NCBI GenBank assembly: GCA_964580455.1
Contig: CAZOKO010000001.1
Location: 2,992-66,991, forward strand
Direction: 5' to 3'
Length of the DNA: 64,000 nucleotides
Source of the DNA: an uncultured Thermodesulfobacteriota bacterium
Lineage (GTDB): Bacteria > Desulfobacterota > WTBG01
Shown here: piece by piece, positions 1 to 64,000 of the stretch
Numbering within the stretch: the stretch's first letter is position 1
How the letters are laid out: every line of letters begins with the position of its first letter
The notes under the pieces: generated by a model
The model's database searches: none
Told to the model about the DNA's origin: nothing
Seen by the model: the letters and a program-made list of their open reading frames with translations, nothing else
Translations under genes and position numbers: made by a program

Positions 1-314
1 AACAGAATTCAGGTATTGAGGTGAGGGATTCAGGAATTTAGGAATTAATTAATGTTGCGGGTTACGAGTTAAGGAGAATTTGTGTTAAATACTTTTATTC
101 CCCTTCGTGTTTCTTCGTGGCCTTCGTGGTTTCGGGTTGTGGAGTTAAAATACTATATACTTAGATCTAAAATTTGATAGTCCCCCTTTGATAAAGGAAG
201 ATGTGGGGTTTTCTAAAGGGGGGAATAGCAAGTTATATAATTACGAGAACGAAAAGTTTATTTAACTTTAGACACTTTATCTCACTTAAAACTGGCATCC
301 AATTTGGAGGTTAG

Positions 315-857
315 ATGGCAAGGGAAAATATGATTAAAGGCACAACTATTATTGCTGTTCGACATAAAGGGAAAGTGGCAATAGGTGGAGATGGGCAGGT
401 AACCTTCGGCAACAACATACTAAAACAGAAAGCAAACAAGATCAGGAAATTATATAATAACAATGTACTGGCCGGTTTCGCCGGAGCCACCGCAGATGCC
501 TTCACCCTTTTTGAAAGGTTTGAGGGAAAGCTGGAACAGCACAACGGTAACCTGTTAAGGTCTGCTGTAGAATTGGCAAAAGACTGGCGCACTGATCGGA
601 TGCTTCGAAAACTGGAAGCCCTGCTTATCGTCGTTAACAAAGAGCATTCCCTGATTGTCTCAGGCAACGGTGATGTAGTAGAGCCTGATGATGGAATCAC
701 TGCTATTGGTTCCGGCGGTTCCTTCGCCCTTGCAGCCGCCAGGGCATTAGTTAAACACTCTGATCTGGATATCAAAACCATCGTTGAAGAATCAATGAAG
801 ATCGCTTCTGAAATCTGCATTTATACTAACGACAAAATAATTGTTGAAGAACTATAA
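315..857 (+). CDS. hslV: ATP-dependent protease subunit HslV
   Basis: 180-aa ORF with a GTTI(I/V)AV N-terminal Thr-protease motif and a GSGG motif. It is immediately upstream of hslU. Four residues (MIKG) precede the catalytic Thr, so the true start or N-terminal processing is uncertain. Confidence 0.85.
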
Positions 858-885
858 TGCGTCACATCAAAACAAGAGAAAACCT

Positions 886-2259
886 ATGAAAAGTTTAACA
901 CCAAAGGAAATCGTATCCGAATTGAACAAGTATATTATAGGTCAGCATAATGCTAAAAGGGCAGTTGCTATTGCCCTGAGAAACAGATGGAGACGCCAGA
1001 ATGTCTCCGATGATCTAAAGGATGAGATTGCCCCCAAAAACATCATTATGATTGGTCCCACTGGTGTGGGTAAGACAGAGATATCCCGAAGATTAGCCAA
1101 CCTCTCACAGTCTCCTTTTTTAAAGATTGAGGCTTCTAAATTCACGGAAGTTGGTTATGTAGGCCGAGATGTTGAATCGATGGTGCGGGATTTAACTGAT
1201 CTTGCTGTTAACCAGATAAAGGCTGAAGAAGCAGAAAAGGTTCAGGTCAAGGCTAAAGAAATCGCGGAGGAACGTATCCTTGATCTTCTGCTTCCACCCC
1301 GACGAGAGGAGAAGAGGAGCTACAATGAATCATCTCCAGAAAAACCCCTCGAGCTGGTAAAAAAAGAGCAGGAGCAAGAGAATACCACCAGAGAGAAGCT
1401 CCGCAAACTTTTAAAAGAGCACAAATTGGACGAAAGGATGGTCGAGCTTGAAACCACTCAAAGGACCGTTCCCATTGTTGAAATCTTTTCAGCCGCCGGC
1501 ATGGAGGAAATGGATATCAATGTTAAAGATATGTTCGGTAACCTCTTTCCCAAAAAGACGCAAAAGAGAAAGGCAAAAATCTCAGAGGCGTTAGAGATCA
1601 TTGCCCAGGAGGAAGCCCAACGGTTAATTGACATGGACAAGGTTACTAAACAAGCCATCGAAAGAGTCGAACAGTCTGGAATTATCTTCTTAGACGAGAT
1701 TGATAAGATCGTGGGAAAAGATAGTGCTCATGGTCCTGATGTCTCACGAGAAGGGGTACAGCGAGATTTGCTGCCTATCGTAGAGGGCTGTACTGTCACT
1801 ACCAAATACGGAATGGTAAAAACCGATCATGTTTTATTCGTTGCCTCAGGAGCATTCTACAGCTCAAAGCCATCAGATTTAATACCGGAGCTGCAAGGAA
1901 GATTTCCCATACGGGTGGAATTGGAATCACTGGGCAAAGAGGAATTTATCCGAATTCTAACCGAGCCTCAAAACGCATTAATCAAACAATACAGGGCATT
2001 AATGGAAACGGAAGGAATTGAGTTGGTCTTTGGAGATGACGCCATAGCGGAAATTGCCGAAATTGCAACCATCGTCAATGAAAGAACTGAAAATATCGGG
2101 GCACGCAGGCTCCATACCATTATGGAAAAACTCTTAGATGAACTCTCATTTGATGCACCCGATTTAGAAAAGAAAGCGTTTACTATTGATGCTAACTACG
2201 TAAAGGGAAAATTGAGCAGTCTGGCCAAAGATGAAGACTTAAGCCGCTACATACTCTAA
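886..2259 (+). CDS. hslU: ATP-dependent protease ATPase subunit HslU
   Basis: AAA+ protein with Walker [10 protein letters not shown], an I-domain insertion, and a C-terminal [10 protein letters not shown] sensor. The start is trimmed from the ORF-track start (841) to the internal ATG at 886 ([10 protein letters not shown]...), which is the typical HslU N-terminus. Confidence 0.9.
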
Positions 2260-2358
2260 TGGGATTAAAAAACCACAGAGAACGCAGAGGTAAAAATATT
2301 TAATGGATGTCATTTCTCTGCGAGCTCTTTGGTTAATCATACCCCGGGAGCTACTCTA

Positions 2359-3240
2359 ATGCAAAAGTTAATTGATAAAGCCACTGTCTTGATGGAGGCA
2401 CTACCCTATATTCGCCGTTTCTATCAGAAGACTATCGTCATCAAGTATGGTGGCCATGCCATGATAGAAAAGGAATTGAAAAAAGATTTCGCCATGGATA
2501 TCACTCTGATGAATTATATTGGATTAAATCCAGTAGTGGTTCATGGCGGAGGCCCCCAGATAGAAGACGTATTAAAAAAGATGGGGAAATCTTCGAAATT
2601 CATCGAGGGCTTAAGAGTAACCGACGAAGAAATCATGGAAGTCGTTGAAATGGTTCTGGTGGGGAAAGTCAACAAGGAAATCGTCAGCTTAATCAACCTG
2701 CAGGGTGGAAAAGCTGTGGGGCTAAGCGGTCAAGATGGACATTTAATTACCGCAAAAAAACTAAGACTTTCGTCTTTGCGCTCCAAAAACAATCGCCACA
2801 AAATCAAAGACATGGGATTGGTAGGGAAAGTAGAATCCGTAAATCCTCATGTCATTGAGACACTGGATCGAAGTAAGTTTATTCCAATTATCGCTCCCAT
2901 TGGCACTGGGAAAGATGGGGAAACCTATAACATCAATGCAGATATGGTAGCAGGGGAAATTGCTTCTGCCCTTAAAGCAGAAAAATTGATTCTCTTAACC
3001 GATACCGAAGGGGTATTAGATAAAAAAGGAAATCTTATCTCATCCATGAATGAAAAGAAAGCAAGGACCTTTATAAAGAAGGGACAGATTTCAGGAGGAA
3101 TGATCCCCAAGGTTAACTGCTGTTTACAGGCTTTAAAAGAAGGTGTAGCAAAAGCCCATATTATTGATGGGAGAATCAAACATGCCATCCTGCTGGAAAT
3201 ATTCACCGATGTGGGTATCGGCACTCAAATTACAGGATAG
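2359..3240 (+). CDS. argB: acetylglutamate kinase
   Basis: Amino-acid kinase family with motif IKYGGHAM. It heads an argB-argD-argF-argG run. Start trimmed to MQKLIDKA... at 2359. Confidence 0.85.
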
Positions 3241-3243
3241 ATT

Positions 3244-4458
3244 ATGAACAAAACATCCATGAAGGCCTTAATCGATAAAGCAGAACAGTACATCTTTCCC
3301 ACCTATACTCGCTCACCTGTAGTCCTCACCAAAGGTGAAGGGATGAGAGTATGGGATAGTGAGGGGAAGGAATACCTGGATTTTGCGTCAGGGATTGCGG
3401 TCCTAAATGTAGGACATCTTCATCCCCGCGTTGTTGAAGCCATCCACAAGCAAAGCAAGACGCTCATGCACGTTTCCAACCTTTACTACAGCGAACCTCA
3501 GATCAAACTGGCAGAGCTGCTGGTAAAGCATTCTTTTGCGGATAAAGTTTTTTTCTGCAACAGTGGAGCAGAAGCCAACGAAGCTGCAATAAAGCTGGCG
3601 CGCAAAGTCAAAAAGGATAAAGGGGAAAGCACCCGTTATGAAATTATTACCATGGAGAATAGTTTTCATGGAAGAACCATGGCAACACTCTCTGCTACCG
3701 GACAAAAAAAGTTTCATCACGGTTTTGAACCTCTCCTTGATGGTTTCACCTATGTCCCCTTCAATAATTCAAAGGCGGTTTTTGATGCAATCACTGACAC
3801 AACCTGTGCCGTGATGGTAGAGCCAATTCAGGGAGAAGGCGGTGTAAACTGCCCTTCTCCTGATTATCTAAAAAAGCTAAGAGACATTTGTGATCAACAT
3901 GGACTGCTTCTCATCTTTGATGAAGTCCAGGTAGGGATGGGCAGAACAGGAAAGCTATTTGCCTATCAGCATTATGGGGTTGAACCAGACATCATGACCC
4001 TGGCTAAAGCCATGGCCGGGGGTATGCCTGTTGGAGCTATGCTGGCAAAGGAAGAGATTGCTTCAAGCTTTTCCCGGGGTACTCACGCCTCCACCTTCGG
4101 AGGGAACCCTCTCTCAAGCGCCGCTGGAATAGCCACTATGGAAGCTCTAATTCAGGACAAAATCCTGGAGAACTGTCAGGAAATGGGGGAATACTTCTAC
4201 TCAAAGTTGTTATCCCTCAAAGAAAAACACTCCTTTATTAAAAAAGTGAAAGGGAAAGGACTCATCCTGGGAATAGAATTATCCTTTGAATGTTCAGAAA
4301 TAGCGACGGAGTGTTTGAAGAGAGGGCTTCTGATTATTTGTACCATGGGAAATATACTCCGCTTCCTCCCCCCACTGATCATCACGAAAAAGGAAATTGA
4401 CATTCTGATTAAAACTTTAGATGAACTTTTTGAACAAACGTCCATTCCAACTTTATGA
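3244..4458 (+). CDS. argD: acetylornithine aminotransferase (class III PLP aminotransferase)
   Basis: Class III aminotransferase signature (FDEVQVGMGRTGK, PLP-binding Lys region) sitting inside an arg cluster. Confidence 0.8.
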   Translation: MNKTSMKALIDKAEQYIFPTYTRSPVVLTKGEGMRVWDSEGKEYLDFASGIAVLNVGHLHPRVVEAIHKQSKTLMHVSNLYYSEPQIKLAELLVKHSFADKVFFCNSGAEANEAAIKLARKVKKDKGESTRYEIITMENSFHGRTMATLSATGQKKFHHGFEPLLDGFTYVPFNNSKAVFDAITDTTCAVMVEPIQGEGGVNCPSPDYLKKLRDICDQHGLLLIFDEVQVGMGRTGKLFAYQHYGVEPDIMTLAKAMAGGMPVGAMLAKEEIASSFSRGTHASTFGGNPLSSAAGIATMEALIQDKILENCQEMGEYFYSKLLSLKEKHSFIKKVKGKGLILGIELSFECSEIATECLKRGLLIICTMGNILRFLPPLIITKKEIDILIKTLDELFEQTSIPTL

Positions 4459-5366
4459 AAAAATATCTTATAAGTATCAATTCCTTAAGCAAGCAGGAAA
4501 TTGAAGAGCTGATTTTCTCTGCCATCAATTTGAAGGAAAAGCAGAAAGCAGGTGAACCCTACCAGCCTTTAAAAGGAAAAACACTGGGAATGCTCTTTGA
4601 GAAACCTTCTACTAGAACCCGGATTTCTTTTGAAGTAGGAATGCTGCAGCTGGGGGGTCATGCCCTCTATATGAGCTGGAGAGATACGCAACTGGGTAGA
4701 GAAGAATCTCTTGAGGATACAGCTCAAGTCCTCTCCAGATATCTAGACGCTATTGTAATCAGGACTTTCTCTCAGAATACCGTTGAGATAATTGCTCAAC
4801 ATGCAGCTATCCCTGTTATCAATGGTCTTACAGATCTGCTTCATCCCTGCCAGATATTGAGTGACATCATGACCATTGTAGAAATGAAAGGGGAATTTAA
4901 GAAACAAAAAATCTCTTATATAGGAGATGGTAATAACATTGCCAATTCCTGGATAAATGCTTCCCTCAAACTGGGATTTAACCTTCATTTAGCCTGTCCC
5001 AAAGGATATGAACCAGATGGAAAGATAGTAGAAAAGGCCCGGATTGATGCCCCATCACAGATAAAGCTCTCCTCTGACCCTTTTGAAGCTGCTAAAGATG
5101 CAGATATCATCAACACCGATACCTGGGTAAGTATGGGACAAGAAAAGGAGCATAAAGAAAGAACAGAAGTTTTTAAAAATTATCAGATAAACAGTTCCTT
5201 ACTTAAGGTGGCGAAGGAGGATGTTCTGGTTATGCACTGTTTACCTGCCCATCGAGGCGATGAGATTACTGATGAAGTAGCAGACGGCAAGCATTCAATC
5301 ATCTTTGATCAGGCTGAAAACCGCCTGCATATGCAGAAGGCTATACTCAAAATGTTACTTGCTTAA
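4455..5366 (+). CDS. argF: ornithine carbamoyltransferase
   Basis: STRTR carbamoyl-phosphate-binding motif plus the HCLPAHRG and DTWVSMGQE motifs that distinguish OTC from ATCase. It overlaps argD by 4 bp. Confidence 0.88.
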
Positions 5367-5389
5367 AAACCAAAAGGAGAAGCAGATTA

Positions 5390-6595
5390 ATGGAGAAGAT
5401 AAAAAAAGTAGTTCTGGCTTATTCTGGTGGCTTAGACACCTCAGTCATCCCCAGGTGGTTGATAGAAACCTACGGATGTGAGGTAATCGCATTCTCTGCT
5501 GATCTAGGACAGGAAGATCCATTTAAAGCACTCAAGAAAAGAGCACTCAGCATTGGTATTAAAAAAGTATATATTGAAGATCTTAAGGAAGAGTTTGCAA
5601 ACGATTTTGTTTTTCCTCTCTTAAGGGCTAACGCCATTTATGAGGGAAGCTATCTGTTAGGAACCGCCATTGCTCGGCCCCTTATTGCCAAAAAACAGAT
5701 CGAAATTGCCCGCAAAGAAAAAGCTGATGCCGTATCCCATGGGGCAACAGGCAAGGGAAATGATCAGGTCCGTTTTGAACTCACCTACCTTTCCTTAAAC
5801 CCCAGGATAAAGATTATTGCACCCTGGAGGCTCTGGCACCTCAATTCCAGACAATCTCTGATTGCCTATGCTAAAAGGCATAAGATCCCTGTAAAAGTCA
5901 GCACAAAAAAGCCTTACAGTACCGATCGCAATCTTCTCCACATAAGTTTTGAAGGAGGCATATTGGAGGATCCATGGAAAGAGCCAAGGGAAGATATGTT
6001 TGTACTCACTGCTTCCCCTGAAAAGGCTCCACAAAAACCTACCTATATTGAAGTTGCTTATGATAAAGGGAATCCCGTAGCCATCAATAATAAACTTCTT
6101 TCCCCTGCCAGGCTTTTAGCAAGGCTTAATAAGCTGGGTGGAATTAATGGTATTGGTCGTGTTGATATGGTGGAAAACCGTTATGTGGGTATGAAATCCC
6201 GCGGCGTATACGAAACGCCAGGGGGTACTATTTTACACATGGCTCATCGGGCAATGGAATCTATCACCCTTGATCGTGAGGTCATGCATCTTAAAGATAG
6301 CTTCATCACCAGATACGCAGAACTTGTTTACTATGGTTACTGGTTTTCTCCTGAAAGGGAGATTTTACAGCGAACGATTGATGAAACCCAGACAAATGTT
6401 ACTGGCACTGTTCGACTGAAGCTCTACAAAGGAAACTGCCTAGTAGTTGGTAGAAAATCCCCCAAATCTCTCTATAGTCCGGATTATGCCACATTTGAAG
6501 AAGATACGGTTTATGACCAGAGTCTGGCTGAGGGCTTCATTCAGCTCAATGCCCTGAGACTTAAAATCAGGAATTCCTTGAGGAAGAAAAGATAA
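5390..6595 (+). CDS. argG: argininosuccinate synthase
   Basis: N-type ATP pyrophosphatase motif AYSGGLDTS over a 401-aa length typical of ArgG. Confidence 0.9.
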
Positions 6596-6599
6596 GTAG

Positions 6600-6626
6600 T
6601 GCCTGAACGAAAAGTCATGTTCAGGC
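6600..6626 (+). terminator. hairpin terminator after argG (gcctgaac-N10-gttcaggc)
   Basis: Perfect 8-bp inverted repeat 5 bp after the argG stop, followed by an A/T-rich tract. Confidence 0.5.
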
Positions 6627-6840
6627 CAAATCCGAATATCTAAATCCGAAACCCGAAACAAATTCGAATATCAAATGACAAAATGACCTAAACTAAAACA
6701 TTGGTAATAAGGTGTTTTTGTCATTGGTACATTTGTATTTTGGTTATTGTTTCGTATTTCGTGCTTCGTATTTCGAATTTTTGACCGAAAAAATGGGGTT
6801 TTCGGTCAAGCACTAGTTAGGGGGAATTTTTCAGAGATTC

Positions 6841-7917
6841 ATGAAACACATTACAAAACTGTTAAAAATATTTTTTTGCATCCTGTGTATAACCCAATTC
6901 CCAAACTGTGGAAAGAAGGGGGATCCCAGCACTCCTGTCGCAGTAACCCCTGCAAAAATTAAAGATCTTACGGCACGCACTCAGGGAAGAGCTATCAACT
7001 TAAGCTGGAGTATACCCAAAAACAATACAGACGGCTCTCAACTTCTTGACCTTAAGGGATTTAAAATACTTCGAAACGAGATAAATATTAAAAAAGAATG
7101 TCCCGACTGCCCAAAAAGATTTTCACTTATCTACGATGTCGATTACAAAACCTATATGATGAACAAACCTCAGGCAGAAAGGATTGAATACAGTGATGAG
7201 GAGCTTCACTTTAAAAACATCTATACCTATAGAGTAGTAAGCTATAACTCAGACAACCAGCTAAGCCCCAGGTCTAATGCTCAAGAGGTCTTCTGGGACA
7301 TCCCCAGTTTGCCTCCCAGGAAGCTTCAGGCAGAGCTTAAAGAAAAATCTACCATCCTGAGCTGGGAAGAACCAAATACCCTTAAAGACAGATCAGCTCT
7401 TAAAGGATTGGCGGGATATAACCTTTATCGAAAGTCCCCTGGTGAAACCTACCCTGCCGACCCTATCAACAGCGAGCTAATTACTACCCTTGCCTGCCGG
7501 GACAAAGGCATAGAAATGGACAGGGATTATCTCTATACGTTAAGAGCGGTAAGAAAGGTCAGGGAAACTTTTATTGAAAGCGAGGGATGTGAAGAGGTTG
7601 CCCTTAATACCACTGATCGTACCCCTCCTGATGCCCCTACAGGTTTAATTGCATTACTTCTCAAAACGGGGATAATGCTCAGGTGGAATGAAAATAAGGA
7701 ATCAGACCTAAGAGGGTACAACCTCTATCGAAAAGCAGGGGGAGGAGCCGATTTTAAAAAATTGAATGCAACACCATTGCCCAAAGCGCGTTACCTTGAC
7801 AGCTCAGTAGTAGAAGACAAGGGATCTTATACTTACGTTGTTACAGCACTTGATGACGCAACTTATACAAACGAAAGCGAACGTTCAAAAGAAGCAACTG
7901 TACGATATCGCTATTAA
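6841..7917 (+). CDS. secreted or lipo-protein with three fibronectin type III-like repeats
   Basis: Hydrophobic N-terminal signal ending in a Cys (…ITQFPNCG). It has three ~100-aa repeats, each carrying L.W…N…L.GYN(L)YR…Y.Y motifs typical of FN3/Big-like β-sandwich domains. Confidence 0.5.
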   Translation: MKHITKLLKIFFCILCITQFPNCGKKGDPSTPVAVTPAKIKDLTARTQGRAINLSWSIPKNNTDGSQLLDLKGFKILRNEINIKKECPDCPKRFSLIYDVDYKTYMMNKPQAERIEYSDEELHFKNIYTYRVVSYNSDNQLSPRSNAQEVFWDIPSLPPRKLQAELKEKSTILSWEEPNTLKDRSALKGLAGYNLYRKSPGETYPADPINSELITTLACRDKGIEMDRDYLYTLRAVRKVRETFIESEGCEEVALNTTDRTPPDAPTGLIALLLKTGIMLRWNENKESDLRGYNLYRKAGGGADFKKLNATPLPKARYLDSSVVEDKGSYTYVVTALDDATYTNESERSKEATVRYRY

Positions 7918-7925
7918 AGGGTTCC

Positions 7926-9185
7926 ATGCACGATTTTCAATATCACCAAAACGAGCTTTACTGCGAAGAGGTTTCCATCAAAGAGATTGCAGATCTGGTG
8001 GATACCCCCTTCTACCTTTACAGCAATCATACTTTAGAAAACCATTTCAAGGTGTTCGATTCTGCTTTTAGTGAGATAGATCACCTCACCTGCTTTTCAG
8101 TAAAAGCTAACTCCAATCTTACAGTTCTTAAAATCTTTATCAATCTGGGCGGAGGGGCAGACATCGTCTCAGGAGGTGAACTCTACCGTGTCCTTAACGC
8201 TGGGGCGGATCCCTTAAAAGTAGTCTTTTCCGGTGTAGGAAAAGGGACTAAAGAATTAGAATATGCACTGGAAGCAGGCATCCTGATGTTCAATATAGAA
8301 TCCACTCAGGAATTAACCACCATTAACCAGGTAGCTCAACGACTGGGCACAAAGGCAAGAATAGCCCTGCGGGTGAATCCCCATATTGATCCCAAGACAC
8401 ATCCTTATATCTCTACCGGATTAAAGAAAAACAAATTTGGAATAGAAATTAATCAGGCACTTGAAGACTACAGGGAGGTAAAAAAATTAAAACACCTGGA
8501 GATTATTGGTGTTGACTGCCACATTGGCTCGCAGATCACTGAAATTCAGCCCTTCGTAGAAACCCTGAGGAAAGTGAAAGAACTGGTGCTTATATTAAGG
8601 CAGGAGGACATAGAAATCCAATATATTGATCTGGGTGGCGGACTGGGTATTACTTACAACCAGGAGCAGCCACCTCATCCCAGAGAATATGCCTCCGCCC
8701 TCATCGAGGAAATGAAGGATTTTAGCTGCACCCTGATCCTTGAGCCCGGCAGAGTGATTGCAGGCAATGCAGGAATCCTTGTCACAAAGGTCCTCTATCT
8801 TAAAGAGGGGACTGAAAAGACTTTTGTCACCGTAGATGCTGCCATGAATGACCTGATCCGTCCCAGCCTCTATGGAGCTTTTCAGGCAATACAGCCCGTA
8901 GTGAAAACAGAGGGAGAAGAAATGGTAGCAGATATTGTGGGGCCTATCTGTGAATCAGGTGATTTTCTTGCTAAAGAGAGAACAATTCCCAGATTAAAAT
9001 CAGACGATCTTATCGCCGTAATGAGTGCCGGGGCTTATGGTTTTACCATGTCCTCTAACTACAATTCCAGACCCCGTGTCCCGGAGGTTCTGGTGGCAGG
9101 AAAAGAATTCTATGTAATTAGAGAGCGAGAAAACTACGAAGACCTGATCAGGGGGGAAACAATTCCGGAGTTCCTGAACAAATGA
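7926..9185 (+). CDS. lysA: diaminopimelate decarboxylase
   Basis: Fold-III PLP decarboxylase carrying the GPICESGD motif. It is adjacent to dapF and dapA. Confidence 0.88.
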   Translation: MHDFQYHQNELYCEEVSIKEIADLVDTPFYLYSNHTLENHFKVFDSAFSEIDHLTCFSVKANSNLTVLKIFINLGGGADIVSGGELYRVLNAGADPLKVVFSGVGKGTKELEYALEAGILMFNIESTQELTTINQVAQRLGTKARIALRVNPHIDPKTHPYISTGLKKNKFGIEINQALEDYREVKKLKHLEIIGVDCHIGSQITEIQPFVETLRKVKELVLILRQEDIEIQYIDLGGGLGITYNQEQPPHPREYASALIEEMKDFSCTLILEPGRVIAGNAGILVTKVLYLKEGTEKTFVTVDAAMNDLIRPSLYGAFQAIQPVVKTEGEEMVADIVGPICESGDFLAKERTIPRLKSDDLIAVMSAGAYGFTMSSNYNSRPRVPEVLVAGKEFYVIRERENYEDLIRGETIPEFLNK

Positions 9186-9994
9186 AATTAATCCCTTTTA
9201 CCAAAATGAGCGCAGCCGGCAATGATTTCATCATTATTGACAACCGCCAGAATATCCTTGATGCTAAAAAGGCTAAAGAATGTGCACAAAATATCTGCAG
9301 ACGAAAACTCTCAGTTGGTGCAGATGGACTAATCCTTATAGAAGACTCTAAAAAGGCAGATTTCAAATGGAGATTTTTTAATGCTGATGGCAGTGAAGCT
9401 GAGATGTGTGGTAACGGTGGAAGGTGTATAGCCAGGCTTTCTCATCTTAAGGGAATTGCACCACGTCAGCTCACCTTTGAGACCCTGGCCGGGATCATCA
9501 AGGCGGAAGTCCTGGAGGAAAGCATAAAACTGCAACTGCCACTCCCCTGCAACTTAACGAGTGATCTAAAACTTCAACTTGAAGGGAAAAGCATTATTGT
9601 TGACAGTATTACCGTTGGTGTACCCCACGCGGTAACGTTTGTTGATGACCTTAAAAAATACCCGGTAGTAGAACTGGGGAGAATGATTCGTTTCTCAGAA
9701 CATTTCAAACCTGCAGGCACCAATGTAAATTTTGTGAACATCAAGAACGGCTCAGCCATAGCTATCAGAACTTATGAGAGGGGAGTAGAAGACGAAACGC
9801 TTGCCTGCGGAACAGGAGCGGTCGCCTCTGCCTTAATCACAAATGAAAAAAAAGGGATAAAATCTCCCGTATCAGTCCTGACCCAGGGAGGAGAGACACT
9901 GACAGTACATTTTACAAAAGAAGATAAAACTTTAAAAGAAGTGTTTTTAGAAGGTACTGCAAACTTCATCTACGAGGGAGAACTCTACCCCTAA
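9182..9994 (+). CDS. dapF: diaminopimelate epimerase
   Basis: GNDFIII motif with both catalytic Cys motifs (MCGNGGRC and ACGTGAVAS). It overlaps lysA by 4 bp. Confidence 0.9.
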   Translation: MKLIPFTKMSAAGNDFIIIDNRQNILDAKKAKECAQNICRRKLSVGADGLILIEDSKKADFKWRFFNADGSEAEMCGNGGRCIARLSHLKGIAPRQLTFETLAGIIKAEVLEESIKLQLPLPCNLTSDLKLQLEGKSIIVDSITVGVPHAVTFVDDLKKYPVVELGRMIRFSEHFKPAGTNVNFVNIKNGSAIAIRTYERGVEDETLACGTGAVASALITNEKKGIKSPVSVLTQGGETLTVHFTKEDKTLKEVFLEGTANFIYEGELYP

Positions 9995-10024
9995 ACACTT
10001 TAATTAGACAGGAGGAAAACTATT

Positions 10025-10897
10025 ATGTTTAAAGGCTCCATGATTCCTATCGTCACTCCTTTTAAAGAAGGAGAAATTGATGAGAAAGGCTTTCAAAACC
10101 TCATCGAATTTCATATCAAAAGCGGCACGGATGCTATTGTTCCCTGTGGTACTACCGGGGAGTCAGCAACTCTAACGTATAAAGAACACGAGAAATTAAT
10201 CGACATCTGCCTTGAGGCGGTTAACCACCGCGTTCCAGTAATTGCAGGAACAGGGTCTAACAGCACGGATGAAGCTATAGAGCTCACCATCTATGCTCAA
10301 AAGGCAGGAGCAGATGGCGCACTGCTCATCACTCCTTATTACAACAAGCCCACTCAGGAAGGACTTTACCAACACTACAAGGCTATTGCTCATAAGACAG
10401 ATCTTCCTCTTATCCTGTACAATGTGCCCAGCAGAACAGGGGTTAACATGTTACCTGAAACAGTAGCTAAACTCTCTGATATACCCAGTATCGTGGGAAT
10501 CAAAGAGGCCTCAGGTTCACTTCAACAGATCTGCGAAATCATTCATCTCTGCGGGGAAAAATGCAGTGTTTTCTCCGGGGACGATTTTATCAATTATCCC
10601 ATTCTTGCCATGGGTGGGAAGGGTATCATCTCGGTAACGGCCAACATCGTGCCGGAGAAAATAGCTGCCATGTGGGATTTCTTCGAATCCGGAGATTATA
10701 ACAAAGCAAGAGAAATCCACTATCAACTCATCTCTCTAAATAACGCTATGTTTTTAGAAACTAATCCTATACCCGTAAAGACTGCCCTGGGACTGATGGG
10801 GAAAATCTCTCCTGAGATGCGCCTCCCCTTATCACCCATGTCTAAAAACAATCTGGAAAAACTTAAAAAAGTAATGGCAAAATATAAACTAATATGA
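10025..10897 (+). CDS. dapA: 4-hydroxy-tetrahydrodipicolinate synthase
   Basis: DHDPS/NAL family motifs (PCGTTGES, active-site Lys region IVGIKEASG) over 290 aa. Confidence 0.9.
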   Translation: MFKGSMIPIVTPFKEGEIDEKGFQNLIEFHIKSGTDAIVPCGTTGESATLTYKEHEKLIDICLEAVNHRVPVIAGTGSNSTDEAIELTIYAQKAGADGALLITPYYNKPTQEGLYQHYKAIAHKTDLPLILYNVPSRTGVNMLPETVAKLSDIPSIVGIKEASGSLQQICEIIHLCGEKCSVFSGDDFINYPILAMGGKGIISVTANIVPEKIAAMWDFFESGDYNKAREIHYQLISLNNAMFLETNPIPVKTALGLMGKISPEMRLPLSPMSKNNLEKLKKVMAKYKLI

Positions 10898-11052
10898 TAG
10901 GAGAACATTCTACATATTAGAACGTTTCAATAACATTACAAAAAGTTTCTCGTATCACCCCCACCCGAATCCCTCTCCCTTCAGGGGGAAGGCAGGATGG
11001 GGATGGATTAATTATTTAAACCCTATAAACTCAAAAGAAAAAGGAGGTTAGC

Positions 11053-11991
11053 ATGCATCACAAAAAGTTTTTTACAAGTATCGGAATGATGGCTATTGCC
11101 CTGGTATTTTCCCTTGCAATCGCTCAATCCGAAGAAACGAAAGGTGATTCTTATGATGCTGAGGTAGTTGCCAAGGTAGGTGATAAAGACGTTAAGTATG
11201 GAGATCTGAATAAGTGGATAAAGATGATGCCCCCTTCTTATCAGAGTATGTTTAGTGACGTCGAGCAGATGAAGAAACTGCTTGATAGGCAAATCAACAA
11301 TATTTTGTTCTCTGAGGAGGCTAGACGGCTAAAACTTGATCAGAAACCGGATGTAAAAGATAAGATTGAAGAGTTTACTAAGGGCATATTAATGCAGGCC
11401 TTAATAGAGGAAAAAGTCAATAAGAACACCTCAGTGAGCGACAAGGAAATTGAAGAATACTATACCAGCAATCAAGATGAATTTAAGATGCCTGGGAAAA
11501 TAAAGGTAGGCTACATACTCATCAAAGTTGACCCTAACGCACAAGAAAAAGTGAAAGAGGAGAAGAAAAACAAAGCAAAAGACATACTTGCCAAAGCAAA
11601 GGCAGGTGAAGATTTCTCTGCCCTGGCTAAACAATACTCAGAAGATAAGAAAACGAAGAACAAAGGGGGGGTCACACCTTTTTTTGCAAAAGGATCAAGA
11701 AGCTCAAAATTTGAAAAGACTGCTTTCAACCTTAAAAAAAATGAAATCAGTGATTTAACCCTTACAAATAAAGGATATTATATTATTAAGCTTCTCGACA
11801 GAAAAGAGGCAGAAACGAAGAGCTTAAAAGAGGCGACAAGCAGAATTAGAAACAAGCTGAAACAAAAGAAGAGAAATGAATCCATTGAAAATCTCTTGAA
11901 AGATCTGAAAGCACAAACCAATGTTGTCATTTATGAAGATACCTTAGCAAAGATAATTGAGAAATCGGAAGGGAAACCAGACAAGAAGTAA
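11053..11991 (+). CDS. periplasmic PpiC-type (parvulin) peptidyl-prolyl isomerase, SurA/PrsA-like
   Basis: Signal peptide followed by a SurA-N-like helical region and a parvulin domain (GYILIKV…GGVTPFFAKG…). Confidence 0.65.
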   Translation: MHHKKFFTSIGMMAIALVFSLAIAQSEETKGDSYDAEVVAKVGDKDVKYGDLNKWIKMMPPSYQSMFSDVEQMKKLLDRQINNILFSEEARRLKLDQKPDVKDKIEEFTKGILMQALIEEKVNKNTSVSDKEIEEYYTSNQDEFKMPGKIKVGYILIKVDPNAQEKVKEEKKNKAKDILAKAKAGEDFSALAKQYSEDKKTKNKGGVTPFFAKGSRSSKFEKTAFNLKKNEISDLTLTNKGYYIIKLLDRKEAETKSLKEATSRIRNKLKQKKRNESIENLLKDLKAQTNVVIYEDTLAKIIEKSEGKPDKK

Positions 11992-12034
11992 TCTTCATCC
12001 CCACCCTATATTGTTGACTTAAGGTCTTTAGTAA

Positions 12035-12060
12035 AATCCCCCTTTGACAAAGGGGGGTGT
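12035..12060. terminator. bidirectional hairpin (ccccctttg-aca-caaaggggg) between convergent genes
   Basis: Perfect 9-bp G/C-rich stem between the 3' ends of the + strand PPIase gene and the − strand gene at 12089. Confidence 0.6.
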
Positions 12061-12088
12061 CTTACGGGTGGGAGTTATAACTCGCTCT

Positions 12089-12886
12089 TTACTGGGGCAC
12101 GAGAATGTTAATCTCTGCCCCTTTTTTAATATCCAGCTCCTTCTGGCAGTTGCCATTTTTTACTGATATTTCCAGCCACTGAGAGCTTCCAAACAGAGCC
12201 AGAACTTCACCATCCCGTACATCTGCATAAGAGAGAGAAAGTTTCTGGATTATCTCTCCACCTACAGAAATATTAAACGATTTATCTGCTACCAACCTGC
12301 TAAATAGATCCTTAGAAATATTACTTATCAGATTACCGAAGTGATCTGCATATACAACCCTGGCTTTAATCACTCCTGCTTCTACCTTTGGCTCCAAATC
12401 TTTTAACATAACAAACCCCTTTAACTCCTTCCCCAACTCTTCTGCAGACACTCCCAGGCTAAGATGGGCAGCCACAGGGGCAAAGATATCCCTGCCATGG
12501 AAGGTAGAACTCACTTCAGGGAGAAAGTAGCTTTTATTGGTGATCTCCCAAACCTTCTTAAACCCTTCCATTAAAAAAATAAAGCTAAAAATCCCATTAT
12601 CTGGTCCAACAAACCAGTATTTATCTGTTTCAATCAGAATGGGTTTTCGTTCACTCCCTACACCAGGATCTACTACCACTACATGGATACTGTGTTCTGG
12701 AAAGTATGAAAAGGAATTATTCAATAAAAAAGCGGCTTCCTCAACATTCTGTTGAGAAACCCGATGAGTAATATCAATAATCTGACAATCGGGATTGACA
12801 GTCAAGATAACACCCTTCATTACACCCGCATACCCACTTTCATCCCCGAAATCGGTAGTAAGGGTTATTATCCTTTCCTTTCCCAT
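12089..12886 (-). CDS. SAM hydroxide adenosyltransferase (DUF62; fluorinase/chlorinase-like SAM hydrolase)
   Basis: N-terminal …ITLTTDFGDESGYAGVMKGVIL… TDFG signature and overall length match the DUF62 family. Confidence 0.75.
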   Translation of the reverse strand: MGKERIITLTTDFGDESGYAGVMKGVILTVNPDCQIIDITHRVSQQNVEEAAFLLNNSFSYFPEHSIHVVVVDPGVGSERKPILIETDKYWFVGPDNGIFSFIFLMEGFKKVWEITNKSYFLPEVSSTFHGRDIFAPVAAHLSLGVSAEELGKELKGFVMLKDLEPKVEAGVIKARVVYADHFGNLISNISKDLFSRLVADKSFNISVGGEIIQKLSLSYADVRDGEVLALFGSSQWLEISVKNGNCQKELDIKKGAEINILVPQ

Positions 12887-12919
12887 ATTTCTTCCCGTTC
12901 CCCAAACACCCGACTGTTT

Positions 12920-13819
12920 CTAAAACTCAACTAATCTTTTGAAGGATTCAAACCGCTCTTCAATCTCATCAAGGGTTAAGGCTCTCAACCTGCCCAGACT
13001 GAAATCTTCAACATCAAAAGAAGCCATAACACTACCATAGATAACAGCTCTGCGTAGCTCGTTCTCATCAATATCCTGAGATTTTGCCAGATACCCTGCA
13101 AACCCACCTGCAAAGGAGTCCCCCGCACCAGTTGGATCAGATAACCTCTCCACGAGATATGCCGGTGCAGAAAAAACAGAGGAAGGAGTAAGAAGCAAGG
13201 CACCATAACTGCCCTGCTTTATCACAAGCGTCTTTGGGCCATAGGAAGAAATTTTTTGATAGGCTTTAATCAGATTAGATTCCTGAGACAGCTGACGAAC
13301 TTCTCCTTCATTAATAATAAGAATATCTACACGTTTTATGATTTCCTTAAGCTGCTTACGCTTTCCTTCTATCCAAAAGTTCATAGTATCACAGACGGTA
13401 AGCTTTGGACGTTTTACCTGTTTAAGGACGTTAAGCTGTAATTCGGGATCAATATTAGCAAGGAAAACAAAAGGTGCATCCTGATATTCCTCTGGAATTT
13501 GGGGGCGGAAATCTTCAAACACATTTAACTGAGTATCGAGTGTTTCCGCCTCATTTAAATCACCACTATATCTCCCCTTCCAGTGAAAGGTCAAACCTGG
13601 TTCCTGTTTTAACCCCCGCAAGTCAATTTTCTTAGTTTTAAGAAAGGCAAGATGCTCTTCTGGAAAATCCCGACCTACAACAGCTACTACTCCCACTTCA
13701 CTAAAGTAGCTTGCTGACACCGAAAAATAGACAGCAGAACCACCCAATGCCTTTTCAACACTTCCATAAGGAGTTTCAACAGAATCAAGTGCAACTGATC
13801 CCACAACCAGCAAATTCAT
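12920..13819 (-). CDS. PfkB-family carbohydrate kinase
   Basis: Ribokinase-like fold with the C-terminal DPTGAGDSFAGGF motif. Start trimmed to MNLLVVGS… because the ORF-track start lies inside a tandem heptamer array. Confidence 0.7.
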   Translation of the reverse strand: MNLLVVGSVALDSVETPYGSVEKALGGSAVYFSVSASYFSEVGVVAVVGRDFPEEHLAFLKTKKIDLRGLKQEPGLTFHWKGRYSGDLNEAETLDTQLNVFEDFRPQIPEEYQDAPFVFLANIDPELQLNVLKQVKRPKLTVCDTMNFWIEGKRKQLKEIIKRVDILIINEGEVRQLSQESNLIKAYQKISSYGPKTLVIKQGSYGALLLTPSSVFSAPAYLVERLSDPTGAGDSFAGGFAGYLAKSQDIDENELRRAVIYGSVMASFDVEDFSLGRLRALTLDEIEERFESFKRLVEF

Positions 13820-13830
13820 TTTTTCCTCCT

Positions 13831-14100
13831 GATGCATGATTCATGATGCAAGATACATGGTGCAGAGGTCAGAAGTTAGCTGTCAACCCTCAATAGTCCC
13901 TCGTTATCCGGTTGCGTTGCTTCTTATTCTCAAGTTAGATTTAACTTTATTCATAACCGATTCACAAATACCGATGCGAGCTGCGTAACCTCAACCGTTT
14001 AACCTGGTCGAAACCTTATAGAGTTTTATTAACCAACTTCTTAATCCTGTATCCTGTATCCTGCATCCTGTATCCTGTATCCTGCATCTTGCATCCTGCC
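13831..14100. repeat. composite intergenic element E1: inverted tandem-heptamer arrays (GATNCAN x4 … ATCCTGY x8) flanking a ~180-bp core
   Basis: Left arm gatgcatgattcatgatgcaagatacat. The right arm is eight tandem 7-mers atcctgt/atcctgc, whose reverse complement reads GATRCAG units. The same architecture recurs at 55.3 kb and 63.0 kb. Confidence 0.7.
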
Positions 14101-14110
14101 AAAAACAGAA

Positions 14111-14914
14111 TTACTCCGGCAAAGTCAGGTCAATCACTTCACCCATTTTACCAGGATTCCCTAATGCTTTTTCATTAAAGAAAAGTTCTACTCCCCCGGC
14201 ATTCCCAACTCTGAGATTAAAATTTTCATTTGCTTTAACCCTGAATGACTCTCCAACCTTCAACAACACTTCAAAAGGTTCTCCCTGATCAAGCCGAAAT
14301 TTTATCCAGGTCTCTTCAGTTGCGAGCACCCGTAAGACCATTTGCCCAGTTTCTACTAGCTTTTGTTCTTCCACGCCATCCATTTCTCCGCTCTCACCAG
14401 ACGAATCCAACCCCTCTGCTTCTTCCGCCACCTTTTCTTCATTTTCTTCCTCTAAAGTCTCTGTTTTTATAACAGAAAGGGGTTTTACTAACTCGGTCTG
14501 TGGTTTCTGCTGACTAATTTCAAAAGGAGGGGTCTCCTTTTTTTCCTGAGGTCTTTTAAAAAACCAAAGAGCAAGTGCTAAAACAAAAATTATAAGCAAA
14601 ACTAAAATTCTGGCAGGGAACAAAACCTTTTTGGGGGGTTTTTGACTCGCGATTTCTTCCTTATCACTCTTTACCTCCAGTGCTTCCAGAGTTTCCTGAT
14701 ATCGCTTAATCACATCACTTCCTTCCAATCCTAGATAGGAAGCATAGGATTTAAGAAAGCCTTGAATGAAAACTCTAGGAGGAATGAGGTCATGCCTGTT
14801 GTTTTCAATAGCAACCAAGATAGGTTCCCTTATCCTGGTTGCTTCGGCAATTTCTGCCAGAGTAATGCTTTGAGCCTCTCTTTCACTTTTTAAATATTCA
14901 CCCAGAGTTTCCAA
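14111..14914 (-). CDS. RodZ-like helix-turn-helix membrane protein (DUF4115 C-terminus)
   Basis: N-terminal XRE-type HTH (…SITLAEIAEATRIREPILVAIEN…), a single TM segment, an acidic linker and a C-terminal β domain. Confidence 0.6.
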   Translation of the reverse strand: METLGEYLKSEREAQSITLAEIAEATRIREPILVAIENNRHDLIPPRVFIQGFLKSYASYLGLEGSDVIKRYQETLEALEVKSDKEEIASQKPPKKVLFPARILVLLIIFVLALALWFFKRPQEKKETPPFEISQQKPQTELVKPLSVIKTETLEEENEEKVAEEAEGLDSSGESGEMDGVEEQKLVETGQMVLRVLATEETWIKFRLDQGEPFEVLLKVGESFRVKANENFNLRVGNAGGVELFFNEKALGNPGKMGEVIDLTLPE

Positions 14915-15382
14915 AATACACCTTTTAAAGTAAAATCCCCTTTCGTTTTTAAGTTAATTTACAAAATTGCAACCACGAAGCCCACGAAGAATCACTAAGT
15001 AGAAAAACAAAACACTCTCCAGTATCTTCCTGCCATATACTTGTTTCGTGTTTTGTAACACTTTAACTTCTTTACGGAAGAACCAAATACAAATAAACCC
15101 ACTTTAAGCCCCTCATATATCACAAATTATTCATGTAAGCAAGAAAAAGCAATTAAAACTCAAAAAGATAAATATCTTGACAAAAACCTAATCTCTGATA
15201 GATTTACAAAAGATTGCTATTAATGATGATCCCTCAAGAAAATCACGATCAGCCGATCTAGAAGGCTCGTGGATTTTTTTATTGTCTTCATTAAAAACTC
15301 CGTGCTTCGCACGGGGGTGCAAAAGGAAATTAGAGTCATTTACGTGCCTACTTTGTTTCACGGCTTTAGGCCACAAAACAAA

Positions 15383-15410
15383 GCCACCCGCTTTGCAGGT
15401 GGCTGTTTAC
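15383..15410 (+). promoter_or_regulatory. hairpin (agccacc-N9-ggtggct) plus T-rich tail in the thiD leader
   Basis: Perfect 7-bp stem followed by gtttacttcc, 25 bp upstream of the thiD start. It could be a leader terminator or attenuator. Confidence 0.35.
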
Positions 15411-15434
15411 TTCCTAATAAGATATTAAATATCC

Positions 15435-16763
15435 ATGAAAAGAATTCTAACTATTGCCGCCTCTGATTCTGGTGGTGGTGCAGGAATTCAAGCTGATCTG
15501 AAAACCATTGCCCTTATGGGCAGTTTTGGAATGAGTGCTATTACTGCCTTAACCGCACAAAACACAACAGGAGTGAAAAAGATTCAAAAAATACCTGCAA
15601 GTTTCATTGCCAGCCAGATTGATGTGGTCATTTCAGACCTGGGTGTAGATGCAGTCAAAACAGGGATGCTTGTCGATACAGAAGTGATAGAAACCGTTTC
15701 TCACAAACTGCGGGCTTATCACATCACAAAGATTATTGTTGATCCAGTAATGGTAGCAAAAAGTGGGGTTCCTCTTCTAGCCGAGGAAGCCTATCTCTCT
15801 CTTAAAAGAGAGCTTATTCCCCTGGCCTTTGTTATAACCCCCAACCTCTATGAGGCATCTATTCTCACAGGCAAAAAGATTGAAAAGGTTTCTCATATGA
15901 AGGAGGTTTCAAAAAAGATTTATCAGATGGGTGCACAAAACGTTTTAGTAAAAGGGGGGCATCTCACTGGAAAACCCGTTGACATCCTCTATGATGGCAA
16001 AGAATTTCACGAATTCGAGACGGAAAGGATTAACACCAAAAATACTCATGGAACCGGCTGTACCTTTTCAGCAGCAATTGCTACAGAAATTGCAAAGGGT
16101 ATACCAGTCACTAAAGCAGTCAAGAACGCGAAAGACTTTATCACAAACTCCATCAGATTTTCTTTAAATTTAGGCAAAGGATATGGCCCTGTTAACCCCT
16201 ATGCCTCTTTTACTCAACATCAGGAGATAATACAGCACAGCAAGGAACTGAAACATGCCTTAAAAAAACTTAAAGAAGGAAATATCGGTCACTTAATCCC
16301 CGAGGTACAATCAAACCTGGGCTATGCCCTTCCTCATGCTGCCAGTTTGCAGGAGGTATTTGCCTTTCCCGGAAGGATTGTAAGACTTAATCACAGTATA
16401 ACCACAGTGGCTGATCCTGTGGCTGGTGCCTCTCGTCACGTAGCTCAAATCATTCTTACTGTGATGAAATTCAGAAGTGACTTAAGGTCTGCCATGAATA
16501 TAAAGTACTCTCAGGAAATCATCAGGAAGTGCCGAACATTGAAATTTAAACTGGGCACATTTAATCGCAAAGATGAACCTGAAAGGATTAAGAAGAAAGA
16601 AGGGGCAAGTCTCAGCTGGGGGATAGAAAATCTCCTGAGCAAAAAAAGGACCGTTCCTGACATCATTTATGACAGGGGAGATATGGGAAAGGAACCAATA
16701 GTAAGAGTCATTGGTAGAAATCCCCTGGACGTAGTAAACAAGGTATTGAAAATTGCGCATTAA
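15435..16763 (+). CDS. thiD: hydroxymethylpyrimidine/phosphomethylpyrimidine kinase fused to a ThiN-type thiamine-phosphate synthase domain (ThiDN)
   Basis: N-terminal ~265 aa are a PfkB-like ThiD (IAASDSGGGAGIQADLKT… GKGYGPVNPYA). The C-terminal ~175 aa resemble the ThiN domain seen in archaeal/Thermotoga-type ThiDN fusions. Confidence 0.75.
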   Translation: MKRILTIAASDSGGGAGIQADLKTIALMGSFGMSAITALTAQNTTGVKKIQKIPASFIASQIDVVISDLGVDAVKTGMLVDTEVIETVSHKLRAYHITKIIVDPVMVAKSGVPLLAEEAYLSLKRELIPLAFVITPNLYEASILTGKKIEKVSHMKEVSKKIYQMGAQNVLVKGGHLTGKPVDILYDGKEFHEFETERINTKNTHGTGCTFSAAIATEIAKGIPVTKAVKNAKDFITNSIRFSLNLGKGYGPVNPYASFTQHQEIIQHSKELKHALKKLKEGNIGHLIPEVQSNLGYALPHAASLQEVFAFPGRIVRLNHSITTVADPVAGASRHVAQIILTVMKFRSDLRSAMNIKYSQEIIRKCRTLKFKLGTFNRKDEPERIKKKEGASLSWGIENLLSKKRTVPDIIYDRGDMGKEPIVRVIGRNPLDVVNKVLKIAH

Positions 16764-18081
16764 AGACCAGGAGAACATAGTGAATCAGCTTGAGCAAGCA
16801 AGAAAAGGTATAGCAACTAAAGATATAGAAGAGGTCGCTTCTTCTGAAGGGGTGGATCCTCAATTCATTATAGAAGGGATGGCAGCAGGACATATTATCA
16901 TTCCCCGCAATAAAAACCATACAACTATCCCTCCAATTGGTATAGGGAAAGGGCTGCGCACCAAGATAAATGCTAACATCGGCACCTCGAAAGACCATCA
17001 GGATATAGAAGAAGAGTTAAAAAAGCTTCGGTTATCTGTTAAATCAGGTGCAGACACGGTTATGGACTTAAGCACGGGTGGTCCTCTGGATGAGATTAGA
17101 AACACCATTCTCAAGGAATCAACGGTTCCTATTGGAACAGTACCTGTCTACCAGGCCGTAATTGAAGCAGTTCAAAGCGATAAGGCAATGGTTCATATGT
17201 CTACCGAGCTGCTCTTTAAAGTAATTGAAAAACATGCCGAAGATGGGGTTGACTTTATCACTGTTCACTGTGGATTAACACGGGAATCGGTAGGAAGGCT
17301 TAAGAGAGAAGGACGGTTGATGGATGTAGTCAGTCGGGGAGGTGCATTTACCGTTGAGTGGATGGCCTACAATAAAAAAGAAAATCCCCTTTATGAACAC
17401 TATGATAGATTACTGGACATTGCTTATGAGTATGATCTCACTTTAAGTCTGGGAGATGGGCTGCGACCGGGCTGTCTGGCTGATGCAACCGACAGAGGGC
17501 AGGTCCAGGAACTGATTATATTGGGAGAGCTGGCAGAACGCGCATGGGCTAAAGATGTGCAGGTGATGATTGAAGGACCAGGACATGTCCCCATTCACCA
17601 GATTACAACTAATGTTCAACTGCAAAAACAACTCTGTCACGGTGCCCCTTTTTATGTATTGGGACCACTGGTAATTGATATTGCCCCAGGATATGATCAT
17701 ATTACCTCAGCCATAGGTGGTGCCCTTGCTGCCTCTGCAGGTGCTGATTTTCTATGTTATGTTACACCCTCGGAGCACTTAAGGCTTCCTACCATAGAAG
17801 ATGTAAAAACCGGTGTTATCGCCTCTAAGATCGCTGCTCATGCTGCTGACATTGCTAAAGGGGTTAAAGGTGCCATGGAAAAAGATATAAAAATGGCAGA
17901 GTGCCGAAAAAAAATGGATTGGAAACGGCAGATTGAGCTATCCCTGGACCCTGCTTTAGCAGATCAACTTCGCTCCACCAGTCAGCCAGCCGACAAAGAT
18001 GTCTGTACCATGTGTGGAGAATTCTGCGCAATTAAACTGCTCAACAAAGAAGAGCGCTGGAAATATTTTGATAATTTTTAA
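16753..18081 (+). CDS. thiC: phosphomethylpyrimidine synthase
   Basis: 442-aa short-form ThiC with the C-terminal CTMCGEFCAIK cluster motif. It overlaps thiD by 11 bp. Confidence 0.9.
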   Translation: MRIKDQENIVNQLEQARKGIATKDIEEVASSEGVDPQFIIEGMAAGHIIIPRNKNHTTIPPIGIGKGLRTKINANIGTSKDHQDIEEELKKLRLSVKSGADTVMDLSTGGPLDEIRNTILKESTVPIGTVPVYQAVIEAVQSDKAMVHMSTELLFKVIEKHAEDGVDFITVHCGLTRESVGRLKREGRLMDVVSRGGAFTVEWMAYNKKENPLYEHYDRLLDIAYEYDLTLSLGDGLRPGCLADATDRGQVQELIILGELAERAWAKDVQVMIEGPGHVPIHQITTNVQLQKQLCHGAPFYVLGPLVIDIAPGYDHITSAIGGALAASAGADFLCYVTPSEHLRLPTIEDVKTGVIASKIAAHAADIAKGVKGAMEKDIKMAECRKKMDWKRQIELSLDPALADQLRSTSQPADKDVCTMCGEFCAIKLLNKEERWKYFDNF

Positions 18082-18157
18082 CTCTTTGACTAATAGCTCT
18101 TGACTGCCGATTTCTGGCTACTGTGAATTTTCCCAAAGCTTATTCAAATAGCAGCCT

Positions 18158-19177
18158 ATGACATTAGGAATTCTCTCCTTAAGATCGGCAACCGTTTCTC
18201 TCCTTTTAATTATACTCTGTTGTTCCCTTTACACATTTCAAAGAAACAATATCTGGAAAGATAATTTTGCTCTCTGGGCAGATTGTGTAAAAAAGTCACC
18301 ACAAAAAGCAAGACCCTTAAATAACCTGGGGAATGCCTATCGTGACCGAAAATTATATGATCAGGCCATCACGCACTACCTGCAGGCCCTTAAACGCTGG
18401 CCTACTTACTCTTTGGCCCATAACAATCTGGGTGTTGCCTATGGACTTAAAAAACTATATTCTCAGGCGTTGAAGGAAATTAGTCTGGCTATCAAACTCA
18501 ACCCTGGCTTCTCACGCGCCTATAATAACCTGGCCAATGCCTACAAGGCTTTGGGTCAACATGATAAAGCACTGGAGCAGTATCACTATGCCATCAAACT
18601 CAATCCAAACCATCCGGACATCTACTATAATCTGGGAAATACCTATGCAACCAAAAAACAATATGATCGTGCTGTAGAGGCCTATTTTAAATCTCTTTCA
18701 CTGAAACCAGACTCACCCAAAGCGTATCTTAACCTGGGCAATGTTTACAGCCGTCAAGCACAATGGGAAAAAGCGCTGTCAGCTTATAAAAGTGCCATTG
18801 ATTTAAATCCTGATTACACCGAGGCTTATAACAACTGGGGAGCTACGCTTAATAAGCTCAAAAGGTATGAAGATGCTAGAGAAGTACTTGAAAAGGCAAG
18901 AGAGCTTAAATCTAATTTCTTCGAGACCTACAACAATCTGGGCAATGCCTATAGCGGGTTAAAACAATATGGAAAGGCCGTTGAATGCTATCAATATGTA
19001 ATAAAACGCAACTCGAACTCTTTTTCAGCACATTATCATCTTGCCTCTATCTACCTTGAGCACATAAAAGATAAACAAAAAGCCCTTTATCATTTTAAAA
19101 GGGCCCTTCAACTCAGTCCCGATCAATCCACCGCAACTGCTCTTAAGAAAAAGATTATAGTATTGGAAAATATGTAG
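18158..19177 (+). CDS. membrane-anchored tetratricopeptide-repeat protein
   Basis: One N-terminal TM helix followed by ~8 TPR units (…NNLGNAY…). It is a paralogue of the TPR ORF at 63311. Confidence 0.7.
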   Translation: MTLGILSLRSATVSLLLIILCCSLYTFQRNNIWKDNFALWADCVKKSPQKARPLNNLGNAYRDRKLYDQAITHYLQALKRWPTYSLAHNNLGVAYGLKKLYSQALKEISLAIKLNPGFSRAYNNLANAYKALGQHDKALEQYHYAIKLNPNHPDIYYNLGNTYATKKQYDRAVEAYFKSLSLKPDSPKAYLNLGNVYSRQAQWEKALSAYKSAIDLNPDYTEAYNNWGATLNKLKRYEDAREVLEKARELKSNFFETYNNLGNAYSGLKQYGKAVECYQYVIKRNSNSFSAHYHLASIYLEHIKDKQKALYHFKRALQLSPDQSTATALKKKIIVLENM

Positions 19178-19218
19178 CTATTTTTAGCTTCATAAAATCC
19201 TAATTTCAGAGAAATATC

Positions 19219-19578
19219 TCACGGTTTGGCTATCCTATTTTTATCGTTTCGATAAACTGGGTATCTACATCCAGTTTTCAAAACATTAGCTAAAAAAGTT
19301 CTCTTATCAAAACTCTTATATTCTTCAATTGTGAATGGTAGAGCCTCGATTAAACTATTATAGTTTGCTGCTATAAGAGAGAGATACTGCATATTTTCTA
19401 TATGTATTTTATTAGAAAACCAATCTGAAATTATTGCTAAATCAATGTCACTATGTTCTTTTGGTTTTCCCCGAGCATACAAACCAAATAAAATGACATC
19501 GTATATCGGTATTTCATTTTCAAGTATAGAAACAAAACCCTGTATAATTTCATCTAACTTATCTTCTGATAGAGCCAT
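19219..19578 (-). CDS. nucleotidyltransferase-domain protein (MNT-like)
   Basis: GS..RG…DIDL minimal NTase motif (LFGLYARGKPKEHSDIDLAI). Confidence 0.55.
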   Translation of the reverse strand: MALSEDKLDEIIQGFVSILENEIPIYDVILFGLYARGKPKEHSDIDLAIISDWFSNKIHIENMQYLSLIAANYNSLIEALPFTIEEYKSFDKRTFLANVLKTGCRYPVYRNDKNRIAKP

Positions 19579-19808
19579 TCAAAAATCTCCTTCGTCTTCT
19601 CATAGATTTCCTCACCCCCTTCTTTATTGACAATTTCCGACAGACTTTCTTTATAGTCTCCATAACGAGTCTCAATGCAGTAAGGTGTTAACTCTGCACC
19701 CTGCACCAATCACAGCTCTTTCACAAATAACAATGTGGTATTCAATCTCACAATTTTTATCTATCTTTGCTGTCTTATGAATATGACCTTCCACCTAACT
19801 CTCCTAAT

Positions 19809-20720
19809 TTACGGCACCCACCTCATCTTATCCTTAAAAAGCTTAAAATATAAATAAGCAGTATCCCCTTGAAAAATATATAATATAATTTTAATGATTC
19901 GGATAAAATTCCAGACAAACCTACCATGCAGCAAATTGTGTTTTAAATTATACTTCTTTATAAGTATATTAAACTCTTTCTTTGCCACATTCCGTATAGT
20001 AGAAGTTTTAGAACTGCTATGCACTCTAAATGCCGCCAAATATTCTCTTATAAACTTAAATCTCACCTTATGCAAGGCAAACTTTATAAACAGATCATTA
20101 TCCATACAGAATTTTAAAGAGGTATCTAATCCTCCAACTTTCTCATAGGCTTCACGTCTCCAAAATGACGCTGGCTGATAAATACCAAACCCTCCATAAA
20201 GAGAACCTAACCTTACTATAGATGTGGTACAATGAGTTAATCTCCTTTCGGAAATCAACACATCTCTTCCATCAATTATATATTTGTTACCATAGACAAC
20301 CTCTGCCTCTTTCTCATCTCTAAAAACCTCTTCTACTTTATATAAAGTACCCGACAAATATATATCATCGCTATTAAGCCATGCTAAAATTCCTCCTGTA
20401 CTCCTTTGAAATCCTTTATTTATAGCATCGCTTTGCCCGTTGTCCTTTTCACTCACCCAAAAAGCCAAATATCTCTCATATTTTTTTATTATCTCTACAC
20501 TCCCATCTGTTGAACCACCATCTATTATGATAAATTCAAGATTTGGATAATTCTGATTCAATACAGAAAGAATCGTCCTTTCTAAAAACTCCCCCTGATT
20601 GAAAGAGGGAGTAACAATAGAAATCCTCGGCCAAGAATGGTCTCTATTTAAAAGGTCCTTTTTATTAAAAAGTGGCTTTGATACAAATCCTCTTATTTCT
20701 TCAGAAGTAAGTGTTCTCAC
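19809..20720 (-). CDS. family 2 glycosyltransferase
   Basis: GT-A N-terminus SIVTPSFNQ…FIIIDGGSTDGS with a DXD region. Confidence 0.75.
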   Translation of the reverse strand: MRTLTSEEIRGFVSKPLFNKKDLLNRDHSWPRISIVTPSFNQGEFLERTILSVLNQNYPNLEFIIIDGGSTDGSVEIIKKYERYLAFWVSEKDNGQSDAINKGFQRSTGGILAWLNSDDIYLSGTLYKVEEVFRDEKEAEVVYGNKYIIDGRDVLISERRLTHCTTSIVRLGSLYGGFGIYQPASFWRREAYEKVGGLDTSLKFCMDNDLFIKFALHKVRFKFIREYLAAFRVHSSSKTSTIRNVAKKEFNILIKKYNLKHNLLHGRFVWNFIRIIKIILYIFQGDTAYLYFKLFKDKMRWVP

Positions 20721-20850
20721 CTATCTATTCCTGTCAATTACCCACTAAACAAGCTTCACTCATTGATCTGTGCAATCTACTGGTAGTGCCGACTCTGATG
20801 CATGTAAATAACTGCCCCTTGCAGCAGCATCCACCCGCATTAAAAAACCA

Positions 20851-21819
20851 CTATTGTAGGTATTTTTTGAGCTTCCTTAACCACCCGACCATAGTATTGG
20901 GCATAATCAAACTCATTACCAGGTTGACTAGATTCCCTGTATCACGCCATGATAAGAAGTGAGTAGAAGCTTTGAACATTGACCAGGCACCTCTCACGTC
21001 TCCACTCTGAGCCAATAAAATAGCATTACCAAGTATCTTATCAGAGAAGTAGCGTTTCCAAAAAATACGTCCTCCCTTCTCTCCATACCACCCATAAACT
21101 TTTTTCTCCCACTTTCTGTTAAAGATCCTGAAGGCCTCAATACGTTTACAGGCATCTGTCATCATCCTTGGTCTATCGTCCTCATAAATAATAACACATG
21201 CTTCCCTTAATACCCTTGCATTATAATTCATATCCGCCATTTTCATCCAGATATCATGCTCATTATGCGCAGGCAAATCTAAATCATATCCACCCATCTC
21301 TTCGAAACAGGTTCTTCTGAAAAGATGAGATGATGGTACAGTACTTAATCCACTATTCAAAATACCGTTTCTGATATTACCATCAAGTTTAGGCATGTTT
21401 ATCAAGGGTATCCTGTTACTGTCCACAAAGATTTTCGCTCCACAAGTAATTACCGCACAATCCGGTCCTAATCTCTGAGCTAACTGTACTTGTTTTTCAA
21501 TCTTCTCTGTCTCCCATTGATCGTCATCATCTAAAAATGCTATGTACTCTCCCTTTGCATTTTTGTTACCTGTCATTCTCGCTGTTACACCACCTTTGTT
21601 TTTGTTGTGTCGCACGTATAGTAACCTATTGCCAAAGTTCCTCACCAATGCTTCTGTTGCGTCATCTGAAAAATCATCTACAACAATGAGCTCAATATTC
21701 TGATAAGTTTGATTGAGGACACTTTCTATGGCACGGGGAACCAATGCACATCGGTTACGCGTCGTGATCACCACACTTGCTAATCCTTTAACGAAATTCT
21801 CCATTTTACTTTTTCTCAA
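20851..21819 (-). CDS. family 2 glycosyltransferase
   Basis: …SVVITTRNR…ELIVVDDFSDD… motifs. Confidence 0.75.
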   Translation of the reverse strand: MRKSKMENFVKGLASVVITTRNRCALVPRAIESVLNQTYQNIELIVVDDFSDDATEALVRNFGNRLLYVRHNKNKGGVTARMTGNKNAKGEYIAFLDDDDQWETEKIEKQVQLAQRLGPDCAVITCGAKIFVDSNRIPLINMPKLDGNIRNGILNSGLSTVPSSHLFRRTCFEEMGGYDLDLPAHNEHDIWMKMADMNYNARVLREACVIIYEDDRPRMMTDACKRIEAFRIFNRKWEKKVYGWYGEKGGRIFWKRYFSDKILGNAILLAQSGDVRGAWSMFKASTHFLSWRDTGNLVNLVMSLIMPNTMVGWLRKLKKYLQ

Positions 21820-22843
21820 AAGCGTTTACCATTGCAACAACTTTTTGGATTTCGACATCTGTTAAAAAAGGATGTATTGGCAGTGATATTACTTCATTCG
21901 AAAAAGCAATAGCATTCCTGTAGTGACCATCATCATAACTACCACTGCTAAAACACGGCTGTCTGTGTAAAGGAGTTGCATAGTGAACCATCGTTTGAAC
22001 ATTATTTTGGGAAAGAAAGGACCTAAGATCATTGCGATATTTTGATCTTATGACAAACTTATGATATACATGGCAACTGCCCTCTTGTTCATACGGTAAA
22101 ATGCAGGCATTACTGATGTTATTGCGGTAGTAGTCTGCAATTTCTCTTCGACGGGTCAGCCACTCTTCATTCAGCCCCAGTTTATAATTTAAAATTGCGG
22201 CTGTTAAACTTGGCATTTGTGAATTGTAGCCAAGGCACACAAAGTCGCCACCATCCCTGCCGTGATAACGCACCTGTGCAATCTTCTCAGCTAACTCCTG
22301 ATTGTCAGTTAACACCATCCCTCCACTTCCCGGAGCACCAATTACCTTTGTCGGATCGAAGCTCACACAACTTAACAGACCGAGTGATCCGGCTTTTCTC
22401 CCCCCATAACTTGCACCAAATGCCTGTGCAGCATCTTCAATAAGAATAAGATCATGGGAATTGGAAAAATACTCTATATCCTCAGGACTTCCCATTTTCC
22501 CAAAAAGGTGAACAAATATAATAGCTTTCGTCTTAGCTGAGACTAGCGAATCTGCGTTCTTCAAGTCCATATTGTATGATTCATCTATATCTACAAAAAT
22601 CGGCTTTGCACCAATCCTGAGAATACAAGACGCTGAGGCTATAAAGGAATAATCCGTAACAAGAACCTCATCTCCAGCCTCAACACCCGCACTCAGGAGA
22701 GAAAAATATAGTGCATCAGTACAGGAATTGACTGCAATAGCATACGTGCGATCACAGAAAATGGCGGTATTCCGTTCAAATTGTGATACTTCTTCCCCCT
22801 GTAAAACCTTGCCATGTGAAAGCACCGCATACACAATGCTCAT
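21806..22843 (-). CDS. DegT/DnrJ/EryC1/StrS-family PLP-dependent sugar aminotransferase
   Basis: Characteristic fold-I sugar aminotransferase sequence over 345 aa. It overlaps the downstream GT2 by 14 bp. Confidence 0.8.
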   Translation of the reverse strand: MSIVYAVLSHGKVLQGEEVSQFERNTAIFCDRTYAIAVNSCTDALYFSLLSAGVEAGDEVLVTDYSFIASASCILRIGAKPIFVDIDESYNMDLKNADSLVSAKTKAIIFVHLFGKMGSPEDIEYFSNSHDLILIEDAAQAFGASYGGRKAGSLGLLSCVSFDPTKVIGAPGSGGMVLTDNQELAEKIAQVRYHGRDGGDFVCLGYNSQMPSLTAAILNYKLGLNEEWLTRRREIADYYRNNISNACILPYEQEGSCHVYHKFVIRSKYRNDLRSFLSQNNVQTMVHYATPLHRQPCFSSGSYDDGHYRNAIAFSNEVISLPIHPFLTDVEIQKVVAMVNAFEKK

Positions 22844-22931
22844 GTATTCTTCTTGCAGAATCTGGAAATCTCTGTCTAATCCAAAAAACGGTATTGTATA
22901 GTCGATTATTTGTGAAATAGCACTACCTCCT

Positions 22932-23573
22932 CTATTTGTTCATGCGAATAAGCTTGGCGGGAACTCCAGCCACTACTTCGTGATCCTTAACATCCTCCGT
23001 AACAACCGCTCCCGCAGCAACAACACAATTGCTGCCGATGGTGATCTTCGGTATTACAGTAGCTCCGGTATAAATATAGGTTTTTTCTCCCACTATCACG
23101 GTACCACCTAAGGAAACACCTGGTGCTATATTACAATAATCCCCTATCTGATTGTCATGCTCAATAACTGATTGTGGATGGATAATTACATGATTGCCAA
23201 CAATAGCATTGGGCTGCAGTGTCGCATGAGGACTAATTATACACCCCCCACCTATCTTACAAAAGGGCGATATTACAGCCCTTGAACTAATACTGTTACC
23301 AAATGAAAATCCATAGTTTGATAACAATTTAACCGCCTTACTCTTTTTCTCCATATCTCCATGTGCTACAATTATCTTTATCTCACTGGTTGAAAATCGT
23401 TTAGTTACTTCTTCAATTCCACATAAAACTTCTACACCGTTTATGTTCGTACCAATCATCAGGCCGGTCTCCATATCAACCGCCCCGATAATATCGTAAT
23501 TCTTATCAATACAAACACTATCTATTACATAACGAGCCTGAGAACCACACCCAATGATCAGAAGTCTGTGCAT
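22932..23573 (-). CDS. PglD/NeuD/WbpD-type sugar N-acetyltransferase (left-handed β-helix)
   Basis: N-terminal Rossmann-like …LLIIGCGSQARYVID… and C-terminal hexapeptide repeats (…IGDYCNIAPGVSLGGTV…). Confidence 0.75.
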   Translation of the reverse strand: MHRLLIIGCGSQARYVIDSVCIDKNYDIIGAVDMETGLMIGTNINGVEVLCGIEEVTKRFSTSEIKIIVAHGDMEKKSKAVKLLSNYGFSFGNSISSRAVISPFCKIGGGCIISPHATLQPNAIVGNHVIIHPQSVIEHDNQIGDYCNIAPGVSLGGTVIVGEKTYIYTGATVIPKITIGSNCVVAAGAVVTEDVKDHEVVAGVPAKLIRMNK

Positions 23574-23581
23574 GTTTTCTC

Positions 23582-24562
23582 CTAACCTTTAGTTATTCGA
23601 AAAGCCTCTTCCAGGTATTCAGCATATTTTACTATCCCCTCCTCGAGATCGTGCGTAGGTAAATATCCCAAAAGAGTCTTAGCCTTTTCAATATCCAACG
23701 CTCCCCTATCAGGACGAAAGCTGTCACCTTCAACATAGTCAATCTCACTATTGGGATACACTGCCATGATAACCTCCAGCAGTTCTTTAAGGGTTCTGCC
23801 CCTTCCCCTGGTTATATTAAAAACCTGGTTGTGGGCTTTCTCCGAAAAGGTAACCAACTTTATCCCTTTGGCTACATCTTCGACAAAGGAAAAATCCAGA
23901 ACTGTCTGTTCTGCGTTCTTTGCTCTAATCTTCTCCCCTTTTACCGCATTGGTCAGAAAAATTCCAACCACTCTTCTATTGTTGTCAGTAGGACCATATA
24001 TTGCGGATGGCCTCACAATTGAATAAGGCATGTCATACCGCTGAGAATACACTTTCACCATATATTCTCCCGCCAGTTTCATTCCTCCATAAATCTCTTT
24101 AGGTTCTTTTGCACAATCTTCCGGTATCGGGACTTTTTTGAAATCTCCATACACCATACTTGAAGAGATGTACACGAATCTGGAAAGATAATTTCCATCA
24201 CGCAAAACCTCTAGAAGGTTTACCGTACCCCCCACGATAGTGCCAAACGCTTCCTCACTATACTCTATAGCCATATTCGCCAAAGGTAAAGCCGCGAAAT
24301 GAACCACAAGCTCCGGCTTTATACTTGAGAACTTTCTTCTCAACTCATCTTTGTTATTGGTATTGCACCTTACTACCTCAGCATTATTTATAAGCTTTTC
24401 AAACCTGTAATTAATATTATACGCATAGAGAGGTTTGATAGGAGGGAGTATATATTGATTAAACGCATCTAATACAAAAACATCATGGCCCTCTTCCGTA
24501 AGTATTTTTACCAGATGTGAACCAACAAAACCTGCTCCTCCGGTAACTACTACTCTGGACAT
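23582..24562 (-). CDS. NAD-dependent nucleotide-sugar epimerase/dehydratase (SDR)
   Basis: TGGAGFVGSHL Rossmann motif and YxxxK region. It is adjacent to the aminotransferase/acetyltransferase pair. Confidence 0.7.
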   Translation of the reverse strand: MSRVVVTGGAGFVGSHLVKILTEEGHDVFVLDAFNQYILPPIKPLYAYNINYRFEKLINNAEVVRCNTNNKDELRRKFSSIKPELVVHFAALPLANMAIEYSEEAFGTIVGGTVNLLEVLRDGNYLSRFVYISSSMVYGDFKKVPIPEDCAKEPKEIYGGMKLAGEYMVKVYSQRYDMPYSIVRPSAIYGPTDNNRRVVGIFLTNAVKGEKIRAKNAEQTVLDFSFVEDVAKGIKLVTFSEKAHNQVFNITRGRGRTLKELLEVIMAVYPNSEIDYVEGDSFRPDRGALDIEKAKTLLGYLPTHDLEEGIVKYAEYLEEAFRITKG

Positions 24563-24564
24563 TC

Positions 24565-25500
24565 TTACCCCCTTTGTAGAAGTTTATTGATAAATTTAAA
24601 CCACTTATCTATTCTTATATTTAACAATGATATAATTCTTAACGCACAACGCAAAGCACTTTTGCCCTCATTTAATTTTACATATGCTCTTATCATATCA
24701 TATAATATTTTCGACTCAGCCTCAGGATATGGCTTAAAATCTTCCCGGAATTTAGACAATCTCATCATGGCTGATTTTATATGATTTCTCAAACTCTCTT
24801 TTGAATTAACGCCTATTCTGTCTAAGTGTCCTATATGTACCTTGCACAGTATCTCGGAAACGTAATCCACCTCAAAATGCTTCGCAATTCTCCGGATAAA
24901 GTCTCCATCATTACCCCTGGGAAGTTCTTCGTCGAAGTATCCGACCTTGTTAATTACCTCTCGTTTTATGATAATGGTAGGACATCCACCAATTGCCTGT
25001 CTGTCTAGCATTTCAACAAAAACATTTCCGCGAAGCTTCGGAGCGCACACGTTAATAGACTTTCCATTATGGAAATATTCCATCCACGCATACACTAGCC
25101 CCGTTTCCGGTGAAGAGTTTTCAATAATTGGCATCTGCACTTCCAGTTTATTGACCGTCCATTCATCATCGTCATCTAAAAAAGCAATGTATTCCCCCTT
25201 GCTAGCCTTTATTCCAGTATTTCTTGCCGCTGATGCTCCTTTTGATGTGTCGTGCTTGAAAAAACGAATCCGAGGGTCATCATATGAGGCAATGACTTCA
25301 TCGGTGTTGTCGGTTGAGCCGTCTGAAACAATGATCAGTTCAAAATCTTCGTAGTTCTGCCTCAGGACACTGTCGACAGCACGGTGAAGCATTTCCTCCC
25401 GATTGTGAGTCGGGATTATAACACTGACATGAGGCAAAGTATTTGCATTTGAAGTTTTTGAATCATTCCTCATAGAATACGCCTGAATAGATTTACACAC
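24565..25500 (-). CDS. family 2 glycosyltransferase
   Basis: …VSVIIPTHNR…ELIIVSDGSTDNT…. Confidence 0.75.
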   Translation of the reverse strand: MCKSIQAYSMRNDSKTSNANTLPHVSVIIPTHNREEMLHRAVDSVLRQNYEDFELIIVSDGSTDNTDEVIASYDDPRIRFFKHDTSKGASAARNTGIKASKGEYIAFLDDDDEWTVNKLEVQMPIIENSSPETGLVYAWMEYFHNGKSINVCAPKLRGNVFVEMLDRQAIGGCPTIIIKREVINKVGYFDEELPRGNDGDFIRRIAKHFEVDYVSEILCKVHIGHLDRIGVNSKESLRNHIKSAMMRLSKFREDFKPYPEAESKILYDMIRAYVKLNEGKSALRCALRIISLLNIRIDKWFKFINKLLQRG

Positions 25501-26333
25501 TGCAGATAGTTGGCTAGGAATAATAAATGAATTTTCTTCAGAAATGTAAGGTCTTTTGCCTTAAGGCAATCAAGTTGTGGTAGCCAATTTCTCCACGAAA
25601 TGCGACCGTGAGCTAGCAAACCTAACTGCTCAAGTTTTTTCTGTCCGATAGCGATCCGTTTTGATTTCTTACGGATTTTACTGAATGTTGAACGGGCTGG
25701 ATGCTTTACGATGGCGTCTGGAATGTAAATGAGTTTTTCGTTTTTCTGGGTGAGGCGCCGTCCAAACTCATAGTCACCTCCGGATATCAAGTCGTTGCGA
25801 AATAGACCGTACGTCTCGAAAAGACGACGTGTAGAAAAAAAATTGGCGGTCGCACCAAATCCAGCGCTTTGCACAAAAGCTTTTTGATTCAATTTTCGTT
25901 TCGAATCGAAATATTCGTACACATTAGGCTGGTCACTTTCAAAAAAAAAGGAGATGTGTCCCGCGCCGCATGTCGCGTTCTCCCGTTTAAGTGCTCGCAA
26001 CCCAGCCTCTATCCATTGTGGTTCAGGAACACAGTCAGAATCTGTAAAAGCCAATATTTTACCTTTAGCTACTTGTATTCCCTTATTTCGTGCGGCATAT
26101 GAACTCTGAATCTCATCTTCGATTACCATGTGAATGAACTGACGATAATTGCGGCAGTACCACTTAACTGTGTTTTGCGTATCATCATTGGAACCGTTAT
26201 CAGCAACAATGACTTCAAAATTATTTTTAGAATACGTCTGATGAAGCAATGCCTCAAGACACACATTGATATTTTGCGCGTCATTGTAAACCGGAACGAT
26301 GATCGATGCAACAAGAGACATGAAATATAACAC
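25470..26333 (-). CDS. family 2 glycosyltransferase
   Basis: …SIIVPVYND…EVIVADNGSNDDT…. Confidence 0.75.
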   Translation of the reverse strand: MLYFMSLVASIIVPVYNDAQNINVCLEALLHQTYSKNNFEVIVADNGSNDDTQNTVKWYCRNYRQFIHMVIEDEIQSSYAARNKGIQVAKGKILAFTDSDCVPEPQWIEAGLRALKRENATCGAGHISFFFESDQPNVYEYFDSKRKLNQKAFVQSAGFGATANFFSTRRLFETYGLFRNDLISGGDYEFGRRLTQKNEKLIYIPDAIVKHPARSTFSKIRKKSKRIAIGQKKLEQLGLLAHGRISWRNWLPQLDCLKAKDLTFLKKIHLLFLANYLQCVNLFRRIL

Positions 26334-26343
26334 CTCATTACAA

Positions 26344-27513
26344 TTAAATATTCATCTCTATCTTCTCCAGGAAATCCAAGGGAAGTCTTGTAATTTCGTA
26401 GATACGAGCCGTGTGTGTCACAGGGTCTTCATTATTTCTGCTCATCATATAAGTATTTTTATCAAAACAATACTCAAATTGCTTAGAAATCCAGTACCGG
26501 GCATCTTCAACATTCTGTCCTTTTTCTCCATCCAGCAGCACATACTTTGAAAACGGCACCTCGAATCCCGGAGGATTATAGGGAAATCCGAATTTGTTGT
26601 CGTTTAAACCATTTATATATTCTTCGGACTCAAGGAAATCTATACATTTTTTGAAAGAATCTGACTGCCAGAACGGGTGCTCAGGAATCTGTTCTTTTAA
26701 TATGCCAAAGGCATAGGTGTTAAAAGCATGATAGCCTATAGATTTATACACCATCTTCTTGTGTTTTTTTTTCTCCTGTTGTTCACCTGTCAAATAGCTA
26801 TCTGAAAAAAACACCTTCCTAAAAATTGTATTCGCGTTTTTGATAAACCGCTTTATATTTGCTTCGAGATTGTATTCTTTTCCTTGTTGACCATCAATAA
26901 GATGATCAATAGGATGATAAATCAATCCGTTATCCATAACTGCGAGGTTGCGGCTCAGGCAATCCATAAAACGGTTGATTCTTTGAATGATGGTACTTCT
27001 TTGCTGTCCCTTATGTAGCGAAGCACAGGCTGCAAACCAGAGTTGATGATTAAAAGTTGCGTCAAATCTGAAGATCTCGCCATCAATTTCGAGCCTGTTC
27101 CACAGCCCAAAGTCGCTATTAAAAGGATGTTGGAAAAAGACCTGCTCGGCCAACTCTGAATATTTCTCGTGCCCCAGGCAAGCCGCCGCCTTCGCCAACG
27201 CTTCGAAAGTCCACGCCTGGCCGATCAGACCATTGCACTTGTCCTTTCCCGTCTTGTTTCGATGATGAAAAGAATAACCGTGGGGCCGAGCTTCTTCGGA
27301 GCAAATATACGCTACGAGATCTCGTACAGTGTCACAGTACTTGATTTGGCCCGTCCATTCAAAAACGTTTGCGAAGGTAATCAACCAGTGAGCCCGATTG
27401 CGGACGGGCGTTTCGGGGTCATGGTAGGGCCCGTTATGTCCCGCGCGAATGAACTCGTTCGGATTCTCCAGTGCCTTGTCGGCTATCTGTACAAGTATAT
27501 CAGCAATATACAT
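26344..27513 (-). CDS. putative polysaccharide lyase/epimerase-like (α/α)-toroid protein (NHxxW motif)
   Basis: 389-aa soluble protein with no confident family match by eye. It contains …ATFNHQLWFAAC…, which resembles the catalytic N-H-x-x-W signature of alginate-lyase/heparinase-II/III-type folds. This is a weak assignment. Confidence 0.3.
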   Translation of the reverse strand: MYIADILVQIADKALENPNEFIRAGHNGPYHDPETPVRNRAHWLITFANVFEWTGQIKYCDTVRDLVAYICSEEARPHGYSFHHRNKTGKDKCNGLIGQAWTFEALAKAAACLGHEKYSELAEQVFFQHPFNSDFGLWNRLEIDGEIFRFDATFNHQLWFAACASLHKGQQRSTIIQRINRFMDCLSRNLAVMDNGLIYHPIDHLIDGQQGKEYNLEANIKRFIKNANTIFRKVFFSDSYLTGEQQEKKKHKKMVYKSIGYHAFNTYAFGILKEQIPEHPFWQSDSFKKCIDFLESEEYINGLNDNKFGFPYNPPGFEVPFSKYVLLDGEKGQNVEDARYWISKQFEYCFDKNTYMMSRNNEDPVTHTARIYEITRLPLDFLEKIEMNI

Positions 27514-27637
27514 TTTTCAAATCTATCATTGCAGCTTTAATAGTGGCAAGGCCCTTAAATTTATACAGTAATCCCCAATTGTTAGCAGAAGAATCTGCTA
27601 CTCACTCTGGTGCAGCGTGGGAGTAGTAAGGGTTTAC

Positions 27638-28486
27638 CTATATGCGACGACAGACATGAATCTTTTCATGCTTATGAATGCCATAACGGGTGATGGTCTC
27701 ACTAGGCAACTTCGCTGCAAAATCATCCAGCACTACCTCAAAACCCGCCTTACGAAGAAGATTCACAAAATCAGGTCCGTAGCGACGAACATGGTCTGGA
27801 TGCCCAAAGTGCGCGGCACGTGTTTCTGGTGTCGTAATGGTCTTATCTTCTATGATTTGTTCTGCCCAAATTGGAACCTGAATAATAGCTCTTCCTGTTG
27901 GTCTTAAAATACGGCAAAGCTCTTGTGCTGCTTTGAAATCGTCCTGGATATGCTCAAGGACATGATAGCAAAGAATAAAATCAAGCGAAGCGTCATCAAA
28001 TTTCAAATCAGTGATATCCATTAAGTGCGTAGGGTTTCGGTGTGGGGTAATGTCAATCGATACGTAGTCGATATCCGCATCATGGAAAAAGGCATTATAA
28101 ATAAACCTATTTGGTGCAATATCTAATACTCGTGCGCCTGGCTTTAAAATGTTTGGTTTATCTTTTAAATAAAACCATAATAAACGGTGCCGCTCACCAG
28201 CGCCGCAATTGGGACACAAGGCGTTGGCGACACAGATCCAATCCATGGCCAATAAACGTTTTCCATCGTCACTTTGCCAAAATGGTCGGTCCAGAGCCCC
28301 GGAGGGACGGAAACGATCAAACGACATCCCACAAAACGGGCACTCCACGTTATCCCCGGCGTATATTTTAATTCGGCGCCGGCGTTGATATTCTCGCCGA
28401 GCCTTTTGGGTAGAATTCAACACTGGTTTTAAAACAAATTTGGCCAAATTTTTGGGTAATCCCATATCCCGTGCTACTCCCCGCAA
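27638..28486 (-). CDS. class I SAM-dependent methyltransferase with N-terminal CxxC…CxxC zinc-ribbon
   Basis: CPFCG…CPNCG motif followed by the SAM motif I region (…GARVLDIAPN…) and a Methyltransf_11/23-like body. Confidence 0.6.
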   Translation of the reverse strand: MRGVARDMGLPKNLAKFVLKPVLNSTQKARREYQRRRRIKIYAGDNVECPFCGMSFDRFRPSGALDRPFWQSDDGKRLLAMDWICVANALCPNCGAGERHRLLWFYLKDKPNILKPGARVLDIAPNRFIYNAFFHDADIDYVSIDITPHRNPTHLMDITDLKFDDASLDFILCYHVLEHIQDDFKAAQELCRILRPTGRAIIQVPIWAEQIIEDKTITTPETRAAHFGHPDHVRRYGPDFVNLLRKAGFEVVLDDFAAKLPSETITRYGIHKHEKIHVCRRI

Positions 28487-30651
28487 TGAGTAATTTGTCG
28501 CTCAACTTCTAACGCGATATGTGCGGCACATAGTTGATGTTGCAAGCTGATAGGCCATTGGCTCTCTGTTTTCACAGCTCGAGCAAAAGCGGCGATTTCA
28601 GCGAAGTGCCCTTTGTCACCTGAATATTTCTGTCGTTTGTTTTGTGGGCCGAAAAATTCTAATTCCTCATAATCGTTCATGACAAGCACAGATTCGTCAA
28701 GATATCCACGCATATGTTCTTTAGGATAGGTTTTATGTCCCAATGTTGTGTAGGTCAAAGTTGCCAGGGAACCATCAGTAAATGATATCGTCGCAGTAAA
28801 GTTTTCGTTCGGGCTATGATCATTACCTGAAACACCAGCGTGGCTCACGGTAATGCTTCGTGGAACACTATCGATTAAATATAAAAATAAATCATAAATA
28901 TGACAGGCCTCGCCAAGATTGCGTCCACCGCCTTCTTCTGTACGAAGCCAATGGTCAGGGGAGAGTGCTCCGGAGTTTACCTCATAATTAATAATAACGG
29001 GAGACTGACGTTCTTGTATGATCGATTTGGCATCAACCATGAGTTGAGAAAATCGCCGGTTATACCCCGTCATAAGCATGGGCTTGTTTTTGGTGTTATC
29101 CTGATAGAAGGCCTTAATTTGGTCCAATTCATCCATCGTCAAAGCCAATGGTTTTTCCACAAATACGTTCTTTCCGGTCTGGAGGGCCTTCAGGGTCATT
29201 TTGGCGTGTAAATTGTGGCGCGTGCCGATAATGATAGCATCCAGTTCTGCGTCTTGCAGCAACTCGTCGTACGAGGTGGTGGCATAGTCAGCGCCGTACT
29301 GTTCGGCCACTTGCATGGCAGTGGCCCCGGTGCGGCTCATCACCGCGGCCAGGCGCACCTCACCCTCCAAACTTTTGAGCGCGGGCAGATGGACCCGTTT
29401 GGTAAATCGGCCAGCACCGGCCATGGCCACCCGAATGATTCCCCCGGTTGCTTTTGGTCGGATCTGAACCAGGTCTACGCGGGTTCGCCTTTTCTCGGTC
29501 AGAAGTTTATCGTCAGGATATTTGATAAAGATGGCACAGGGTCTATCGGTGCCATCTTTTAGGCGTTGGTAGGCTTCAGGCGCGACATCCAGAGGGAACT
29601 CTTCAGTCATCAGGGCCAAGTCCAGCTTTTCTTCGGCCAGCAAGCGCAGATATTCCTCCATGTTGCGCTTTTCAGTCCAGCGGACGTAGGCGTAGGGGTA
29701 ATCCAGTCCTTTCTCCTCATAGCGCTCGTCGTAGCGCCCCGGCCCGTAGGAGATTGAAGCCAAGAAATCTATCTCCTTACGCAAAAAAGGATTCTTTTGA
29801 ATGTTCATAGGAACTAAGCCGACCACAACCACCCGACCCTTCTGGCGCGTGATCTCCATGGCTGTCTGCACAATCTCGTCGCTTTGAGAGGCCGCCGTGA
29901 TCAGGCAGACATCAACTCCCATGTGTTTGGTAAAGCGATTGACCGGCCATTGAACTTTATCAGGGTCAGCATACGCTTCGTCAATGTCCAGCTCCTTGGC
30001 TCGCTCGACCTGTGTCGGGTCTATGTCGAAGCCGATCACTCGGGCGCCAGATAACTTTAACAGTTGTACGCTGATTAGACCCACCAACCCCAGGCCAATG
30101 ACGGCCACTGATTCACCCAGATGAATTTCGGCCCGGCGCACGCCCTGCATAGCAACAGCCCCCACCGCTACCGAGGCCGCGTTCTTCATGTCGGCCTGCG
30201 GAGGGATCATGGTGACCAGATTCTCGGGGACGACGACGAGTTCAGAGTGAGTGGCTTTGTTTGCTCCGGCGCAGGCCACCCGGTCGCCCGGCTGAAATAG
30301 GGTCACCCCCGACCCGACCGCTACCACCCGGCCCGAACAGGAATAGCCGATGGAGACCATTGGCCTAGTGGATGAGTCCTTTGGCCCTAAGTAGTCGAAC
30401 ACAGTAGATACAGTTTTCTTAACCCCGTGATTGCGCAGGTAGTTGATCAGTTTGTTGATCAAGGCCGGATTCTGGGCCATACGTGTAACCAGACCGGGTG
30501 GCTGTGATCCCATTGCTTCCAGCGTGGCCATCTCCGTACCAGTGCTAATCAAAGAATACGCCACCTCAACCAATATGTGTCCAGGTTGAAGCAGCGGCGA
30601 TGGCACTTCAATAACTTTCGCACCATTCACGGTAGAGAAAACTTGCTTCAT
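28474..30651 (-). CDS. fusion protein: N-terminal MDR (alcohol-dehydrogenase-like) domain + C-terminal Gfo/Idh/MocA oxidoreductase
   Basis: Residues 1–340 have an MDR Rossmann (…VAVIGLGLVGL…). Residues ~390–725 are a Gfo/Idh/MocA NAD-binding region (…RVAMAGAGRFT…) with its α/β C-terminal domain. Confidence 0.65.
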   Translation of the reverse strand: MKQVFSTVNGAKVIEVPSPLLQPGHILVEVAYSLISTGTEMATLEAMGSQPPGLVTRMAQNPALINKLINYLRNHGVKKTVSTVFDYLGPKDSSTRPMVSIGYSCSGRVVAVGSGVTLFQPGDRVACAGANKATHSELVVVPENLVTMIPPQADMKNAASVAVGAVAMQGVRRAEIHLGESVAVIGLGLVGLISVQLLKLSGARVIGFDIDPTQVERAKELDIDEAYADPDKVQWPVNRFTKHMGVDVCLITAASQSDEIVQTAMEITRQKGRVVVVGLVPMNIQKNPFLRKEIDFLASISYGPGRYDERYEEKGLDYPYAYVRWTEKRNMEEYLRLLAEEKLDLALMTEEFPLDVAPEAYQRLKDGTDRPCAIFIKYPDDKLLTEKRRTRVDLVQIRPKATGGIIRVAMAGAGRFTKRVHLPALKSLEGEVRLAAVMSRTGATAMQVAEQYGADYATTSYDELLQDAELDAIIIGTRHNLHAKMTLKALQTGKNVFVEKPLALTMDELDQIKAFYQDNTKNKPMLMTGYNRRFSQLMVDAKSIIQERQSPVIINYEVNSGALSPDHWLRTEEGGGRNLGEACHIYDLFLYLIDSVPRSITVSHAGVSGNDHSPNENFTATISFTDGSLATLTYTTLGHKTYPKEHMRGYLDESVLVMNDYEELEFFGPQNKRQKYSGDKGHFAEIAAFARAVKTESQWPISLQHQLCAAHIALEVERQITHCGE

Positions 30652-31673
30652 TAAGACTCCTCTTCAGAAAAAGGTCCAAAATTATCAATCGCATACTGAT
30701 AAATCTCCAGATCTGGTTTACATATTGCTCTAACCCTTTCCCCAACTTCAGGTGTAACCGATCTCCGATACGAATCTGATATAGGGTTTTTCTTTTTGTG
30801 GGGAACTTTCAGTTTAAATCCAAAACGATCTTCAAATTTTCTCTGGAAATCTTCTAAATGCTCTGTAAACCCTATGATCTCAAATTTGTGCAGATTTGCC
30901 TTTGCTCTATATATCGCTGGTTGAGAAGCATAGTCCTCTCCCTTTCTAACACCGCCCAGATATGCCACATACTGATGTCCAAGATGCTTTGCTCTTTCTG
31001 ATTGTAGAAAGGTCATTATATCTTCATCTGTTCTTCCATAATCACGATGTACAAACCTGATGTAAAGGTAAGTTGAAAACCATCTTTCCACAGGATCCCG
31101 CAAGCAGGTAATAAACTTATACTTGCTGCCAAACTCACTATACGCTACTTTACTGAACGGGATGTGACCACTAATGAACTTTATTTTCTTGCCCATGAGG
31201 TACAAAAGCAAAAGCTCGCGATATTTTGGCACGTAGTAAGTCTCAGCCTCATCTGCAAAGTTATCTAATTCCTGATAAAAGGATTTTGCAGCTCTAAATG
31301 AAGGTGCTGAAGCAATGGTATAATTGGAAAAAGGAAACCATCTTTTAATTGCATCATCAATCGAAGTTCCCCCACACTTATGAATGTGTAAGAAGAAAAG
31401 GTCGGGGAAGTCATTATAGTATAGGTTCAGAGCTCTTTTCATGGGACTGTGTAAAAAAAGAACTCTATCTAAATTCCGATAACATATGCCCACCAAACGG
31501 GCACCCCATTTTACCATAGGCTTGACAATCCAATTCTGAATTTCTGTCATTTGGACACCCTTTCCATGATGACATTTATCATGTACGTAGAAGATAGCTG
31601 ATTTAAAAGATGGTATTAAGACACGTCCAGTCTCTGGTTTGTCGAAAGAACGCGTGCTATATACTTCTGCCAT
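30651..31673 (-). CDS. putative carbohydrate sulfotransferase (Sulfotransfer_2/3-like)
   Basis: 5'-PSB-like motif FLHIHKCGGTSI (compare HIPKTGGT) and 3'-PB-like motif CLRDPVERWFSTYLY (compare RDPxxRxxSxY) with the right spacing. Length 340 aa. Confidence 0.55.
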   Translation of the reverse strand: MAEVYSTRSFDKPETGRVLIPSFKSAIFYVHDKCHHGKGVQMTEIQNWIVKPMVKWGARLVGICYRNLDRVLFLHSPMKRALNLYYNDFPDLFFLHIHKCGGTSIDDAIKRWFPFSNYTIASAPSFRAAKSFYQELDNFADEAETYYVPKYRELLLLYLMGKKIKFISGHIPFSKVAYSEFGSKYKFITCLRDPVERWFSTYLYIRFVHRDYGRTDEDIMTFLQSERAKHLGHQYVAYLGGVRKGEDYASQPAIYRAKANLHKFEIIGFTEHLEDFQRKFEDRFGFKLKVPHKKKNPISDSYRRSVTPEVGERVRAICKPDLEIYQYAIDNFGPFSEEES

Positions 31674-32675
31674 TCATGATACTTTGATATCGGTTAGGTT
31701 AGTAATGATTCTTTCTGCTAGGGCAATCTGCTCTTTAGAGGTTAGGTCACTCTGCCTGAAACTACGAATATGAAATCCGAAAGGAGCACCCTTCCATATA
31801 AATTCTTCCCAGCCATACATGGTCGCGTCTACATAGCCACGCTCACGAAATCCATTGCGTGTATAGTATTCTGGCCGCTTTGGAAGATAACTAAAGCGAT
31901 CAGGAAGCAATTTATTAAGGATCCTATTACTCGCTCGTTGAAAGACTTGTACAGAATCTTCAGAACTAGGTCTGTAAACTGGTTGGAGGCACTCAAAGCG
32001 AATCCTGGAAGACCAGTGATATCTACGGTAGATACGATATCCGGTATCTGGTTGCGTTCCGACTTGTATTCGGTGCTTCAGATCGTCAGCGAATCGGAAA
32101 CCCAAACGGACACTACAGCGCGTGAGTGCTAGAAGGAAGTATTGCAAGATTTGTGATTGCAGTCGGTGTTCCTCTTTGTCATTCTGTTCTCCGGGTCTGA
32201 AGTCCAATGTCCCTATGTTAATCCGCTCTAGATCGATAAAGAGGCAGTGTACACAAGGAAAGTAGCGGTATTTTCTGATCCATTGTGGATGCCAAGGAGC
32301 ACCAAAGAAGGCCAGGTCGTTCGCTTTCATATACCGAATGACATCATCAATCCATTTCTGCCGCACAATGTAGAAATCCGGATCAAGAAATACCAAGAAC
32401 CTAGTATCCACGAATTTGATAGCCTTGTTCAGAGCAGCGCCATGGTGGTAGCTAGCTGGCGCCCACTTGTTGGCGTCCTTCTCATAACCGTTTAGAACGT
32501 GGAAATGATCGGAACTGAGATTCAAAGCGTCCAGTGACCCAGGTGGCGTATTCTCAACGACCAACCACGCTATCTTGTGGGAATGATTTAAGAGCGTCGT
32601 TAACTCCCAGTTCAGCTCAAGATGCTTCTTGCTATGAAATGATACTGAACATATTGTCAGGCTAGATTCGTACAT
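31674..32675 (-). CDS. putative GT-A-like glycosyltransferase (unassigned family)
   Basis: …FLVFLDPDFYIV… DXD-like motif in an α/β context. No confident family assignment. Confidence 0.3.
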   Translation of the reverse strand: MYESSLTICSVSFHSKKHLELNWELTTLLNHSHKIAWLVVENTPPGSLDALNLSSDHFHVLNGYEKDANKWAPASYHHGAALNKAIKFVDTRFLVFLDPDFYIVRQKWIDDVIRYMKANDLAFFGAPWHPQWIRKYRYFPCVHCLFIDLERINIGTLDFRPGEQNDKEEHRLQSQILQYFLLALTRCSVRLGFRFADDLKHRIQVGTQPDTGYRIYRRYHWSSRIRFECLQPVYRPSSEDSVQVFQRASNRILNKLLPDRFSYLPKRPEYYTRNGFRERGYVDATMYGWEEFIWKGAPFGFHIRSFRQSDLTSKEQIALAERIITNLTDIKVS

Positions 32676-32728
32676 AAATGGATTCCTTAGTAACCCATGA
32701 AAGCTAACTTCATAACATCCTATTCCAA

Positions 32729-33820
32729 CTACTCACTACGAATGCCAACAAGATGCCGATAACTATAGATAGACCGAGATGATTGGTTGCCGCGTAACAG
32801 CTTACGAACAAAGCTCCTTACGAATCGCCTGACTGAGACCCTGCCATGATCAGGCCCAGTATCTATAACTGTATATGGAACGTCCAACACTTTTACTCTC
32901 GTCAAATCATAGTATCGAGATAGGACAGAGCTCACTGTAGTAAGCTGCGAATTATATCGAGACCTCTCCCGGTTTAAACTGTAGAGGTTGGGACACTCTA
33001 ACTGATAAACCTTTCGCACATAATGATCGACCAACTCGGTGGTCATCTCTTGGAACGAAACCATGTTGATAGTCAAGTCAAGCTGCTCCACCCGGATGTC
33101 ATCCAGGAAGTAATGCGGCAAAAAGATAAAGTCATAGGATTTATAATCTTTCAGAAGGGTTGCCATTGGTCCATCACCGTATGTAAGTACGGAAGCGGAT
33201 GGGAATAACGTTCTTAGATAGACAGCAGAGAAAAGTAATGTCTGAGGTAAATCTATGATGATGTAAGTAATGTTCGGACACAATGTCTTGAACTGATAAG
33301 CAAATCCCCCCCACCCAGCGCCAATCTCCATGACGACCTTCTTCCCCTTCCCTGAGTTGGCGCGAAATTGCGCAAGCAGCCCTGCTTTGCTCAAGGCGAT
33401 CAAAGACTCGTAGTATTTTAACGTGTCAACGTTGAACAGAGCACCATCAATTAGGTGGCCAAATCCCCCAAGTAGTGGAGACTCAGACACCAGCAAATTG
33501 CTGTCATCTTGTTGTCGCAGTACCTGCAACTTTCTGGCAAATGCTTCTCGCTGATGTGTATGATGGCCCCGATAGTCGAAGACGCGCACTCCGGTTAGGT
33601 GATAGCAATGATGCCTCAGCTTTTCGATTATTAGGGGAGAAGCATCAAGCATGTACTCAAAGCCTGCCAGTTCCTCTTCCCAATAATTGCTGAGATTGTC
33701 GGTGTGAGCAGCGACATGGTTTATCATCTTAAATACGACTTCACGTACTTCAAGGTAAATGCGATACTCTCTACTTCGTCTGGCATTCTCTACAGAATCC
33801 ACTAAAGCACTATATCTCAT
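32729..33820 (-). CDS. class I SAM-dependent methyltransferase with ~150-aa N-terminal extension
   Basis: Motif I VVMEIGAGWGGFAYQF and a downstream acidic motif. Confidence 0.55.
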   Translation of the reverse strand: MRYSALVDSVENARRSREYRIYLEVREVVFKMINHVAAHTDNLSNYWEEELAGFEYMLDASPLIIEKLRHHCYHLTGVRVFDYRGHHTHQREAFARKLQVLRQQDDSNLLVSESPLLGGFGHLIDGALFNVDTLKYYESLIALSKAGLLAQFRANSGKGKKVVMEIGAGWGGFAYQFKTLCPNITYIIIDLPQTLLFSAVYLRTLFPSASVLTYGDGPMATLLKDYKSYDFIFLPHYFLDDIRVEQLDLTINMVSFQEMTTELVDHYVRKVYQLECPNLYSLNRERSRYNSQLTTVSSVLSRYYDLTRVKVLDVPYTVIDTGPDHGRVSVRRFVRSFVRKLLRGNQSSRSIYSYRHLVGIRSE

Positions 33821-33846
33821 TAAGACCCTCCATCATCATTCTTGCG

Positions 33847-34569
33847 CTACTTCACACGACGCAGCCACCCGTATTGGTGAAACGAAAATAGATTTCGCCG
33901 CCATAGCTTGTCATCTCGAACAAAGTTGCTGTTGTTTCTTAAGAACTCGTTTACTGCTTCAAGTGGACCAGGTCCGAAATCAGGGACAACAGGGTGTCCG
34001 TTAATATTCGTGTCCTCCACAACAAGGTAACAACCCACATCAACAAATCGGCTATATATTTCAAGTTCTCTTAAGACGTGTTCATAACTGTGATCCGAGT
34101 CCAATGACACCAGCCCATTTTGTGTGGTGAGAAGGTCTTCTACAGACTCAACCGTTTTGGCATCAACCGAGTCTCCCTCTATTAGGTGGATTCTTGAATG
34201 GCTGAGACTTCTAGCTTCAGCGGTAGTTTCAATATCTATACCTATCACTATTGCGTCTGCATCAGCACCGATCAAGTCCAAGATGTGCGCAAAGTATAGG
34301 ATTGAACCTCCATACGCTACACCTGTCTGCAAGATAAAGGCTGGCCTCTCATGATGTATGAGTTCTTGATAGAGCAAGAGGTCAAATGGCAGCTGTCTTA
34401 TTGGGTATCCGAGATATTTGTTCTTCCTCCAGCCCCTGGTATTATAGTATAGGCGATGGAATCTATCTATGACTATTCTATCGATTAGTCGAAATATATT
34501 GGAACTCAGACGAGACAACCTCATGTCTGCCAACCGTGGTTTTGTTTTCATATTTAGAATATACCTCAC
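33847..34569 (-). CDS. CmcI-family (cephalosporin hydroxylase/rhamnosyl O-methyltransferase-like) methyltransferase
   Basis: …[26 protein letters not shown]… matches the CmcI (PF04989) core. Confidence 0.6.
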
Positions 34570-34668
34570 TCACTCCTATCCTAGAGCAATAGTATTCCCT
34601 GGCAAGAACGGGCGCACTATACTCCAGAGCAGTCAGTCTCCTCCTTGGTCAGGATTTGGTGGCTCGGC

Positions 34669-35307
34669 TCAGGTAATTGACATGGATTTCTTAACAAGTA
34701 TAGCATTTAACAATGTTGGAAATAGAGCACAGGAATACTTACTACTCACAAGACCAAACCTCCGCATAATGCGCATAATCACAGTTGGGGCAAATATTTC
34801 CTGACGAGCGAGGTTGGCAGTGAGAGGTAACCTTTCCCCTCTGATTTTTGTGTAATAAAAGGACCTATCCTCTACTAGCTCACATTCAGGGAATAGAACT
34901 GATAAGGAAGCTGGGGTAAATCTCCAATAATCATCGGGAAATGTATGAATTTCCCAGACAAAAGGAACACTTATGAATATCACTCCTCTCTCGGCAAGGA
35001 ATCTACTAATATTCTCTGCCATCTTAAGTGGATACTTGCAATGCTCTAGGACACTAAAACAAATTACAGTCTTAAACTTTTCAATCCCCATTTTGTTTTT
35101 TATCAATTCATAATCCGAAGTAAAATCACAAACAACATCAACGCCTTTACCCGGTTCCTGATCAACCCCTATGTAGGTTTCGGTCTTAAATAATTGTCTG
35201 AAGTCATTTGCATTTCCGTACTGTTTGCTTCCTACCTCCAAAATATGCCCTTCAACCATATGACGATTCTCAATTACGAAATCTAGTTGGTTTTGGTGTC
35301 CCGACAT
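34669..35307 (-). CDS. class I SAM-dependent methyltransferase
   Basis: Motif I ILEVGSKQYGN. Start placed at the ATG forming a TAATG overlap with the wzt stop (35305–35309). The longer ORF-track start would overlap wzt by 73 bp. Confidence 0.6.
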   Translation of the reverse strand: MSGHQNQLDFVIENRHMVEGHILEVGSKQYGNANDFRQLFKTETYIGVDQEPGKGVDVVCDFTSDYELIKNKMGIEKFKTVICFSVLEHCKYPLKMAENISRFLAERGVIFISVPFVWEIHTFPDDYWRFTPASLSVLFPECELVEDRSFYYTKIRGERLPLTANLARQEIFAPTVIMRIMRRFGLVSSKYSCALFPTLLNAILVKKSMSIT

Positions 35308-36611
35308 TAGCTTAGCTCCTGTCTTTTGGTAATCCATTGTAAGAGCGGGCGAACCACTCCGGGCATCTCTCCCCCCCAATCGCCACGCGCGGAATTGCCA
35401 CTAGCATTATCCACTATCTGAAAGGCTATAACGTCTTGCTCACGTACATGCTTGACAGTCGGACTTATCGTGCTGATCCCAGCGAAAACAAACACGGTCC
35501 CTTCCGCCATGAGATTGGCGGGTATCCAGGCCATAGTGGTATAACATCCTGTGGGTCGAGGCTGTTGACGCCATTCAGGGTCTGTGTCTATGGCAGTGAA
35601 GATTACCATACCATACTGGTTGGTGAGACGAAAAACCGGTGTGAGTACGACATCAGGCTTGAGCACATTGTACCGCATTACGAGTGCAAAAGGTCGGCAA
35701 ATATCAATCGCTTCACTTACCTTTCCATCTTCGTTCTGGACGTACACAGCTCGTAATCGAACTATATCGTCACCCGGTGCATTGTTGAGTTTACGCCATT
35801 CTCGCTTTGCCACAGTACCTAGATCAGACTGAAGATAGGTAGCTACAACCTGTTGAGAAGGCCCATCTTGTATAACCTGACCCTCATTCAACAATATCGT
35901 GCGTTGACACAGTCGAGTAATAGACGGCATACTGTGAGAGACAAACAACACCGTCCGTCCGCCTACTCCGATCTCACCCATCTTCTCCAAGCATTTCTTC
36001 TGAAAGCGGATATCCCCCACTGCCAGCACTTCATCCACTAGCAATATCTCCGGCTCCAAGTGGGCTGCCACAGCAAAGGCTAGGCGCACATACATACCGC
36101 TGGAATAGTACTTCACTGGTGTGTCTACGAACTTCTCGAGCTCAGCAAAGGCCACGATCTCGTCGAACTTGCGGTCGATCTCGTCCCGTTTCATCCCCAG
36201 GATGGCGCCGCTGAGATAGACATTCTCCCGCCCGGTCAGCTCGGGGTGGAAGCCAGTGCCCACCTCCAGCAAGCTGCCCACCCTCCCGTGGATCTCAGCA
36301 CGGCCTTCGGTCGGCTCGGTGATGCGGGAGAGGATCTTGAGCAGCGTGGTCTTGCCCATCCCGTTGCGTCCAATGATGCCTACAACTTCGCCATGTTTAA
36401 CCTCGAATGAGACGTCCTTAAGTGCCCAGATGAAGTTAGTTGATGGCTGATGGCTCGTGGCTGATGGCCGATGGTCGGTTCTTCTAGCCCGACGGCGGAA
36501 AGGTGAAGAGAAGGCATTCGCTATGCTCTCCCGAAGAGTCTTATAGCCTACAAACTGACCTACACGATAAAGCTTACCTAAGTTTTCTGCTTTGATGGCG
36601 ATGTTGCTCAT
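35307..36611 (-). CDS. wzt: ABC transporter ATP-binding protein Wzt/KpsT-type with C-terminal carbohydrate-binding extension
   Basis: TagH/Wzt-type N-terminus (MSNIAIKAENLGKLYRV…), Walker A GRNGMGKTT, signature YSSGM, Walker B LLVDEVLAVGD. A ~170-aa C-terminal non-ABC extension fits the Wzt_C β-sandwich described for O-antigen terminal-cap recognition. Confidence 0.75.
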   Translation of the reverse strand: MSNIAIKAENLGKLYRVGQFVGYKTLRESIANAFSSPFRRRARRTDHRPSATSHQPSTNFIWALKDVSFEVKHGEVVGIIGRNGMGKTTLLKILSRITEPTEGRAEIHGRVGSLLEVGTGFHPELTGRENVYLSGAILGMKRDEIDRKFDEIVAFAELEKFVDTPVKYYSSGMYVRLAFAVAAHLEPEILLVDEVLAVGDIRFQKKCLEKMGEIGVGGRTVLFVSHSMPSITRLCQRTILLNEGQVIQDGPSQQVVATYLQSDLGTVAKREWRKLNNAPGDDIVRLRAVYVQNEDGKVSEAIDICRPFALVMRYNVLKPDVVLTPVFRLTNQYGMVIFTAIDTDPEWRQQPRPTGCYTTMAWIPANLMAEGTVFVFAGISTISPTVKHVREQDVIAFQIVDNASGNSARGDWGGEMPGVVRPLLQWITKRQELS

Positions 36612-37003
36612 GGATTATCCTTGATAGGAGACCGATGACCGTGGACGGGAACACCTAAAGCTTTCCGAAAAGCTTGCAATTTAACAAAAATCTCGTGCCC
36701 AAATTCCCTTATTTCCATAAGTAAATCACTGGATAAATAGTCTCGTCGTTCTATGATATCCAAACATGCTATTGTCTCCAAATAGGATCTCAAAGCCAAT
36801 CCAAGAAAACGGTTCTGCTCTGCATTGGTTTGTCCAGTTGAACCCTCTGCAATATTCAGCACGACAGAAGTTGCTGCTCGCTCTAATTGGTTCCGTAGAT
36901 TGAATCGCTCTGAGACAGGTAGCTTGCTTGAACACCCATATATTTTGTCAACATAATCCAAAGCCAAACGGTAAACATCCAGACGCTGAAACTTGTATTT
37001 CAT
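36608..37003 (-). CDS. four-helix-bundle protein (23S rRNA intervening-sequence protein/Avd-like, TIGR02436-type)
   Basis: KYKFQRLDVYRLALDY…LPVSERFNLRNQLERAATSVVLNIAEG… is typical of the family. Start set at ATG 37003, which has a GGAGGA Shine-Dalgarno 6 nt upstream. The stop overlaps the wzt start by 4 bp. Confidence 0.7.
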   Translation of the reverse strand: MKYKFQRLDVYRLALDYVDKIYGCSSKLPVSERFNLRNQLERAATSVVLNIAEGSTGQTNAEQNRFLGLALRSYLETIACLDIIERRDYLSSDLLMEIREFGHEIFVKLQAFRKALGVPVHGHRSPIKDNP

Positions 37004-37041
37004 ATATCCTCCGTTTCCAGTCTCTTGTCTCCTGTCTGCTT

Positions 37042-37899
37042 TCATATCACATCAGCAAAGGTTCTTTCACTACGTCGGAAATAAAACGCCCCTGAAATCA
37101 ATACCACTATTACAATTATAACAGAGATGGCCATCAAAGAGCCAGGCGGCGCTTTACCTAAAAGAGCCCAGCGGAAACCCTCAATTACTCCAGCCATGGG
37201 ATTAAATCCATATATTATTTGAAATTTCTCTGGCAGGAGGCTCGATGAATAAACCACTGGCGATGCAAAAAGCCATAGTTGAATTACAAATGGTATTACA
37301 TAGCGCACATCGCGATATCTTACATTTATTGCCGAGAGCCATAGGCCCACTCCTAAAGCAGTCATCAACGTTAGAAGGATAAATGCTGGCAACCAGAGTA
37401 TTTGGATAGTGGGAGGATAACCATAATAAAACATCATACCGATCAAAATAGTAAAGGCGATAGCAAAGTCAACCAGAGGGGAGAGGATACCAGAAAGGGG
37501 CATAACCAGCCTGGGGAAATATACTTTCCGAACGAGATTAGCATCCTGAACAAGGATGTTGCTTGAACGTGTTATGCCTTCAGCAAATAAGGTCCAGGGA
37601 AGCAATGCAGCATAATTAAACAGTGGATATGGGACCCCCTCTGAAGGAACTTTCGCCAGGTTGCCGAAGAATAGAGTAAATACTACCATCATAAAAAAGG
37701 GCTGGATAATTGCCCAAGCAGCACCCAGGAGTGTTTGCTTATAGCGTACTTTAATCTCCCGCCAGGTGAGAAAATACATCAGTTCGCGATAGATCCATAA
37801 ATCCCTTAAGTTTATTGGTATCCAACCCCTTGTGGGACGAATAACCACCATAGGCAATGAATTTATATTTGATTCACGCTTAAAGATATTCGCTTTCAT
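37042..37899 (-). CDS. wzm: ABC-2 type polysaccharide export permease Wzm/KpsM-like
   Basis: 285 aa with six predicted TM segments and ABC-2 family features. It lies immediately upstream of wzt. Confidence 0.75.
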   Translation of the reverse strand: MKANIFKRESNINSLPMVVIRPTRGWIPINLRDLWIYRELMYFLTWREIKVRYKQTLLGAAWAIIQPFFMMVVFTLFFGNLAKVPSEGVPYPLFNYAALLPWTLFAEGITRSSNILVQDANLVRKVYFPRLVMPLSGILSPLVDFAIAFTILIGMMFYYGYPPTIQILWLPAFILLTLMTALGVGLWLSAINVRYRDVRYVIPFVIQLWLFASPVVYSSSLLPEKFQIIYGFNPMAGVIEGFRWALLGKAPPGSLMAISVIIVIVVLISGAFYFRRSERTFADVI

Positions 37900-37966
37900 T
37901 CCTCAGTTACCACTTTTCATATTATTCTAACAAACTTCACTTATCAGGCGTAATATACCATTAAGC

Positions 37967-38908
<942 letters not shown>

Positions 38909-39027
38909 TTATCTCACTAAGCAATCAAGTACTGTTCAAAACTTCAATACAGAGCACGGGGAATTTAAAAAAATATTCAATTAACTGTAGAGTTAAACTT
39001 TTTTCATGCAGTTTCGAATACTTTAGT

Positions 39028-40158
39028 TCATCTCTCAATCAACCTGTTCTCTGCCCAGCGAATGCCATGTTTCTGCAATATCTTTTTCCCATCACCTTTA
39101 GGGGTGAGACCGGTAGATTCCACATCTGCATCTATCATTATCTTTACCAAGTCCTCAAACATCACTTTAGGTTCCCAATCCAATCTTTTTCTGGCTTTAG
39201 AAGTATCGGCAAGAAGATACCCTACCTCGGTAGGCCTAAAGTAGCGAGGGTCAATTTCGACAACAACATCTCCATGTTTAATATTTAACACACCCCTTTC
39301 TACTTCTTTGACAATTCCTTTTTCACCAAGACCGCTTACCTGCCATGCTATCTCAATACCTGCGTAACTAAAAGCAAGCTCCACAAACTCCTTTACTGAG
39401 TGACTTTCACCCGTACCAATTACATAATCATCAGGCTCATCCTGTTGCAAGATAAGTCTCATACATTCAACATACTCTGGAGCAAATCCCCAGTCTCTTT
39501 TGGCCTCTAAGTTACCCAGATAGAGTTTCTTTTGCTTTCCTGCAAGAATATTAGCTATAGCTCTGGTAATTTTTCTGGTAACGAAAGTTTCTCCCCTCCT
39601 TGGGCTTTCATGGTTGAACAGTATCCCATTGCAGGCAAACATTTTATATCCTTCTCTGTAATTTACTACCATCCAATAGGCATAGAGCTTTGCACAAGCA
39701 TAAGGACTTCTCGGTTTAAAAGAGGTATCTTCATTCTGGGGAGGAGACGAGGTACCAAATATCTCCGAAGAGGAGGCTTGATAAAATTTCGTCTTGGTAC
39801 CACTCCTCCTTAAGGCCTCAAGTAATCTTATGGTTCCAAGAGCTGAAATATCTCCTGTATACTCTGGCATGTCAAAACTTACTCGAACATGGCTTTGCGC
39901 ACCCAAATGATATATTTCATCTGGCTCAATGTTATAAATAATATTAGTAATCTGTTCGGCATTTGATAAGTCCCCATAATGGAGAAAGAGTCTTGCATTC
40001 GGCGTGTGAGGATCAACATAAATATGTTCAATTCTCTCAGTGTTAAATGTGCTTGCCCTCCTTATAATTCCATGGACTTCATACCCTTTTGATAAAAGAA
40101 GTTCAGCAAGATATGAACCATCTTGACCAGTAATACCGGTAATGAGAGCCTTTTTCAT
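39028..40158 (-). CDS. gmd: GDP-mannose 4,6-dehydratase
   Basis: Classical Gmd N-terminus [22 protein letters not shown] and a 376-aa length. Confidence 0.88.
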
Positions 40159-40262
40159 TCTTACCCTCCGTATTAACTATTGTAATCCATAGTGTTCATT
40201 TTTTGAACAATACCATCAAAAAAATTTATGTCAAGTTCATTTTCATCTATTTTTAACCACGA

Positions 40263-40600
40263 AGCTCACGAAGGTTTACAAAGTGTTGAAATGTTACTTA
40301 GCCACAGATTTCACAGATTTTCACAAGAAGGTATTTACAAAAACGCAAACTCACCTATGGCTTCAGCAACTGAAAAAGTTCTGTTTTTCAAATAGCTAAT
40401 TCTTTATATCTAAAATCTTAATAATCTGCGTTTATCTGCGTCCGAGAAATAAATTTCTCATAGTATAAATCCAGTGTTCAATTATTGAACATTGTAAACT
40501 AATATCGGAATATGTCAAGATTTTCTTTAATATTTTGTAGTTATTCACCACAGGGAACACGGAGATGCACGAATCTGCAACCACGAAGTTTACAAAGTGT
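40263..40600. repeat. ~300-bp direct repeat, copy 1 (left flank of TA array)
   Basis: About 92% identical to 43303–43612. It contains the CACAGATT repeats, the 15-bp palindrome GTTCAATTATTGAAC and atctgcgtttatctgcgtcc. Confidence 0.85.
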
Positions 40601-40649
40601 TGAAACAAAATGACAAAACATGTAGATTATAAAGGCTCACATCTCAATC

Positions 40650-41066
40650 TTATACAAGAATCTTTTGAACGGCATCAATTATCTTTTTTGCATATTTGAT
40701 ACAGGTATTAGCATCTTCTTCACTATAAGCTTCATCTGGGGTAATATCCGGCAGGCCGTTTGGATACCTTGTAGGAATGTAGAATCGATCAAGAATAGTT
40801 GCTTCCCTTTTGAGGCTGAGTAGCGAGTTATAAACTTTTAAGTCAATATTTTCCAAATCATCAATCAATTTTTTTATCGAATGGCCCCAGGGATCAGCAT
40901 CAACAAAATACCAAACTGATTTCAAAGCCTTCTCTCCTGCTTGCTGGGCATGAAAGCACGAGTGTGCAAACTTCCCATTCTTTTCCAAAATTACAGCCGT
41001 ATCCAAATCATCTGAAGCTGTTTTCAACCAGCGCTGAGCCTCATTCTTATTTTTATCAATGCTCAT
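40650..41066 (-). CDS. HEPN-domain protein (TA pair 1, putative toxin)
   Basis: HEPN (PF05168-like) helical signature …FHAQQAGEKALKSVWYF…. Confidence 0.65.
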   Translation of the reverse strand: MSIDKNKNEAQRWLKTASDDLDTAVILEKNGKFAHSCFHAQQAGEKALKSVWYFVDADPWGHSIKKLIDDLENIDLKVYNSLLSLKREATILDRFYIPTRYPNGLPDITPDEAYSEEDANTCIKYAKKIIDAVQKILV

Positions 41067-41376
41067 AAATAATTTTCCCTTTATACAAAATATCCTTAAT
41101 AAAATGCCGGTGTGAAATTTTTTCCAGCTCTTCAGGCGTATAGATTAGTATGTCAACAGCATATCCCTTGAAAGTGCTGTAAATTTCATCAAACTGATCG
41201 TACCGCTCAAAGAACCGTTTATTCGTATCCATAATAATCATCAAATCCAAATCACTTTTCCTTGTTTCTTTGCCGATGGCATAAGATCCAAATAGAAAGG
41301 CTTTTTTAACCTTACATTTTTGAAATATTGGAGTAAGTAATTCTTTGATTTTTGTAATACTATTATTTTTTTTCAC
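41056..41376 (-). CDS. minimal nucleotidyltransferase MNT (TA pair 1, putative antitoxin)
   Basis: …AFLFGSYAIGKETRKSDLDLMII… GS-x9-13-DxD NTase motif. It overlaps the HEPN gene by 11 bp. Confidence 0.7.
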   Translation of the reverse strand: MKKNNSITKIKELLTPIFQKCKVKKAFLFGSYAIGKETRKSDLDLMIIMDTNKRFFERYDQFDEIYSTFKGYAVDILIYTPEELEKISHRHFIKDILYKGKIIYEH

Positions 41377-41501
41377 TACATTTTCATCTCATTATTCAAT
41401 TGGATATTTAAAGCTTTTATTACTTCTGGAAATAATACCTAATATGATAACCACGAAACACACGAAGAGTAGCCACAGATTACACAGATTTTCACAGAAT
41501 T

Positions 41502-41906
41502 TCACCTTTTCTCTGTCTTCCTTTTTATAATACTCTCTATAGTCTCAACAAATTTTAGGGCTTCATCATGCCAATTACTGACCTCATTCAAGTCAAAACG
41601 GAATAAGTCGGCATAATCACCCTTTTGTCTATTGTCAAATAATTTGTCATACATTTGAGCTAATTCTGGATTTACTAAACCAGTTTTAACAAAGTTTTGG
41701 TGAAAGAGAGAACGAACACCACTATGTTTAGCAGAAGATAGTCCATCCAAAAGTAACAAAGCAGAAACAGCGTAAAAACAGGCATAATAAAGACGATTAA
41801 CAAAGGTATTAGTATAACCCTGTTCGATGAGAATTTTAGCTTCCTCAAGAGATTCACGACTTCGCTCAAGCCGATAATTTACTAAGATAAGGGTTTCTTC
41901 GTTCAT
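41502..41906 (-). CDS. HEPN-domain protein (TA pair 2)
   Basis: HEPN-like helical protein. Start trimmed to MNEETLIL… giving a 4-bp overlap with the upstream MNT gene. Confidence 0.55.
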   Translation of the reverse strand: MNEETLILVNYRLERSRESLEEAKILIEQGYTNTFVNRLYYACFYAVSALLLLDGLSSAKHSGVRSLFHQNFVKTGLVNPELAQMYDKLFDNRQKGDYADLFRFDLNEVSNWHDEALKFVETIESIIKRKTEKR

Positions 41907-42250
41907 AAAACAATACCTTCCCTTTGAATATTTTGACATAGTGGCATTGCATTATATAATGTAGAGTTCCAATCTTTTTCCCTCATCAGAATAACAGTTA
42001 ATACAGCCCCTGTTTCAAGCTCTATTGAAAATAACTGCCGACGGAAAACATCCTCTCTATCAATGGTGACTTCACCATCTGTTAAAATAAGCAAATCATA
42101 ATCTGATTCTGGTTCAGCATCTCCTCTTGCTCTCGAACCATAAAGAATAATTTTTGCAGAAGATTCAATGTTTTTGATAGCATTGCGAGATCTTTCCAAT
42201 ATATCCATTTCTAATTTATTTATAGCCTTATGGTCTTTCAGTTGTTTCAT
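41903..42250 (-). CDS. minimal nucleotidyltransferase MNT (TA pair 2)
   Basis: …IILYGSRARGDAEPESDYDLLIL… NTase motif. Confidence 0.7.
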   Translation of the reverse strand: MKQLKDHKAINKLEMDILERSRNAIKNIESSAKIILYGSRARGDAEPESDYDLLILTDGEVTIDREDVFRRQLFSIELETGAVLTVILMREKDWNSTLYNAMPLCQNIQREGIVL

Positions 42251-42377
42251 ATTTTAACCAACTTACAAACAACCACTAAGGTCACTAAAGACACAAAGTG
42301 TTAAAATGTTTAGCCACAGATTGCACGGATTTTTACAGGATTTTCTTTTTACTTCTTCGTGTGCTTCGTGGTTAAGA

Positions 42378-42818
42378 TCAATCCTTTCTATCTTCACTTT
42401 CTCTTTCTAAAATTCCTTCCAGTAATTTTGAAACAAGAGGTTTGAGTTCGGCAAACATACTAATAGCCTCCCATCGGAAGTTAAGATATCTATGAGCAAG
42501 ACGATTCCTCTGAATAGCTAATTTAGATAACTTCTCCTGCTCTTCTTCAGAAAAATCAAAAATTCTCGCGCATTCTTTTAAAACCTGAGCATAATTCTCT
42601 ATGGGTATAGCTTCCTGAGTAAGTACAGTCCCACTTACTTCGATGAGTGCAGTTAAAATATTCTCTACGGTACGATCCATTAATTTCTGGAGTTTTTTAT
42701 CTTTCTGATAATCTTCCCAAGTCATAGAGACATAATCTTCATCAAACTCCTTCATCTCTTGAGAGATGAACTGTAATGACTCAATTATCCTCCCCACTGC
42801 ATATCTAAATTCTGGCAT
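42378..42818 (-). CDS. HepT-like (DUF86) HEPN toxin (TA pair 3)
   Basis: C-terminal R-x4-H-x-Y motif (RNRLAHRY), diagnostic of HepT/DUF86. Confidence 0.7.
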   Translation of the reverse strand: MPEFRYAVGRIIESLQFISQEMKEFDEDYVSMTWEDYQKDKKLQKLMDRTVENILTALIEVSGTVLTQEAIPIENYAQVLKECARIFDFSEEEQEKLSKLAIQRNRLAHRYLNFRWEAISMFAELKPLVSKLLEGILERESEDRKD

Positions 42819-42821
42819 ACA

Positions 42822-43256
42822 TTATCTCCTCATATTTTCTCTAGCTATTTCTAATTGCCAGGGAATACCAAAAATGCAAAAGTCTTCCATTTGAAAAATA
42901 GCTGATATTTTTAAATCAAGGTATCTTTTCTCATCCCTGATGAACAAAGGCTTTCCTAAAACAATGGCATTATAATAAAGCATGGGCTTACGGAAATCTT
43001 CAAAAACAGGGATGACGTTTACCTCCTGATTCAAACTCGTACTCAATTCATAAGAAATATCCGTAATCAATTGAAAATATTCCTCTTGCCTAATACTAGA
43101 GGAAAAGACTATAGCTAAATCTATATCTGATTCTCTGTGAGGGTATCCAGTTGCCCAGGAACCATAGAGAAAAGCCATGTCTATACCATATTGTGAGGAT
43201 TTTTTTTTAAAAAAGTCTTTTAATTCCAAAATGATTTCTTCTGCTGTATTTTTCAT
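42822..43256 (-). CDS. MntA-like nucleotidyltransferase antitoxin (TA pair 3)
   Basis: …AFLYGSWATGYPHRESDIDLAIVF… NTase motif. It lies 3 bp upstream of the DUF86 gene. Confidence 0.7.
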   Translation of the reverse strand: MKNTAEEIILELKDFFKKKSSQYGIDMAFLYGSWATGYPHRESDIDLAIVFSSSIRQEEYFQLITDISYELSTSLNQEVNVIPVFEDFRKPMLYYNAIVLGKPLFIRDEKRYLDLKISAIFQMEDFCIFGIPWQLEIARENMRR

Positions 43257-43302
43257 TTAACTTAAGGACACTCCTTAAACAACGTCTAAAAATAAATCCT
43301 CG

Positions 43303-43612
43303 AAGCTCACGAAGTGTTGAAATATTTCTAGCCACAGATTTTCACAAGAAGGTATTTACAAAAACGCAAACTCCCCTACGGCTTCAATAACTGAAAAAGT
43401 TCTGTTTTTTAAATAGCTAATTCTTTATATCTAAAATCTTAATAATCTGCGTTTATCTGCGTCCGAGAAATAAATTTCTTATAGTATAAATTGTGTGTTC
43501 AATTATTGAACATTATAAACTAATATCGGAATATGTCAAGATTTCCTTTAACTTTTTGTAGTTATTTACCACAGAGAACACTGAGATCATAAATTGAAAC
43601 CACGAAGTTCCT
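43303..43612. repeat. ~300-bp direct repeat, copy 2 (right flank of TA array)
   Basis: Near-identical to copy 1 and lies immediately upstream (minus-strand sense) of TA pair 3. Confidence 0.85.
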
Positions 43613-43633
43613 TTACGGGATAACAGGATAAAC

Positions 43634-43680
43634 AAGATGCTAACTTCATTCGCCCTACGGGCTACTTCCGTTAGCATCAT
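43634..43680 (-). terminator. hairpin terminator after hypothetical gene 43689–44210
   Basis: gatgctaac…gttagcatc 9-bp stem enclosing an inner gccc-tac-gggc hairpin. In minus-strand sense it is followed by a T-rich run (TTGTTTAT). Confidence 0.55.
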
Positions 43681-43688
43681 TATCTTCC

Positions 43689-44210
43689 TTACACCTCATC
43701 CCCTGGAGGGTATACAGATTCGGAAACATTATAAATGCCCCATTCACTCTCATCCCATATCACCTCATCTTCTTTACAAAAATCCGGTTTATCTTTCTTA
43801 GCAAAAACAAAATAACAAGTCATCCCTCTCCTTTTTGGGTCAAGCAGAGAAAATTCCTTCATATCTTGTGAGTTTAAAAAGTGTACCTTTCGAGGTAGCA
43901 CTATCTTATATGCGTGAGCCAAAGAAAATCGAGGGTTAATAAAATATACCACACCGTTTTCCCCGCTGTTATCCTTCACAAAATACATAAGCTTATAAAC
44001 CTTGCGTAAACGCTCCGTATTAGGATTATCCTTGCTTCCTTCCGATAATAATATTTCCCTCTCAGATGTACCCCAGTGACTTATCATAAAAGAAAAGCGA
44101 GGGTATAAAAAAACAATGGATAGTAAAATGATGTTACCTACTGCAATAACATATAAAAACATCTTTATAAATAAACTATAATTGGCTTTTCTTACTAAAG
44201 AAGTAGACAA
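43689..44210 (-). CDS. hypothetical membrane-anchored protein
   Basis: 173-aa ORF with one N-terminal TM helix. It is immediately downstream of, and co-oriented with, the GT-C-like gene. Confidence 0.4.
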   Translation of the reverse strand: MSTSLVRKANYSLFIKMFLYVIAVGNIILLSIVFLYPRFSFMISHWGTSEREILLSEGSKDNPNTERLRKVYKLMYFVKDNSGENGVVYFINPRFSLAHAYKIVLPRKVHFLNSQDMKEFSLLDPKRRGMTCYFVFAKKDKPDFCKEDEVIWDESEWGIYNVSESVYPPGDEV

Positions 44211-44212
44211 TT

Positions 44213-45862
44213 TTATTCCTCAAATGCCTTTTGAATTCTTCTGGATATGGCAAAGAAAAAGATGATAACAGGATAAATAGGAAGGAGCCCTCTAATCTGA
44301 GCACTGTTTATTACCTTACCAGGATGATAAACAATAGTTTTTAAAAATTCTACCAGATCATAACTCCAATTAAGCATAGAGTATCCTTTAGGATAAAGAG
44401 AGAAGTAGAACCAACCGCATATAATAATATTTAATATTAAAAACGAGAGTATAAAGATAAATAAATAAGCATGTTCTCTTATAATATTTTTGTATTTTAT
44501 TAAAGGTAATAGCACTATCAGAACTGAGGTTGGGAGAAAAAATACATTGCCAAATATAAATATGATTGATCTCATAGCTAATGTCTTTACAAAAAAGAGA
44601 AATTGACTGACAAAATCTAAATTATTTTGAACATTTTGAGGAATGAAAGCATATACAATTAGAAGAATAGCTAAACTTAACCCTATCACTTTCATCAGGG
44701 TAAAAATTCGTTTTTCATATTTATCAACGAAATTTATGAGACTACTACAGCTTTTTTTCTTTAGGATAATGTTGGAAGATACTATAATAACTATTATTAA
44801 AATGATTATAGCTAGAGAGAATAGCTGATAGGTTTCACCGGGAACTAATGTATAACTAGAAAAAAAAGACCAGAGAAAAGATATAAATAAAGAAGGTAAA
44901 GCCAGGTACAATAGATTCTTTGAAAGATGATATCTTAGTGAATAGAGAGCCGTAAGAATTAACGGTATAAGAAAATATACCAACATCTCAAATCTGGTGA
45001 AAATGGAGAGGCTATAAAATACACCTGCAAGTAGTGGATGAGAATAATTGATCCTAGCCTCATTTCCTGATTCGGAAATATCGCTCAGATGAGAAAACCA
45101 AAATAGTGTTGCAATAGAAAAATAATACGCTGCTGTTAAATTGAGGATACCTAAAAAACTATGCCACCAGATATAAGGAGTGGTAGCAAGAATTAATGTG
45201 AAAATTAAGGATGTTTTTTTATTTATCTCTAAAGCAATTAGCCTAAAATAAAAGCATAATACTAATGATAAGTAGAAAAGTGAAAAAATAATCTTTGGAT
45301 GTGTCCCACCGAGAAAATATACAAAAGAGTATGATAAGGGGATAAGTGGAGGATATGGCATGAAATAGTTTTCGGGTTCAATGGCTCTATTTACAGCCAT
45401 TAACTTACCTGTAGCTTCATAACCTATTCCATCGGCAATCATAATAGGATAATAGTATGAAAATATTAAACTGACTATAAATAGAGGAAGAACGGCGAGA
45501 TACAATTTGTAATTCAACTGCGAAAACCAACTGCCCTCAGAGAATATAGTCCTCTTGCTCAAATGATTCAAACGGGTGGCATCCAACTTCCCTATCACAC
45601 CCCTGACAACAAAAAGCACTATTGAGATTAAAAGTATTAAAATAATTAACTGTGTTTTAGAATTCAAAAAGTTAAAGCAAAGCATCAGAAACACTAGCAG
45701 CGAAGTAAATCCAATCCCCATGCCATAAGACAAACTCAATTTCTCTTCAAAAGCTAAATCAGATGCAAGCAAATCCAGCAAGAAATACCCTATTACAATA
45801 AGCAACAAAAAACTAATCGTTAAAACCATCTGGCTACCTATTCTTAAGTAGGTATAGGACAA
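44213..45862 (-). CDS. polytopic membrane protein, putative GT-C-fold glycosyltransferase (ArnT/PMT-like)
   Basis: 549 aa with more than 12 predicted TM helices, rich in F/Y/L, and with periplasmic-loop-like segments. No specific motif was identified. Its context is a Dpm1-like GT2 at 48285. Confidence 0.35.
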   Translation of the reverse strand: MSYTYLRIGSQMVLTISFLLLIVIGYFLLDLLASDLAFEEKLSLSYGMGIGFTSLLVFLMLCFNFLNSKTQLIILILLISIVLFVVRGVIGKLDATRLNHLSKRTIFSEGSWFSQLNYKLYLAVLPLFIVSLIFSYYYPIMIADGIGYEATGKLMAVNRAIEPENYFMPYPPLIPLSYSFVYFLGGTHPKIIFSLFYLSLVLCFYFRLIALEINKKTSLIFTLILATTPYIWWHSFLGILNLTAAYYFSIATLFWFSHLSDISESGNEARINYSHPLLAGVFYSLSIFTRFEMLVYFLIPLILTALYSLRYHLSKNLLYLALPSLFISFLWSFFSSYTLVPGETYQLFSLAIIILIIVIIVSSNIILKKKSCSSLINFVDKYEKRIFTLMKVIGLSLAILLIVYAFIPQNVQNNLDFVSQFLFFVKTLAMRSIIFIFGNVFFLPTSVLIVLLPLIKYKNIIREHAYLFIFILSFLILNIIICGWFYFSLYPKGYSMLNWSYDLVEFLKTIVYHPGKVINSAQIRGLLPIYPVIIFFFAISRRIQKAFEE

Positions 45863-46085
45863 TCATTATTTATAATATTTTTCTGTTTTTCCTTTAAATC
45901 ACACCTGCAATTTCACTCACGAGATCCAACATAATATAGCTTTGAATAAAACATCTATTAACCATTTTTCGCCAATGTGAAGCTTGCTACCCCGAGGGCG
46001 AGGTTTCCTGGAATTAATTCTATTGTTTGCAAAACATACCTTTTGATCCAACTGCCCTGATATAGTTATTCCTCCCCTGAAAACT

Positions 46086-47507
46086 TTATCCCCATAACAT
46101 ACCTATTGCAAGGTTTGCCTTTGTCATCAAATCACCCCAAGAGCGGATTTTCAGCGCTTCCTTAAAGATATATTTTGGTCGCATATAAAAATCCTTGTAT
46201 GCCTTTTTTAAAATACTAACCAGCTCCTCTCGAGGTAATGTATTGGGTAAGGTGGGGGGGACAAAATCAGGCTGTGGTGATTTCGCAAACTCCTGCCAAT
46301 AATCAGAATAATACAGCCCATTGTGAAGCGCTTCAATGTAAAGAGGTGTTCCAGGGAATGGAGTTAAAATTGCAAAATGGGCATAATCCGGATTAAGTTC
46401 AAGTGCAAAATCAAAGGTTTCCTGCATCTGAGAGCGCGTTTCATTAGGACAGCCAAACATAAAATACCCCAGAGTTTCAATGCCTGCTTCATGTGCATCA
46501 TGAAAAGCTTTAATGGCAAGTTTTCGTGTAATTCCCTTTTTTAATACCTTCATCATTTCCGAACTTCCCGTTTCAACTCCAAAGTGGATTCGTGTACAAC
46601 CTGCACGTTTCGCCAATTCAAGCATATCACTACTAACATCATTTACTCTTGCACGAATATCCCATTCAATTTGAATATTCTTTTGTAAAATCATTTCACA
46701 GATTTCATAAACTCGATCTCTTTTAATTGTAAATGTATCATCGTAAAAGATGATCTCTCGAATCCCAAGTTCGAGCACCTGTTCAATTTCATTTACAACA
46801 TACCGTGGTGAGTGAAAACGAAATTTCTTTCCAAGGTTTGGCCGATCACAAAAAATGCATTTATAAGGACATCCTCTTGAGGAAAAAGCGGTAGTCACAT
46901 AATGTTCTCCTGAATCTCTTGTGGACAAAATCGAGTGATAAAACCTGTAATCAAGCAAACGTCGGTTCGGCACAGGCAACTCATCAAGATCTGCAATAAA
47001 ATCGTCGGTTGGATTACATTTGATCTGATTCTCTTCTTTCCAGTATAACCCCGGAACCAAATTATATTCTCTCCTGTTTTCAGCCAATAAATTGACCAAC
47101 TTTGCAAACGGTTTTTCTCCTTCTCCTTTCAACACAAAGGTAACACCAGGGATGTTTATGGTTTCTTTGGGATAAATCGCCAAGTGGGGACCACCCAGTA
47201 CGATCGAGGCAGTGGGATTCTCCATACGAATCGCTTTCACAGTCTTTATAACATCAATCATAGCAAAGGTGACGGCAGTAATCCCTACAACGTCATAATC
47301 TCTTGCTACATTCGCTACTTTTGCATAATCTGCATCATAAATAGCTGCATCATAAATTTTAACAGAATGGTTTGTATTCTTTTCAAGATAAGATGCAATG
47401 TACAACAGTCCCAATGGAGGTAAAAACGTTGTTTTCTGTTGCAAAAACTCCGGGACATTTGATGTAATAGTATAATTATTCGGAGGATTAACCAGAATTA
47501 CTTTCAT
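46086..47507 (-). CDS. B12-binding-domain radical SAM protein (class B)
   Basis: N-terminal cobalamin-binding Rossmann region followed by the radical SAM motif SRGCPYKCIFCD. Start trimmed to MKVILVNPP…. Confidence 0.7.
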   Translation of the reverse strand: MKVILVNPPNNYTITSNVPEFLQQKTTFLPPLGLLYIASYLEKNTNHSVKIYDAAIYDADYAKVANVARDYDVVGITAVTFAMIDVIKTVKAIRMENPTASIVLGGPHLAIYPKETINIPGVTFVLKGEGEKPFAKLVNLLAENRREYNLVPGLYWKEENQIKCNPTDDFIADLDELPVPNRRLLDYRFYHSILSTRDSGEHYVTTAFSSRGCPYKCIFCDRPNLGKKFRFHSPRYVVNEIEQVLELGIREIIFYDDTFTIKRDRVYEICEMILQKNIQIEWDIRARVNDVSSDMLELAKRAGCTRIHFGVETGSSEMMKVLKKGITRKLAIKAFHDAHEAGIETLGYFMFGCPNETRSQMQETFDFALELNPDYAHFAILTPFPGTPLYIEALHNGLYYSDYWQEFAKSPQPDFVPPTLPNTLPREELVSILKKAYKDFYMRPKYIFKEALKIRSWGDLMTKANLAIGMLWG

Positions 47508-47624
47508 AATATACACAATCAACCCCAAAAAGTTATCATCCTATTTTCCAAATGAAAGAATACTTTTCATTATTGGCAATATAGTTTTACAGATTAACAT
47601 ATTATTTATAAAAAATAGAGCTTA

Positions 47625-48209
47625 TCATTTCCTCTCAAAAATATATAATTTATTTAAAAACTGGAATTTAACTTTTTTGATCAATTTGAATCCACATCCG
47701 ATCAACAAATTCATTATATATTCACGCTTTAGACCTTCTTCTTCACCTTCTTTTTTTTCTCTTCCTTCCTCGATTTTATCAATCCAGAACATTCTATGCC
47801 TTACTTTCCCTATTATTGGTTCAAGATTTGTTATAATGACTCTTCCATAACTTTTTAAAATTCTATCCACTTCTGTTATCACTTCCTTCCGATTTGGAAT
47901 GTGATTAAAACTAGCTACAAATGCGACAGTATCAAAAGCATTCTCTTTAAACGGTAATTTAGATGGGTCTTCAATTATGATTGCCCCTCCACTAAAATCA
48001 AAAACATCTACACCAACACTACCGTTCCCATATTTTTTCACCAGAATGTTAGGCCCACATCCAACATCTAATAATCTACCTTTTGCAAATTTTATAACTA
48101 TCTCATTGCGCTCATCGCGAATCGACTTTAAGCCAATTTTACTAGTAAATTCATGAGGCATAGATAATCTTAGAGGAAGGAAAATTTTATTTATAATACC
48201 GTATATCAC
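47625..48209 (-). CDS. class I SAM-dependent methyltransferase
   Basis: Motif I LLDVGCGPN. 194 aa. Confidence 0.6.
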   Translation of the reverse strand: MIYGIINKIFLPLRLSMPHEFTSKIGLKSIRDERNEIVIKFAKGRLLDVGCGPNILVKKYGNGSVGVDVFDFSGGAIIIEDPSKLPFKENAFDTVAFVASFNHIPNRKEVITEVDRILKSYGRVIITNLEPIIGKVRHRMFWIDKIEEGREKKEGEEEGLKREYIMNLLIGCGFKLIKKVKFQFLNKLYIFERK

Positions 48210-48284
48210 ATCCTATTACCCCTCTACTTTTGACTCTATTATTTAAACCTAACGGGATATTCTGGATTATTCTCTTCAAGACTT

Positions 48285-49154
48285 TTATTCATTAATGCGC
48301 CGCATCAGAGATATTTGATCAGCAATCAGCCCAAAGAAAAAAATATTCAAGCCAGAAATGGTTGCAAAGAGAGCACCTTTCGGGAATGAGAGAAAATAAA
48401 CAATTCCGTAAATTGAATATACAAGACCAACAAATAACATGGTTAAACCAATAGGAGCAAATATTTTTAATGGATTGAATAACATGATAATTCTTAATAT
48501 CAAAAGTAAAGTTTTAAGTCCGTCATTTGCTGTAACCAGACTTTTACCCCCAGTTCTTTTTCCTACATCTATTGGCACAAAGGTCACATTGTAGGCTGCT
48601 TTAATGAAAGCCAGTGTCATAGTAGCTGTAATAGAAAATCCGTTTGGATACAAATGTATAAATTCCATGAAAATATCTTTTCTCACAGCGCGAAACCCCG
48701 AGTTCAAATCAGGGATTTTTTTATTAACAAGATATTCCGCTGTGTGTTTCAATATCCATTTCCCAAAACTGCGAACAGCAGGCCATCTTCTTCCTCCTCG
48801 CTCTCCAACGACCATATCAAATACACTCATTTTCTCAACAAGGCGGTTTATATCATTAACTGAATGCTGACCGTCAGCATCCATCATAACAACAATATCT
48901 GTGCTGGCCAAACGAACTCCAGTCTTGATTGCCGCACCATAGCCTTTATTATATGGATGATTTATAATTTTAATTATTCCATTTTCAGAACTATTCTTAA
49001 ACTCTTCTAAAATAGTACGGCTTTCATCAGTAGATCCGTCATTTACGAAAACCAATTCAAAATCCTGTGAATCGAGGAAGTGTTTTAAACATTGTAGAAC
49101 GTCAGGCAATGTCTTTTCTTCATTGTAAACAGCTATAACAACTGTGTAATTCAT
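48285..49154 (-). CDS. Dpm1/GtrB/ArnC-like polyprenyl-phosphate glycosyltransferase (GT2) with C-terminal TM anchor
   Basis: …YTVVIAVYNEEKTLPDVL…VFVNDGSTDES… followed by two C-terminal TM helices, as in the GtrB/ArnC family. Confidence 0.7.
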   Translation of the reverse strand: MNYTVVIAVYNEEKTLPDVLQCLKHFLDSQDFELVFVNDGSTDESRTILEEFKNSSENGIIKIINHPYNKGYGAAIKTGVRLASTDIVVMMDADGQHSVNDINRLVEKMSVFDMVVGERGGRRWPAVRSFGKWILKHTAEYLVNKKIPDLNSGFRAVRKDIFMEFIHLYPNGFSITATMTLAFIKAAYNVTFVPIDVGKRTGGKSLVTANDGLKTLLLILRIIMLFNPLKIFAPIGLTMLFVGLVYSIYGIVYFLSFPKGALFATISGLNIFFFGLIADQISLMRRINE

Positions 49155-49277
49155 AACGTATTTACCCCCCCTTTTTACTACTTATGTAAACTCTCAGTTT
49201 TAACCATATTTTATTGCCTTTCAAATTTATCTCCATGCCAAATGGCATCTACTCATCTCTAAGATTCATATTAGTCA

Positions 49278-50417
49278 CTATACAAGTGCTTGATAAATTT
49301 CCACATACTTGTCAATAATACCATCCCACGCAAAATCATTCTTAACCAGTTCTTTAATATGTTTACCACATTTACCCCTCACCTGTTCATCAAGTAAAAC
49401 CTTAACTCTGTCTGCAAGTATGGAAGGGTTATCAAATTCTACCAGATAACCAGTCTCCCCATCTCTAATCAGTTCCCTGGCAATCCCAACCGGGGTTGAA
49501 ATAACAGGCAGGCCTGCAGCCGCTGCTTCCAGAATAGGCTGTCCAAAACTCTCATACTTTGATGCGTAAACAAAAATATCGGCAGAACAGTAGCACTCTA
49601 CTAGCGCATCACCAAATTGAGGTCCTGAAAAGTGTACTCTATCACCAACTCCCAACTGACTTGCCAGTTCAATCAATTCCTTAAGATATCCTCCCCTGGA
49701 GACACTGCTGGTCTTTTCCTCAGATCCAACCAGAGTGAGCTCTACTCCACCATTAATCTCCTTCAAAGCCCTTATCAGATTTTCCACTCTGCGATTCCTG
49801 GCAATCCTACCCACGAATAGCAATGTCACGCTGTCTTTTTCTTTACTATCAGTCACCTCATATCTATCAACATCGATGCCTGCCGGAATCAACCTCAACT
49901 TCTCTTCACTAATGCCAAACTCTATCGCATCCTCATATTCAACCCGACTTGAAACAACTACCAGATCAGCTCTTCTGGCTGTGAGCTTGAGGGTTAAAAG
50001 GTCATAAATAGCGTAGGGCAATCGGTCAAGCTTTCCTTCAAGATATCTTCTGTAACCCAGCAATGAGCCATGGGTACTGAGTATAAAAGGTTTCCTCTTT
50101 AATACAGAAAAAAAAAGACCCAGGTCGGCCTGAAAATTACGGTAATTATGGCTGTGAATCAGGTCAAAATCCTTAAACCCTTTAATCATTCCCAGACTGA
50201 TGCAATATCTCATCAATCGAAATTGATTACTATAGCGGGTAACCTTAATACCCTTAAAATCTTCTCTGCAGGGAAGGTTGTTATCAACATCACAATAGGT
50301 AGTTAAAACAGGGGAGCGAAAACCTCTTTGCTCTAGTTCCTGGGAAATCCTAAATGCCTGATTTGTAGGACCAGTGACATAGGGATAAAAGGTTTCTATG
50401 GTTCGAAGAATATTCAT
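49278..50417 (-). CDS. family 4 (GT-B, group 1) glycosyltransferase
   Basis: C-terminal E-x7-E region …ASKYESFGQPILEAAAAGLPVIS…. Confidence 0.75.
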   Translation of the reverse strand: MNILRTIETFYPYVTGPTNQAFRISQELEQRGFRSPVLTTYCDVDNNLPCREDFKGIKVTRYSNQFRLMRYCISLGMIKGFKDFDLIHSHNYRNFQADLGLFFSVLKRKPFILSTHGSLLGYRRYLEGKLDRLPYAIYDLLTLKLTARRADLVVVSSRVEYEDAIEFGISEEKLRLIPAGIDVDRYEVTDSKEKDSVTLLFVGRIARNRRVENLIRALKEINGGVELTLVGSEEKTSSVSRGGYLKELIELASQLGVGDRVHFSGPQFGDALVECYCSADIFVYASKYESFGQPILEAAAAGLPVISTPVGIARELIRDGETGYLVEFDNPSILADRVKVLLDEQVRGKCGKHIKELVKNDFAWDGIIDKYVEIYQALV

Positions 50418-50440
50418 CTTAATAGCTCAGCTATTTTTTA

Positions 50441-50480
50441 GACAGGATAACAGGATTGACAAGATAATTTCTAAAATGGA
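50441..50480 (-). promoter_or_regulatory. conserved 40-bp promoter-like motif (also at 55951–55995)
   Basis: The minus strand reads TTGTCA-N16-TAAAAA-N22-ATG of the GT4 gene. The same word (caggataaYagRattgacaagataatttctaaa) recurs upstream of the cupin gene start at 55925. Confidence 0.4.
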
Positions 50481-50659
50481 GGTTGCGTTGCTCGTATCGT
50501 CTAAAAGAATCTGAAAAAACATCTATCTGCGTTTACCCCGTTAGATAAAATTTCAGAATGTACCGCATTATACATTTTTGTCTTGAATTGTTTGAAACAT
50601 ACATAAAACCTATGCTGATTATCTAACGGGGTGAATCTGCGTCCAAAAATTGATTTCAA

Positions 50660-51259
50660 TTAAATTAAAATCAATTTCTCCTCTGTTACTCCTAAATCCC
50701 TAGCTTTTTTACAAATTTTTTCTTTGGAGGTCAAGGCAACAACTATCACCCGATCAAAATCAAAATCTTTAATTGACTCAACAGATTTAACCTTCTTTCC
50801 AAAGAAGTTTTTCCCCGTTTTAAAATCATCCACTACAGCTACTAAATCAAGTTTTGTTTCTTGTAAAGAAAGGTACGCAATTTCAGCAATCTCACCAGCT
50901 CCATAAAAAATAATCCTTTTAACCTTCTCCTTTTCTATTGCCAAAAAAACATTATTAAGTCTTAATCTCAAATCCTTATAGAAATTGAAGGAAAATTTCA
51001 TATACTCATAGGTAAGTTTGCTTTTCTCTGCTATTCCTTTGGGAGTCAAATTATAGATAATGCGGTTCTTGGGCATGGTATCCACCATGATATACCCTTT
51101 CTTGATTAACCTTTTTAGATACAAATTGGTTAATCCAAGGGCAATACCCAGCTTCCCGGATAGTTTTCTCTGGGTAAGGCTCTGGTCTTCTGAAACTTCC
51201 TCTAAGATACGATATGTTCGATGTGCTTCATTATCCATAAACAGTTCCAATATGTTCAA
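50660..51259 (-). CDS. winged-HTH transcriptional regulator with C-terminal Rossmann-like (Rex/CoA-binding-like) domain
   Basis: N-terminal wHTH (…LTQRKLSGKLGIALGLTNLYLKRLIKKGYI…). The C-terminal half has a GxGxxA/G-like turn (IIFYGAGEIAEIAY) and a βαβ pattern. Confidence 0.45.
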   Translation of the reverse strand: MNILELFMDNEAHRTYRILEEVSEDQSLTQRKLSGKLGIALGLTNLYLKRLIKKGYIMVDTMPKNRIIYNLTPKGIAEKSKLTYEYMKFSFNFYKDLRLRLNNVFLAIEKEKVKRIIFYGAGEIAEIAYLSLQETKLDLVAVVDDFKTGKNFFGKKVKSVESIKDFDFDRVIVVALTSKEKICKKARDLGVTEEKLILI

Positions 51260-51356
51260 TTTATGAACACTCTAACACAAAAAAAATACCTGTCAAGAAA
51301 TTTCCATGAGATTGCTTCTCTCCGTTTGCATTGATATTCCAAATGAACAACTTATA

Positions 51357-52847
51357 TCATTTACTATAGTCTTTAGTCCCACTCCTTTTTAACACACCCA
51401 CCAAACCCCTTAATGTTTCCGCCTGCTCCTGATTGGGACTGAGTTCTAAACTTCTTTGAAAGTGAAGCAGTGCTTTTTGATAATCTTTAAGATCATAGTA
51501 AAATAGAGCGCCTAAATTCTTATGAATTTCAGCAGAACCAGAATCAAGTTCTATTGCTTTTGAAAATAACCTGATTGCCTCCTGTATTTTATTATCCTTA
51601 TAGTATTTAATTGCGTGAGCATTTAATGTATTACCAAGGTGCTCATTCAGTGTTTTTTCATCATAACTGTTTATATCACCCACATCAATTTTCAAAGTGC
51701 CAGCTTCTTCCAGATATCTTAAAGCCTTTTCAGGCCACCCCCTTTTCAATGATGAAAGAGCAGCTTGCTTATATCGAAAATATTTCTCCCCTTCCGTTTT
51801 TCCCTTATGTAAACCAAGAGATGCACCATCCAAAACAATAAAGAATACCATACAAAAGGTTGTCAGGAACAAAACTGACTTCTCAAGTCTAGCTCTGGAT
51901 AGCCTCAAAAATACACTCAATAGTATAACTGATAAAAACAGCGCCAGAAGGGGAAGGAGAAGAAGAAAATAGTTCCACACAATGAGAACAAGAGAAACAC
52001 ATGAGGTCACTATAATTTTCCTTTTCATTTTAACAGAATCAATTAATGCAGCTACCCCAAAGGAAAGAATTATGTTACAGTTTAAAATAAAACGATGTCC
52101 AAAAGAGGCCTCATTTAAGAAGCCAGAACAAATTACCAGGGAGGTAAGCAGGCATAGGGAAAATATTATACTCACCCTTTTCTCCATTTTTATGAAAACA
52201 GCTAAGCCAATGAGCCCAAAAATCCATGCCGGCTCAGTTATAAAAACACCCCAATCCTTTCCTACAAAAACATATAAGATGTTTTGAAATATGTTCGTTA
52301 GAGTAAATGATACATGGCTTGCGGGTGGAAGAAGTTTACCCAATATAGTACCCCAGGCAACCAGTTGCGGCAATACAACAACAATATAAGCAACAACCAT
52401 CAACAGTACATTTCTTCCTAATAACTTCAATTCGCTAAATTTTCTCTCGTAAAAACCTCTTATTGCCTGAACAAGAAAATCGAGAAATGGAATCAAAAGA
52501 AACATTCCTGTATTTAGACGAATACTGCAAAGCATTCCCGCCGAAATTCCTAAAAGAAGATAGCCTAAAGCATTCTTGCATTTACTTCTGTACAAAACCC
52601 AGCTGTAAATGAAAAGCACCATCAACAGAAATTTCCCTGAGTGAGACATTCTCTGACGGATAAATGTGTAATAAGGAAGAGGGGTGCTGAAAAAGAGAGT
52701 TATGGTAGCAATAAGAGAAGCCTTCTCAGAGAAATATTTTTCAGAAGAGAAAAATTGAGGATCAATCCCAGGAAAACGCAAAGGCTTGATCCTATTCCCA
52801 CTAAAGCATGGTAGGGGAAAGCATATCCATCCACACCAACCTGGCAA
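51357..52847 (-). CDS. polytopic membrane protein with C-terminal TPR repeats (TMTC/PMT-like architecture); possibly the 3' part of a disrupted gene
   Basis: More than 8 TM helices followed by ~4 TPR units. The ORF-track start is a TTG and the N-terminus is ambiguous. See the adjacent fragment 52901–53272. Confidence 0.45.
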   Translation of the reverse strand: MPGWCGWICFPLPCFSGNRIKPLRFPGIDPQFFSSEKYFSEKASLIATITLFFSTPLPYYTFIRQRMSHSGKFLLMVLFIYSWVLYRSKCKNALGYLLLGISAGMLCSIRLNTGMFLLIPFLDFLVQAIRGFYERKFSELKLLGRNVLLMVVAYIVVVLPQLVAWGTILGKLLPPASHVSFTLTNIFQNILYVFVGKDWGVFITEPAWIFGLIGLAVFIKMEKRVSIIFSLCLLTSLVICSGFLNEASFGHRFILNCNIILSFGVAALIDSVKMKRKIIVTSCVSLVLIVWNYFLLLLPLLALFLSVILLSVFLRLSRARLEKSVLFLTTFCMVFFIVLDGASLGLHKGKTEGEKYFRYKQAALSSLKRGWPEKALRYLEEAGTLKIDVGDINSYDEKTLNEHLGNTLNAHAIKYYKDNKIQEAIRLFSKAIELDSGSAEIHKNLGALFYYDLKDYQKALLHFQRSLELSPNQEQAETLRGLVGVLKRSGTKDYSK

Positions 52848-52900
52848 CCCAAAAAACTATAGATTGAAGCAATAGCATGTCCTATGAGAAAGAAGGGAAT

Positions 52901-53272
52901 CTACAAAACAGCCGACCCGATAGACCAGTAATTGATGCTATACCCTGTAGGTGTTATGGTATCAAAATGGTAGTACCCCTTCTCATTGAAAAAACCAATG
53001 TCGCAGTCAAAAAAAGCAGACCGCAAATAGGCGTAGTAACCCGCATCATCACCAGCATCAATTTTGGTAATAGAATAATATCCGGTATGCTCTCCGGGAT
53101 TAATCCAAGCACTAAAAGTACCAAGGGGTGTTAAGAGGAGAAATGAGAAATAAAATACTAATAAAATTATGAGGTATGAACCATTACGCTGAAGGAATGT
53201 TGGACGGCCGTTATTCTTTAAACATTTTTGATGACCTTTCCTACTTGCAATGTCGTGGGTTGATTTATTCAC
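52901..53272 (-). pseudogene. N-terminal fragment (TM helix + acidic DAGDDAGYY loop) possibly belonging to the 51357–52847 gene via a frameshift
   Basis: 123-aa ORF directly upstream in a different frame, with a 54-bp gap. Its TM segment plus DD-containing first loop is what the N-terminus of a GT-C/TMTC-like protein would look like. Confidence 0.3.
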
Positions 53273-53299
53273 ACACGGCTTTTTTTTCGCTTCGAATTT

Positions 53300-54277
53300 T
53301 TACTCATAGAGCTGGTACTTAACCCGCCACAAATCACATCTACCACAGATTCTATTGTGGTTTTCTCTAAAGTCTTCAAACTCTTTGCTTTTCCATATTT
53401 CTCTCAGTTCTTTTTCAAAGAGATTTCCCAATCTGTATTTGGGCATACCACAGCAGGGAGTAACTTCAGCCTTTTGATTGATATAAACATAATCATAAAG
53501 TCTCAAACAGTACTTCCCAGAGCGATGAAGAATTGACTTCAAGATTTTATAGCTAACTCTTGCAAGTCCATCAAAAAGGGCATACTGAATACTGTCTACC
53601 CGGATATCGAGTTTCTTTCCCAAACGATCCGCCTCTTGTAAAACTATTCTTTCCTCCTCTGCAGAAGGTCTCTTAATATCACCATTAAATCTAGCATCCA
53701 GTCTTCCAATATTTATCCTTTCAACCCCTGCCTGCTTGCCAAATTGTATCACATCGTAAATATCCTCCCCCTTATCCTTATGCAGCGTGGTTTGGAGGGT
53801 AACTGCAGGAATAATCCCATTGCGTTCTTTCACTAAATCTCTAACATGCTTCAATACATCAAGATCCGAGTGCCCAGCCTCACTAACTCTCTTAACACTC
53901 TCTATAGAAATAGTAATTCCATCCAGGCCTGATGTGATCACTTGATGTCGAAAATCGGGGGTTAATAGAGAGCCGTTGGTTGTCAGTTTTACACTATAGC
54001 CCCTTACTTTACAGTAGGCAATCATTTCAAAAATATGGGGATGTATCAGAGGCTCTCCCCAGCCGGTTAGTGTAAGCTGTTTAACTCCTCTTAGCCGGCT
54101 AATAATCTTTTTAAAAGTCTCAAGTGGCATATCCTCTTTGAGAACCTTAAAATGATCCCTTGGGCACATTATACAATTGAGATTACACCTGTTGGTTATC
54201 TCAATTTGCGCCTGACAGGGATAATCAGGAATTATATAAAAAAGCCTCCCCAGGGTTTCTTTTGCAATATCTTTCAT
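53300..54277 (-). CDS. radical SAM protein with C-terminal SPASM/twitch-like Cys cluster
   Basis: CNLNCIMC (Cx3Cx2C) near the N-terminus. The C-terminus has …CCGMPKY…CGRCDLW…. Confidence 0.65.
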   Translation of the reverse strand: MKDIAKETLGRLFYIIPDYPCQAQIEITNRCNLNCIMCPRDHFKVLKEDMPLETFKKIISRLRGVKQLTLTGWGEPLIHPHIFEMIAYCKVRGYSVKLTTNGSLLTPDFRHQVITSGLDGITISIESVKRVSEAGHSDLDVLKHVRDLVKERNGIIPAVTLQTTLHKDKGEDIYDVIQFGKQAGVERINIGRLDARFNGDIKRPSAEEERIVLQEADRLGKKLDIRVDSIQYALFDGLARVSYKILKSILHRSGKYCLRLYDYVYINQKAEVTPCCGMPKYRLGNLFEKELREIWKSKEFEDFRENHNRICGRCDLWRVKYQLYE

Positions 54278-55296
54278 TAAATATAGCTTTTAATCAGTTT
54301 CCAGTAAAAATTTAATACTGGGCTTAATCCCTTGTCCAGCAAAGGGTGTTTTATACCACCAATACGAAGTATCCCGACAAAAAGGCAAATAATTTTACTG
54401 TCCTCAACCCTTCTCAATGCTCTGGTGATTCTTCGCTTTTTTAGAATAGAAGGGAATAAACACACTATTTCAAAGTAACTTTTACACTTAAGAATAAACC
54501 ATCCGGTAGTAAGAGCAAAACAAAGCTCAGCCATCTCTACCAGAATCAAAGCCGGAAAGATAAGTAGCAGTGTTTTAAGCTGATAATTCTTTAACAACAG
54601 TTGCAGCCGATTCTTTTCCGAATGATAAAATTTTTTGGGGTTTTTGCTGAAGTGGTATTTATGATACATAACCGCTTCAGGATTAACCATAAGTTTTTTA
54701 CCTGACAGTCTTATCCTCCAAGAGAGATCGTGGTCTTCATGGTACATAAAAAAGTCCTGATCAAAACCTCCCACCTGATTAAAAAGCTCTCGCTTAACTA
54801 AAAATATTCCACCGCAGGCAGTCTCCTCAATTTGCATATGAGCTCTATCTTCTTCGTCAATATATTTAGGACAAGCTAAACCAAGATAGTTGATAATATT
54901 TCCAAAAGAGTTGATTTTATTCCTATCATTAAAGTATAAAATTTTAGGGACTACTGCCCCCACCTTTTCATCTTCAATTATGTCGACCATCTTTTCTACA
55001 CAACACTCATCCAGGTAAAGATCATTATTTAAGAACAGAACATACTCACCACTCGAACATTCAACCCCTCTATTAACTGCAGGGCCAAATCCCATATTAT
55101 CCGGGTTAACGAGCACATTTACTACAGGAAAGAAGTCCTTCATATACTCAACCGATCCATCAACTGAGGCATTATCAATCAGCAACAGTTCCAGAGGAGT
55201 GTATGTCTGTTTCTTTAATGAAATAAAACAATCCTCAAGATGCTCCTTCCCGTTCCAATTTACCACAATGATGGATACTAACTTCTTTTTTGTCAT
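54277..55296 (-). CDS. family 2 glycosyltransferase (rhamnosyltransferase-like)
   Basis: …VSIIVVNWNGKEHLEDCF…LLLIDNASVDGS…. Confidence 0.7.
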   Translation of the reverse strand: MTKKKLVSIIVVNWNGKEHLEDCFISLKKQTYTPLELLLIDNASVDGSVEYMKDFFPVVNVLVNPDNMGFGPAVNRGVECSSGEYVLFLNNDLYLDECCVEKMVDIIEDEKVGAVVPKILYFNDRNKINSFGNIINYLGLACPKYIDEEDRAHMQIEETACGGIFLVKRELFNQVGGFDQDFFMYHEDHDLSWRIRLSGKKLMVNPEAVMYHKYHFSKNPKKFYHSEKNRLQLLLKNYQLKTLLLIFPALILVEMAELCFALTTGWFILKCKSYFEIVCLFPSILKKRRITRALRRVEDSKIICLFVGILRIGGIKHPLLDKGLSPVLNFYWKLIKSYI

Positions 55297-55303
55297 ATTT
55301 CAC

Positions 55304-55526
55304 TCGATACACGATTCAAGATTCACGATGCATGATTCATGATACACGATGGTATTTTATAACTGCCTCTCTAAAGTTATAGAGCTTTGCACCTAATTCT
55401 TCATATCTATGAAAAAATCTTTCGAAAATGTCTTTCTCAAGTGATTCAGTTTCATAAGCATCTCTAAATGAACTTTAGTTTCATTCCTGCATCCTGTATC
55501 CTCTATCCTGCATCCTGCTTGTATCA
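55304..55526. repeat. composite intergenic element E2: inverted tandem-heptamer arrays (GATNCAN x6 … ATCCTGY x5) flanking a ~130-bp AT-rich core
   Basis: Left arm gatacacgattcaagattcacgatgcatgattcatgatacacgatgg. Right arm attcctgcatcctgtatcctctatcctgcatcctgc. Confidence 0.7.
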
Positions 55527-55925
55527 TAATATCTTTTCATAAAAAGTATCGGAGTCTTTTTCATTATAGGGTTCATCAATGTAGATAAGCAGATACATCA
55601 TCTCACTGCCTGTGTTTTCAATCGCATGGGATACATGAGGAGGAATTCTTACTGTTTTAAGATGATGCTCACTCAATCTCAACTCTTCTCGCTCTCCTGA
55701 ATGCATATCTACCAGCACAAGTCGTGCTTCACCCTTAAGCACGCAATACCACTCAAATTTTCGCTTATGGTAGTGGTTCCCTTTCACATAACCAGGATAG
55801 GCAGTAGTTACCATAAATTGCCCAAACTCTTTTTCTCTGATCAATTCCTCTTTGCGGACAATCTCAGCCAACCAGCCCCGTTCATCCTTTTTTGTATCAA
55901 GTGAATTAACCTCAACTCCCTTCAT
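55524..55925 (-). CDS. cupin-fold sugar-nucleotide isomerase/epimerase-like protein (FdtA/WxcM-C-like)
   Basis: 133-aa double-stranded β-helix with His-rich metal/sugar-binding strands (…GNHYHKRKFEWYCVLKGEARL…PPHVSHAIEN…). Confidence 0.45.
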   Translation of the reverse strand: MKGVEVNSLDTKKDERGWLAEIVRKEELIREKEFGQFMVTTAYPGYVKGNHYHKRKFEWYCVLKGEARLVLVDMHSGEREELRLSEHHLKTVRIPPHVSHAIENTGSEMMYLLIYIDEPYNEKDSDTFYEKIL

Positions 55926-56049
55926 CTACTATTCCTCTTGAAACTATTTATACAGGATAATAGAATTGACAAGATAATTTCTAAATCCTGTTCACTCTAT
56001 TACCCTATTAAGTATTTTTCCTATTCAAATCCGCAAGATTTTAGACCAG

Positions 56050-56919
56050 CTATTTCCTCCTAAACCATTCATAGGTCATCTTCAAGCCATCTTTAATCTC
56101 CATCTGGGGACTCCAGTTAAATTGCTCCCTGCATTTGGTATTATCTCCCCACCAAATTATCTCATTATCCTGCGAGTCATCCTTATATTCCACCTCGATT
56201 ATTTTTCCTGAAATCTCAGATAACATCTCGATAATCTGATTGACAGTTACTACTTTTCCAGAACAGAGGTTGACTATTTCTACTCCTTCTTGTTTATAGT
56301 TTATAACTTGTAAAAGCACCTGGATCACATCACTGATATAAAGAAAATCTCTGCCCTGCTTACCAGAACCATACACAGTAAACGGCTTATTCTGGGTTAA
56401 AAGATCAGAAAAAGTAGAAATCACCGAATTATAGTAGGGTTTACACCCGGGCCCAAAGAAATTTGACCCCCTGAAAATAATACTTCTGATTTGATAACAG
56501 GAAATTATTTCTTCAGCAGTTTTTTTAGAAACGCCATAAATGTTTTCAGGGGATGCAGGGTGGAGTTCGTTTATAATGCCTGACTTCTCTGGTACCTGAT
56601 ATACCTGAAAAGAAGACAGGTAAACCAATTGAACATCACGTTTGGCGTAAGCAGTTATAGCTTCCAGGACATTTAAGGTGCCAAGGACATTTGTTTTGAT
56701 CAGATTTTCCTTAGTATCTCTGTTTACACCGGCCAGATGAAAGATTACTTCTTTATCTTCCACAAAGGACTTCATACTTTCCATTTGAAAAAGGTTGTAT
56801 TTCTTTTTATCAAAAGGTTCAACCTCTACCTCAGGCATAGAGATTAAAGCATTCAGTAAATGTCTGCCAACAAAACCATAAGCTCCTGTAATACCAATCT
56901 TCATTGCGATCTGATCCAC
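56050..56919 (-). CDS. NAD(P)-dependent epimerase/dehydratase/reductase (SDR, short form)
   Basis: GITGAYGFVG Rossmann motif over 289 aa. Confidence 0.65.
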   Translation of the reverse strand: MDQIAMKIGITGAYGFVGRHLLNALISMPEVEVEPFDKKKYNLFQMESMKSFVEDKEVIFHLAGVNRDTKENLIKTNVLGTLNVLEAITAYAKRDVQLVYLSSFQVYQVPEKSGIINELHPASPENIYGVSKKTAEEIISCYQIRSIIFRGSNFFGPGCKPYYNSVISTFSDLLTQNKPFTVYGSGKQGRDFLYISDVIQVLLQVINYKQEGVEIVNLCSGKVVTVNQIIEMLSEISGKIIEVEYKDDSQDNEIIWWGDNTKCREQFNWSPQMEIKDGLKMTYEWFRRK

Positions 56920-57842
56920 TCCTCGGTTCTGGCAATCCCCTCTTTAAGACTTACGTTAGGTTTCCATCCCAAAAGTGATTTAGCCTTAGAGTAATCACAG
57001 CAAAGCCTGGCTATCTCTGATTGAGGATGGTGGTGGGGAATATGTTTTATCCTGTTCCTATCCTGACAAACAAGCAGTGCAAGTTCATTGATCGAGATAT
57101 CCTCACCCGTTCCCGCATTTACTACATGGCCAATAGCCTCTTCAGCAAAAGATGCTTCCAGGAGAAAATCTGCACAATCCTCTACATAGAGGAGGTCACG
57201 GGTTTGAGTGCCATCACCAAATATCTCCAGGTCCTTCCCCTCCAAGTACCTCTTAATAAAAATGGAAACCACTCCCCCCTCCATATTACTTTTTTGAAAA
57301 GGGCCATAGGTATTAAATGGTCTGCAAACAACCACAGGTAAACCATACCCATAATAGTAGGACTCCGCCAAATTCTCTGCTGCCAGTTTAGAACCGGCAT
57401 AAGGCGAAACGGGTTTCACCTGGTGCTGCTCATTGATAGCATTAGAAGAATGAACCAGATCATAGACCATACAGGTACCAACCAGAACGACTTTTGTTTT
57501 ATAGTTGCGAGCCTCTTCTAATATATTATAGGTCCCTGTTATATTGGTAGTAAATGCCTTTTCCGGATCGTCGAGGCTTTCCTGCACATTAATCTGGGCT
57601 GCCAGGTGAATACAGAGATCAAAGTGGTTAAGAAAAAGTTTCCTTATTAAATCTCTTTCTCTTATATCTCCCTTGATAAATTCCCTGTAAGCATCACTGC
57701 GTCGCAGTCCTCTCAGATTATCTTCACTCCCGTTGGACAGGTTATCGAGCACCCATACTTCGATATCTTTGTCCATTTCAAGCAACCCCTTAACAACCCA
57801 CCTTCCTATAAATCCCGCCCCACCGGTAACCAGTACCTTCAT
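56901..57842 (-). CDS. NAD-dependent nucleotide-sugar epimerase/dehydratase (SDR)
   Basis: [15 protein letters not shown] and a YAGSK catalytic region. Confidence 0.7.
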   Translation of the reverse strand: MKVLVTGGAGFIGRWVVKGLLEMDKDIEVWVLDNLSNGSEDNLRGLRRSDAYREFIKGDIRERDLIRKLFLNHFDLCIHLAAQINVQESLDDPEKAFTTNITGTYNILEEARNYKTKVVLVGTCMVYDLVHSSNAINEQHQVKPVSPYAGSKLAAENLAESYYYGYGLPVVVCRPFNTYGPFQKSNMEGGVVSIFIKRYLEGKDLEIFGDGTQTRDLLYVEDCADFLLEASFAEEAIGHVVNAGTGEDISINELALLVCQDRNRIKHIPHHHPQSEIARLCCDYSKAKSLLGWKPNVSLKEGIARTEEWIRSQ

Positions 57843-58798
57843 TTAATATGCCTCCGATACCATTCAGCAGTTCTTTTTAGTCCTTCTTCCAGGGAATACT
57901 GAGGCTCCCATCCAGTCTTCTTTTTAATTTCAGAATAGTCCGCCTCTAGCGACATGAGATCAGCTGATCGCCCTTTTTGGTAAACAATCTCAGAAGTTGA
58001 ACCTGTTATGTCTAAAATTATCCTTGTCAAATCTTTAATGGAAGTCTGTTTACCCGTTCCAATATTGAAAATTTCACCGGCCAATTCCCTACCTCTCTCG
58101 ACAACCAATACATAAGCATGAACAGCATCCTTTACATACTGAAAATCCCTTGTCTGCTCTCCTTGATTATGGATAACAAGAGGTTCCCCTTTAAGAGCTT
58201 TGACCAGATAGTTAGAGATTACACCAGCATTTCCACTTATATCCTGGTTTTCACCAAAAGTATTAAAATTCCTCAATATGACAACCGGGTATTTATACCA
58301 CTGATACATGGCATAGCAATGCTTTTCTGCTGCTAATTTGGTTACCGCATAGATACTTCGAGGAAGCATGGGATGATTAATATCCATAGGGGTATAAATA
58401 GGATTACCATAGACCTCCGGTGAAGAGGCATAAATAAGAAGAGGCCATTTTTTCACTCTCACCAGTGTCTGCATAAATCGAAAGGTTCCATATTCATTAT
58501 TCTTAAAATAATCTTCCTGCCTCTCCATGGATTCTGGAATGGAGATATGTGCAGCTAAATGCACTACCACATCCAGATTCATCTGGTCAATCTCTTCAAA
58601 GGTTAAATCATAAAACTTCCCTTCTATGAGCTTAAACTTTTGTTTAAACTGTTCTGATTTGATAAAGGGGTCTTTTTCGAAATATTCTCGGGAGAAATCA
58701 TCAATCCCTATCACCTGACTAACATCTTCTCTCTTTACCAGTTCATCCACTAGATGAACACCATAAAGACCTGCAGCACCCGTAATTAAAATTCTCAT
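57839..58798 (-). CDS. NAD-dependent nucleotide-sugar epimerase/dehydratase (SDR)
   Basis: ILITGAAGLYGVHLV and a YAVTK catalytic region. Start trimmed to MRILITG. Confidence 0.7.
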   Translation of the reverse strand: MRILITGAAGLYGVHLVDELVKREDVSQVIGIDDFSREYFEKDPFIKSEQFKQKFKLIEGKFYDLTFEEIDQMNLDVVVHLAAHISIPESMERQEDYFKNNEYGTFRFMQTLVRVKKWPLLIYASSPEVYGNPIYTPMDINHPMLPRSIYAVTKLAAEKHCYAMYQWYKYPVVILRNFNTFGENQDISGNAGVISNYLVKALKGEPLVIHNQGEQTRDFQYVKDAVHAYVLVVERGRELAGEIFNIGTGKQTSIKDLTRIILDITGSTSEIVYQKGRSADLMSLEADYSEIKKKTGWEPQYSLEEGLKRTAEWYRRHIK

Positions 58799-58856
58799 TC
58801 CTACTCCTTTCCTCACTTTTCAGTCAATTAAATGCCCTCTAGTAGCTAGCCAATTC

Positions 58857-60293
58857 TCATCTTCTCACAGGGAATACTGTTATAAGAAAGGCATAAAAAC
58901 CTTTTAAAATCCTGAAAATATTACCGGGATTTTTAACCATCCTTAAGAAATAATTCCAAATAATGCGTGGTCTCAAATAAAATTCTTTTAACATCCTTCT
59001 AGTACTGCTGTTGAGTATCTCTTCATCCAAACCTTTCGGAATAAAAACAGGCTGCAGCAGATTCATTTTATCCCAACTATTTGTAAAAACCCCATACTGG
59101 TGAGCAATCTCATAAAGTTCTGAGCCCGGGAAAGGGGTAAGCATCATTACACTGATATCATTCAGAGGTATCTTTTTAGCAAGATTTATTGTCTTAGAAA
59201 TGGTTTCCTCACTTTCAAGAGGATGACCTACCATAAAGAACCCCTTTGTCAGGATTCCCGCTTCTCTGGTCCATGCAACCGCCTGCTCCACCTGAGCTAA
59301 ATCAATCTTTTTCTTCTCCAGGTCAAGAATATGCTGTGCTCCACTTTCAATACCGTACCCTATCTCCCAACACCCGGCTTTGTGCATCAGTTCTAATATC
59401 TCCGGGGTTACCATGTCTACTCTCCCCAGACAGGACCAGGAGAGGTCAAGCTTTTCTCTCAAAATAGACTCGCATATTTTAATTAATCTTGATTTAAACA
59501 TTACAAAGGTATCATCTTCTATTAGTAATTCTTTTATCCCATATCCATAAACCAGCTCCTTAATCCAGTTGATGATATACTCGGAACTGAAAGCTCGACA
59601 GCGATTGCCAAAGACCGATCGGTCACAAAAGATGCACCGATTAGGACACCCCCTGCTGGTTACAATAGCTGCAGCAGGAAAACGTGCCATCTTGAAAGGA
59701 GGAGGATGAAATGCCCTGGGGAAGCCCTCAAGAAGATCATGGGCCGGAAAAGGGAGCTGATCCAAATCTTCAATTAACTCTCTCGAAGAAGTAAGCTTAA
59801 GAGACCTATCCTCGCCTTCCCCCTCTCTATATATAACACCTTTAACTGTTTCCAGTTTTTCCCCATTTTCTAATGCTTTCAACAATTCAACTATGGTTGT
59901 CTCACCTTCTCCAACAACACCTACATCAAAGTCAGAAAAACGCTCCATGGTCTCCTGAGGTGCCGAAGTAATATGGGGCCCCCCAACAATAATTGTAATA
60001 TTCTCATCAATCAGTTTTATACATCCTGCCAGTTGAGCTGCAGTACCGATTGAGAAGGTAGTAGCAGATAGCCCTACATGGCAGGGCTTAATCTCCCTGA
60101 TTTTCTGGAGCACCTGCCCCTGATCTAAATCCCTGGCAGCAGCCTCAATTACTAAGGAGTCAAATCCATACTTCCTGGTTACGGCAGCAAGTGAGATTAT
60201 ACCCAGCGAAGGCATCGCATTGCCCGCCTTAGCCCATGAACCGTATCGCGCTTCGAGGGATAAGGGGGGGGTCATAAAAATTATACTACTCAT
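58857..60293 (-). CDS. B12-binding-domain radical SAM protein (class B), second copy
   Basis: Cobalamin-binding N-domain plus SRGCPNRCIFCD. Confidence 0.7.
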   Translation of the reverse strand: MSSIIFMTPPLSLEARYGSWAKAGNAMPSLGIISLAAVTRKYGFDSLVIEAAARDLDQGQVLQKIREIKPCHVGLSATTFSIGTAAQLAGCIKLIDENITIIVGGPHITSAPQETMERFSDFDVGVVGEGETTIVELLKALENGEKLETVKGVIYREGEGEDRSLKLTSSRELIEDLDQLPFPAHDLLEGFPRAFHPPPFKMARFPAAAIVTSRGCPNRCIFCDRSVFGNRCRAFSSEYIINWIKELVYGYGIKELLIEDDTFVMFKSRLIKICESILREKLDLSWSCLGRVDMVTPEILELMHKAGCWEIGYGIESGAQHILDLEKKKIDLAQVEQAVAWTREAGILTKGFFMVGHPLESEETISKTINLAKKIPLNDISVMMLTPFPGSELYEIAHQYGVFTNSWDKMNLLQPVFIPKGLDEEILNSSTRRMLKEFYLRPRIIWNYFLRMVKNPGNIFRILKGFYAFLITVFPVRR

Positions 60294-60553
60294 AAACGTA
60301 CTCTTTAAACCATAAAAGAAGTTAATGCTAAAGCAGGAATGACAGTTTGTTTTGAATTCTGTACTCTGTAATTTTCATTTTTACTTGGCCGAGCTCAGCC
60401 AGGCATTGTCTGTTCAACTTAATTTCTAATATCACATTTTATATTATTATTCCAGTAATTGTAAAACTAAAGAAATATCTTGTATTTCAACTCCATTTTG
60501 ATAAACTGGTGCAGGTTACATTCAGTTACCACCCATAAGAGATTATTGATAAG

Positions 60554-61315
60554 TTGACTACTAGCAGGAACTGTAAATTGAATACATCATCCAAAATTCT
60601 GACAATCATACCGGCTCTCAATGAAGAAAAGAACATTGCCCAGGTAATTGACGGCATCAAGAAAAACGCACCTTTCTGTGACATTCTGGTAATCGATGAC
60701 GGTTCTTCTGATTCCACTGCGGTACTCGCTAAAACAACAGGTGCTAAAGTTATCCATCTGCCGTTCAATATGGGATATGGGATTGCCCTTCAAACAGGAT
60801 ATAAGTATGCCCTTGAGAACGGCTATCACTACATGGCACAGATAGATGGCGATGGTCAGCACGATCCTCAATACATCAAAGAGCTTTTAGAGATAGTTAC
60901 ATCTGGGGAAGCCGACATTACTATAGGGTCCAGATTTTCAAAAAATAATAGAAATCACACCTATAAAGCTGGGTGGGTAAAACGGACAGGCATTATACTG
61001 TTTGCCTACATTACCTCAATAATCATAAAACAAAAGGTTTCTGATCCTACTTCAGGATATCAAGCTATCAATAGAAAGGTAGCAAAATTCTATGCCAGTG
61101 AATCATATCCTTCCGACTATCCTGACGCTGATGTCATCATTATGCTTCATCGAGCCGGTTTCAGAATTAAAGAGCTTCCTGTTGTCATGTACCAGAACAG
61201 GAACAGGAAATCGATGCACAGCGGTATGAAACCATTTTATTACATCTTCAAGATGTTCCTTTCTATCTTTCTCACCCTTTTGAGAAAAAGTGAACTGCTA
61301 AACCAGAGAAATTAG
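60554..61315 (+). CDS. Dpm1/GtrB-like polyprenyl-phosphate glycosyltransferase (GT2)
   Basis: …ILTIIPALNEEKNIAQVI…LVIDDGSSDST… with a C-terminal amphipathic/TM tail. Confidence 0.7.
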   Translation: MTTSRNCKLNTSSKILTIIPALNEEKNIAQVIDGIKKNAPFCDILVIDDGSSDSTAVLAKTTGAKVIHLPFNMGYGIALQTGYKYALENGYHYMAQIDGDGQHDPQYIKELLEIVTSGEADITIGSRFSKNNRNHTYKAGWVKRTGIILFAYITSIIIKQKVSDPTSGYQAINRKVAKFYASESYPSDYPDADVIIMLHRAGFRIKELPVVMYQNRNRKSMHSGMKPFYYIFKMFLSIFLTLLRKSELLNQRN

Positions 61316-61320
61316 AGAAT

Positions 61321-61692
61321 ATGCCCTTACAACAGAAGTTTTTTGCTATCATCATCAGTCTTTCTCTTCTGGTATTTATCATCGAGCTGGTACGACGGAA
61401 AAAGCTGAGGGAAGAATATTCCTGGCTCTGGTTACTGACAGGAACTATAATCTTGATACTTGCCCTCTGGTATGACCTGCTGCAATGGATGACAAGTCTT
61501 ATCGGTGCAGGACTTCCAACTTCTACACTCTTCTTTCTGGGGCTGGTTTTTCTCATCCTGATTGCTATTCAGTTTTCGGTAAAGGTATCAGCATTACATA
61601 CTCAGGTTAAAAACCTGGCACAAGAAAATGGACTGCTTAAAAACAGGATTGAAAATCTGGAAGAAGGGGACACCCCTAAAAGAGAGAAATAA
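61321..61692 (+). CDS. DUF2304-like small membrane protein (GtrB partner)
   Basis: 123 aa with three TM helices and a C-terminal coiled-coil tail. It lies immediately downstream of the GtrB-like gene, which is the conserved arrangement for this family. Confidence 0.55.
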   Translation: MPLQQKFFAIIISLSLLVFIIELVRRKKLREEYSWLWLLTGTIILILALWYDLLQWMTSLIGAGLPTSTLFFLGLVFLILIAIQFSVKVSALHTQVKNLAQENGLLKNRIENLEEGDTPKREK

Positions 61693-61708
61693 AAAAGGAG
61701 AGCTTACA

Positions 61709-62983
61709 ATGGGGAAAAAGAAGAAAAAAGGGGGATCCAAAGACACAACAACCAGTGTGACCACTCGGGTAAATGGAGCACCATCACCTGACAAACAGAC
61801 TGGCATTAAATATATAATCTTTTCCCTCCTCTCTATTATAATTCTTGGTATAATCATCTATTCCAATACCTTTGATGCTTCCTGGCACTTCGATGACCAC
61901 ACCGCTATTGTAGAAAATTATGGTATCAGAAACCTTAAAGGGACAATTTTTAGCGGAGGGTCAAGGTGGATAGGGTTCATTAGCTTTGCCCTCAACTACC
62001 ATTTTGGGAAGCTTGATGTGTTTGGTTATCATCTGGTCAATATCTGCATTCACCTTATAAGTGCCATTCTGGTATACTTTTTAGTGCTTTTAAGCTTCAA
62101 GACACCCTGTTTAAAAGACAACAAAATCTCCCATTATGCAGCGTCTATTTCCCTGGCTTCAGGCTTAATATTTGTAGCCCATCCCATTCAAACCCAGGCT
62201 GTAACATACATTGTTCAACGCTTCACGTCCCTGGCTACACTCTTCTACCTCCTCTCCCTGGTTCTCTTCATCAAGGCACGATTACAAAACCAGGAGGGGG
62301 GAAGTTTTTTCTCTCCTTCACACCTGGCATGCTATTTGGGCTCTCTCTTAGCTGCCTATCTTGCAATGAAAACTAAAGAGATTACTATAACCCTGCCGGT
62401 AATTATTCTGCTCTATGAATTCTCTTTTTTCAGCCCCTCCTTAAGAGCACTCGCAAGAAAGCTTCCTTATCTCATTCCATTACTGCTCACCTTTTTCATC
62501 ATTCCTTTCTCCCGCTATGGAATCGGACTGCTTGGTATATCAGGTGGTACTTTTATGGGAATAGCAGAAGTCGGTGATATCATTGGAGATGCAACCCAGG
62601 AAACTGCAACTATCTCACGAACAGATTATCTTCTAACCCAATTTAATGTCATAGTAACCTACATCCGATTACTCTTCTTCCCTGTTAATCAGAATCTTGA
62701 CTACGACTACCCCATTTCACGTACTCTCTTCGCATTTCCCACATTTTTCTCTTTCCTTTTCCTGATATCAGTTGTCATCTTTGCCGTTTGGATGTTTAAG
62801 AAGTCACGGCTAATCTCTTTTGGTATTTTCTGGTTTTTCATCACCCTATCGGTAGAGTCAAGCATTATTCCTATAAGAGATGTTATCTTTGAGCACAGGG
62901 TCTATCTTCCTTCCGTGGGTTTCGTTATATTTTTAACGGTCGCCATCTACCAGATGATGGGGCAGATAAAGACCAAACCCTAG
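61709..62983 (+). CDS. TMTC-like (DUF1736) polytopic membrane protein, TPR part encoded separately
   Basis: …FDASWHFDDHTAIVEN… DD motif in the first loop and …FVAHPIQTQAVTYIVQRFTSLATLFYLLSL… matching the conserved HP.HTEAV…R block of TMTC/DUF1736 proteins. Start chosen at ATG 61709, which has an AAAAGGAG RBS. Confidence 0.6.
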   Translation: MGKKKKKGGSKDTTTSVTTRVNGAPSPDKQTGIKYIIFSLLSIIILGIIIYSNTFDASWHFDDHTAIVENYGIRNLKGTIFSGGSRWIGFISFALNYHFGKLDVFGYHLVNICIHLISAILVYFLVLLSFKTPCLKDNKISHYAASISLASGLIFVAHPIQTQAVTYIVQRFTSLATLFYLLSLVLFIKARLQNQEGGSFFSPSHLACYLGSLLAAYLAMKTKEITITLPVIILLYEFSFFSPSLRALARKLPYLIPLLLTFFIIPFSRYGIGLLGISGGTFMGIAEVGDIIGDATQETATISRTDYLLTQFNVIVTYIRLLFFPVNQNLDYDYPISRTLFAFPTFFSFLFLISVVIFAVWMFKKSRLISFGIFWFFITLSVESSIIPIRDVIFEHRVYLPSVGFVIFLTVAIYQMMGQIKTKP

Positions 62984-63016
62984 CGAAGCTTCACCTCACC
63001 GACGAGCCTTCGCTAT

Positions 63017-63217
63017 ACTAGATACTGGATACTGGATGCAAGATACAATATGTAGGATTTCGTTCTAACAGGGTAAATATCGGTGTTTATAAATCGGTTA
63101 TGGGTACAACCAAAATTAAGAGCAACTCAACCGTGTTACGAAAGACGAAACGAGCAGCGCAACCGAATAACGAGCAACTTTTTTATCTAGGATCCAGTAT
63201 CTAGCATCCAGCATCAC
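63017..63217. repeat. composite intergenic element E3: inverted tandem-heptamer arrays (ACTGGAT… / …ATCCAGY) flanking a ~140-bp core
   Basis: Left arm gatactggatactggatgcaagataca, right arm ggatccagtatctagcatccagcatc; the two are reverse complements at the unit level. The core shares ctcaaccgtNtta and ggttgcg(c/t)tgc words with E1. Confidence 0.7.
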
Positions 63218-63310
63218 TTTGCATAAGTGTATCTTTTAAAAAAACTTGACTCATTTATTAAGTTTTCGGACTACTAATAGACAGCTAGAGGAACTGAATA
63301 GTGTGCCGAT

Positions 63311-64000
63311 ATGGTTTCGACGATAGAAAAACCTTTTCCAAACGGTTTATCCCTTTTGAAAGTTTACATATTAATTATTATACTTTTCGTTCTTACAGCT
63401 AATCATAGAAACAAGATCTGGAACCGGGAAGAAACCCTATGGCTGGATAACATCGAAAAAGCTCCCTTAAAGGCACGGCCTTACCATAGCCTGGGAGTTC
63501 ACTGCATGGATGAAGAAAATTACATCCAGGCTATTAAACATTTTAAGCATGCCCTCCAATTAGACCCTACCTACTCTTCAGCATATAATAACCTCGGCTC
63601 ATCATATAAAATGCAAGGAGCTTATCAAGAAGCAAAACAGGCTTTTAAAAAGGCACTTAAGATTAACCCTTCTTACGTCAAAGCCCTTTATAATTTGGGC
63701 AATCTCTACCACCACCGGGAATTATACAGGCAGGCAGAAGAAGCATATGAAAAAGCATTACGTATAAATCCCGGACTTCCTCAGGCACACAACAATCTGG
63801 GAAGCATCTATAATCATCATCAACAATACGATAAAGCCATATCAGCATTTAAAGAGGCGCTGTCAACAGACCCCCTCTTTGAAATGGCATATAATAATAT
63901 TGGCATTGCTTTCTATAACACAGGTCTCTACCAGGAAGCTATGAAGCACTACCAGAAAGCTATCCAGATCAATCCCAAATTCACTGATGCCTATAATAAC
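63311..64000 (+). CDS. membrane-anchored TPR protein (partial, runs off the window)
   Basis: ATG at 63311, one TM helix, then TPR units (…YNNLGSSY…YNLGNLY…). It is a paralogue of 18158–19177 and the likely TPR half of the split TMTC-like gene. Confidence 0.6.
   Translation, partial: MVSTIEKPFPNGLSLLKVYILIIILFVLTANHRNKIWNREETLWLDNIEKAPLKARPYHSLGVHCMDEENYIQAIKHFKHALQLDPTYSSAYNNLGSSYKMQGAYQEAKQAFKKALKINPSYVKALYNLGNLYHHRELYRQAEEAYEKALRINPGLPQAHNNLGSIYNHHQQYDKAISAFKEALSTDPLFEMAYNNIGIAFYNTGLYQEAMKHYQKAIQINPKFTDAYNN

Follow-up and report, generated by a model that had tools for sequence, protein, structure and literature searches.

What is a gene of the family known from intervening sequences (IVSs) of 23S rRNA doing between the two genes of a glycan exporter? 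The function and origin of rRNA IVSs and of the S23p/four-helix-bundle (4HB) ORF within them have been in question since about 1990 (PMC4990558), and the 4HB protein has looked irrelevant because the best-studied ORF, that of Coxiella, is decaying and untranslated. The window analysed here, 64,000 nucleotides from an uncultured Thermodesulfobacteriota bacterium, contains a minus-strand ORF (36608..37045) flanked by wzm and wzt. The former encodes the ABC-2 type permease of a glycan exporter (37042..37899, minus strand; PF01061, 79.7 bits, with weak Wzm/KpsM NCBIfam matches). The latter encodes an ABC ATPase with a weak C-terminal Wzt_C domain (35307..36611, minus strand; PF00005, 82 bits; Wzt_C, E = 8e-4), which also matches NCBIfam models of galactan/teichoic-acid exporter ATPases. 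NTase/HEPN pairs lie just upstream of the operon.

A first-pass annotation had described a TIGR02436-type 4HB gene wedged between wzm and wzt, and both the ORF and its family matches confirm this: with 87.0 bits the product exceeds the gathering score of PF05635 (33.8), and with 81.7 bits the cut-off of TIGR02436 (24). The coding signals described at the same time were also found. A Shine-Dalgarno sequence of the gene's own (GGAGG, 37008-37012) precedes an ATG at 37003, and the TGA stop (36608-36610) overlaps the wzt ATG (36609-36611) by 4 bp as ATGA (36608-36611). A second possible ATG, with an open frame, occurs at 37045 and overlaps the wzm stop (TGA, 37042-37044, minus strand). It is replaced by ATA in one relative (L086) and absent from two others (L098, L136), and was rejected as the true start for this lack of conservation. 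Because, in addition, the NCBI gene call is the 131-residue form (P0001), 37003 is the likely start of the 4HB gene. The gene matches only itself when searched with phmmer against all six-frame ORFs of the window, and no rRNA or other Rfam family was matched within the 64 kb.

The protein consists of a 4HB core (residues 1-116, MKYKFQ...FRKAL; 36656..37003, minus strand), supported by PF05635, TIGR02436, 2GSC and the AF2 model, and a C-terminal tail (residues 117-131, GVPVHGHRSPIKDNP, plus stop; 36608..36655, minus strand) that the family profile does not cover and the model shows as disordered. The AF2 monomer model (pLDDT 87) has four helices (residues 8-25, 30-55, 60-86 and 92-115) forming an up-down bundle that is superposable on solved family members. 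The protein matches XCC0516 (2GSC), a pentameric 4HB protein of known structure, in sequence and fold (35% identity, E = 8e-13; Foldseek TM 0.82/0.91, rmsd 1.2 Å). BT_0352 (2RLD), of the 'S23 ribosomal protein family', shares the fold (TM 0.74/0.90), and so does Avd (TM about 0.72-0.74/0.86-0.87). The family motif GxxRxxxSxxxNxxE, reportedly described by Lin in 2006, is present except for its first position, where Q39 replaces G. The same motif is given by Zhang & Ye 2014 (PMC3936711). Its remainder, R42-x3-S46-x3-N50-x2-E53, is shared with XCC0516 and BT_0352 and is invariant or nearly so across the subfamily to which the gene belongs; compared with these two proteins, the window protein adds the disordered 15-residue tail, which derives from a repeat arm described below. 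The core has a median dN/dS of 0.13 (26 pairs) and the databases hold more than 1,000 close relatives, so this is not a chance ORF but one with a clearly functional product. With a median pI of 6.9, the core is not strongly basic.

The gene had been described correctly, but its flanks had been passed over, and these carry heptamer arrays in inverted orientation, like those of a genuine 23S IVS. Upstream are five tandem heptamers (CAGACAG GAGACAA GAGACTG GAAACGG AGGATAT; 37004..37038, minus strand), visible in the sequence and detected by TRF with period 7 at 37016-37037. This 5´ arm starts 3 nt past the wzm stop, and its final units provide the 4HB Shine-Dalgarno sequence. Downstream, within the C-terminal tail of the ORF, four heptamers (TCCCGTC CACGGTC ATCGGTC TCCTATC; 36623..36650, minus strand) are complementary to the 5´ arm and are followed by the wzt ribosome-binding site (AAGGA, 36618-36622, minus strand), also inside the tail. 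The two arms pair in both the MFE and the centroid fold. Base-level covariation was dropped, since copy number changes and registers shift such that the arms cannot be aligned, and duplex energies were compared with those of shuffled sequences instead. For the arm-to-arm duplex, z is -3.0 in the window; 36 loci have a median of -2.1, and about half of them lie above -2. The fold of the whole 451-nt element is no better than that of shuffles (z = -1.3), a value that is uninformative because the interior of the ORF dominates it, and the bias in stability of sense over antisense, which would indicate a stem acting in RNA, is weak (24 of 36 loci, p = 0.049). A stem formed by the terminal complementary sequences and enclosing the ORF is predicted.

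The arrays recur throughout the subfamily, which was sampled as 38 non-redundant metagenome loci picked by 4HB similarity only, most of them metagenomic contigs. Its arms are inverted: the 5´ flank has (GRRGACN)n, and the 3´ flank has its complement, (NGTCYYC)n. The 5´ unit GRRGACN occurs 4.0 times per 100 nt against a background of 0.05 and the 3´ consensus YCNGTCY 4.3 times against 0.04, an 80–100-fold enrichment of phased GAC/GTC heptamers in the flanks. An array of period 7 or 8 is found on at least one flank in 33/38 subfamily loci, in all 14 loci scored from other 4HB lineages and in 8/70 control genes; on both flanks the counts are 18/38, 11/14 and 0/70. A second array lies within wzt (about 4.9 copies of GCCATCA on the sense strand, TRF; 36441..36474, minus strand) and encodes DHRPSATSHQPS, a variable linker that leads from the N-terminal strand to Walker A. 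An alignment of Wzt N-termini shows the linker to be hypervariable and, in many loci with the 4HB gene, to consist of low-complexity sequence derived from heptamers. Compact GAC-then-GTC heptamer hairpins about 140 nt into wzt recur in such loci.

With the 3´ arm located, the coupling of the 4HB stop to wzt, which had been noted before, takes on another meaning: the last 15 residues of the protein, not previously recognized as such, are the translation of the 3´ arm and the wzt ribosome-binding site. Of 17 loci in which the gene adjoins wzt, 13 have the 4HB stop overlapping the wzt start, by -4 (nine), -8 (three) or -1 (one). Where wzt follows, tails are 17-60 codons long (GPRSPV/PRSSVSG); in other contexts they mostly span 4-6 codons. 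The wzt Shine-Dalgarno sequence (AAGGAGG-like) is kept in every filled site shown. Ending on ATGA is in part automatic, because wzt begins with ATGA even at empty sites, and the feature that needs explanation is the loss of an earlier 4HB stop rather than the ATGA ending.

Comparison of orthologous loci indicates how the gene came to be there. None of the 80 closest wzm loci in species-representative genomes carries this 4HB subfamily in the wzm–wzt gap, so the gene is neither universal, the outcome that the first-pass annotation had named as refuting an insertion, nor, on that measure, a regular subunit of the Wzm/Wzt exporter. In most of the 80, including the closest (L006, Wzm 84% identical), wzm and wzt are 1–4 nt apart; at the empty sites L006, L008, L010 and L011 this is the distance from the wzm stop to the wzt ATG. 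Filled sites measure 423–482 nt and begin directly at the wzm stop, and loci with and without the gene are intermixed in the Wzm tree. Since most related loci, the closest among them, have the short gap, the cassette is shown by this comparison to be an insertion relative to the common wzm–wzt arrangement. The earlier suggestion of an insertion that preserved operon polarity is borne out in the same way: the gene's own Shine-Dalgarno sequence, the retained one of wzt and the stop on the wzt ATG recur elsewhere. No target-site duplication is visible at the cassette junctions, and the simplest explanation for its spread and loss is homologous recombination via the conserved 3´ end of wzm and 5´ end of wzt rather than transposition.

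The match to the family is not a sporadic one, as the first-pass annotation, right about the 4HB identity, might have been taken to imply. The gene belongs to a subfamily under purifying selection whose members are 53–85% identical. In at least 26 of the 38 non-redundant loci the gene is directly adjacent to wzm or wzt, and in at least 33 it belongs to a glycan locus, with carbamoyltransferase, GT2, UDP-sugar dehydrogenase and Wzz-like genes among the neighbours; in three close homologues (L086, L088, L090) the gene sits between ABC2_membrane and ABC_tran genes. Across these loci, then, the subfamily is shown to be old, strongly conserved and almost confined to glycan loci, mostly at or beside wzm/wzt. 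Mean pairwise identity is 66% for the 4HB protein, 57% for Wzm and 67% for the Wzt nucleotide-binding domain (NBD), and 4HB identity correlates with that of Wzm (rho 0.63) and of Wzt (rho 0.51). As judged from these identities, the cassette is shown to follow its neighbours in divergence while being patchy in presence.

Both the architecture and the heptamer type of the cassette are shown, at the level of sequence, to match those of bona fide 23S rRNA IVSs. In Coxiella burnetii, Leptospira and Azospirillum lipoferum (p2, our L178), an ORF of the same protein family is enclosed by complementary, stem-forming ends, and GAC-type heptamers stand in tandem upstream of the ATG: GACAGAT in Coxiella, GACAGAA/GACGGAG in Azospirillum and GACAGGA/GACAAGA/GACTGGA in the window (within 37004-37038, directly upstream of the ORF). 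In Coxiella, the heptamers 5´ of S23p are part of a stem cut by RNase III (PMC4990558); in Azospirillum, GACAGAA/GACGGAG pairs with CTGTCTT/CCGTCCT. Variable repeat copy number and patchy phylogenetic distribution are further shared features. The window element differs in its host site, an intercistronic gap of an mRNA flanked by two protein-coding genes instead of helix 25 or 45 of 23S rRNA. Its ORF is under strong purifying selection and probably translated, whereas that of Coxiella is decaying and untranslated, and its 3´ arm is read as a tail onto the start codon of the next gene, unlike in the 23S IVSs.

The same design is found well outside glycan loci. Eighteen further 4HB lineages, with cas, hydrogenase, polyamine and RNR operons among their host sites, have flanking 7–8-nt arrays with a lineage-specific unit, as do four random family members beyond the 14 scored loci; in three of the other lineages (L176, L180, L181) the arrays are direct rather than inverted. 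In CRISPR-cas operons, 23S_rRNA_IVP genes occur as a single small 4HB gene between cmr2–cmr3 or cas6–cas4, an association interpreted as functional by Zhang & Ye 2014, where the flanking repeats went unremarked (PMC3936711). We reproduced this wedging in three loci (L174, L179, L180), all with flanking 7–8-nt arrays. These genes differ from that of the window in host operon and in 4HB lineage, the window subfamily being glycan-specific. Intercistronic hairpins made of tandem heptamers are also known from cyanobacteria as STRR 7-bp tandem repeats, e.g. between hupS and hupL, with a proposed role in transcript stability or translational coupling (PMC2670836). The cyanobacterial hairpins enclose no ORF and had not been connected with the 4HB family, and the window organism is not a cyanobacterium. 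The window contains three ORF-less STRR-like hairpins, in the loops of which no 4HB remnant was found.

We therefore favour the view that the 4HB gene is probably carried as cargo by a hairpin cassette of the IVS type, which leaves operon polarity intact and fits exactly into the 1–4-nt wzm–wzt gap. That small selfish toxin-antitoxin modules and other 4HB lineages also occupy this gap speaks for it. Once transcribed with the operon, the 5´ and 3´ heptamer arms would pair and place the 4HB ORF in the loop. A ribosome terminating on wzm would open the stem and permit initiation on the 4HB ORF, as suggested by the 5´ arm beginning 0–6 nt past the wzm stop and holding the 4HB Shine-Dalgarno sequence. 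The ORF, having lost its usual post-core stop, would then be translated through the 3´ arm and the retained wzt Shine-Dalgarno sequence and terminate on the wzt ATG, such that read-through melts the stem, passes the ribosome on to wzt and keeps the polarity of the operon. The ribosome relay and the stem are predictions of a mechanism that we infer from the arrangement. By analogy with rRNA IVSs, the stem is likely a substrate of RNase III. The strong purifying selection, the specificity for glycan loci and the divergence in step with wzm/wzt fit a role that benefits the host at least as well as a purely selfish one.

Such a role might be that of a co-opted regulator of the glycan locus, probably at the RNA level, acting on the heptamer arrays at the wzt start and in the wzt linker or on other glycan transcripts. 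The protein would then tune Wzm:Wzt stoichiometry or couple export to synthesis, as an accessory factor and not a passenger. The co-opted accessory subunit that the first-pass annotation had offered as its other reading is neither favoured nor contradicted by these results. A dN/dS of about 0.13, conservation equal to that of the Wzt NBD, the glycan context of at least 33/38 non-redundant members, divergence that follows that of the neighbours and the GAC-then-GTC hairpins about 140 nt into wzt of 4HB-bearing loci all speak for it, as does the influence on transcript stability or coupling proposed for the cyanobacterial intercistronic STRR hairpins (PMC2670836). We nevertheless consider it unlikely, though worth serious attention: the closest relatives (L006, L008) work without the gene, the same gap is taken by unrelated toxin-antitoxin (TA) modules, the core is not basic, and there is no hint that the protein touches either Wzm or Wzt. 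The family's other lineages, moreover, reside in unrelated operons and in rRNA, and the common feature is therefore the cassette, not glycan export. The TA modules raise the improbable alternative of an addiction or defence-type module that stabilizes, or rides on, a frequently exchanged and phage-exposed surface-glycan locus. Among the 80 closest genome loci, the gap holds TA modules in four and a different 4HB lineage in three; the TA occupants are PIN/VapBC-like (L007), RelE-like (L022, L071) and NTase+HEPN (L032). In L091-type loci the 4HB gene lies inside a TA island that separates wzm from wzt, and in the window the NTase/HEPN pairs just upstream of the operon also speak for this alternative. 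An integron-like cassette array was rejected, as in the L091-type islands the arrays bound the 4HB gene alone and not the TA genes. Against an addiction role, the 4HB gene stands alone with no conserved partner, contrary to the two-gene organization of TA systems; we know of no toxin-like motif in the family; and PADLOC gave a single chance-level match to PifA (E = 0.002, 14.6 bits) and PHROGs none. In its favour, 4HB genes are enriched near cas genes (PMC3936711).

Least credible is a role as Avd-type accessory protein of a diversity-generating retroelement (DGR), a family link mentioned in the first-pass annotation. PF05635 is the commonest Pfam family beside DGR reverse transcriptases (PMC10053308), and the fold resembles that of bAvd of the Bordetella phage BPP-1 DGR (4DWL, 8UB7; TM 0.72–0.74/0.86–0.87). 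Identity to Avd is 9–11%, however, against 35% to the IVS-type XCC0516, and the core lacks a strongly basic character. Pfam scans of about 42 of the 53 window ORFs of at least 150 residues gave no reverse transcriptase, and neither did the precomputed Pfam annotation of the operon. The window has no TR/VR pair either: its only long direct repeat (255 nt, 94% identity, 40312/43333) flanks an NTase/HEPN island. The DGR role was rejected on these grounds. As to what the protein does in the cassette, our first guess is that its target is the repeats flanking its own gene. TRAP, which binds (G/U)AG repeats, provides a model for one repeat per ring subunit. A more specific version, put forward tentatively and with more doubt than conviction, is that 4HB proteins are sequence-specific binders of their flanking 7–8-nt repeats, one unit per subunit of the pentamer. 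'4HB + inverted arrays' would then be a self-contained, autoregulated RNA (or ssDNA) module whose repeat unit co-evolves with the protein lineage and which settles in tolerant transcripts: rRNA helices and the intercistronic gaps of cas, hydrogenase, polyamine, RNR and glycan operons. That each of some 19 lineages has its own repeat unit, and that the protein is under strong purifying selection, mildly favours such binding, as does the GAC-type unit, which has been retained among proteins about 37% identical, in three host phyla and at three kinds of host site, a constancy greater than base-pairing alone would demand. Common descent of the whole cassette would explain the co-occurrence, and a core that is not basic argues against binding. 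If the repeats are bound, the arrays at the wzt start and in the wzt linker would put Wzt synthesis under 4HB control.

On the cassette reading, the IVS architecture and heptamer type now appear in messenger RNA with an ORF as conserved as an ABC ATPase domain. All other lineages sampled share the design, across six kinds of host operon, such that IVSs become one habitat within a much wider class of hairpin cassettes. The association of 4HB genes with cas would be accounted for without a function in CRISPR, and STRR-type heptamer hairpins, so far unexplained, become tied to a protein family. In a literature search of incomplete coverage, we found no work linking flanking heptamer arrays to the 4HB family in general, although such work may exist elsewhere; the nearest published link was the local observation of heptamers in Coxiella. 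The cassettes make the nature of IVS-type elements more open to experiment, through repeat binding, RNase III processing and the ribosome relay.

The host site itself merits attention: given the variety of its occupants, the wzm–wzt gap is a place where small modules land repeatedly. Between L086 and the window, Wzm is 89% and the 4HB protein 82% identical, and full-length Wzt only 54%, identities that point to the gap as a recombination breakpoint between conserved and serotype-specific halves of the locus. For ArgG, a protein in the same 90% cluster bears the label Deltaproteobacteria. The closest relatives of the window Wzm are found in metagenome-assembled genomes of Dehalococcoidaceae.

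The four-helix-bundle (4HB) gene lies on the minus strand, its ORF running from a first ATG at 37045 or a second at 37003 to a TGA at 36608-36610 (assigned from ORF and sequence). Upstream is an ABC-2 permease gene (wzm, PF01061; 37042-37899) and downstream is wzt (35307-36611), which encodes an ABC ATPase whose Wzt_C domain is matched weakly. The 4HB protein matches the profiles PF05635 (87.0 bits; gathering score 33.8) and TIGR02436 (81.7 bits; cut-off 24), a GGAGG at 37008-37012 precedes the second ATG, and the stop shares bases with the wzt start as ATGA. The first-pass annotation was thus correct in describing a four-helix-bundle gene with its own Shine-Dalgarno sequence between wzm and wzt, its stop overlapping the wzt start. 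We take 37003 as the start, since the upstream ATG, which overlaps the wzm stop, is not conserved in relatives and NCBI calls the 131-aa form. Farther downstream are methyltransferase genes, including rhamnosyl O-methyltransferase-like and NanM-like sugar O-methyltransferase genes, and farther upstream two genes of GDP-mannose-dehydratase/epimerase type.

The 4HB gene between wzm and wzt is an insertion. We compared the 80 wzm loci nearest to that of the window in species-representative genomes (Wzm identity 56–84%), and in most of these wzt comes directly after wzm. At such empty sites, 1–4 nt separate the wzm stop from the wzt ATG (e.g. L006, L008, L010 and L011), and the closest wzm locus of all, L006 (Wzm 84%), is empty. 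A comparison of orthologous loci had been proposed as a check of the insertion reading, which it bears out. Filled sites have 423–482 nt in the same interval, the insert starting 0–6 nt past the wzm stop and ending about 7 nt past the wzt Shine-Dalgarno sequence, which is retained. Compared at the DNA level, filled and empty junctions show no target-site duplication. Toxin-antitoxin (TA) type modules of other lineages (PIN/VapBC-like, RelE/ParE-like and NTase plus HEPN) occupy exactly the same gap in L007 (4801-5645), L022 (2004-4716), L071 (4831-5567) and L032 (4819-6002), and L007 has possible GTC-type heptamer remnants immediately before the wzt ATG. The wzm–wzt gap also attracts TA modules, as well as other 4HB lineages.

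The insert is a cassette in which the ORF is flanked by inverted heptamer arms. On the minus strand of the window, the 5´ arm (37038-37004) spans wzm stop to ATG as CAGACAG GAGACAA GAGACTG GAAACGG AGGATAT, and the 3´ arm (36650-36623) follows the core as TCCCGTC CACGGTC ATCGGTC TCCTATC. Structure, processing and translation of the cassette RNA are all predicted. The arms pair in the predicted MFE and centroid folds, and the arm-to-arm duplex energy relative to dinucleotide shuffles gives z = -3.0 (median -2.1 across loci, with 53% below -2). Related loci came from a metagenome scan keyed on 4HB peptide words only, and the 80 loci obtained, pooled with those fetched earlier, formed 38 clusters at 95% nucleotide identity, most of the loci being metagenomic contigs. 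The arm design is common to 38/38 representatives of this subfamily: per 100 nt, the 5´ flanks contain 4.0 phased GAC units (consensus G-R-R-G-A-C-N) against a background of 0.05, and the 3´ flanks 4.3 phased GTC units (Y-C-N-G-T-C-Y) against 0.04. The sense strand is the more stable in 24 of 36 loci, only marginally so (p = 0.049).

This architecture is that of the intervening sequence (IVS) of 23S rRNA. In Coxiella, a 28-bp terminal stem that is cut by RNase III encloses the IVS-borne 4HB ORF, S23p, the ATG of which is preceded by two or three tandem GACAGAT heptamers in strain-variable number (PMC4990558). We recovered a genuine 23S IVS from Azospirillum lipoferum plasmid p2 (L178), which has GACAGAA/GACGGAG upstream and CTGTCTT/CCGTCCT downstream.

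In contexts other than wzt, the 4HB frame stops 4–6 codons past the core (FRKSLxx, then stop). Of 17 non-redundant loci with a wzt start at most 400 nt downstream, 14 have a tail of more than 10 codons, and in 13 a tail of 17–60 codons runs through the 3´ arm to a stop that overlaps the wzt start (by -4 in nine, -8 in three and -1 in one). The GPRSPV/PRSSVSG repeats of these tails are translated heptamers, and a wzt Shine-Dalgarno sequence (AAGGA/AAGGAGG) is retained just ahead of the wzt ATG. Because wzt opens with ATGA at empty sites too, the overlap costs almost nothing, and the feature that needs explanation is loss of the earlier 4HB stop rather than the overlap. How polarity is kept can be read from the loci in part, and in part we infer it: ribosomes ending on wzm, 3 nt ahead of the stem, would unzip the 5´ arm and uncover the 4HB Shine-Dalgarno sequence, and those translating the tail would melt the 3´ arm and reach the wzt start. 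RNase III, too, could plausibly cut at this stem. The empty relatives, the tail overlapping the wzt start and the retained wzt Shine-Dalgarno sequence support the earlier suggestion of a selfish insertion preserving polarity.

Heptamer arrays also occur outside the cassette. Within the wzt coding region of the window (36441-36474), a one-sided GCCATCA array encodes DHRPSATSHQPS; such wzt-internal arrays, also seen in L104 (4779-4856), L108 (3638-3715), L120 (3615-3699) and L091 (7101-7164), lie in the hypervariable linker ahead of the Walker A motif. Many loci with a 4HB gene have them as a compact hairpin, a GAC-array followed by a GTC-array, translated as RRKTEDR...SPVSGPRS. Three ORF-less hairpins in gaps between minus-strand genes of the window (13830-14098, 55305-55518 and 63015-63215) have inverted tandem heptamer arms (GATGCAT/GATACAT versus ATCCTGT/ATCCTGC) and loops of ~140–180 nt in which no 4HB remnant was found. 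They fold better as minus-strand RNA (-92.8 vs -71.2, -64.5 vs -42.8 and -63.8 vs -59.1 kcal/mol) because of G:U pairs, a predicted strand bias that suggests stems at the RNA level.

The subfamily keeps close company with glycan export. Each of the closest homologues on long database contigs (85%, 74% and 70% identity) is bordered by an ABC2_membrane gene on one side and an ABC_tran gene on the other, and at least 26 of the 38 non-redundant loci touch wzm and/or wzt, with the 4HB gene between both, immediately upstream of wzm, or in a TA-expanded junction. The rest are mostly in other glycan contexts (carbamoyltransferase; GT2 plus sulfotransferase; UDP-sugar dehydrogenase; GNVR/tyrosine-kinase Wzz-like protein; DegT; nucleotidyltransferase), one locus, L135, being a clear exception that adjoins genes for a caspase-like protein and a Uma2 nuclease. 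Of the family's 50%-identity clusters, which number at least 5,990, the subfamily makes up only a few. Its core has a median dN/dS of 0.13 (26 pairs; 0.16 for the window against L086), and the 4HB protein is probably a functional, long-standing resident. Averaged over pairs among the 11 loci that have 4HB, wzm and wzt together, identity is 66% in 4HB, 57% in Wzm and 67% in the Wzt NBD, and identities correlate between 4HB and Wzm (rho 0.63), 4HB and Wzt (0.51), and Wzm and Wzt (0.53). In a rough neighbour-joining tree of Wzm, loci with and without the 4HB gene are interleaved: the filled L095 is sister to the empty L006, and the window and L086 are filled, L008 is empty and L007 holds a TA module. 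L086 (3112-5730) shares 89% identity with the window in Wzm and 82% in 4HB, and only 54% in full-length Wzt, which implies that recombination has broken the locus at the cassette or immediately behind it, where its conserved half gives way to the serotype-specific one. Taken together, dN/dS, identity correlations, the interleaved tree and the L086 identities point to a long co-residence of cassette and neighbours with repeated loss, gain or exchange, and the cassette appears to mark a recombination boundary of the locus.

The array-flanked design is general for the 4HB family. Each of the other lineages among the fetched loci has its own repeat unit: AATTTCG (L017, L018), GCGGATT (L051), AAGAGCG (L037), GGAACCA (L117), GCTCAAA (L169) and, as a degenerate copy, GAGCAGA (L128). 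In L017, L018 and L051 the 4HB gene is again in the wzm–wzt gap, and in L037 directly upstream of wzm. A second, independent sampling, of a plasmid database, yielded wedges in conserved operons of unrelated kinds: between cas6 and cas4 (Anabaena, Pseudanabaena; L174, L180), between cmr2 and cmr3 (Picosynechococcus; L179) and, on the opposite strand, between RNR subunit genes (Nostoc; L175), all flanked by 7- or 8-nt arrays of their own unit. Arrays were likewise present in 4/4 random distant members, located between genes for the NiFe hydrogenase large subunit and hypA (L182), between CN-hydrolase and agmatine deiminase genes (L183), upstream of an LTD protein gene, and on a short contig. Scored as the lag-7 or -8 self-match fraction of the best 28-nt window (threshold 0.64), arrays were found on at least one flank in 14/14 non-subfamily lineages and 33/38 subfamily loci versus 8/70 control genes from the same loci, and on both flanks in 11/14, 18/38 and 0/70, respectively (Mann-Whitney against controls, p = 2.5e-9 for the lineages and 6e-15 for the subfamily). 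The period is 8 in four lineages. The hairpin model leaves three lineages uncovered (L176, L180 and L181), their arrays being direct, not inverted; in Pseudanabaena, 17 copies of GCTAAAA lie upstream and ~10 of GCCAAAA downstream. Wedging of 4HB genes in cas loci has been reported before without mention of repeats (PMC3936711), and ORF-less heptamer (STRR) hairpins are known between cistrons of cyanobacteria (PMC2670836); we found no publication joining the two in the literature searched.

On our best reading, the 4HB gene is the cargo of a hairpin cassette of IVS type whose arms are built from heptamers, and the window copy belongs to a glycan-locus-specific subfamily under purifying selection. 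A regulatory role of benefit to the host would be compatible with such a cassette. The first-pass annotation had raised a link to diversity-generating retroelements (DGRs) and their accessory protein Avd. An AF2 model from a 42-sequence alignment (pLDDT 87) has four helices and a disordered tail, and Foldseek matches it to 2GSC (TM 0.82/0.91; 35% identity), 2RLD (TM 0.74/0.90) and Avd (4DWL, 8UB7; TM 0.72–0.74/0.86–0.87) at 9–11% identity. A DGR role was rejected because a Pfam scan of ~42 of the 53 window ORFs of at least 150 aa gave no reverse transcriptase and the window has no template/variable repeat pair. The RxxxSxxxNxxE motif varies little or not at all, the core, with a median pI of 6.9, is not basic, and PADLOC and PHROGs gave no meaningful match to the protein.

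No Rfam family reached gathering score in window 1-64000, including the 520-nt region upstream of thiD/thiN–thiC (15435-18081), where one might expect a TPP riboswitch. A 255-nt direct repeat (40312-40566 and 43333-43587; 94% identity, 3,021 nt apart) brackets an island of nucleotidyltransferase/HEPN pairs immediately upstream of the glycan operon, possibly a TA block that has been duplicated or is mobile. A multi-kb TA-gene island separates wzm from wzt in L091 (67-351, 4474-4665 and 6963-7211), L092, L093 and L099-L103; in this type, a 63-aa ORF matching Wzt residues 1–40 directly follows the 4HB gene and another fragment of the Wzt N terminus is encoded farther on; the cassette seems to move together with the 5´ end of wzt or to duplicate it. 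L128 (2185-3102) and L129 combine a 4HB gene of the window's subfamily upstream of wzm with a second in the wzm–wzt gap, which is of another lineage, frameshifted and decaying, with arms GAGCAGA/CTGCTCC. Finally, some family members of 245–281 aa are tandem double 4HBs, with two stretches each matching the window query (P0202, P0205, P0206, P0225, P0237, P0243, P0247, P0249, P0250 and P0260).

Follow-up and report, generated by a model that had tools for sequence, protein, structure and literature searches.

A putative operon for lipid-linked-sugar-dependent glycosylation in an uncultured Thermodesulfobacteriota bacterium, with a TMTC-like core encoded separately from tandem TM-TPR tails

The window, i.e., the whole stretch of 64,000 nucleotides analyzed here, ends with closely spaced plus-strand genes encoding a GT2 of the polyprenyl-phosphate-sugar synthase type (PpgS/GacI/Dpm1-like; positions 60554 to 61315, with the start placed at 60578 by the gene call of the source contig), a small membrane protein of the DUF2304 family (GacJ/Rv3632; 61321 to 61692), and a polytopic protein of 424 amino acids, here called the core (61709 to 62983; alternative start at 61628). 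The gaps between these ORFs are 5 nt and 16 nt. Next on the same strand are a noncoding element of 301 bp, E3 (62984 to 63284), and a gene for a transmembrane (TM) protein with TPRs, tail 1 (T1; 63311 to 64000), which is cut by the window end. According to Pfam and the source contig, the operon contains only GT2, DUF2304, the core, tails, and one paralogue, and no flippase gene (GtrA, Wzx-like, or GacK-type) was found among its genes.

A divergent intergenic region (60294 to 60553 in the ORF map), presumed to be the promoter region and containing only weak matches to the promoter consensus, separates this operon from a minus-strand sugar-modification block (53300 to 60293). By Pfam, the block encodes a B12-binding radical SAM enzyme, three SDR epimerase/dehydratases, a cupin sugar isomerase, a GT2, and a SPASM radical SAM enzyme. 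It also lies upstream of the operon on the source contig, and its gene order and orientation are kept at that place in a relative (L085; 66 to 84% amino acid identity). This conservation does not extend to clade B, one of the two clades of related loci described below. It is possible that the block is the source of the donor nucleotide sugar.

The GT2 matched Pfam Glycos_transf_2 (E = 1.9e-26) and has a DDG motif, a DGD motif, and a single C-terminal hydrophobic helix. Its best NCBIfam matches were PpgS (2.7e-31), AglJ, and dolichyl-P hexose transferase; the PpgS match (108.7 bits) was under the equivalog cutoff of 370 and so not of equivalog level. By these matches, the GT2 is an enzyme related to PpgS. 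Its orthologue in L003 is 78% identical (dN, 0.136; dS saturated). The neighboring protein matched Pfam DUF2304 (9.4e-27) and is presumed to be the activating partner of the GT2. These profile matches bear out the initial annotation, which had named a polyprenyl-phosphate-sugar synthase adjoining a DUF2304 partner. The 5-nt adjacency of the two genes is kept in the split clades, whose core orthologues are linked to GT2 and DUF2304, as had been anticipated for Dpm1-like genes: the linkage was seen at the only locus with at least 75% identity (1/1), at 4/6 loci with 55 to 75% identity, and at 2/88 loci below 55%.

We compared the core with the eukaryotic TMTC proteins by hhalign. An alignment of 29 homologues matched the N-domains of eight animal TMTC1-4 proteins with 99.9% probability (E = 2.3e-32, 348 columns) in local mode and 100% probability (E = 3e-43, 377 columns) in global mode, and the core as a single sequence still reached 99.4% (E = 1.3e-21), versus 1.2% for a shuffled control and ~1% for unrelated polytopic proteins. 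The homology spans TM1 to TM10. Thus, the initial description of a TMTC/DUF1736-like protein holds for TMTC, whereas the DUF1736 part escaped Pfam: neither DUF1736 (PF08409, TMTC_DUF1736) nor PMT_2 matched the core ORF or any of 29 unfused homologues at E ≤ 10, and no precomputed PF08409 match was present among the 120 relatives listed. Neither Pfam as a whole (E ≤ 10) nor NCBIfam gave a relevant match for the core, and a PDB sequence search found nothing with a TM-only profile and was swamped by TPR proteins with a mixed profile. The AF2 model of the core (pLDDT, 80.8; pTM, 0.84) returned GT-C proteins (STT3, AglB, and Pmt4) as the top four Foldseek matches in PDB, with weak E-values of 0.2 to 3. 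As a homologue of TMTC, the polytopic ORF is predicted to encode a GT-C.

The key residues of the core are D62/D63, R86, H158-P159...R171, K223-E224...T228, D333-Y334, and E395.R397.Y399. The DD of the first extracytoplasmic loop (EL1; M1) occurs as HFDD, aligned to D52/D53 of TMTC1, with D62 invariant and D63 present in at least 90% of homologue sequences. Among the motifs that provide metal and phosphate ligands in TMTC and GT105, M4 (KE(T/Q)xxT) is represented by the invariant K223-E224...T228, M5 (DW, in the DUF1736 loop) by D333-Y334, and M7 (ERxxY) by E395-H-R397-V-Y399, which aligns to AERVLY with the Arg one position off. M2 (SHKSYRP), modeled to contact mannose, is missing: the SHKSY segment of TMTC falls in an alignment gap of the core, which retains only R86 with the F.LN after it. 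Nor is M3 (RxD, EL2) intact, since HP.QTQAVTYIVQR aligns to HPIHTEAVAGIVGRAD with R171 kept and the acidic residue replaced by Thr (R-F-T). [quoted passage not shown] Since the core has no SHKSY and has another residue in place of the M3 acid, mannose cannot be assumed to be the donor sugar, and the chemistry of the core may differ from that of TMTC.

A second Dpm1-like/GT-C-like pair had been suggested at 48285 and 44213. The former is indeed a GT2 of the polyprenyl-phosphate type (best matches, AglJ and ArnC), but the latter showed no similarity to the core family or TMTC, nor did the ORF at 51357, earlier thought to be another TM+TPR gene. For 44213 and 51357, descent as a core paralogue or likeness to TMTC was rejected at a probability of about 1%.

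T1 has a cytoplasmic N terminus, one TM helix equivalent to TM11, a juxtamembrane HRNKIW...TLW... motif, and then TPRs (Pfam TPR_1, 1e-50). The full product has 512 amino acids; on the source contig, its gene runs to window-equivalent position 64849, and the complete gene was also seen in L163 and L001. By topology and motif, the T1 ORF, correctly recognized at the outset as a separately encoded TPR portion starting at 63311, is the TM11 + TPR part missing from the core. On the source contig, five tandem TM-RNxxW-TPR genes follow the core, with T2 to T5 just beyond the window; the initial annotation had one such gene, and five distinct ones were found. Arrays of five tails also occur in L001, L003, and L085 and in clade B (L005 and L088), and another clade B locus (L092) has at least four. 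Tails are one-to-one orthologous between lineages, with 57 to 69% identity versus 30 to 39% between different tails; dN is 0.2 to 0.31 with dS saturated, and dN/dS is 0.14 to 0.16 where estimable. Between clades A and B, one-to-one orthology was not established, at identities of only 29 to 37%. In 38 fused homologues, R-N-x-x-W...W...K does not vary, and the tails retain these R-N-W-W-K positions.

One protein, P0018, is a Rosetta-stone fusion of a core (79% identical) to a T4 orthologue (70% identical). In its AF2 model, TM11 directly follows TM10 (pLDDT, 82 to 91); Foldseek with this fused model returned only TPR proteins, and the fold of the T4-orthologue part resembles that of the OGT and SPY TPR domains (Foldseek E, 1e-14 to 1e-12). 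At another locus (L091), a T2-like tail directly follows the core. The array ends in a further TMTC-like gene, a paralogue carrying its own TM11 and TPRs, which in L003 has a subthreshold DUF1736 match (4.2e-4; 20.6 bits versus a cutoff of 27). An orphan TM-TPR tail of 339 amino acids was found by motif scan on the plus strand at 18158 to 19177, after thiamine biosynthesis genes identified by Pfam. It carries QRNNIW...LW, is 37 to 39% identical to T5 and T1, and might serve the core as an additional partner. A few stand-alone tails lie beside fused genes (L045, L135, L136, and L154).

E3 is flanked by CTAG (62980 to 62983 and 63285 to 63288), but the empty site in L001 reads CCAG, leaving room for a target duplication of fewer than 4 nt. 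The element contains a core motif of roughly 60 nt and, near its ends, inverted heptamer repeats of the GGATAC type, and it folds into a long imperfect hairpin (z = -2.3). A second, diverged copy, recovered from blastn blocks and alignment, sits on the minus strand at 13838 to 14110, with a pfkB kinase gene on one side and a RodZ-like gene on the other; the two copies are the sole sites of the 24-nt core ATCGGTRTTTRTRAATCGGTTATG, versus 0 expected by chance. In clade B relatives, the core motif turns up again next to 23S_rRNA_IVP genes that are inserted into this operon. Scanning the metagenome collection for exact copies of the E3 core gave 0 matches, and three short-read contigs end inside E3. 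The presence/absence polymorphism, duplicated target, inverted repeats, and multiple copies accord with a MITE-like element or cassette relic; neither a transposase nor inverted repeats at its very termini were identified, and E3 showed no convincing promoter or terminator. A known RNA is ruled out by the lack of an Rfam family match (none at the gathering score, and chance-level matches only at E < 1).

In the window, E3 sits right between the ORFs for the core and T1, which share the same frame, and the initial annotation had suggested gene fission by this repeat element. The noncoding element itself stands, but recent fission or pseudogenization of a once-fused TM+TPR gene by E3 is now highly improbable: L001, 97.5% identical, lacks E3 with clean junctions and is nevertheless split, with stop and start 13 nt apart in different frames, and the split is common to 13 loci of two clades with 55 to 100% identity, all broken after TM10 in the same cytoplasmic TM10-TM11 loop. 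Moreover, both halves are under purifying selection (dN/dS, 0.068 for the core, 0.136 for the part of T1 inside the window, and about 0.07 to 0.16 where estimable); on this ground and on that of conserved gene lengths, pseudogenization was rejected. We can give hardly any credence, either, to a single fused polypeptide still made by stop codon read-through or ribosomal frameshifting. Four loci (L003, L004, L084, and L085) would permit it, as a TAG and 9 nt are all that separates the core from an in-frame tail there, but other lineages have a relative frame of 1 or 2, a TGA stop, and gaps of 13 to 45 nt or, with an insertion, about 330 to 360 nt, and in the window 327 nt with many stops lie between core and T1. 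Recoding would also join T1 only, leaving T2 to T5 unexplained. The TPR part is normally fused, as first stated, in about 70/79 genome relatives, and the core lacks this C-terminal TPR fusion typical of TMTC and GT105. From these comparisons, the split is ancient, conserved, and kept by selection, and E3 is a recent, strain-level, incidental insertion into the 13-nt core-T1 gap.

Since the split is ancient and each of the five tails is kept as its own orthologue, the core is likely to combine with alternative tails in trans. We consider it fairly probable, from comparative sequence analysis, that the genes form the start of an operon for periplasmic glycosylation dependent on a lipid-linked sugar, in which one core is served by alternative substrate recognition tails in trans. 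The GT2, aided by DUF2304, would load the sugar of a nucleotide sugar onto polyprenyl phosphate at the cytoplasmic membrane face, as homology suggests; the lipid-linked sugar would be flipped to the periplasmic side, where the core, by virtue of its homology, would transfer the sugar to an acceptor. The acceptor would be picked by the TPR superhelix, fused after TM11 in most relatives and here a separate polypeptide with its own TM11 and RNxxW...W motif, so that the tails would steer the core to different acceptors, probably proteins. Several observations count against this reading: DUF1736 and PDB profiles miss the core, Foldseek E-values are weak, SHKSY and the M3 acid are lacking, the operon has no flippase gene, and these genomes are very rich in TPR proteins, so that some tails may act without a core. 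All data derive from uncultured organisms.

The tails need not belong to the core at all. Like ArnT and GacL, the core may need no partner to modify a glycan or lipid acceptor, with the TM-TPR genes encoding independent periplasmic scaffold or chaperone proteins that share ancestry with the fused C-terminal halves. Many GT-C enzymes need no TPR, and stand-alone tails do occur away from any core (18158) or beside fused genes. We think this unlikely, since the tails retain TM11 and the juxtamembrane residues invariant in fused enzymes and always directly follow a TPR-less core in both split clades, the core-T4 fusion exists, and no tail-free TPR-less core was found where the contig reaches far enough downstream. 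A two-piece enzyme of core and T1, with T2 to T5 redundant or serving other enzymes such as the downstream fused paralogue, would suit the closeness of T1 to the core (gap of 9 to 45 nt) and the TMTC-like gene closing the array. This seems less likely still, as P0018 joins the core to a T4 orthologue and not T1, the T2-like tail of L091 directly follows the core, and the downstream paralogue has its own TM11 and TPRs. The reading with alternative tails in trans can be extended, tentatively and at somewhat less than even chances, to a combinatorial GT-C in which the core joins, within the membrane, any of at least five exchangeable single-pass TM11-TPR subunits, each having its own protein set for periplasmic O-glycosylation. 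If so, subunit swapping would stand where animals use four fused TMTC paralogues, and orphan tails (e.g., 18158 to 19177) would extend the repertoire.

The closest known proteins are TMTC1-4, eukaryotic protein O-mannosyltransferases of the GT-C type (CAZy GT105) with C-terminal TPRs, whose N-domain is homologous to TM1 to TM10 of the core. Both families have the EL1 DD, R..F.LN, YHLVN, HP..T.AV...R, KE...T, D-aromatic, and E.R.Y-PS.G motifs, and both systems have a TM11 ending in RN followed by TPRs on the noncytoplasmic side. Unlike TMTC, the present system is bacterial, has core and TM11-TPR in separate genes with five alternative tails, lacks the SHKSY motif, the M3 acid, and a Pfam DUF1736 match, and would use a bacterial polyprenyl-phosphate sugar from an operon-encoded synthase as its donor. 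Full-length prokaryotic TMTC homologues had earlier been noted without being characterized (PMC7801869). The layout resembles that of GacI-GacJ-GacL in Streptococcus pyogenes and PpgS-Rv3632-Rv3779 in Mycobacterium tuberculosis, the paradigm (bioRxiv 10.1101/180810) in which a GT2 polyprenyl-phosphate-HexNAc synthase with an adjacent DUF2304 activator feeds an outer-face GT-C. However, GacL and Rv3779 modify cell wall polysaccharides and have no TPRs like the tails here, a GacK-type flippase gene is absent here, and the GT2 is far under the PpgS equivalog cutoff. Three-component systems (GtrA/GtrB/GtrC and ArnC/ArnT) combine a cytoplasmically made polyprenyl-monophosphate sugar with extracytoplasmic GT-C transfer (PMC11127046). 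The operon follows the same synthesis-then-transfer logic but, compared with the Gtr type, has no flippase gene, a GT-C of the TMTC type, and acceptor recognition proposed to be TPR guided. The TPR part of P0018 shares its fold with OGT and SPINDLY. The TPRs of OGT and SPY bind protein substrates; these enzymes are soluble GT-B proteins using nucleotide sugars, with no membrane core and with TPRs fused to the catalytic domain.

A GT-C that diversified its specificity through conserved fission and multiplied recognition subunits would, to our knowledge, be unusual. No TMTC structure was returned by the PDB fold or sequence searches run with the core. TMTC enzymes O-mannosylate cadherins, and TMTC3 mutation leads to cobblestone lissencephaly (PMC7801869). 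An operon with donor synthase, activator, stand-alone core, and separate recognition modules would offer a genetically compact model system that is split by nature, suited to expressing core and tails, mixing them, and swapping them. Such an operon would further suggest glycosylation of proteins or the envelope in Thermodesulfobacteriota, Nitrospirota, and Omnitrophota, phyla in which thousands of fused relatives are annotated merely as "tetratricopeptide repeat protein."

Positions 60554-64000 hold four closely packed ORFs in the same direction: a GT2 gene (60554-61315; Pfam Glycos_transf_2, 1.9e-26), a DUF2304 gene (61321-61692; Pfam, 9.4e-27), a gene for a 424-amino-acid polytopic protein, called the core here (61709-62983), and T1, which begins at 63311, runs past the window end, and encodes a single hydrophobic helix and then TPRs (TPR_1, 1e-50). 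A non-coding stretch of 327 nt separates the core ORF from the TPR ORF. The initial annotation, which had described a polyprenyl-phosphate-sugar synthase, DUF2304, a polytopic protein, and a separate TPR ORF, was largely right in what it observed and partly right in its interpretation. Of greater interest is what is found at the window edge and past it, namely, a TMTC-type enzyme whose split is conserved and which has five different TM-TPR partners.

The core had no Pfam match even at E≤10, and no Pfam or NCBIfam family matched it or any of 29 unfused homologues, which leaves the initially proposed DUF1736 membership without a Pfam match; a TM-only profile found no PDB sequences. Compared by profile with the N-terminal domains of animal TMTC1-4, as aligned in the PMC7801869 supplement, the core-family profile matched locally with 99.9% probability (E 2.3e-32, 348 columns) and globally with an E value of 3e-43 (377 columns), the alignment spanning TM1 to TM10. 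The window core as a single sequence gave 99.4% (E 1.3e-21), whereas the controls, namely, a shuffled core and the two other polytopic ORFs at 44213 and 51357, each gave about 1%, so that a second GT-C protein, previously suggested at 44213, is not supported. Four TMTC motifs as defined in PMC7801869 were retained in the core: DD (D62/D63), KE...T (K223/E224/T228), a D-aromatic pair (D333-Y334, aligned to the DW of the DUF1736 loop), and E.R.Y (E395/R397/Y399). In the alignment to TMTC1-4, the SHKSY of motif M2 was absent from the core; the acidic residue of motif M3 was replaced by Thr, and HP.QTQAVTYIVQR, earlier taken for a TMTC/DUF1736 motif, is the M3/EL2 region of TMTC and not DUF1736. 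The AF2 model of the core was confident (pLDDT 80.8, pTM 0.84), and its best four Foldseek matches in the PDB were STT3, AglB, and Pmt4 (twice), with probabilities of 0.87-0.99 and weak E values of 0.2-0.5. Judged from its sequence profile, the core is a TMTC homologue despite escaping Pfam detection. Full-length prokaryotic TMTC homologues have been mentioned previously but not studied (PMC7801869).

Between the core and T1 lies E3, a non-coding insertion at 62984-63284, to which the initial annotation had tentatively attributed the splitting of a fused gene. This proved wrong: the relative locus L001, 97.5% identical to the window in DNA, lacks exactly 62984-63284, which CTAG flanks on either side in the window, yet its core still stops at TGA and its TPR gene begins 13 nt on in a different frame. 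Fission caused by E3 is therefore highly improbable, and the split is ancient. Furthermore, the core stops after TM10 in all thirteen split loci (55-100% identity), with stop codons TAG or TGA, relative frames of 0, 1, or 2, and gaps of 9-45 nt in all but two (327 nt in the window, due to E3, and 362 nt in L091). By contrast, of 79 relatives from reference genomes (Nitrospirota, Thermodesulfobacteriota, Omnitrophota, and Geomonas), about 70 are single TM+TPR proteins. Fused relatives are carried by the cultured Geomonas azotofigens and G. paludis (loci L068 and L075). Given the varied frames, stops, and gaps of the split loci, we give a joining of the two ORFs by recoding hardly any credence. 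Under the TMTC topology (N-terminus inside, 11 TM helices, TPR outside), the break is placed in the cytoplasmic TM10-TM11 loop, and the N-termini of the downstream TM-TPR proteins are rich in Lys/Arg, which fits an N-in orientation.

The exact sequence of the core was found on ENA contig SUTE22-1_SAMN10231913_METAG-scaffold_397 (105,980 bp), whose locus L163 differs from window 51709-64000 by a single mismatch over 12,292 bases and extends beyond the window end. There, the core is followed by five tail genes (T1 to T5) of 512, 462, 406, 329, and 408 amino acids. Each product has a short N-terminus and a single TM helix ahead of a QRNxxW...(T/S)LWxD...K.P..R motif, with the TPRs last, and a fused TMTC-like paralogue comes after the array. 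Across 38 fused homologues, R, N, W, W, and K of the tail motif were invariant. GT2, DUF2304, core, and five tails are also present in the close split lineages (clade A: L001, L003, and L085), and split relatives at 55-63% identity (clade B) carry five tails in L005 and L088 and at least four in L092. The tails of L001 and L003 pair one-to-one (T1, 61%; T2, 63%; T3, 60%; T4, 57%; T5, 69% identity), whereas non-corresponding tails are only 30-39% identical, and gene lengths in the array are conserved. Between these two loci, dS was saturated. The core had a dN of 0.13 and the tails had values of 0.20-0.31; where dN/dS was estimable, it was about 0.07 for the core and 0.14-0.16 for the tails. 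The split is selectively maintained. In one relative, P0018, a core (79% identical) and a T4 orthologue (70% identical) are naturally fused, and in the AF2 model of P0018 (pLDDT 85.7) TM11 follows TM10 across a 4-residue loop (pLDDT 82-91). This is Rosetta-stone-type evidence that core and tails act together.

The top NCBIfam matches of the GT2 were PpgS (2.7e-31), AglJ, and a dolichyl-phosphate hexose transferase, all scoring under the equivalog cut-offs, so that the matches name no sugar. All three enzymes produce polyprenyl-phosphate sugars. DUF2304 is the GacJ family: GacJ complexes with the GlcNAc-P-undecaprenol synthase GacI and boosts its activity; in mycobacteria, PpgS is stimulated by the GacJ homologue Rv3632; and the product supplies a GT-C transferase in both systems (bioRxiv 10.1101/180810). 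The single locus at ≥75% identity has GT2 and DUF2304 directly upstream, as do 4 of 6 loci with 55-75% identity; of the 88 more distant ones, whose TMTC-like genes are mainly fused, 2 have the pair there. Shorter contigs of the close clade (L003, L083, and L084) agree. Orthologues are thus not consistently unlinked from Dpm1-like genes, and the TMTC-like lipid-linked-sugar system proposed initially is supported. The TMTC-like family has many paralogues per genome, the majority unlinked to GT2 and DUF2304, which would fit one synthase supplying several transferases. The block at 53300-60293, which is transcribed divergently (a B12-binding radical SAM enzyme, three SDR enzymes, a cupin, a GT2, and a SPASM enzyme), is also syntenic in clade A, and we only infer that it provides the nucleotide-sugar. 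In clade B, L005 encodes a PMT_2-family GT-C protein directly upstream of the GT2 (L005:4002-5753; 583 amino acids; Pfam, 1.4e-8), which may be a second user of the same lipid-linked sugar.

We propose that GT2 and DUF2304 would make a polyprenyl-phosphate sugar, that some further protein would flip it, and that the core would transfer the sugar in the periplasm, assembling in trans with alternative tails that may select acceptors. By analogy with TMTC and the OGT-like TPR fold, the acceptors are probably proteins. The core might instead act alone, the tails being independent TPR proteins; the fusion in P0018 points to cooperation, and we hold this alternative to be possible though unlikely. 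Pairing with T1 only, the tail nearest the core, appears less likely still, and the tail fused in P0018 is a T4 orthologue.

E3 is 301 bp long and forms a long hairpin from subterminal inverted GGATAC-type heptamers (z = -2.3); no Rfam family matches it, it showed neither a clear promoter nor a clear terminator, and three short-read contigs terminate within it. E3-type elements (13838-14110 [-], a diverged copy, and 62984-63284 [+] in the window; L005:6642-7380 and 13749-14108) have a core of about 60 nt, present in two or three copies at each locus of the clade B relatives, in common with repeats flanking 23S_rRNA_IVP (PF05635) genes. These genes have a weak bAvd-like match and are inserted in intergenic gaps of the clade B operon; in L005, one adjoining the E3 core motif lies between GT2 and DUF2304. 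E3 thus resembles a remnant or miniature version, lacking the gene, of such cassettes, for which, with their relics, the operon gaps seem to be repeated landing sites. The T1-T2 gap (L163:13142-13461 versus L001:3099-3287) holds wholly different short repeat-like sequences in strains otherwise 96-99% identical, with GGATAC-type heptamers in one and a palindromic GTCATTGCGAGG...CGCAATGAC element in the other.

The fused paralogue (L163:18540-18720, some 6.5 kb beyond the window; also in L001, L085, and L003) has its ATG start (MSRKKRNKPD..QQKKK) in one frame, and beyond nine consecutive A residues (CAGAAAAAAAAACTC, an A_AAA_AAA slippery site) TM1 and the FVFDD motif are read in the -1 frame. 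Four contigs, whose lineages share 79% protein identity, have the same run and frame arrangement, which could reflect programmed -1 frameshifting, transcriptional slippage, or phase variation. An orphan stand-alone tail at 18158-19177 (+) (339 amino acids; one TM helix, QRNNIW..LW, then TPRs), 37-39% identical to T5 and T1, directly follows the thiamine biosynthesis genes ThiD/ThiN and ThiC, distant from any TMTC-like core.

Window 44213-60293 (-) is a large region for sugar modification and glycan assembly, with two B12-binding radical SAM enzymes (46086 and 58857), a SPASM radical SAM enzyme, a methyltransferase, several SDR epimerase/dehydratases, a cupin isomerase, GT2 and GT4 enzymes, an ArnC/AglJ-like GT2 (48285), and two unclassified polytopic proteins (44213 and 51357, the latter with two C-terminal TPRs). 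This content suggests an unusual deoxysugar, possibly C-methylated. Inside the glycan gene cluster, 40250-43600 (-) holds clustered pairs of HEPN/HepT-like and MNT-type nucleotidyltransferase genes. A 255-nt direct repeat (40312-40566 and 43333-43587; 94% identical) and shorter repeats enclose this cluster, whose gene pairs look like toxin-antitoxin modules inserted between the GDP-mannose 4,6-dehydratase gene and downstream genes.
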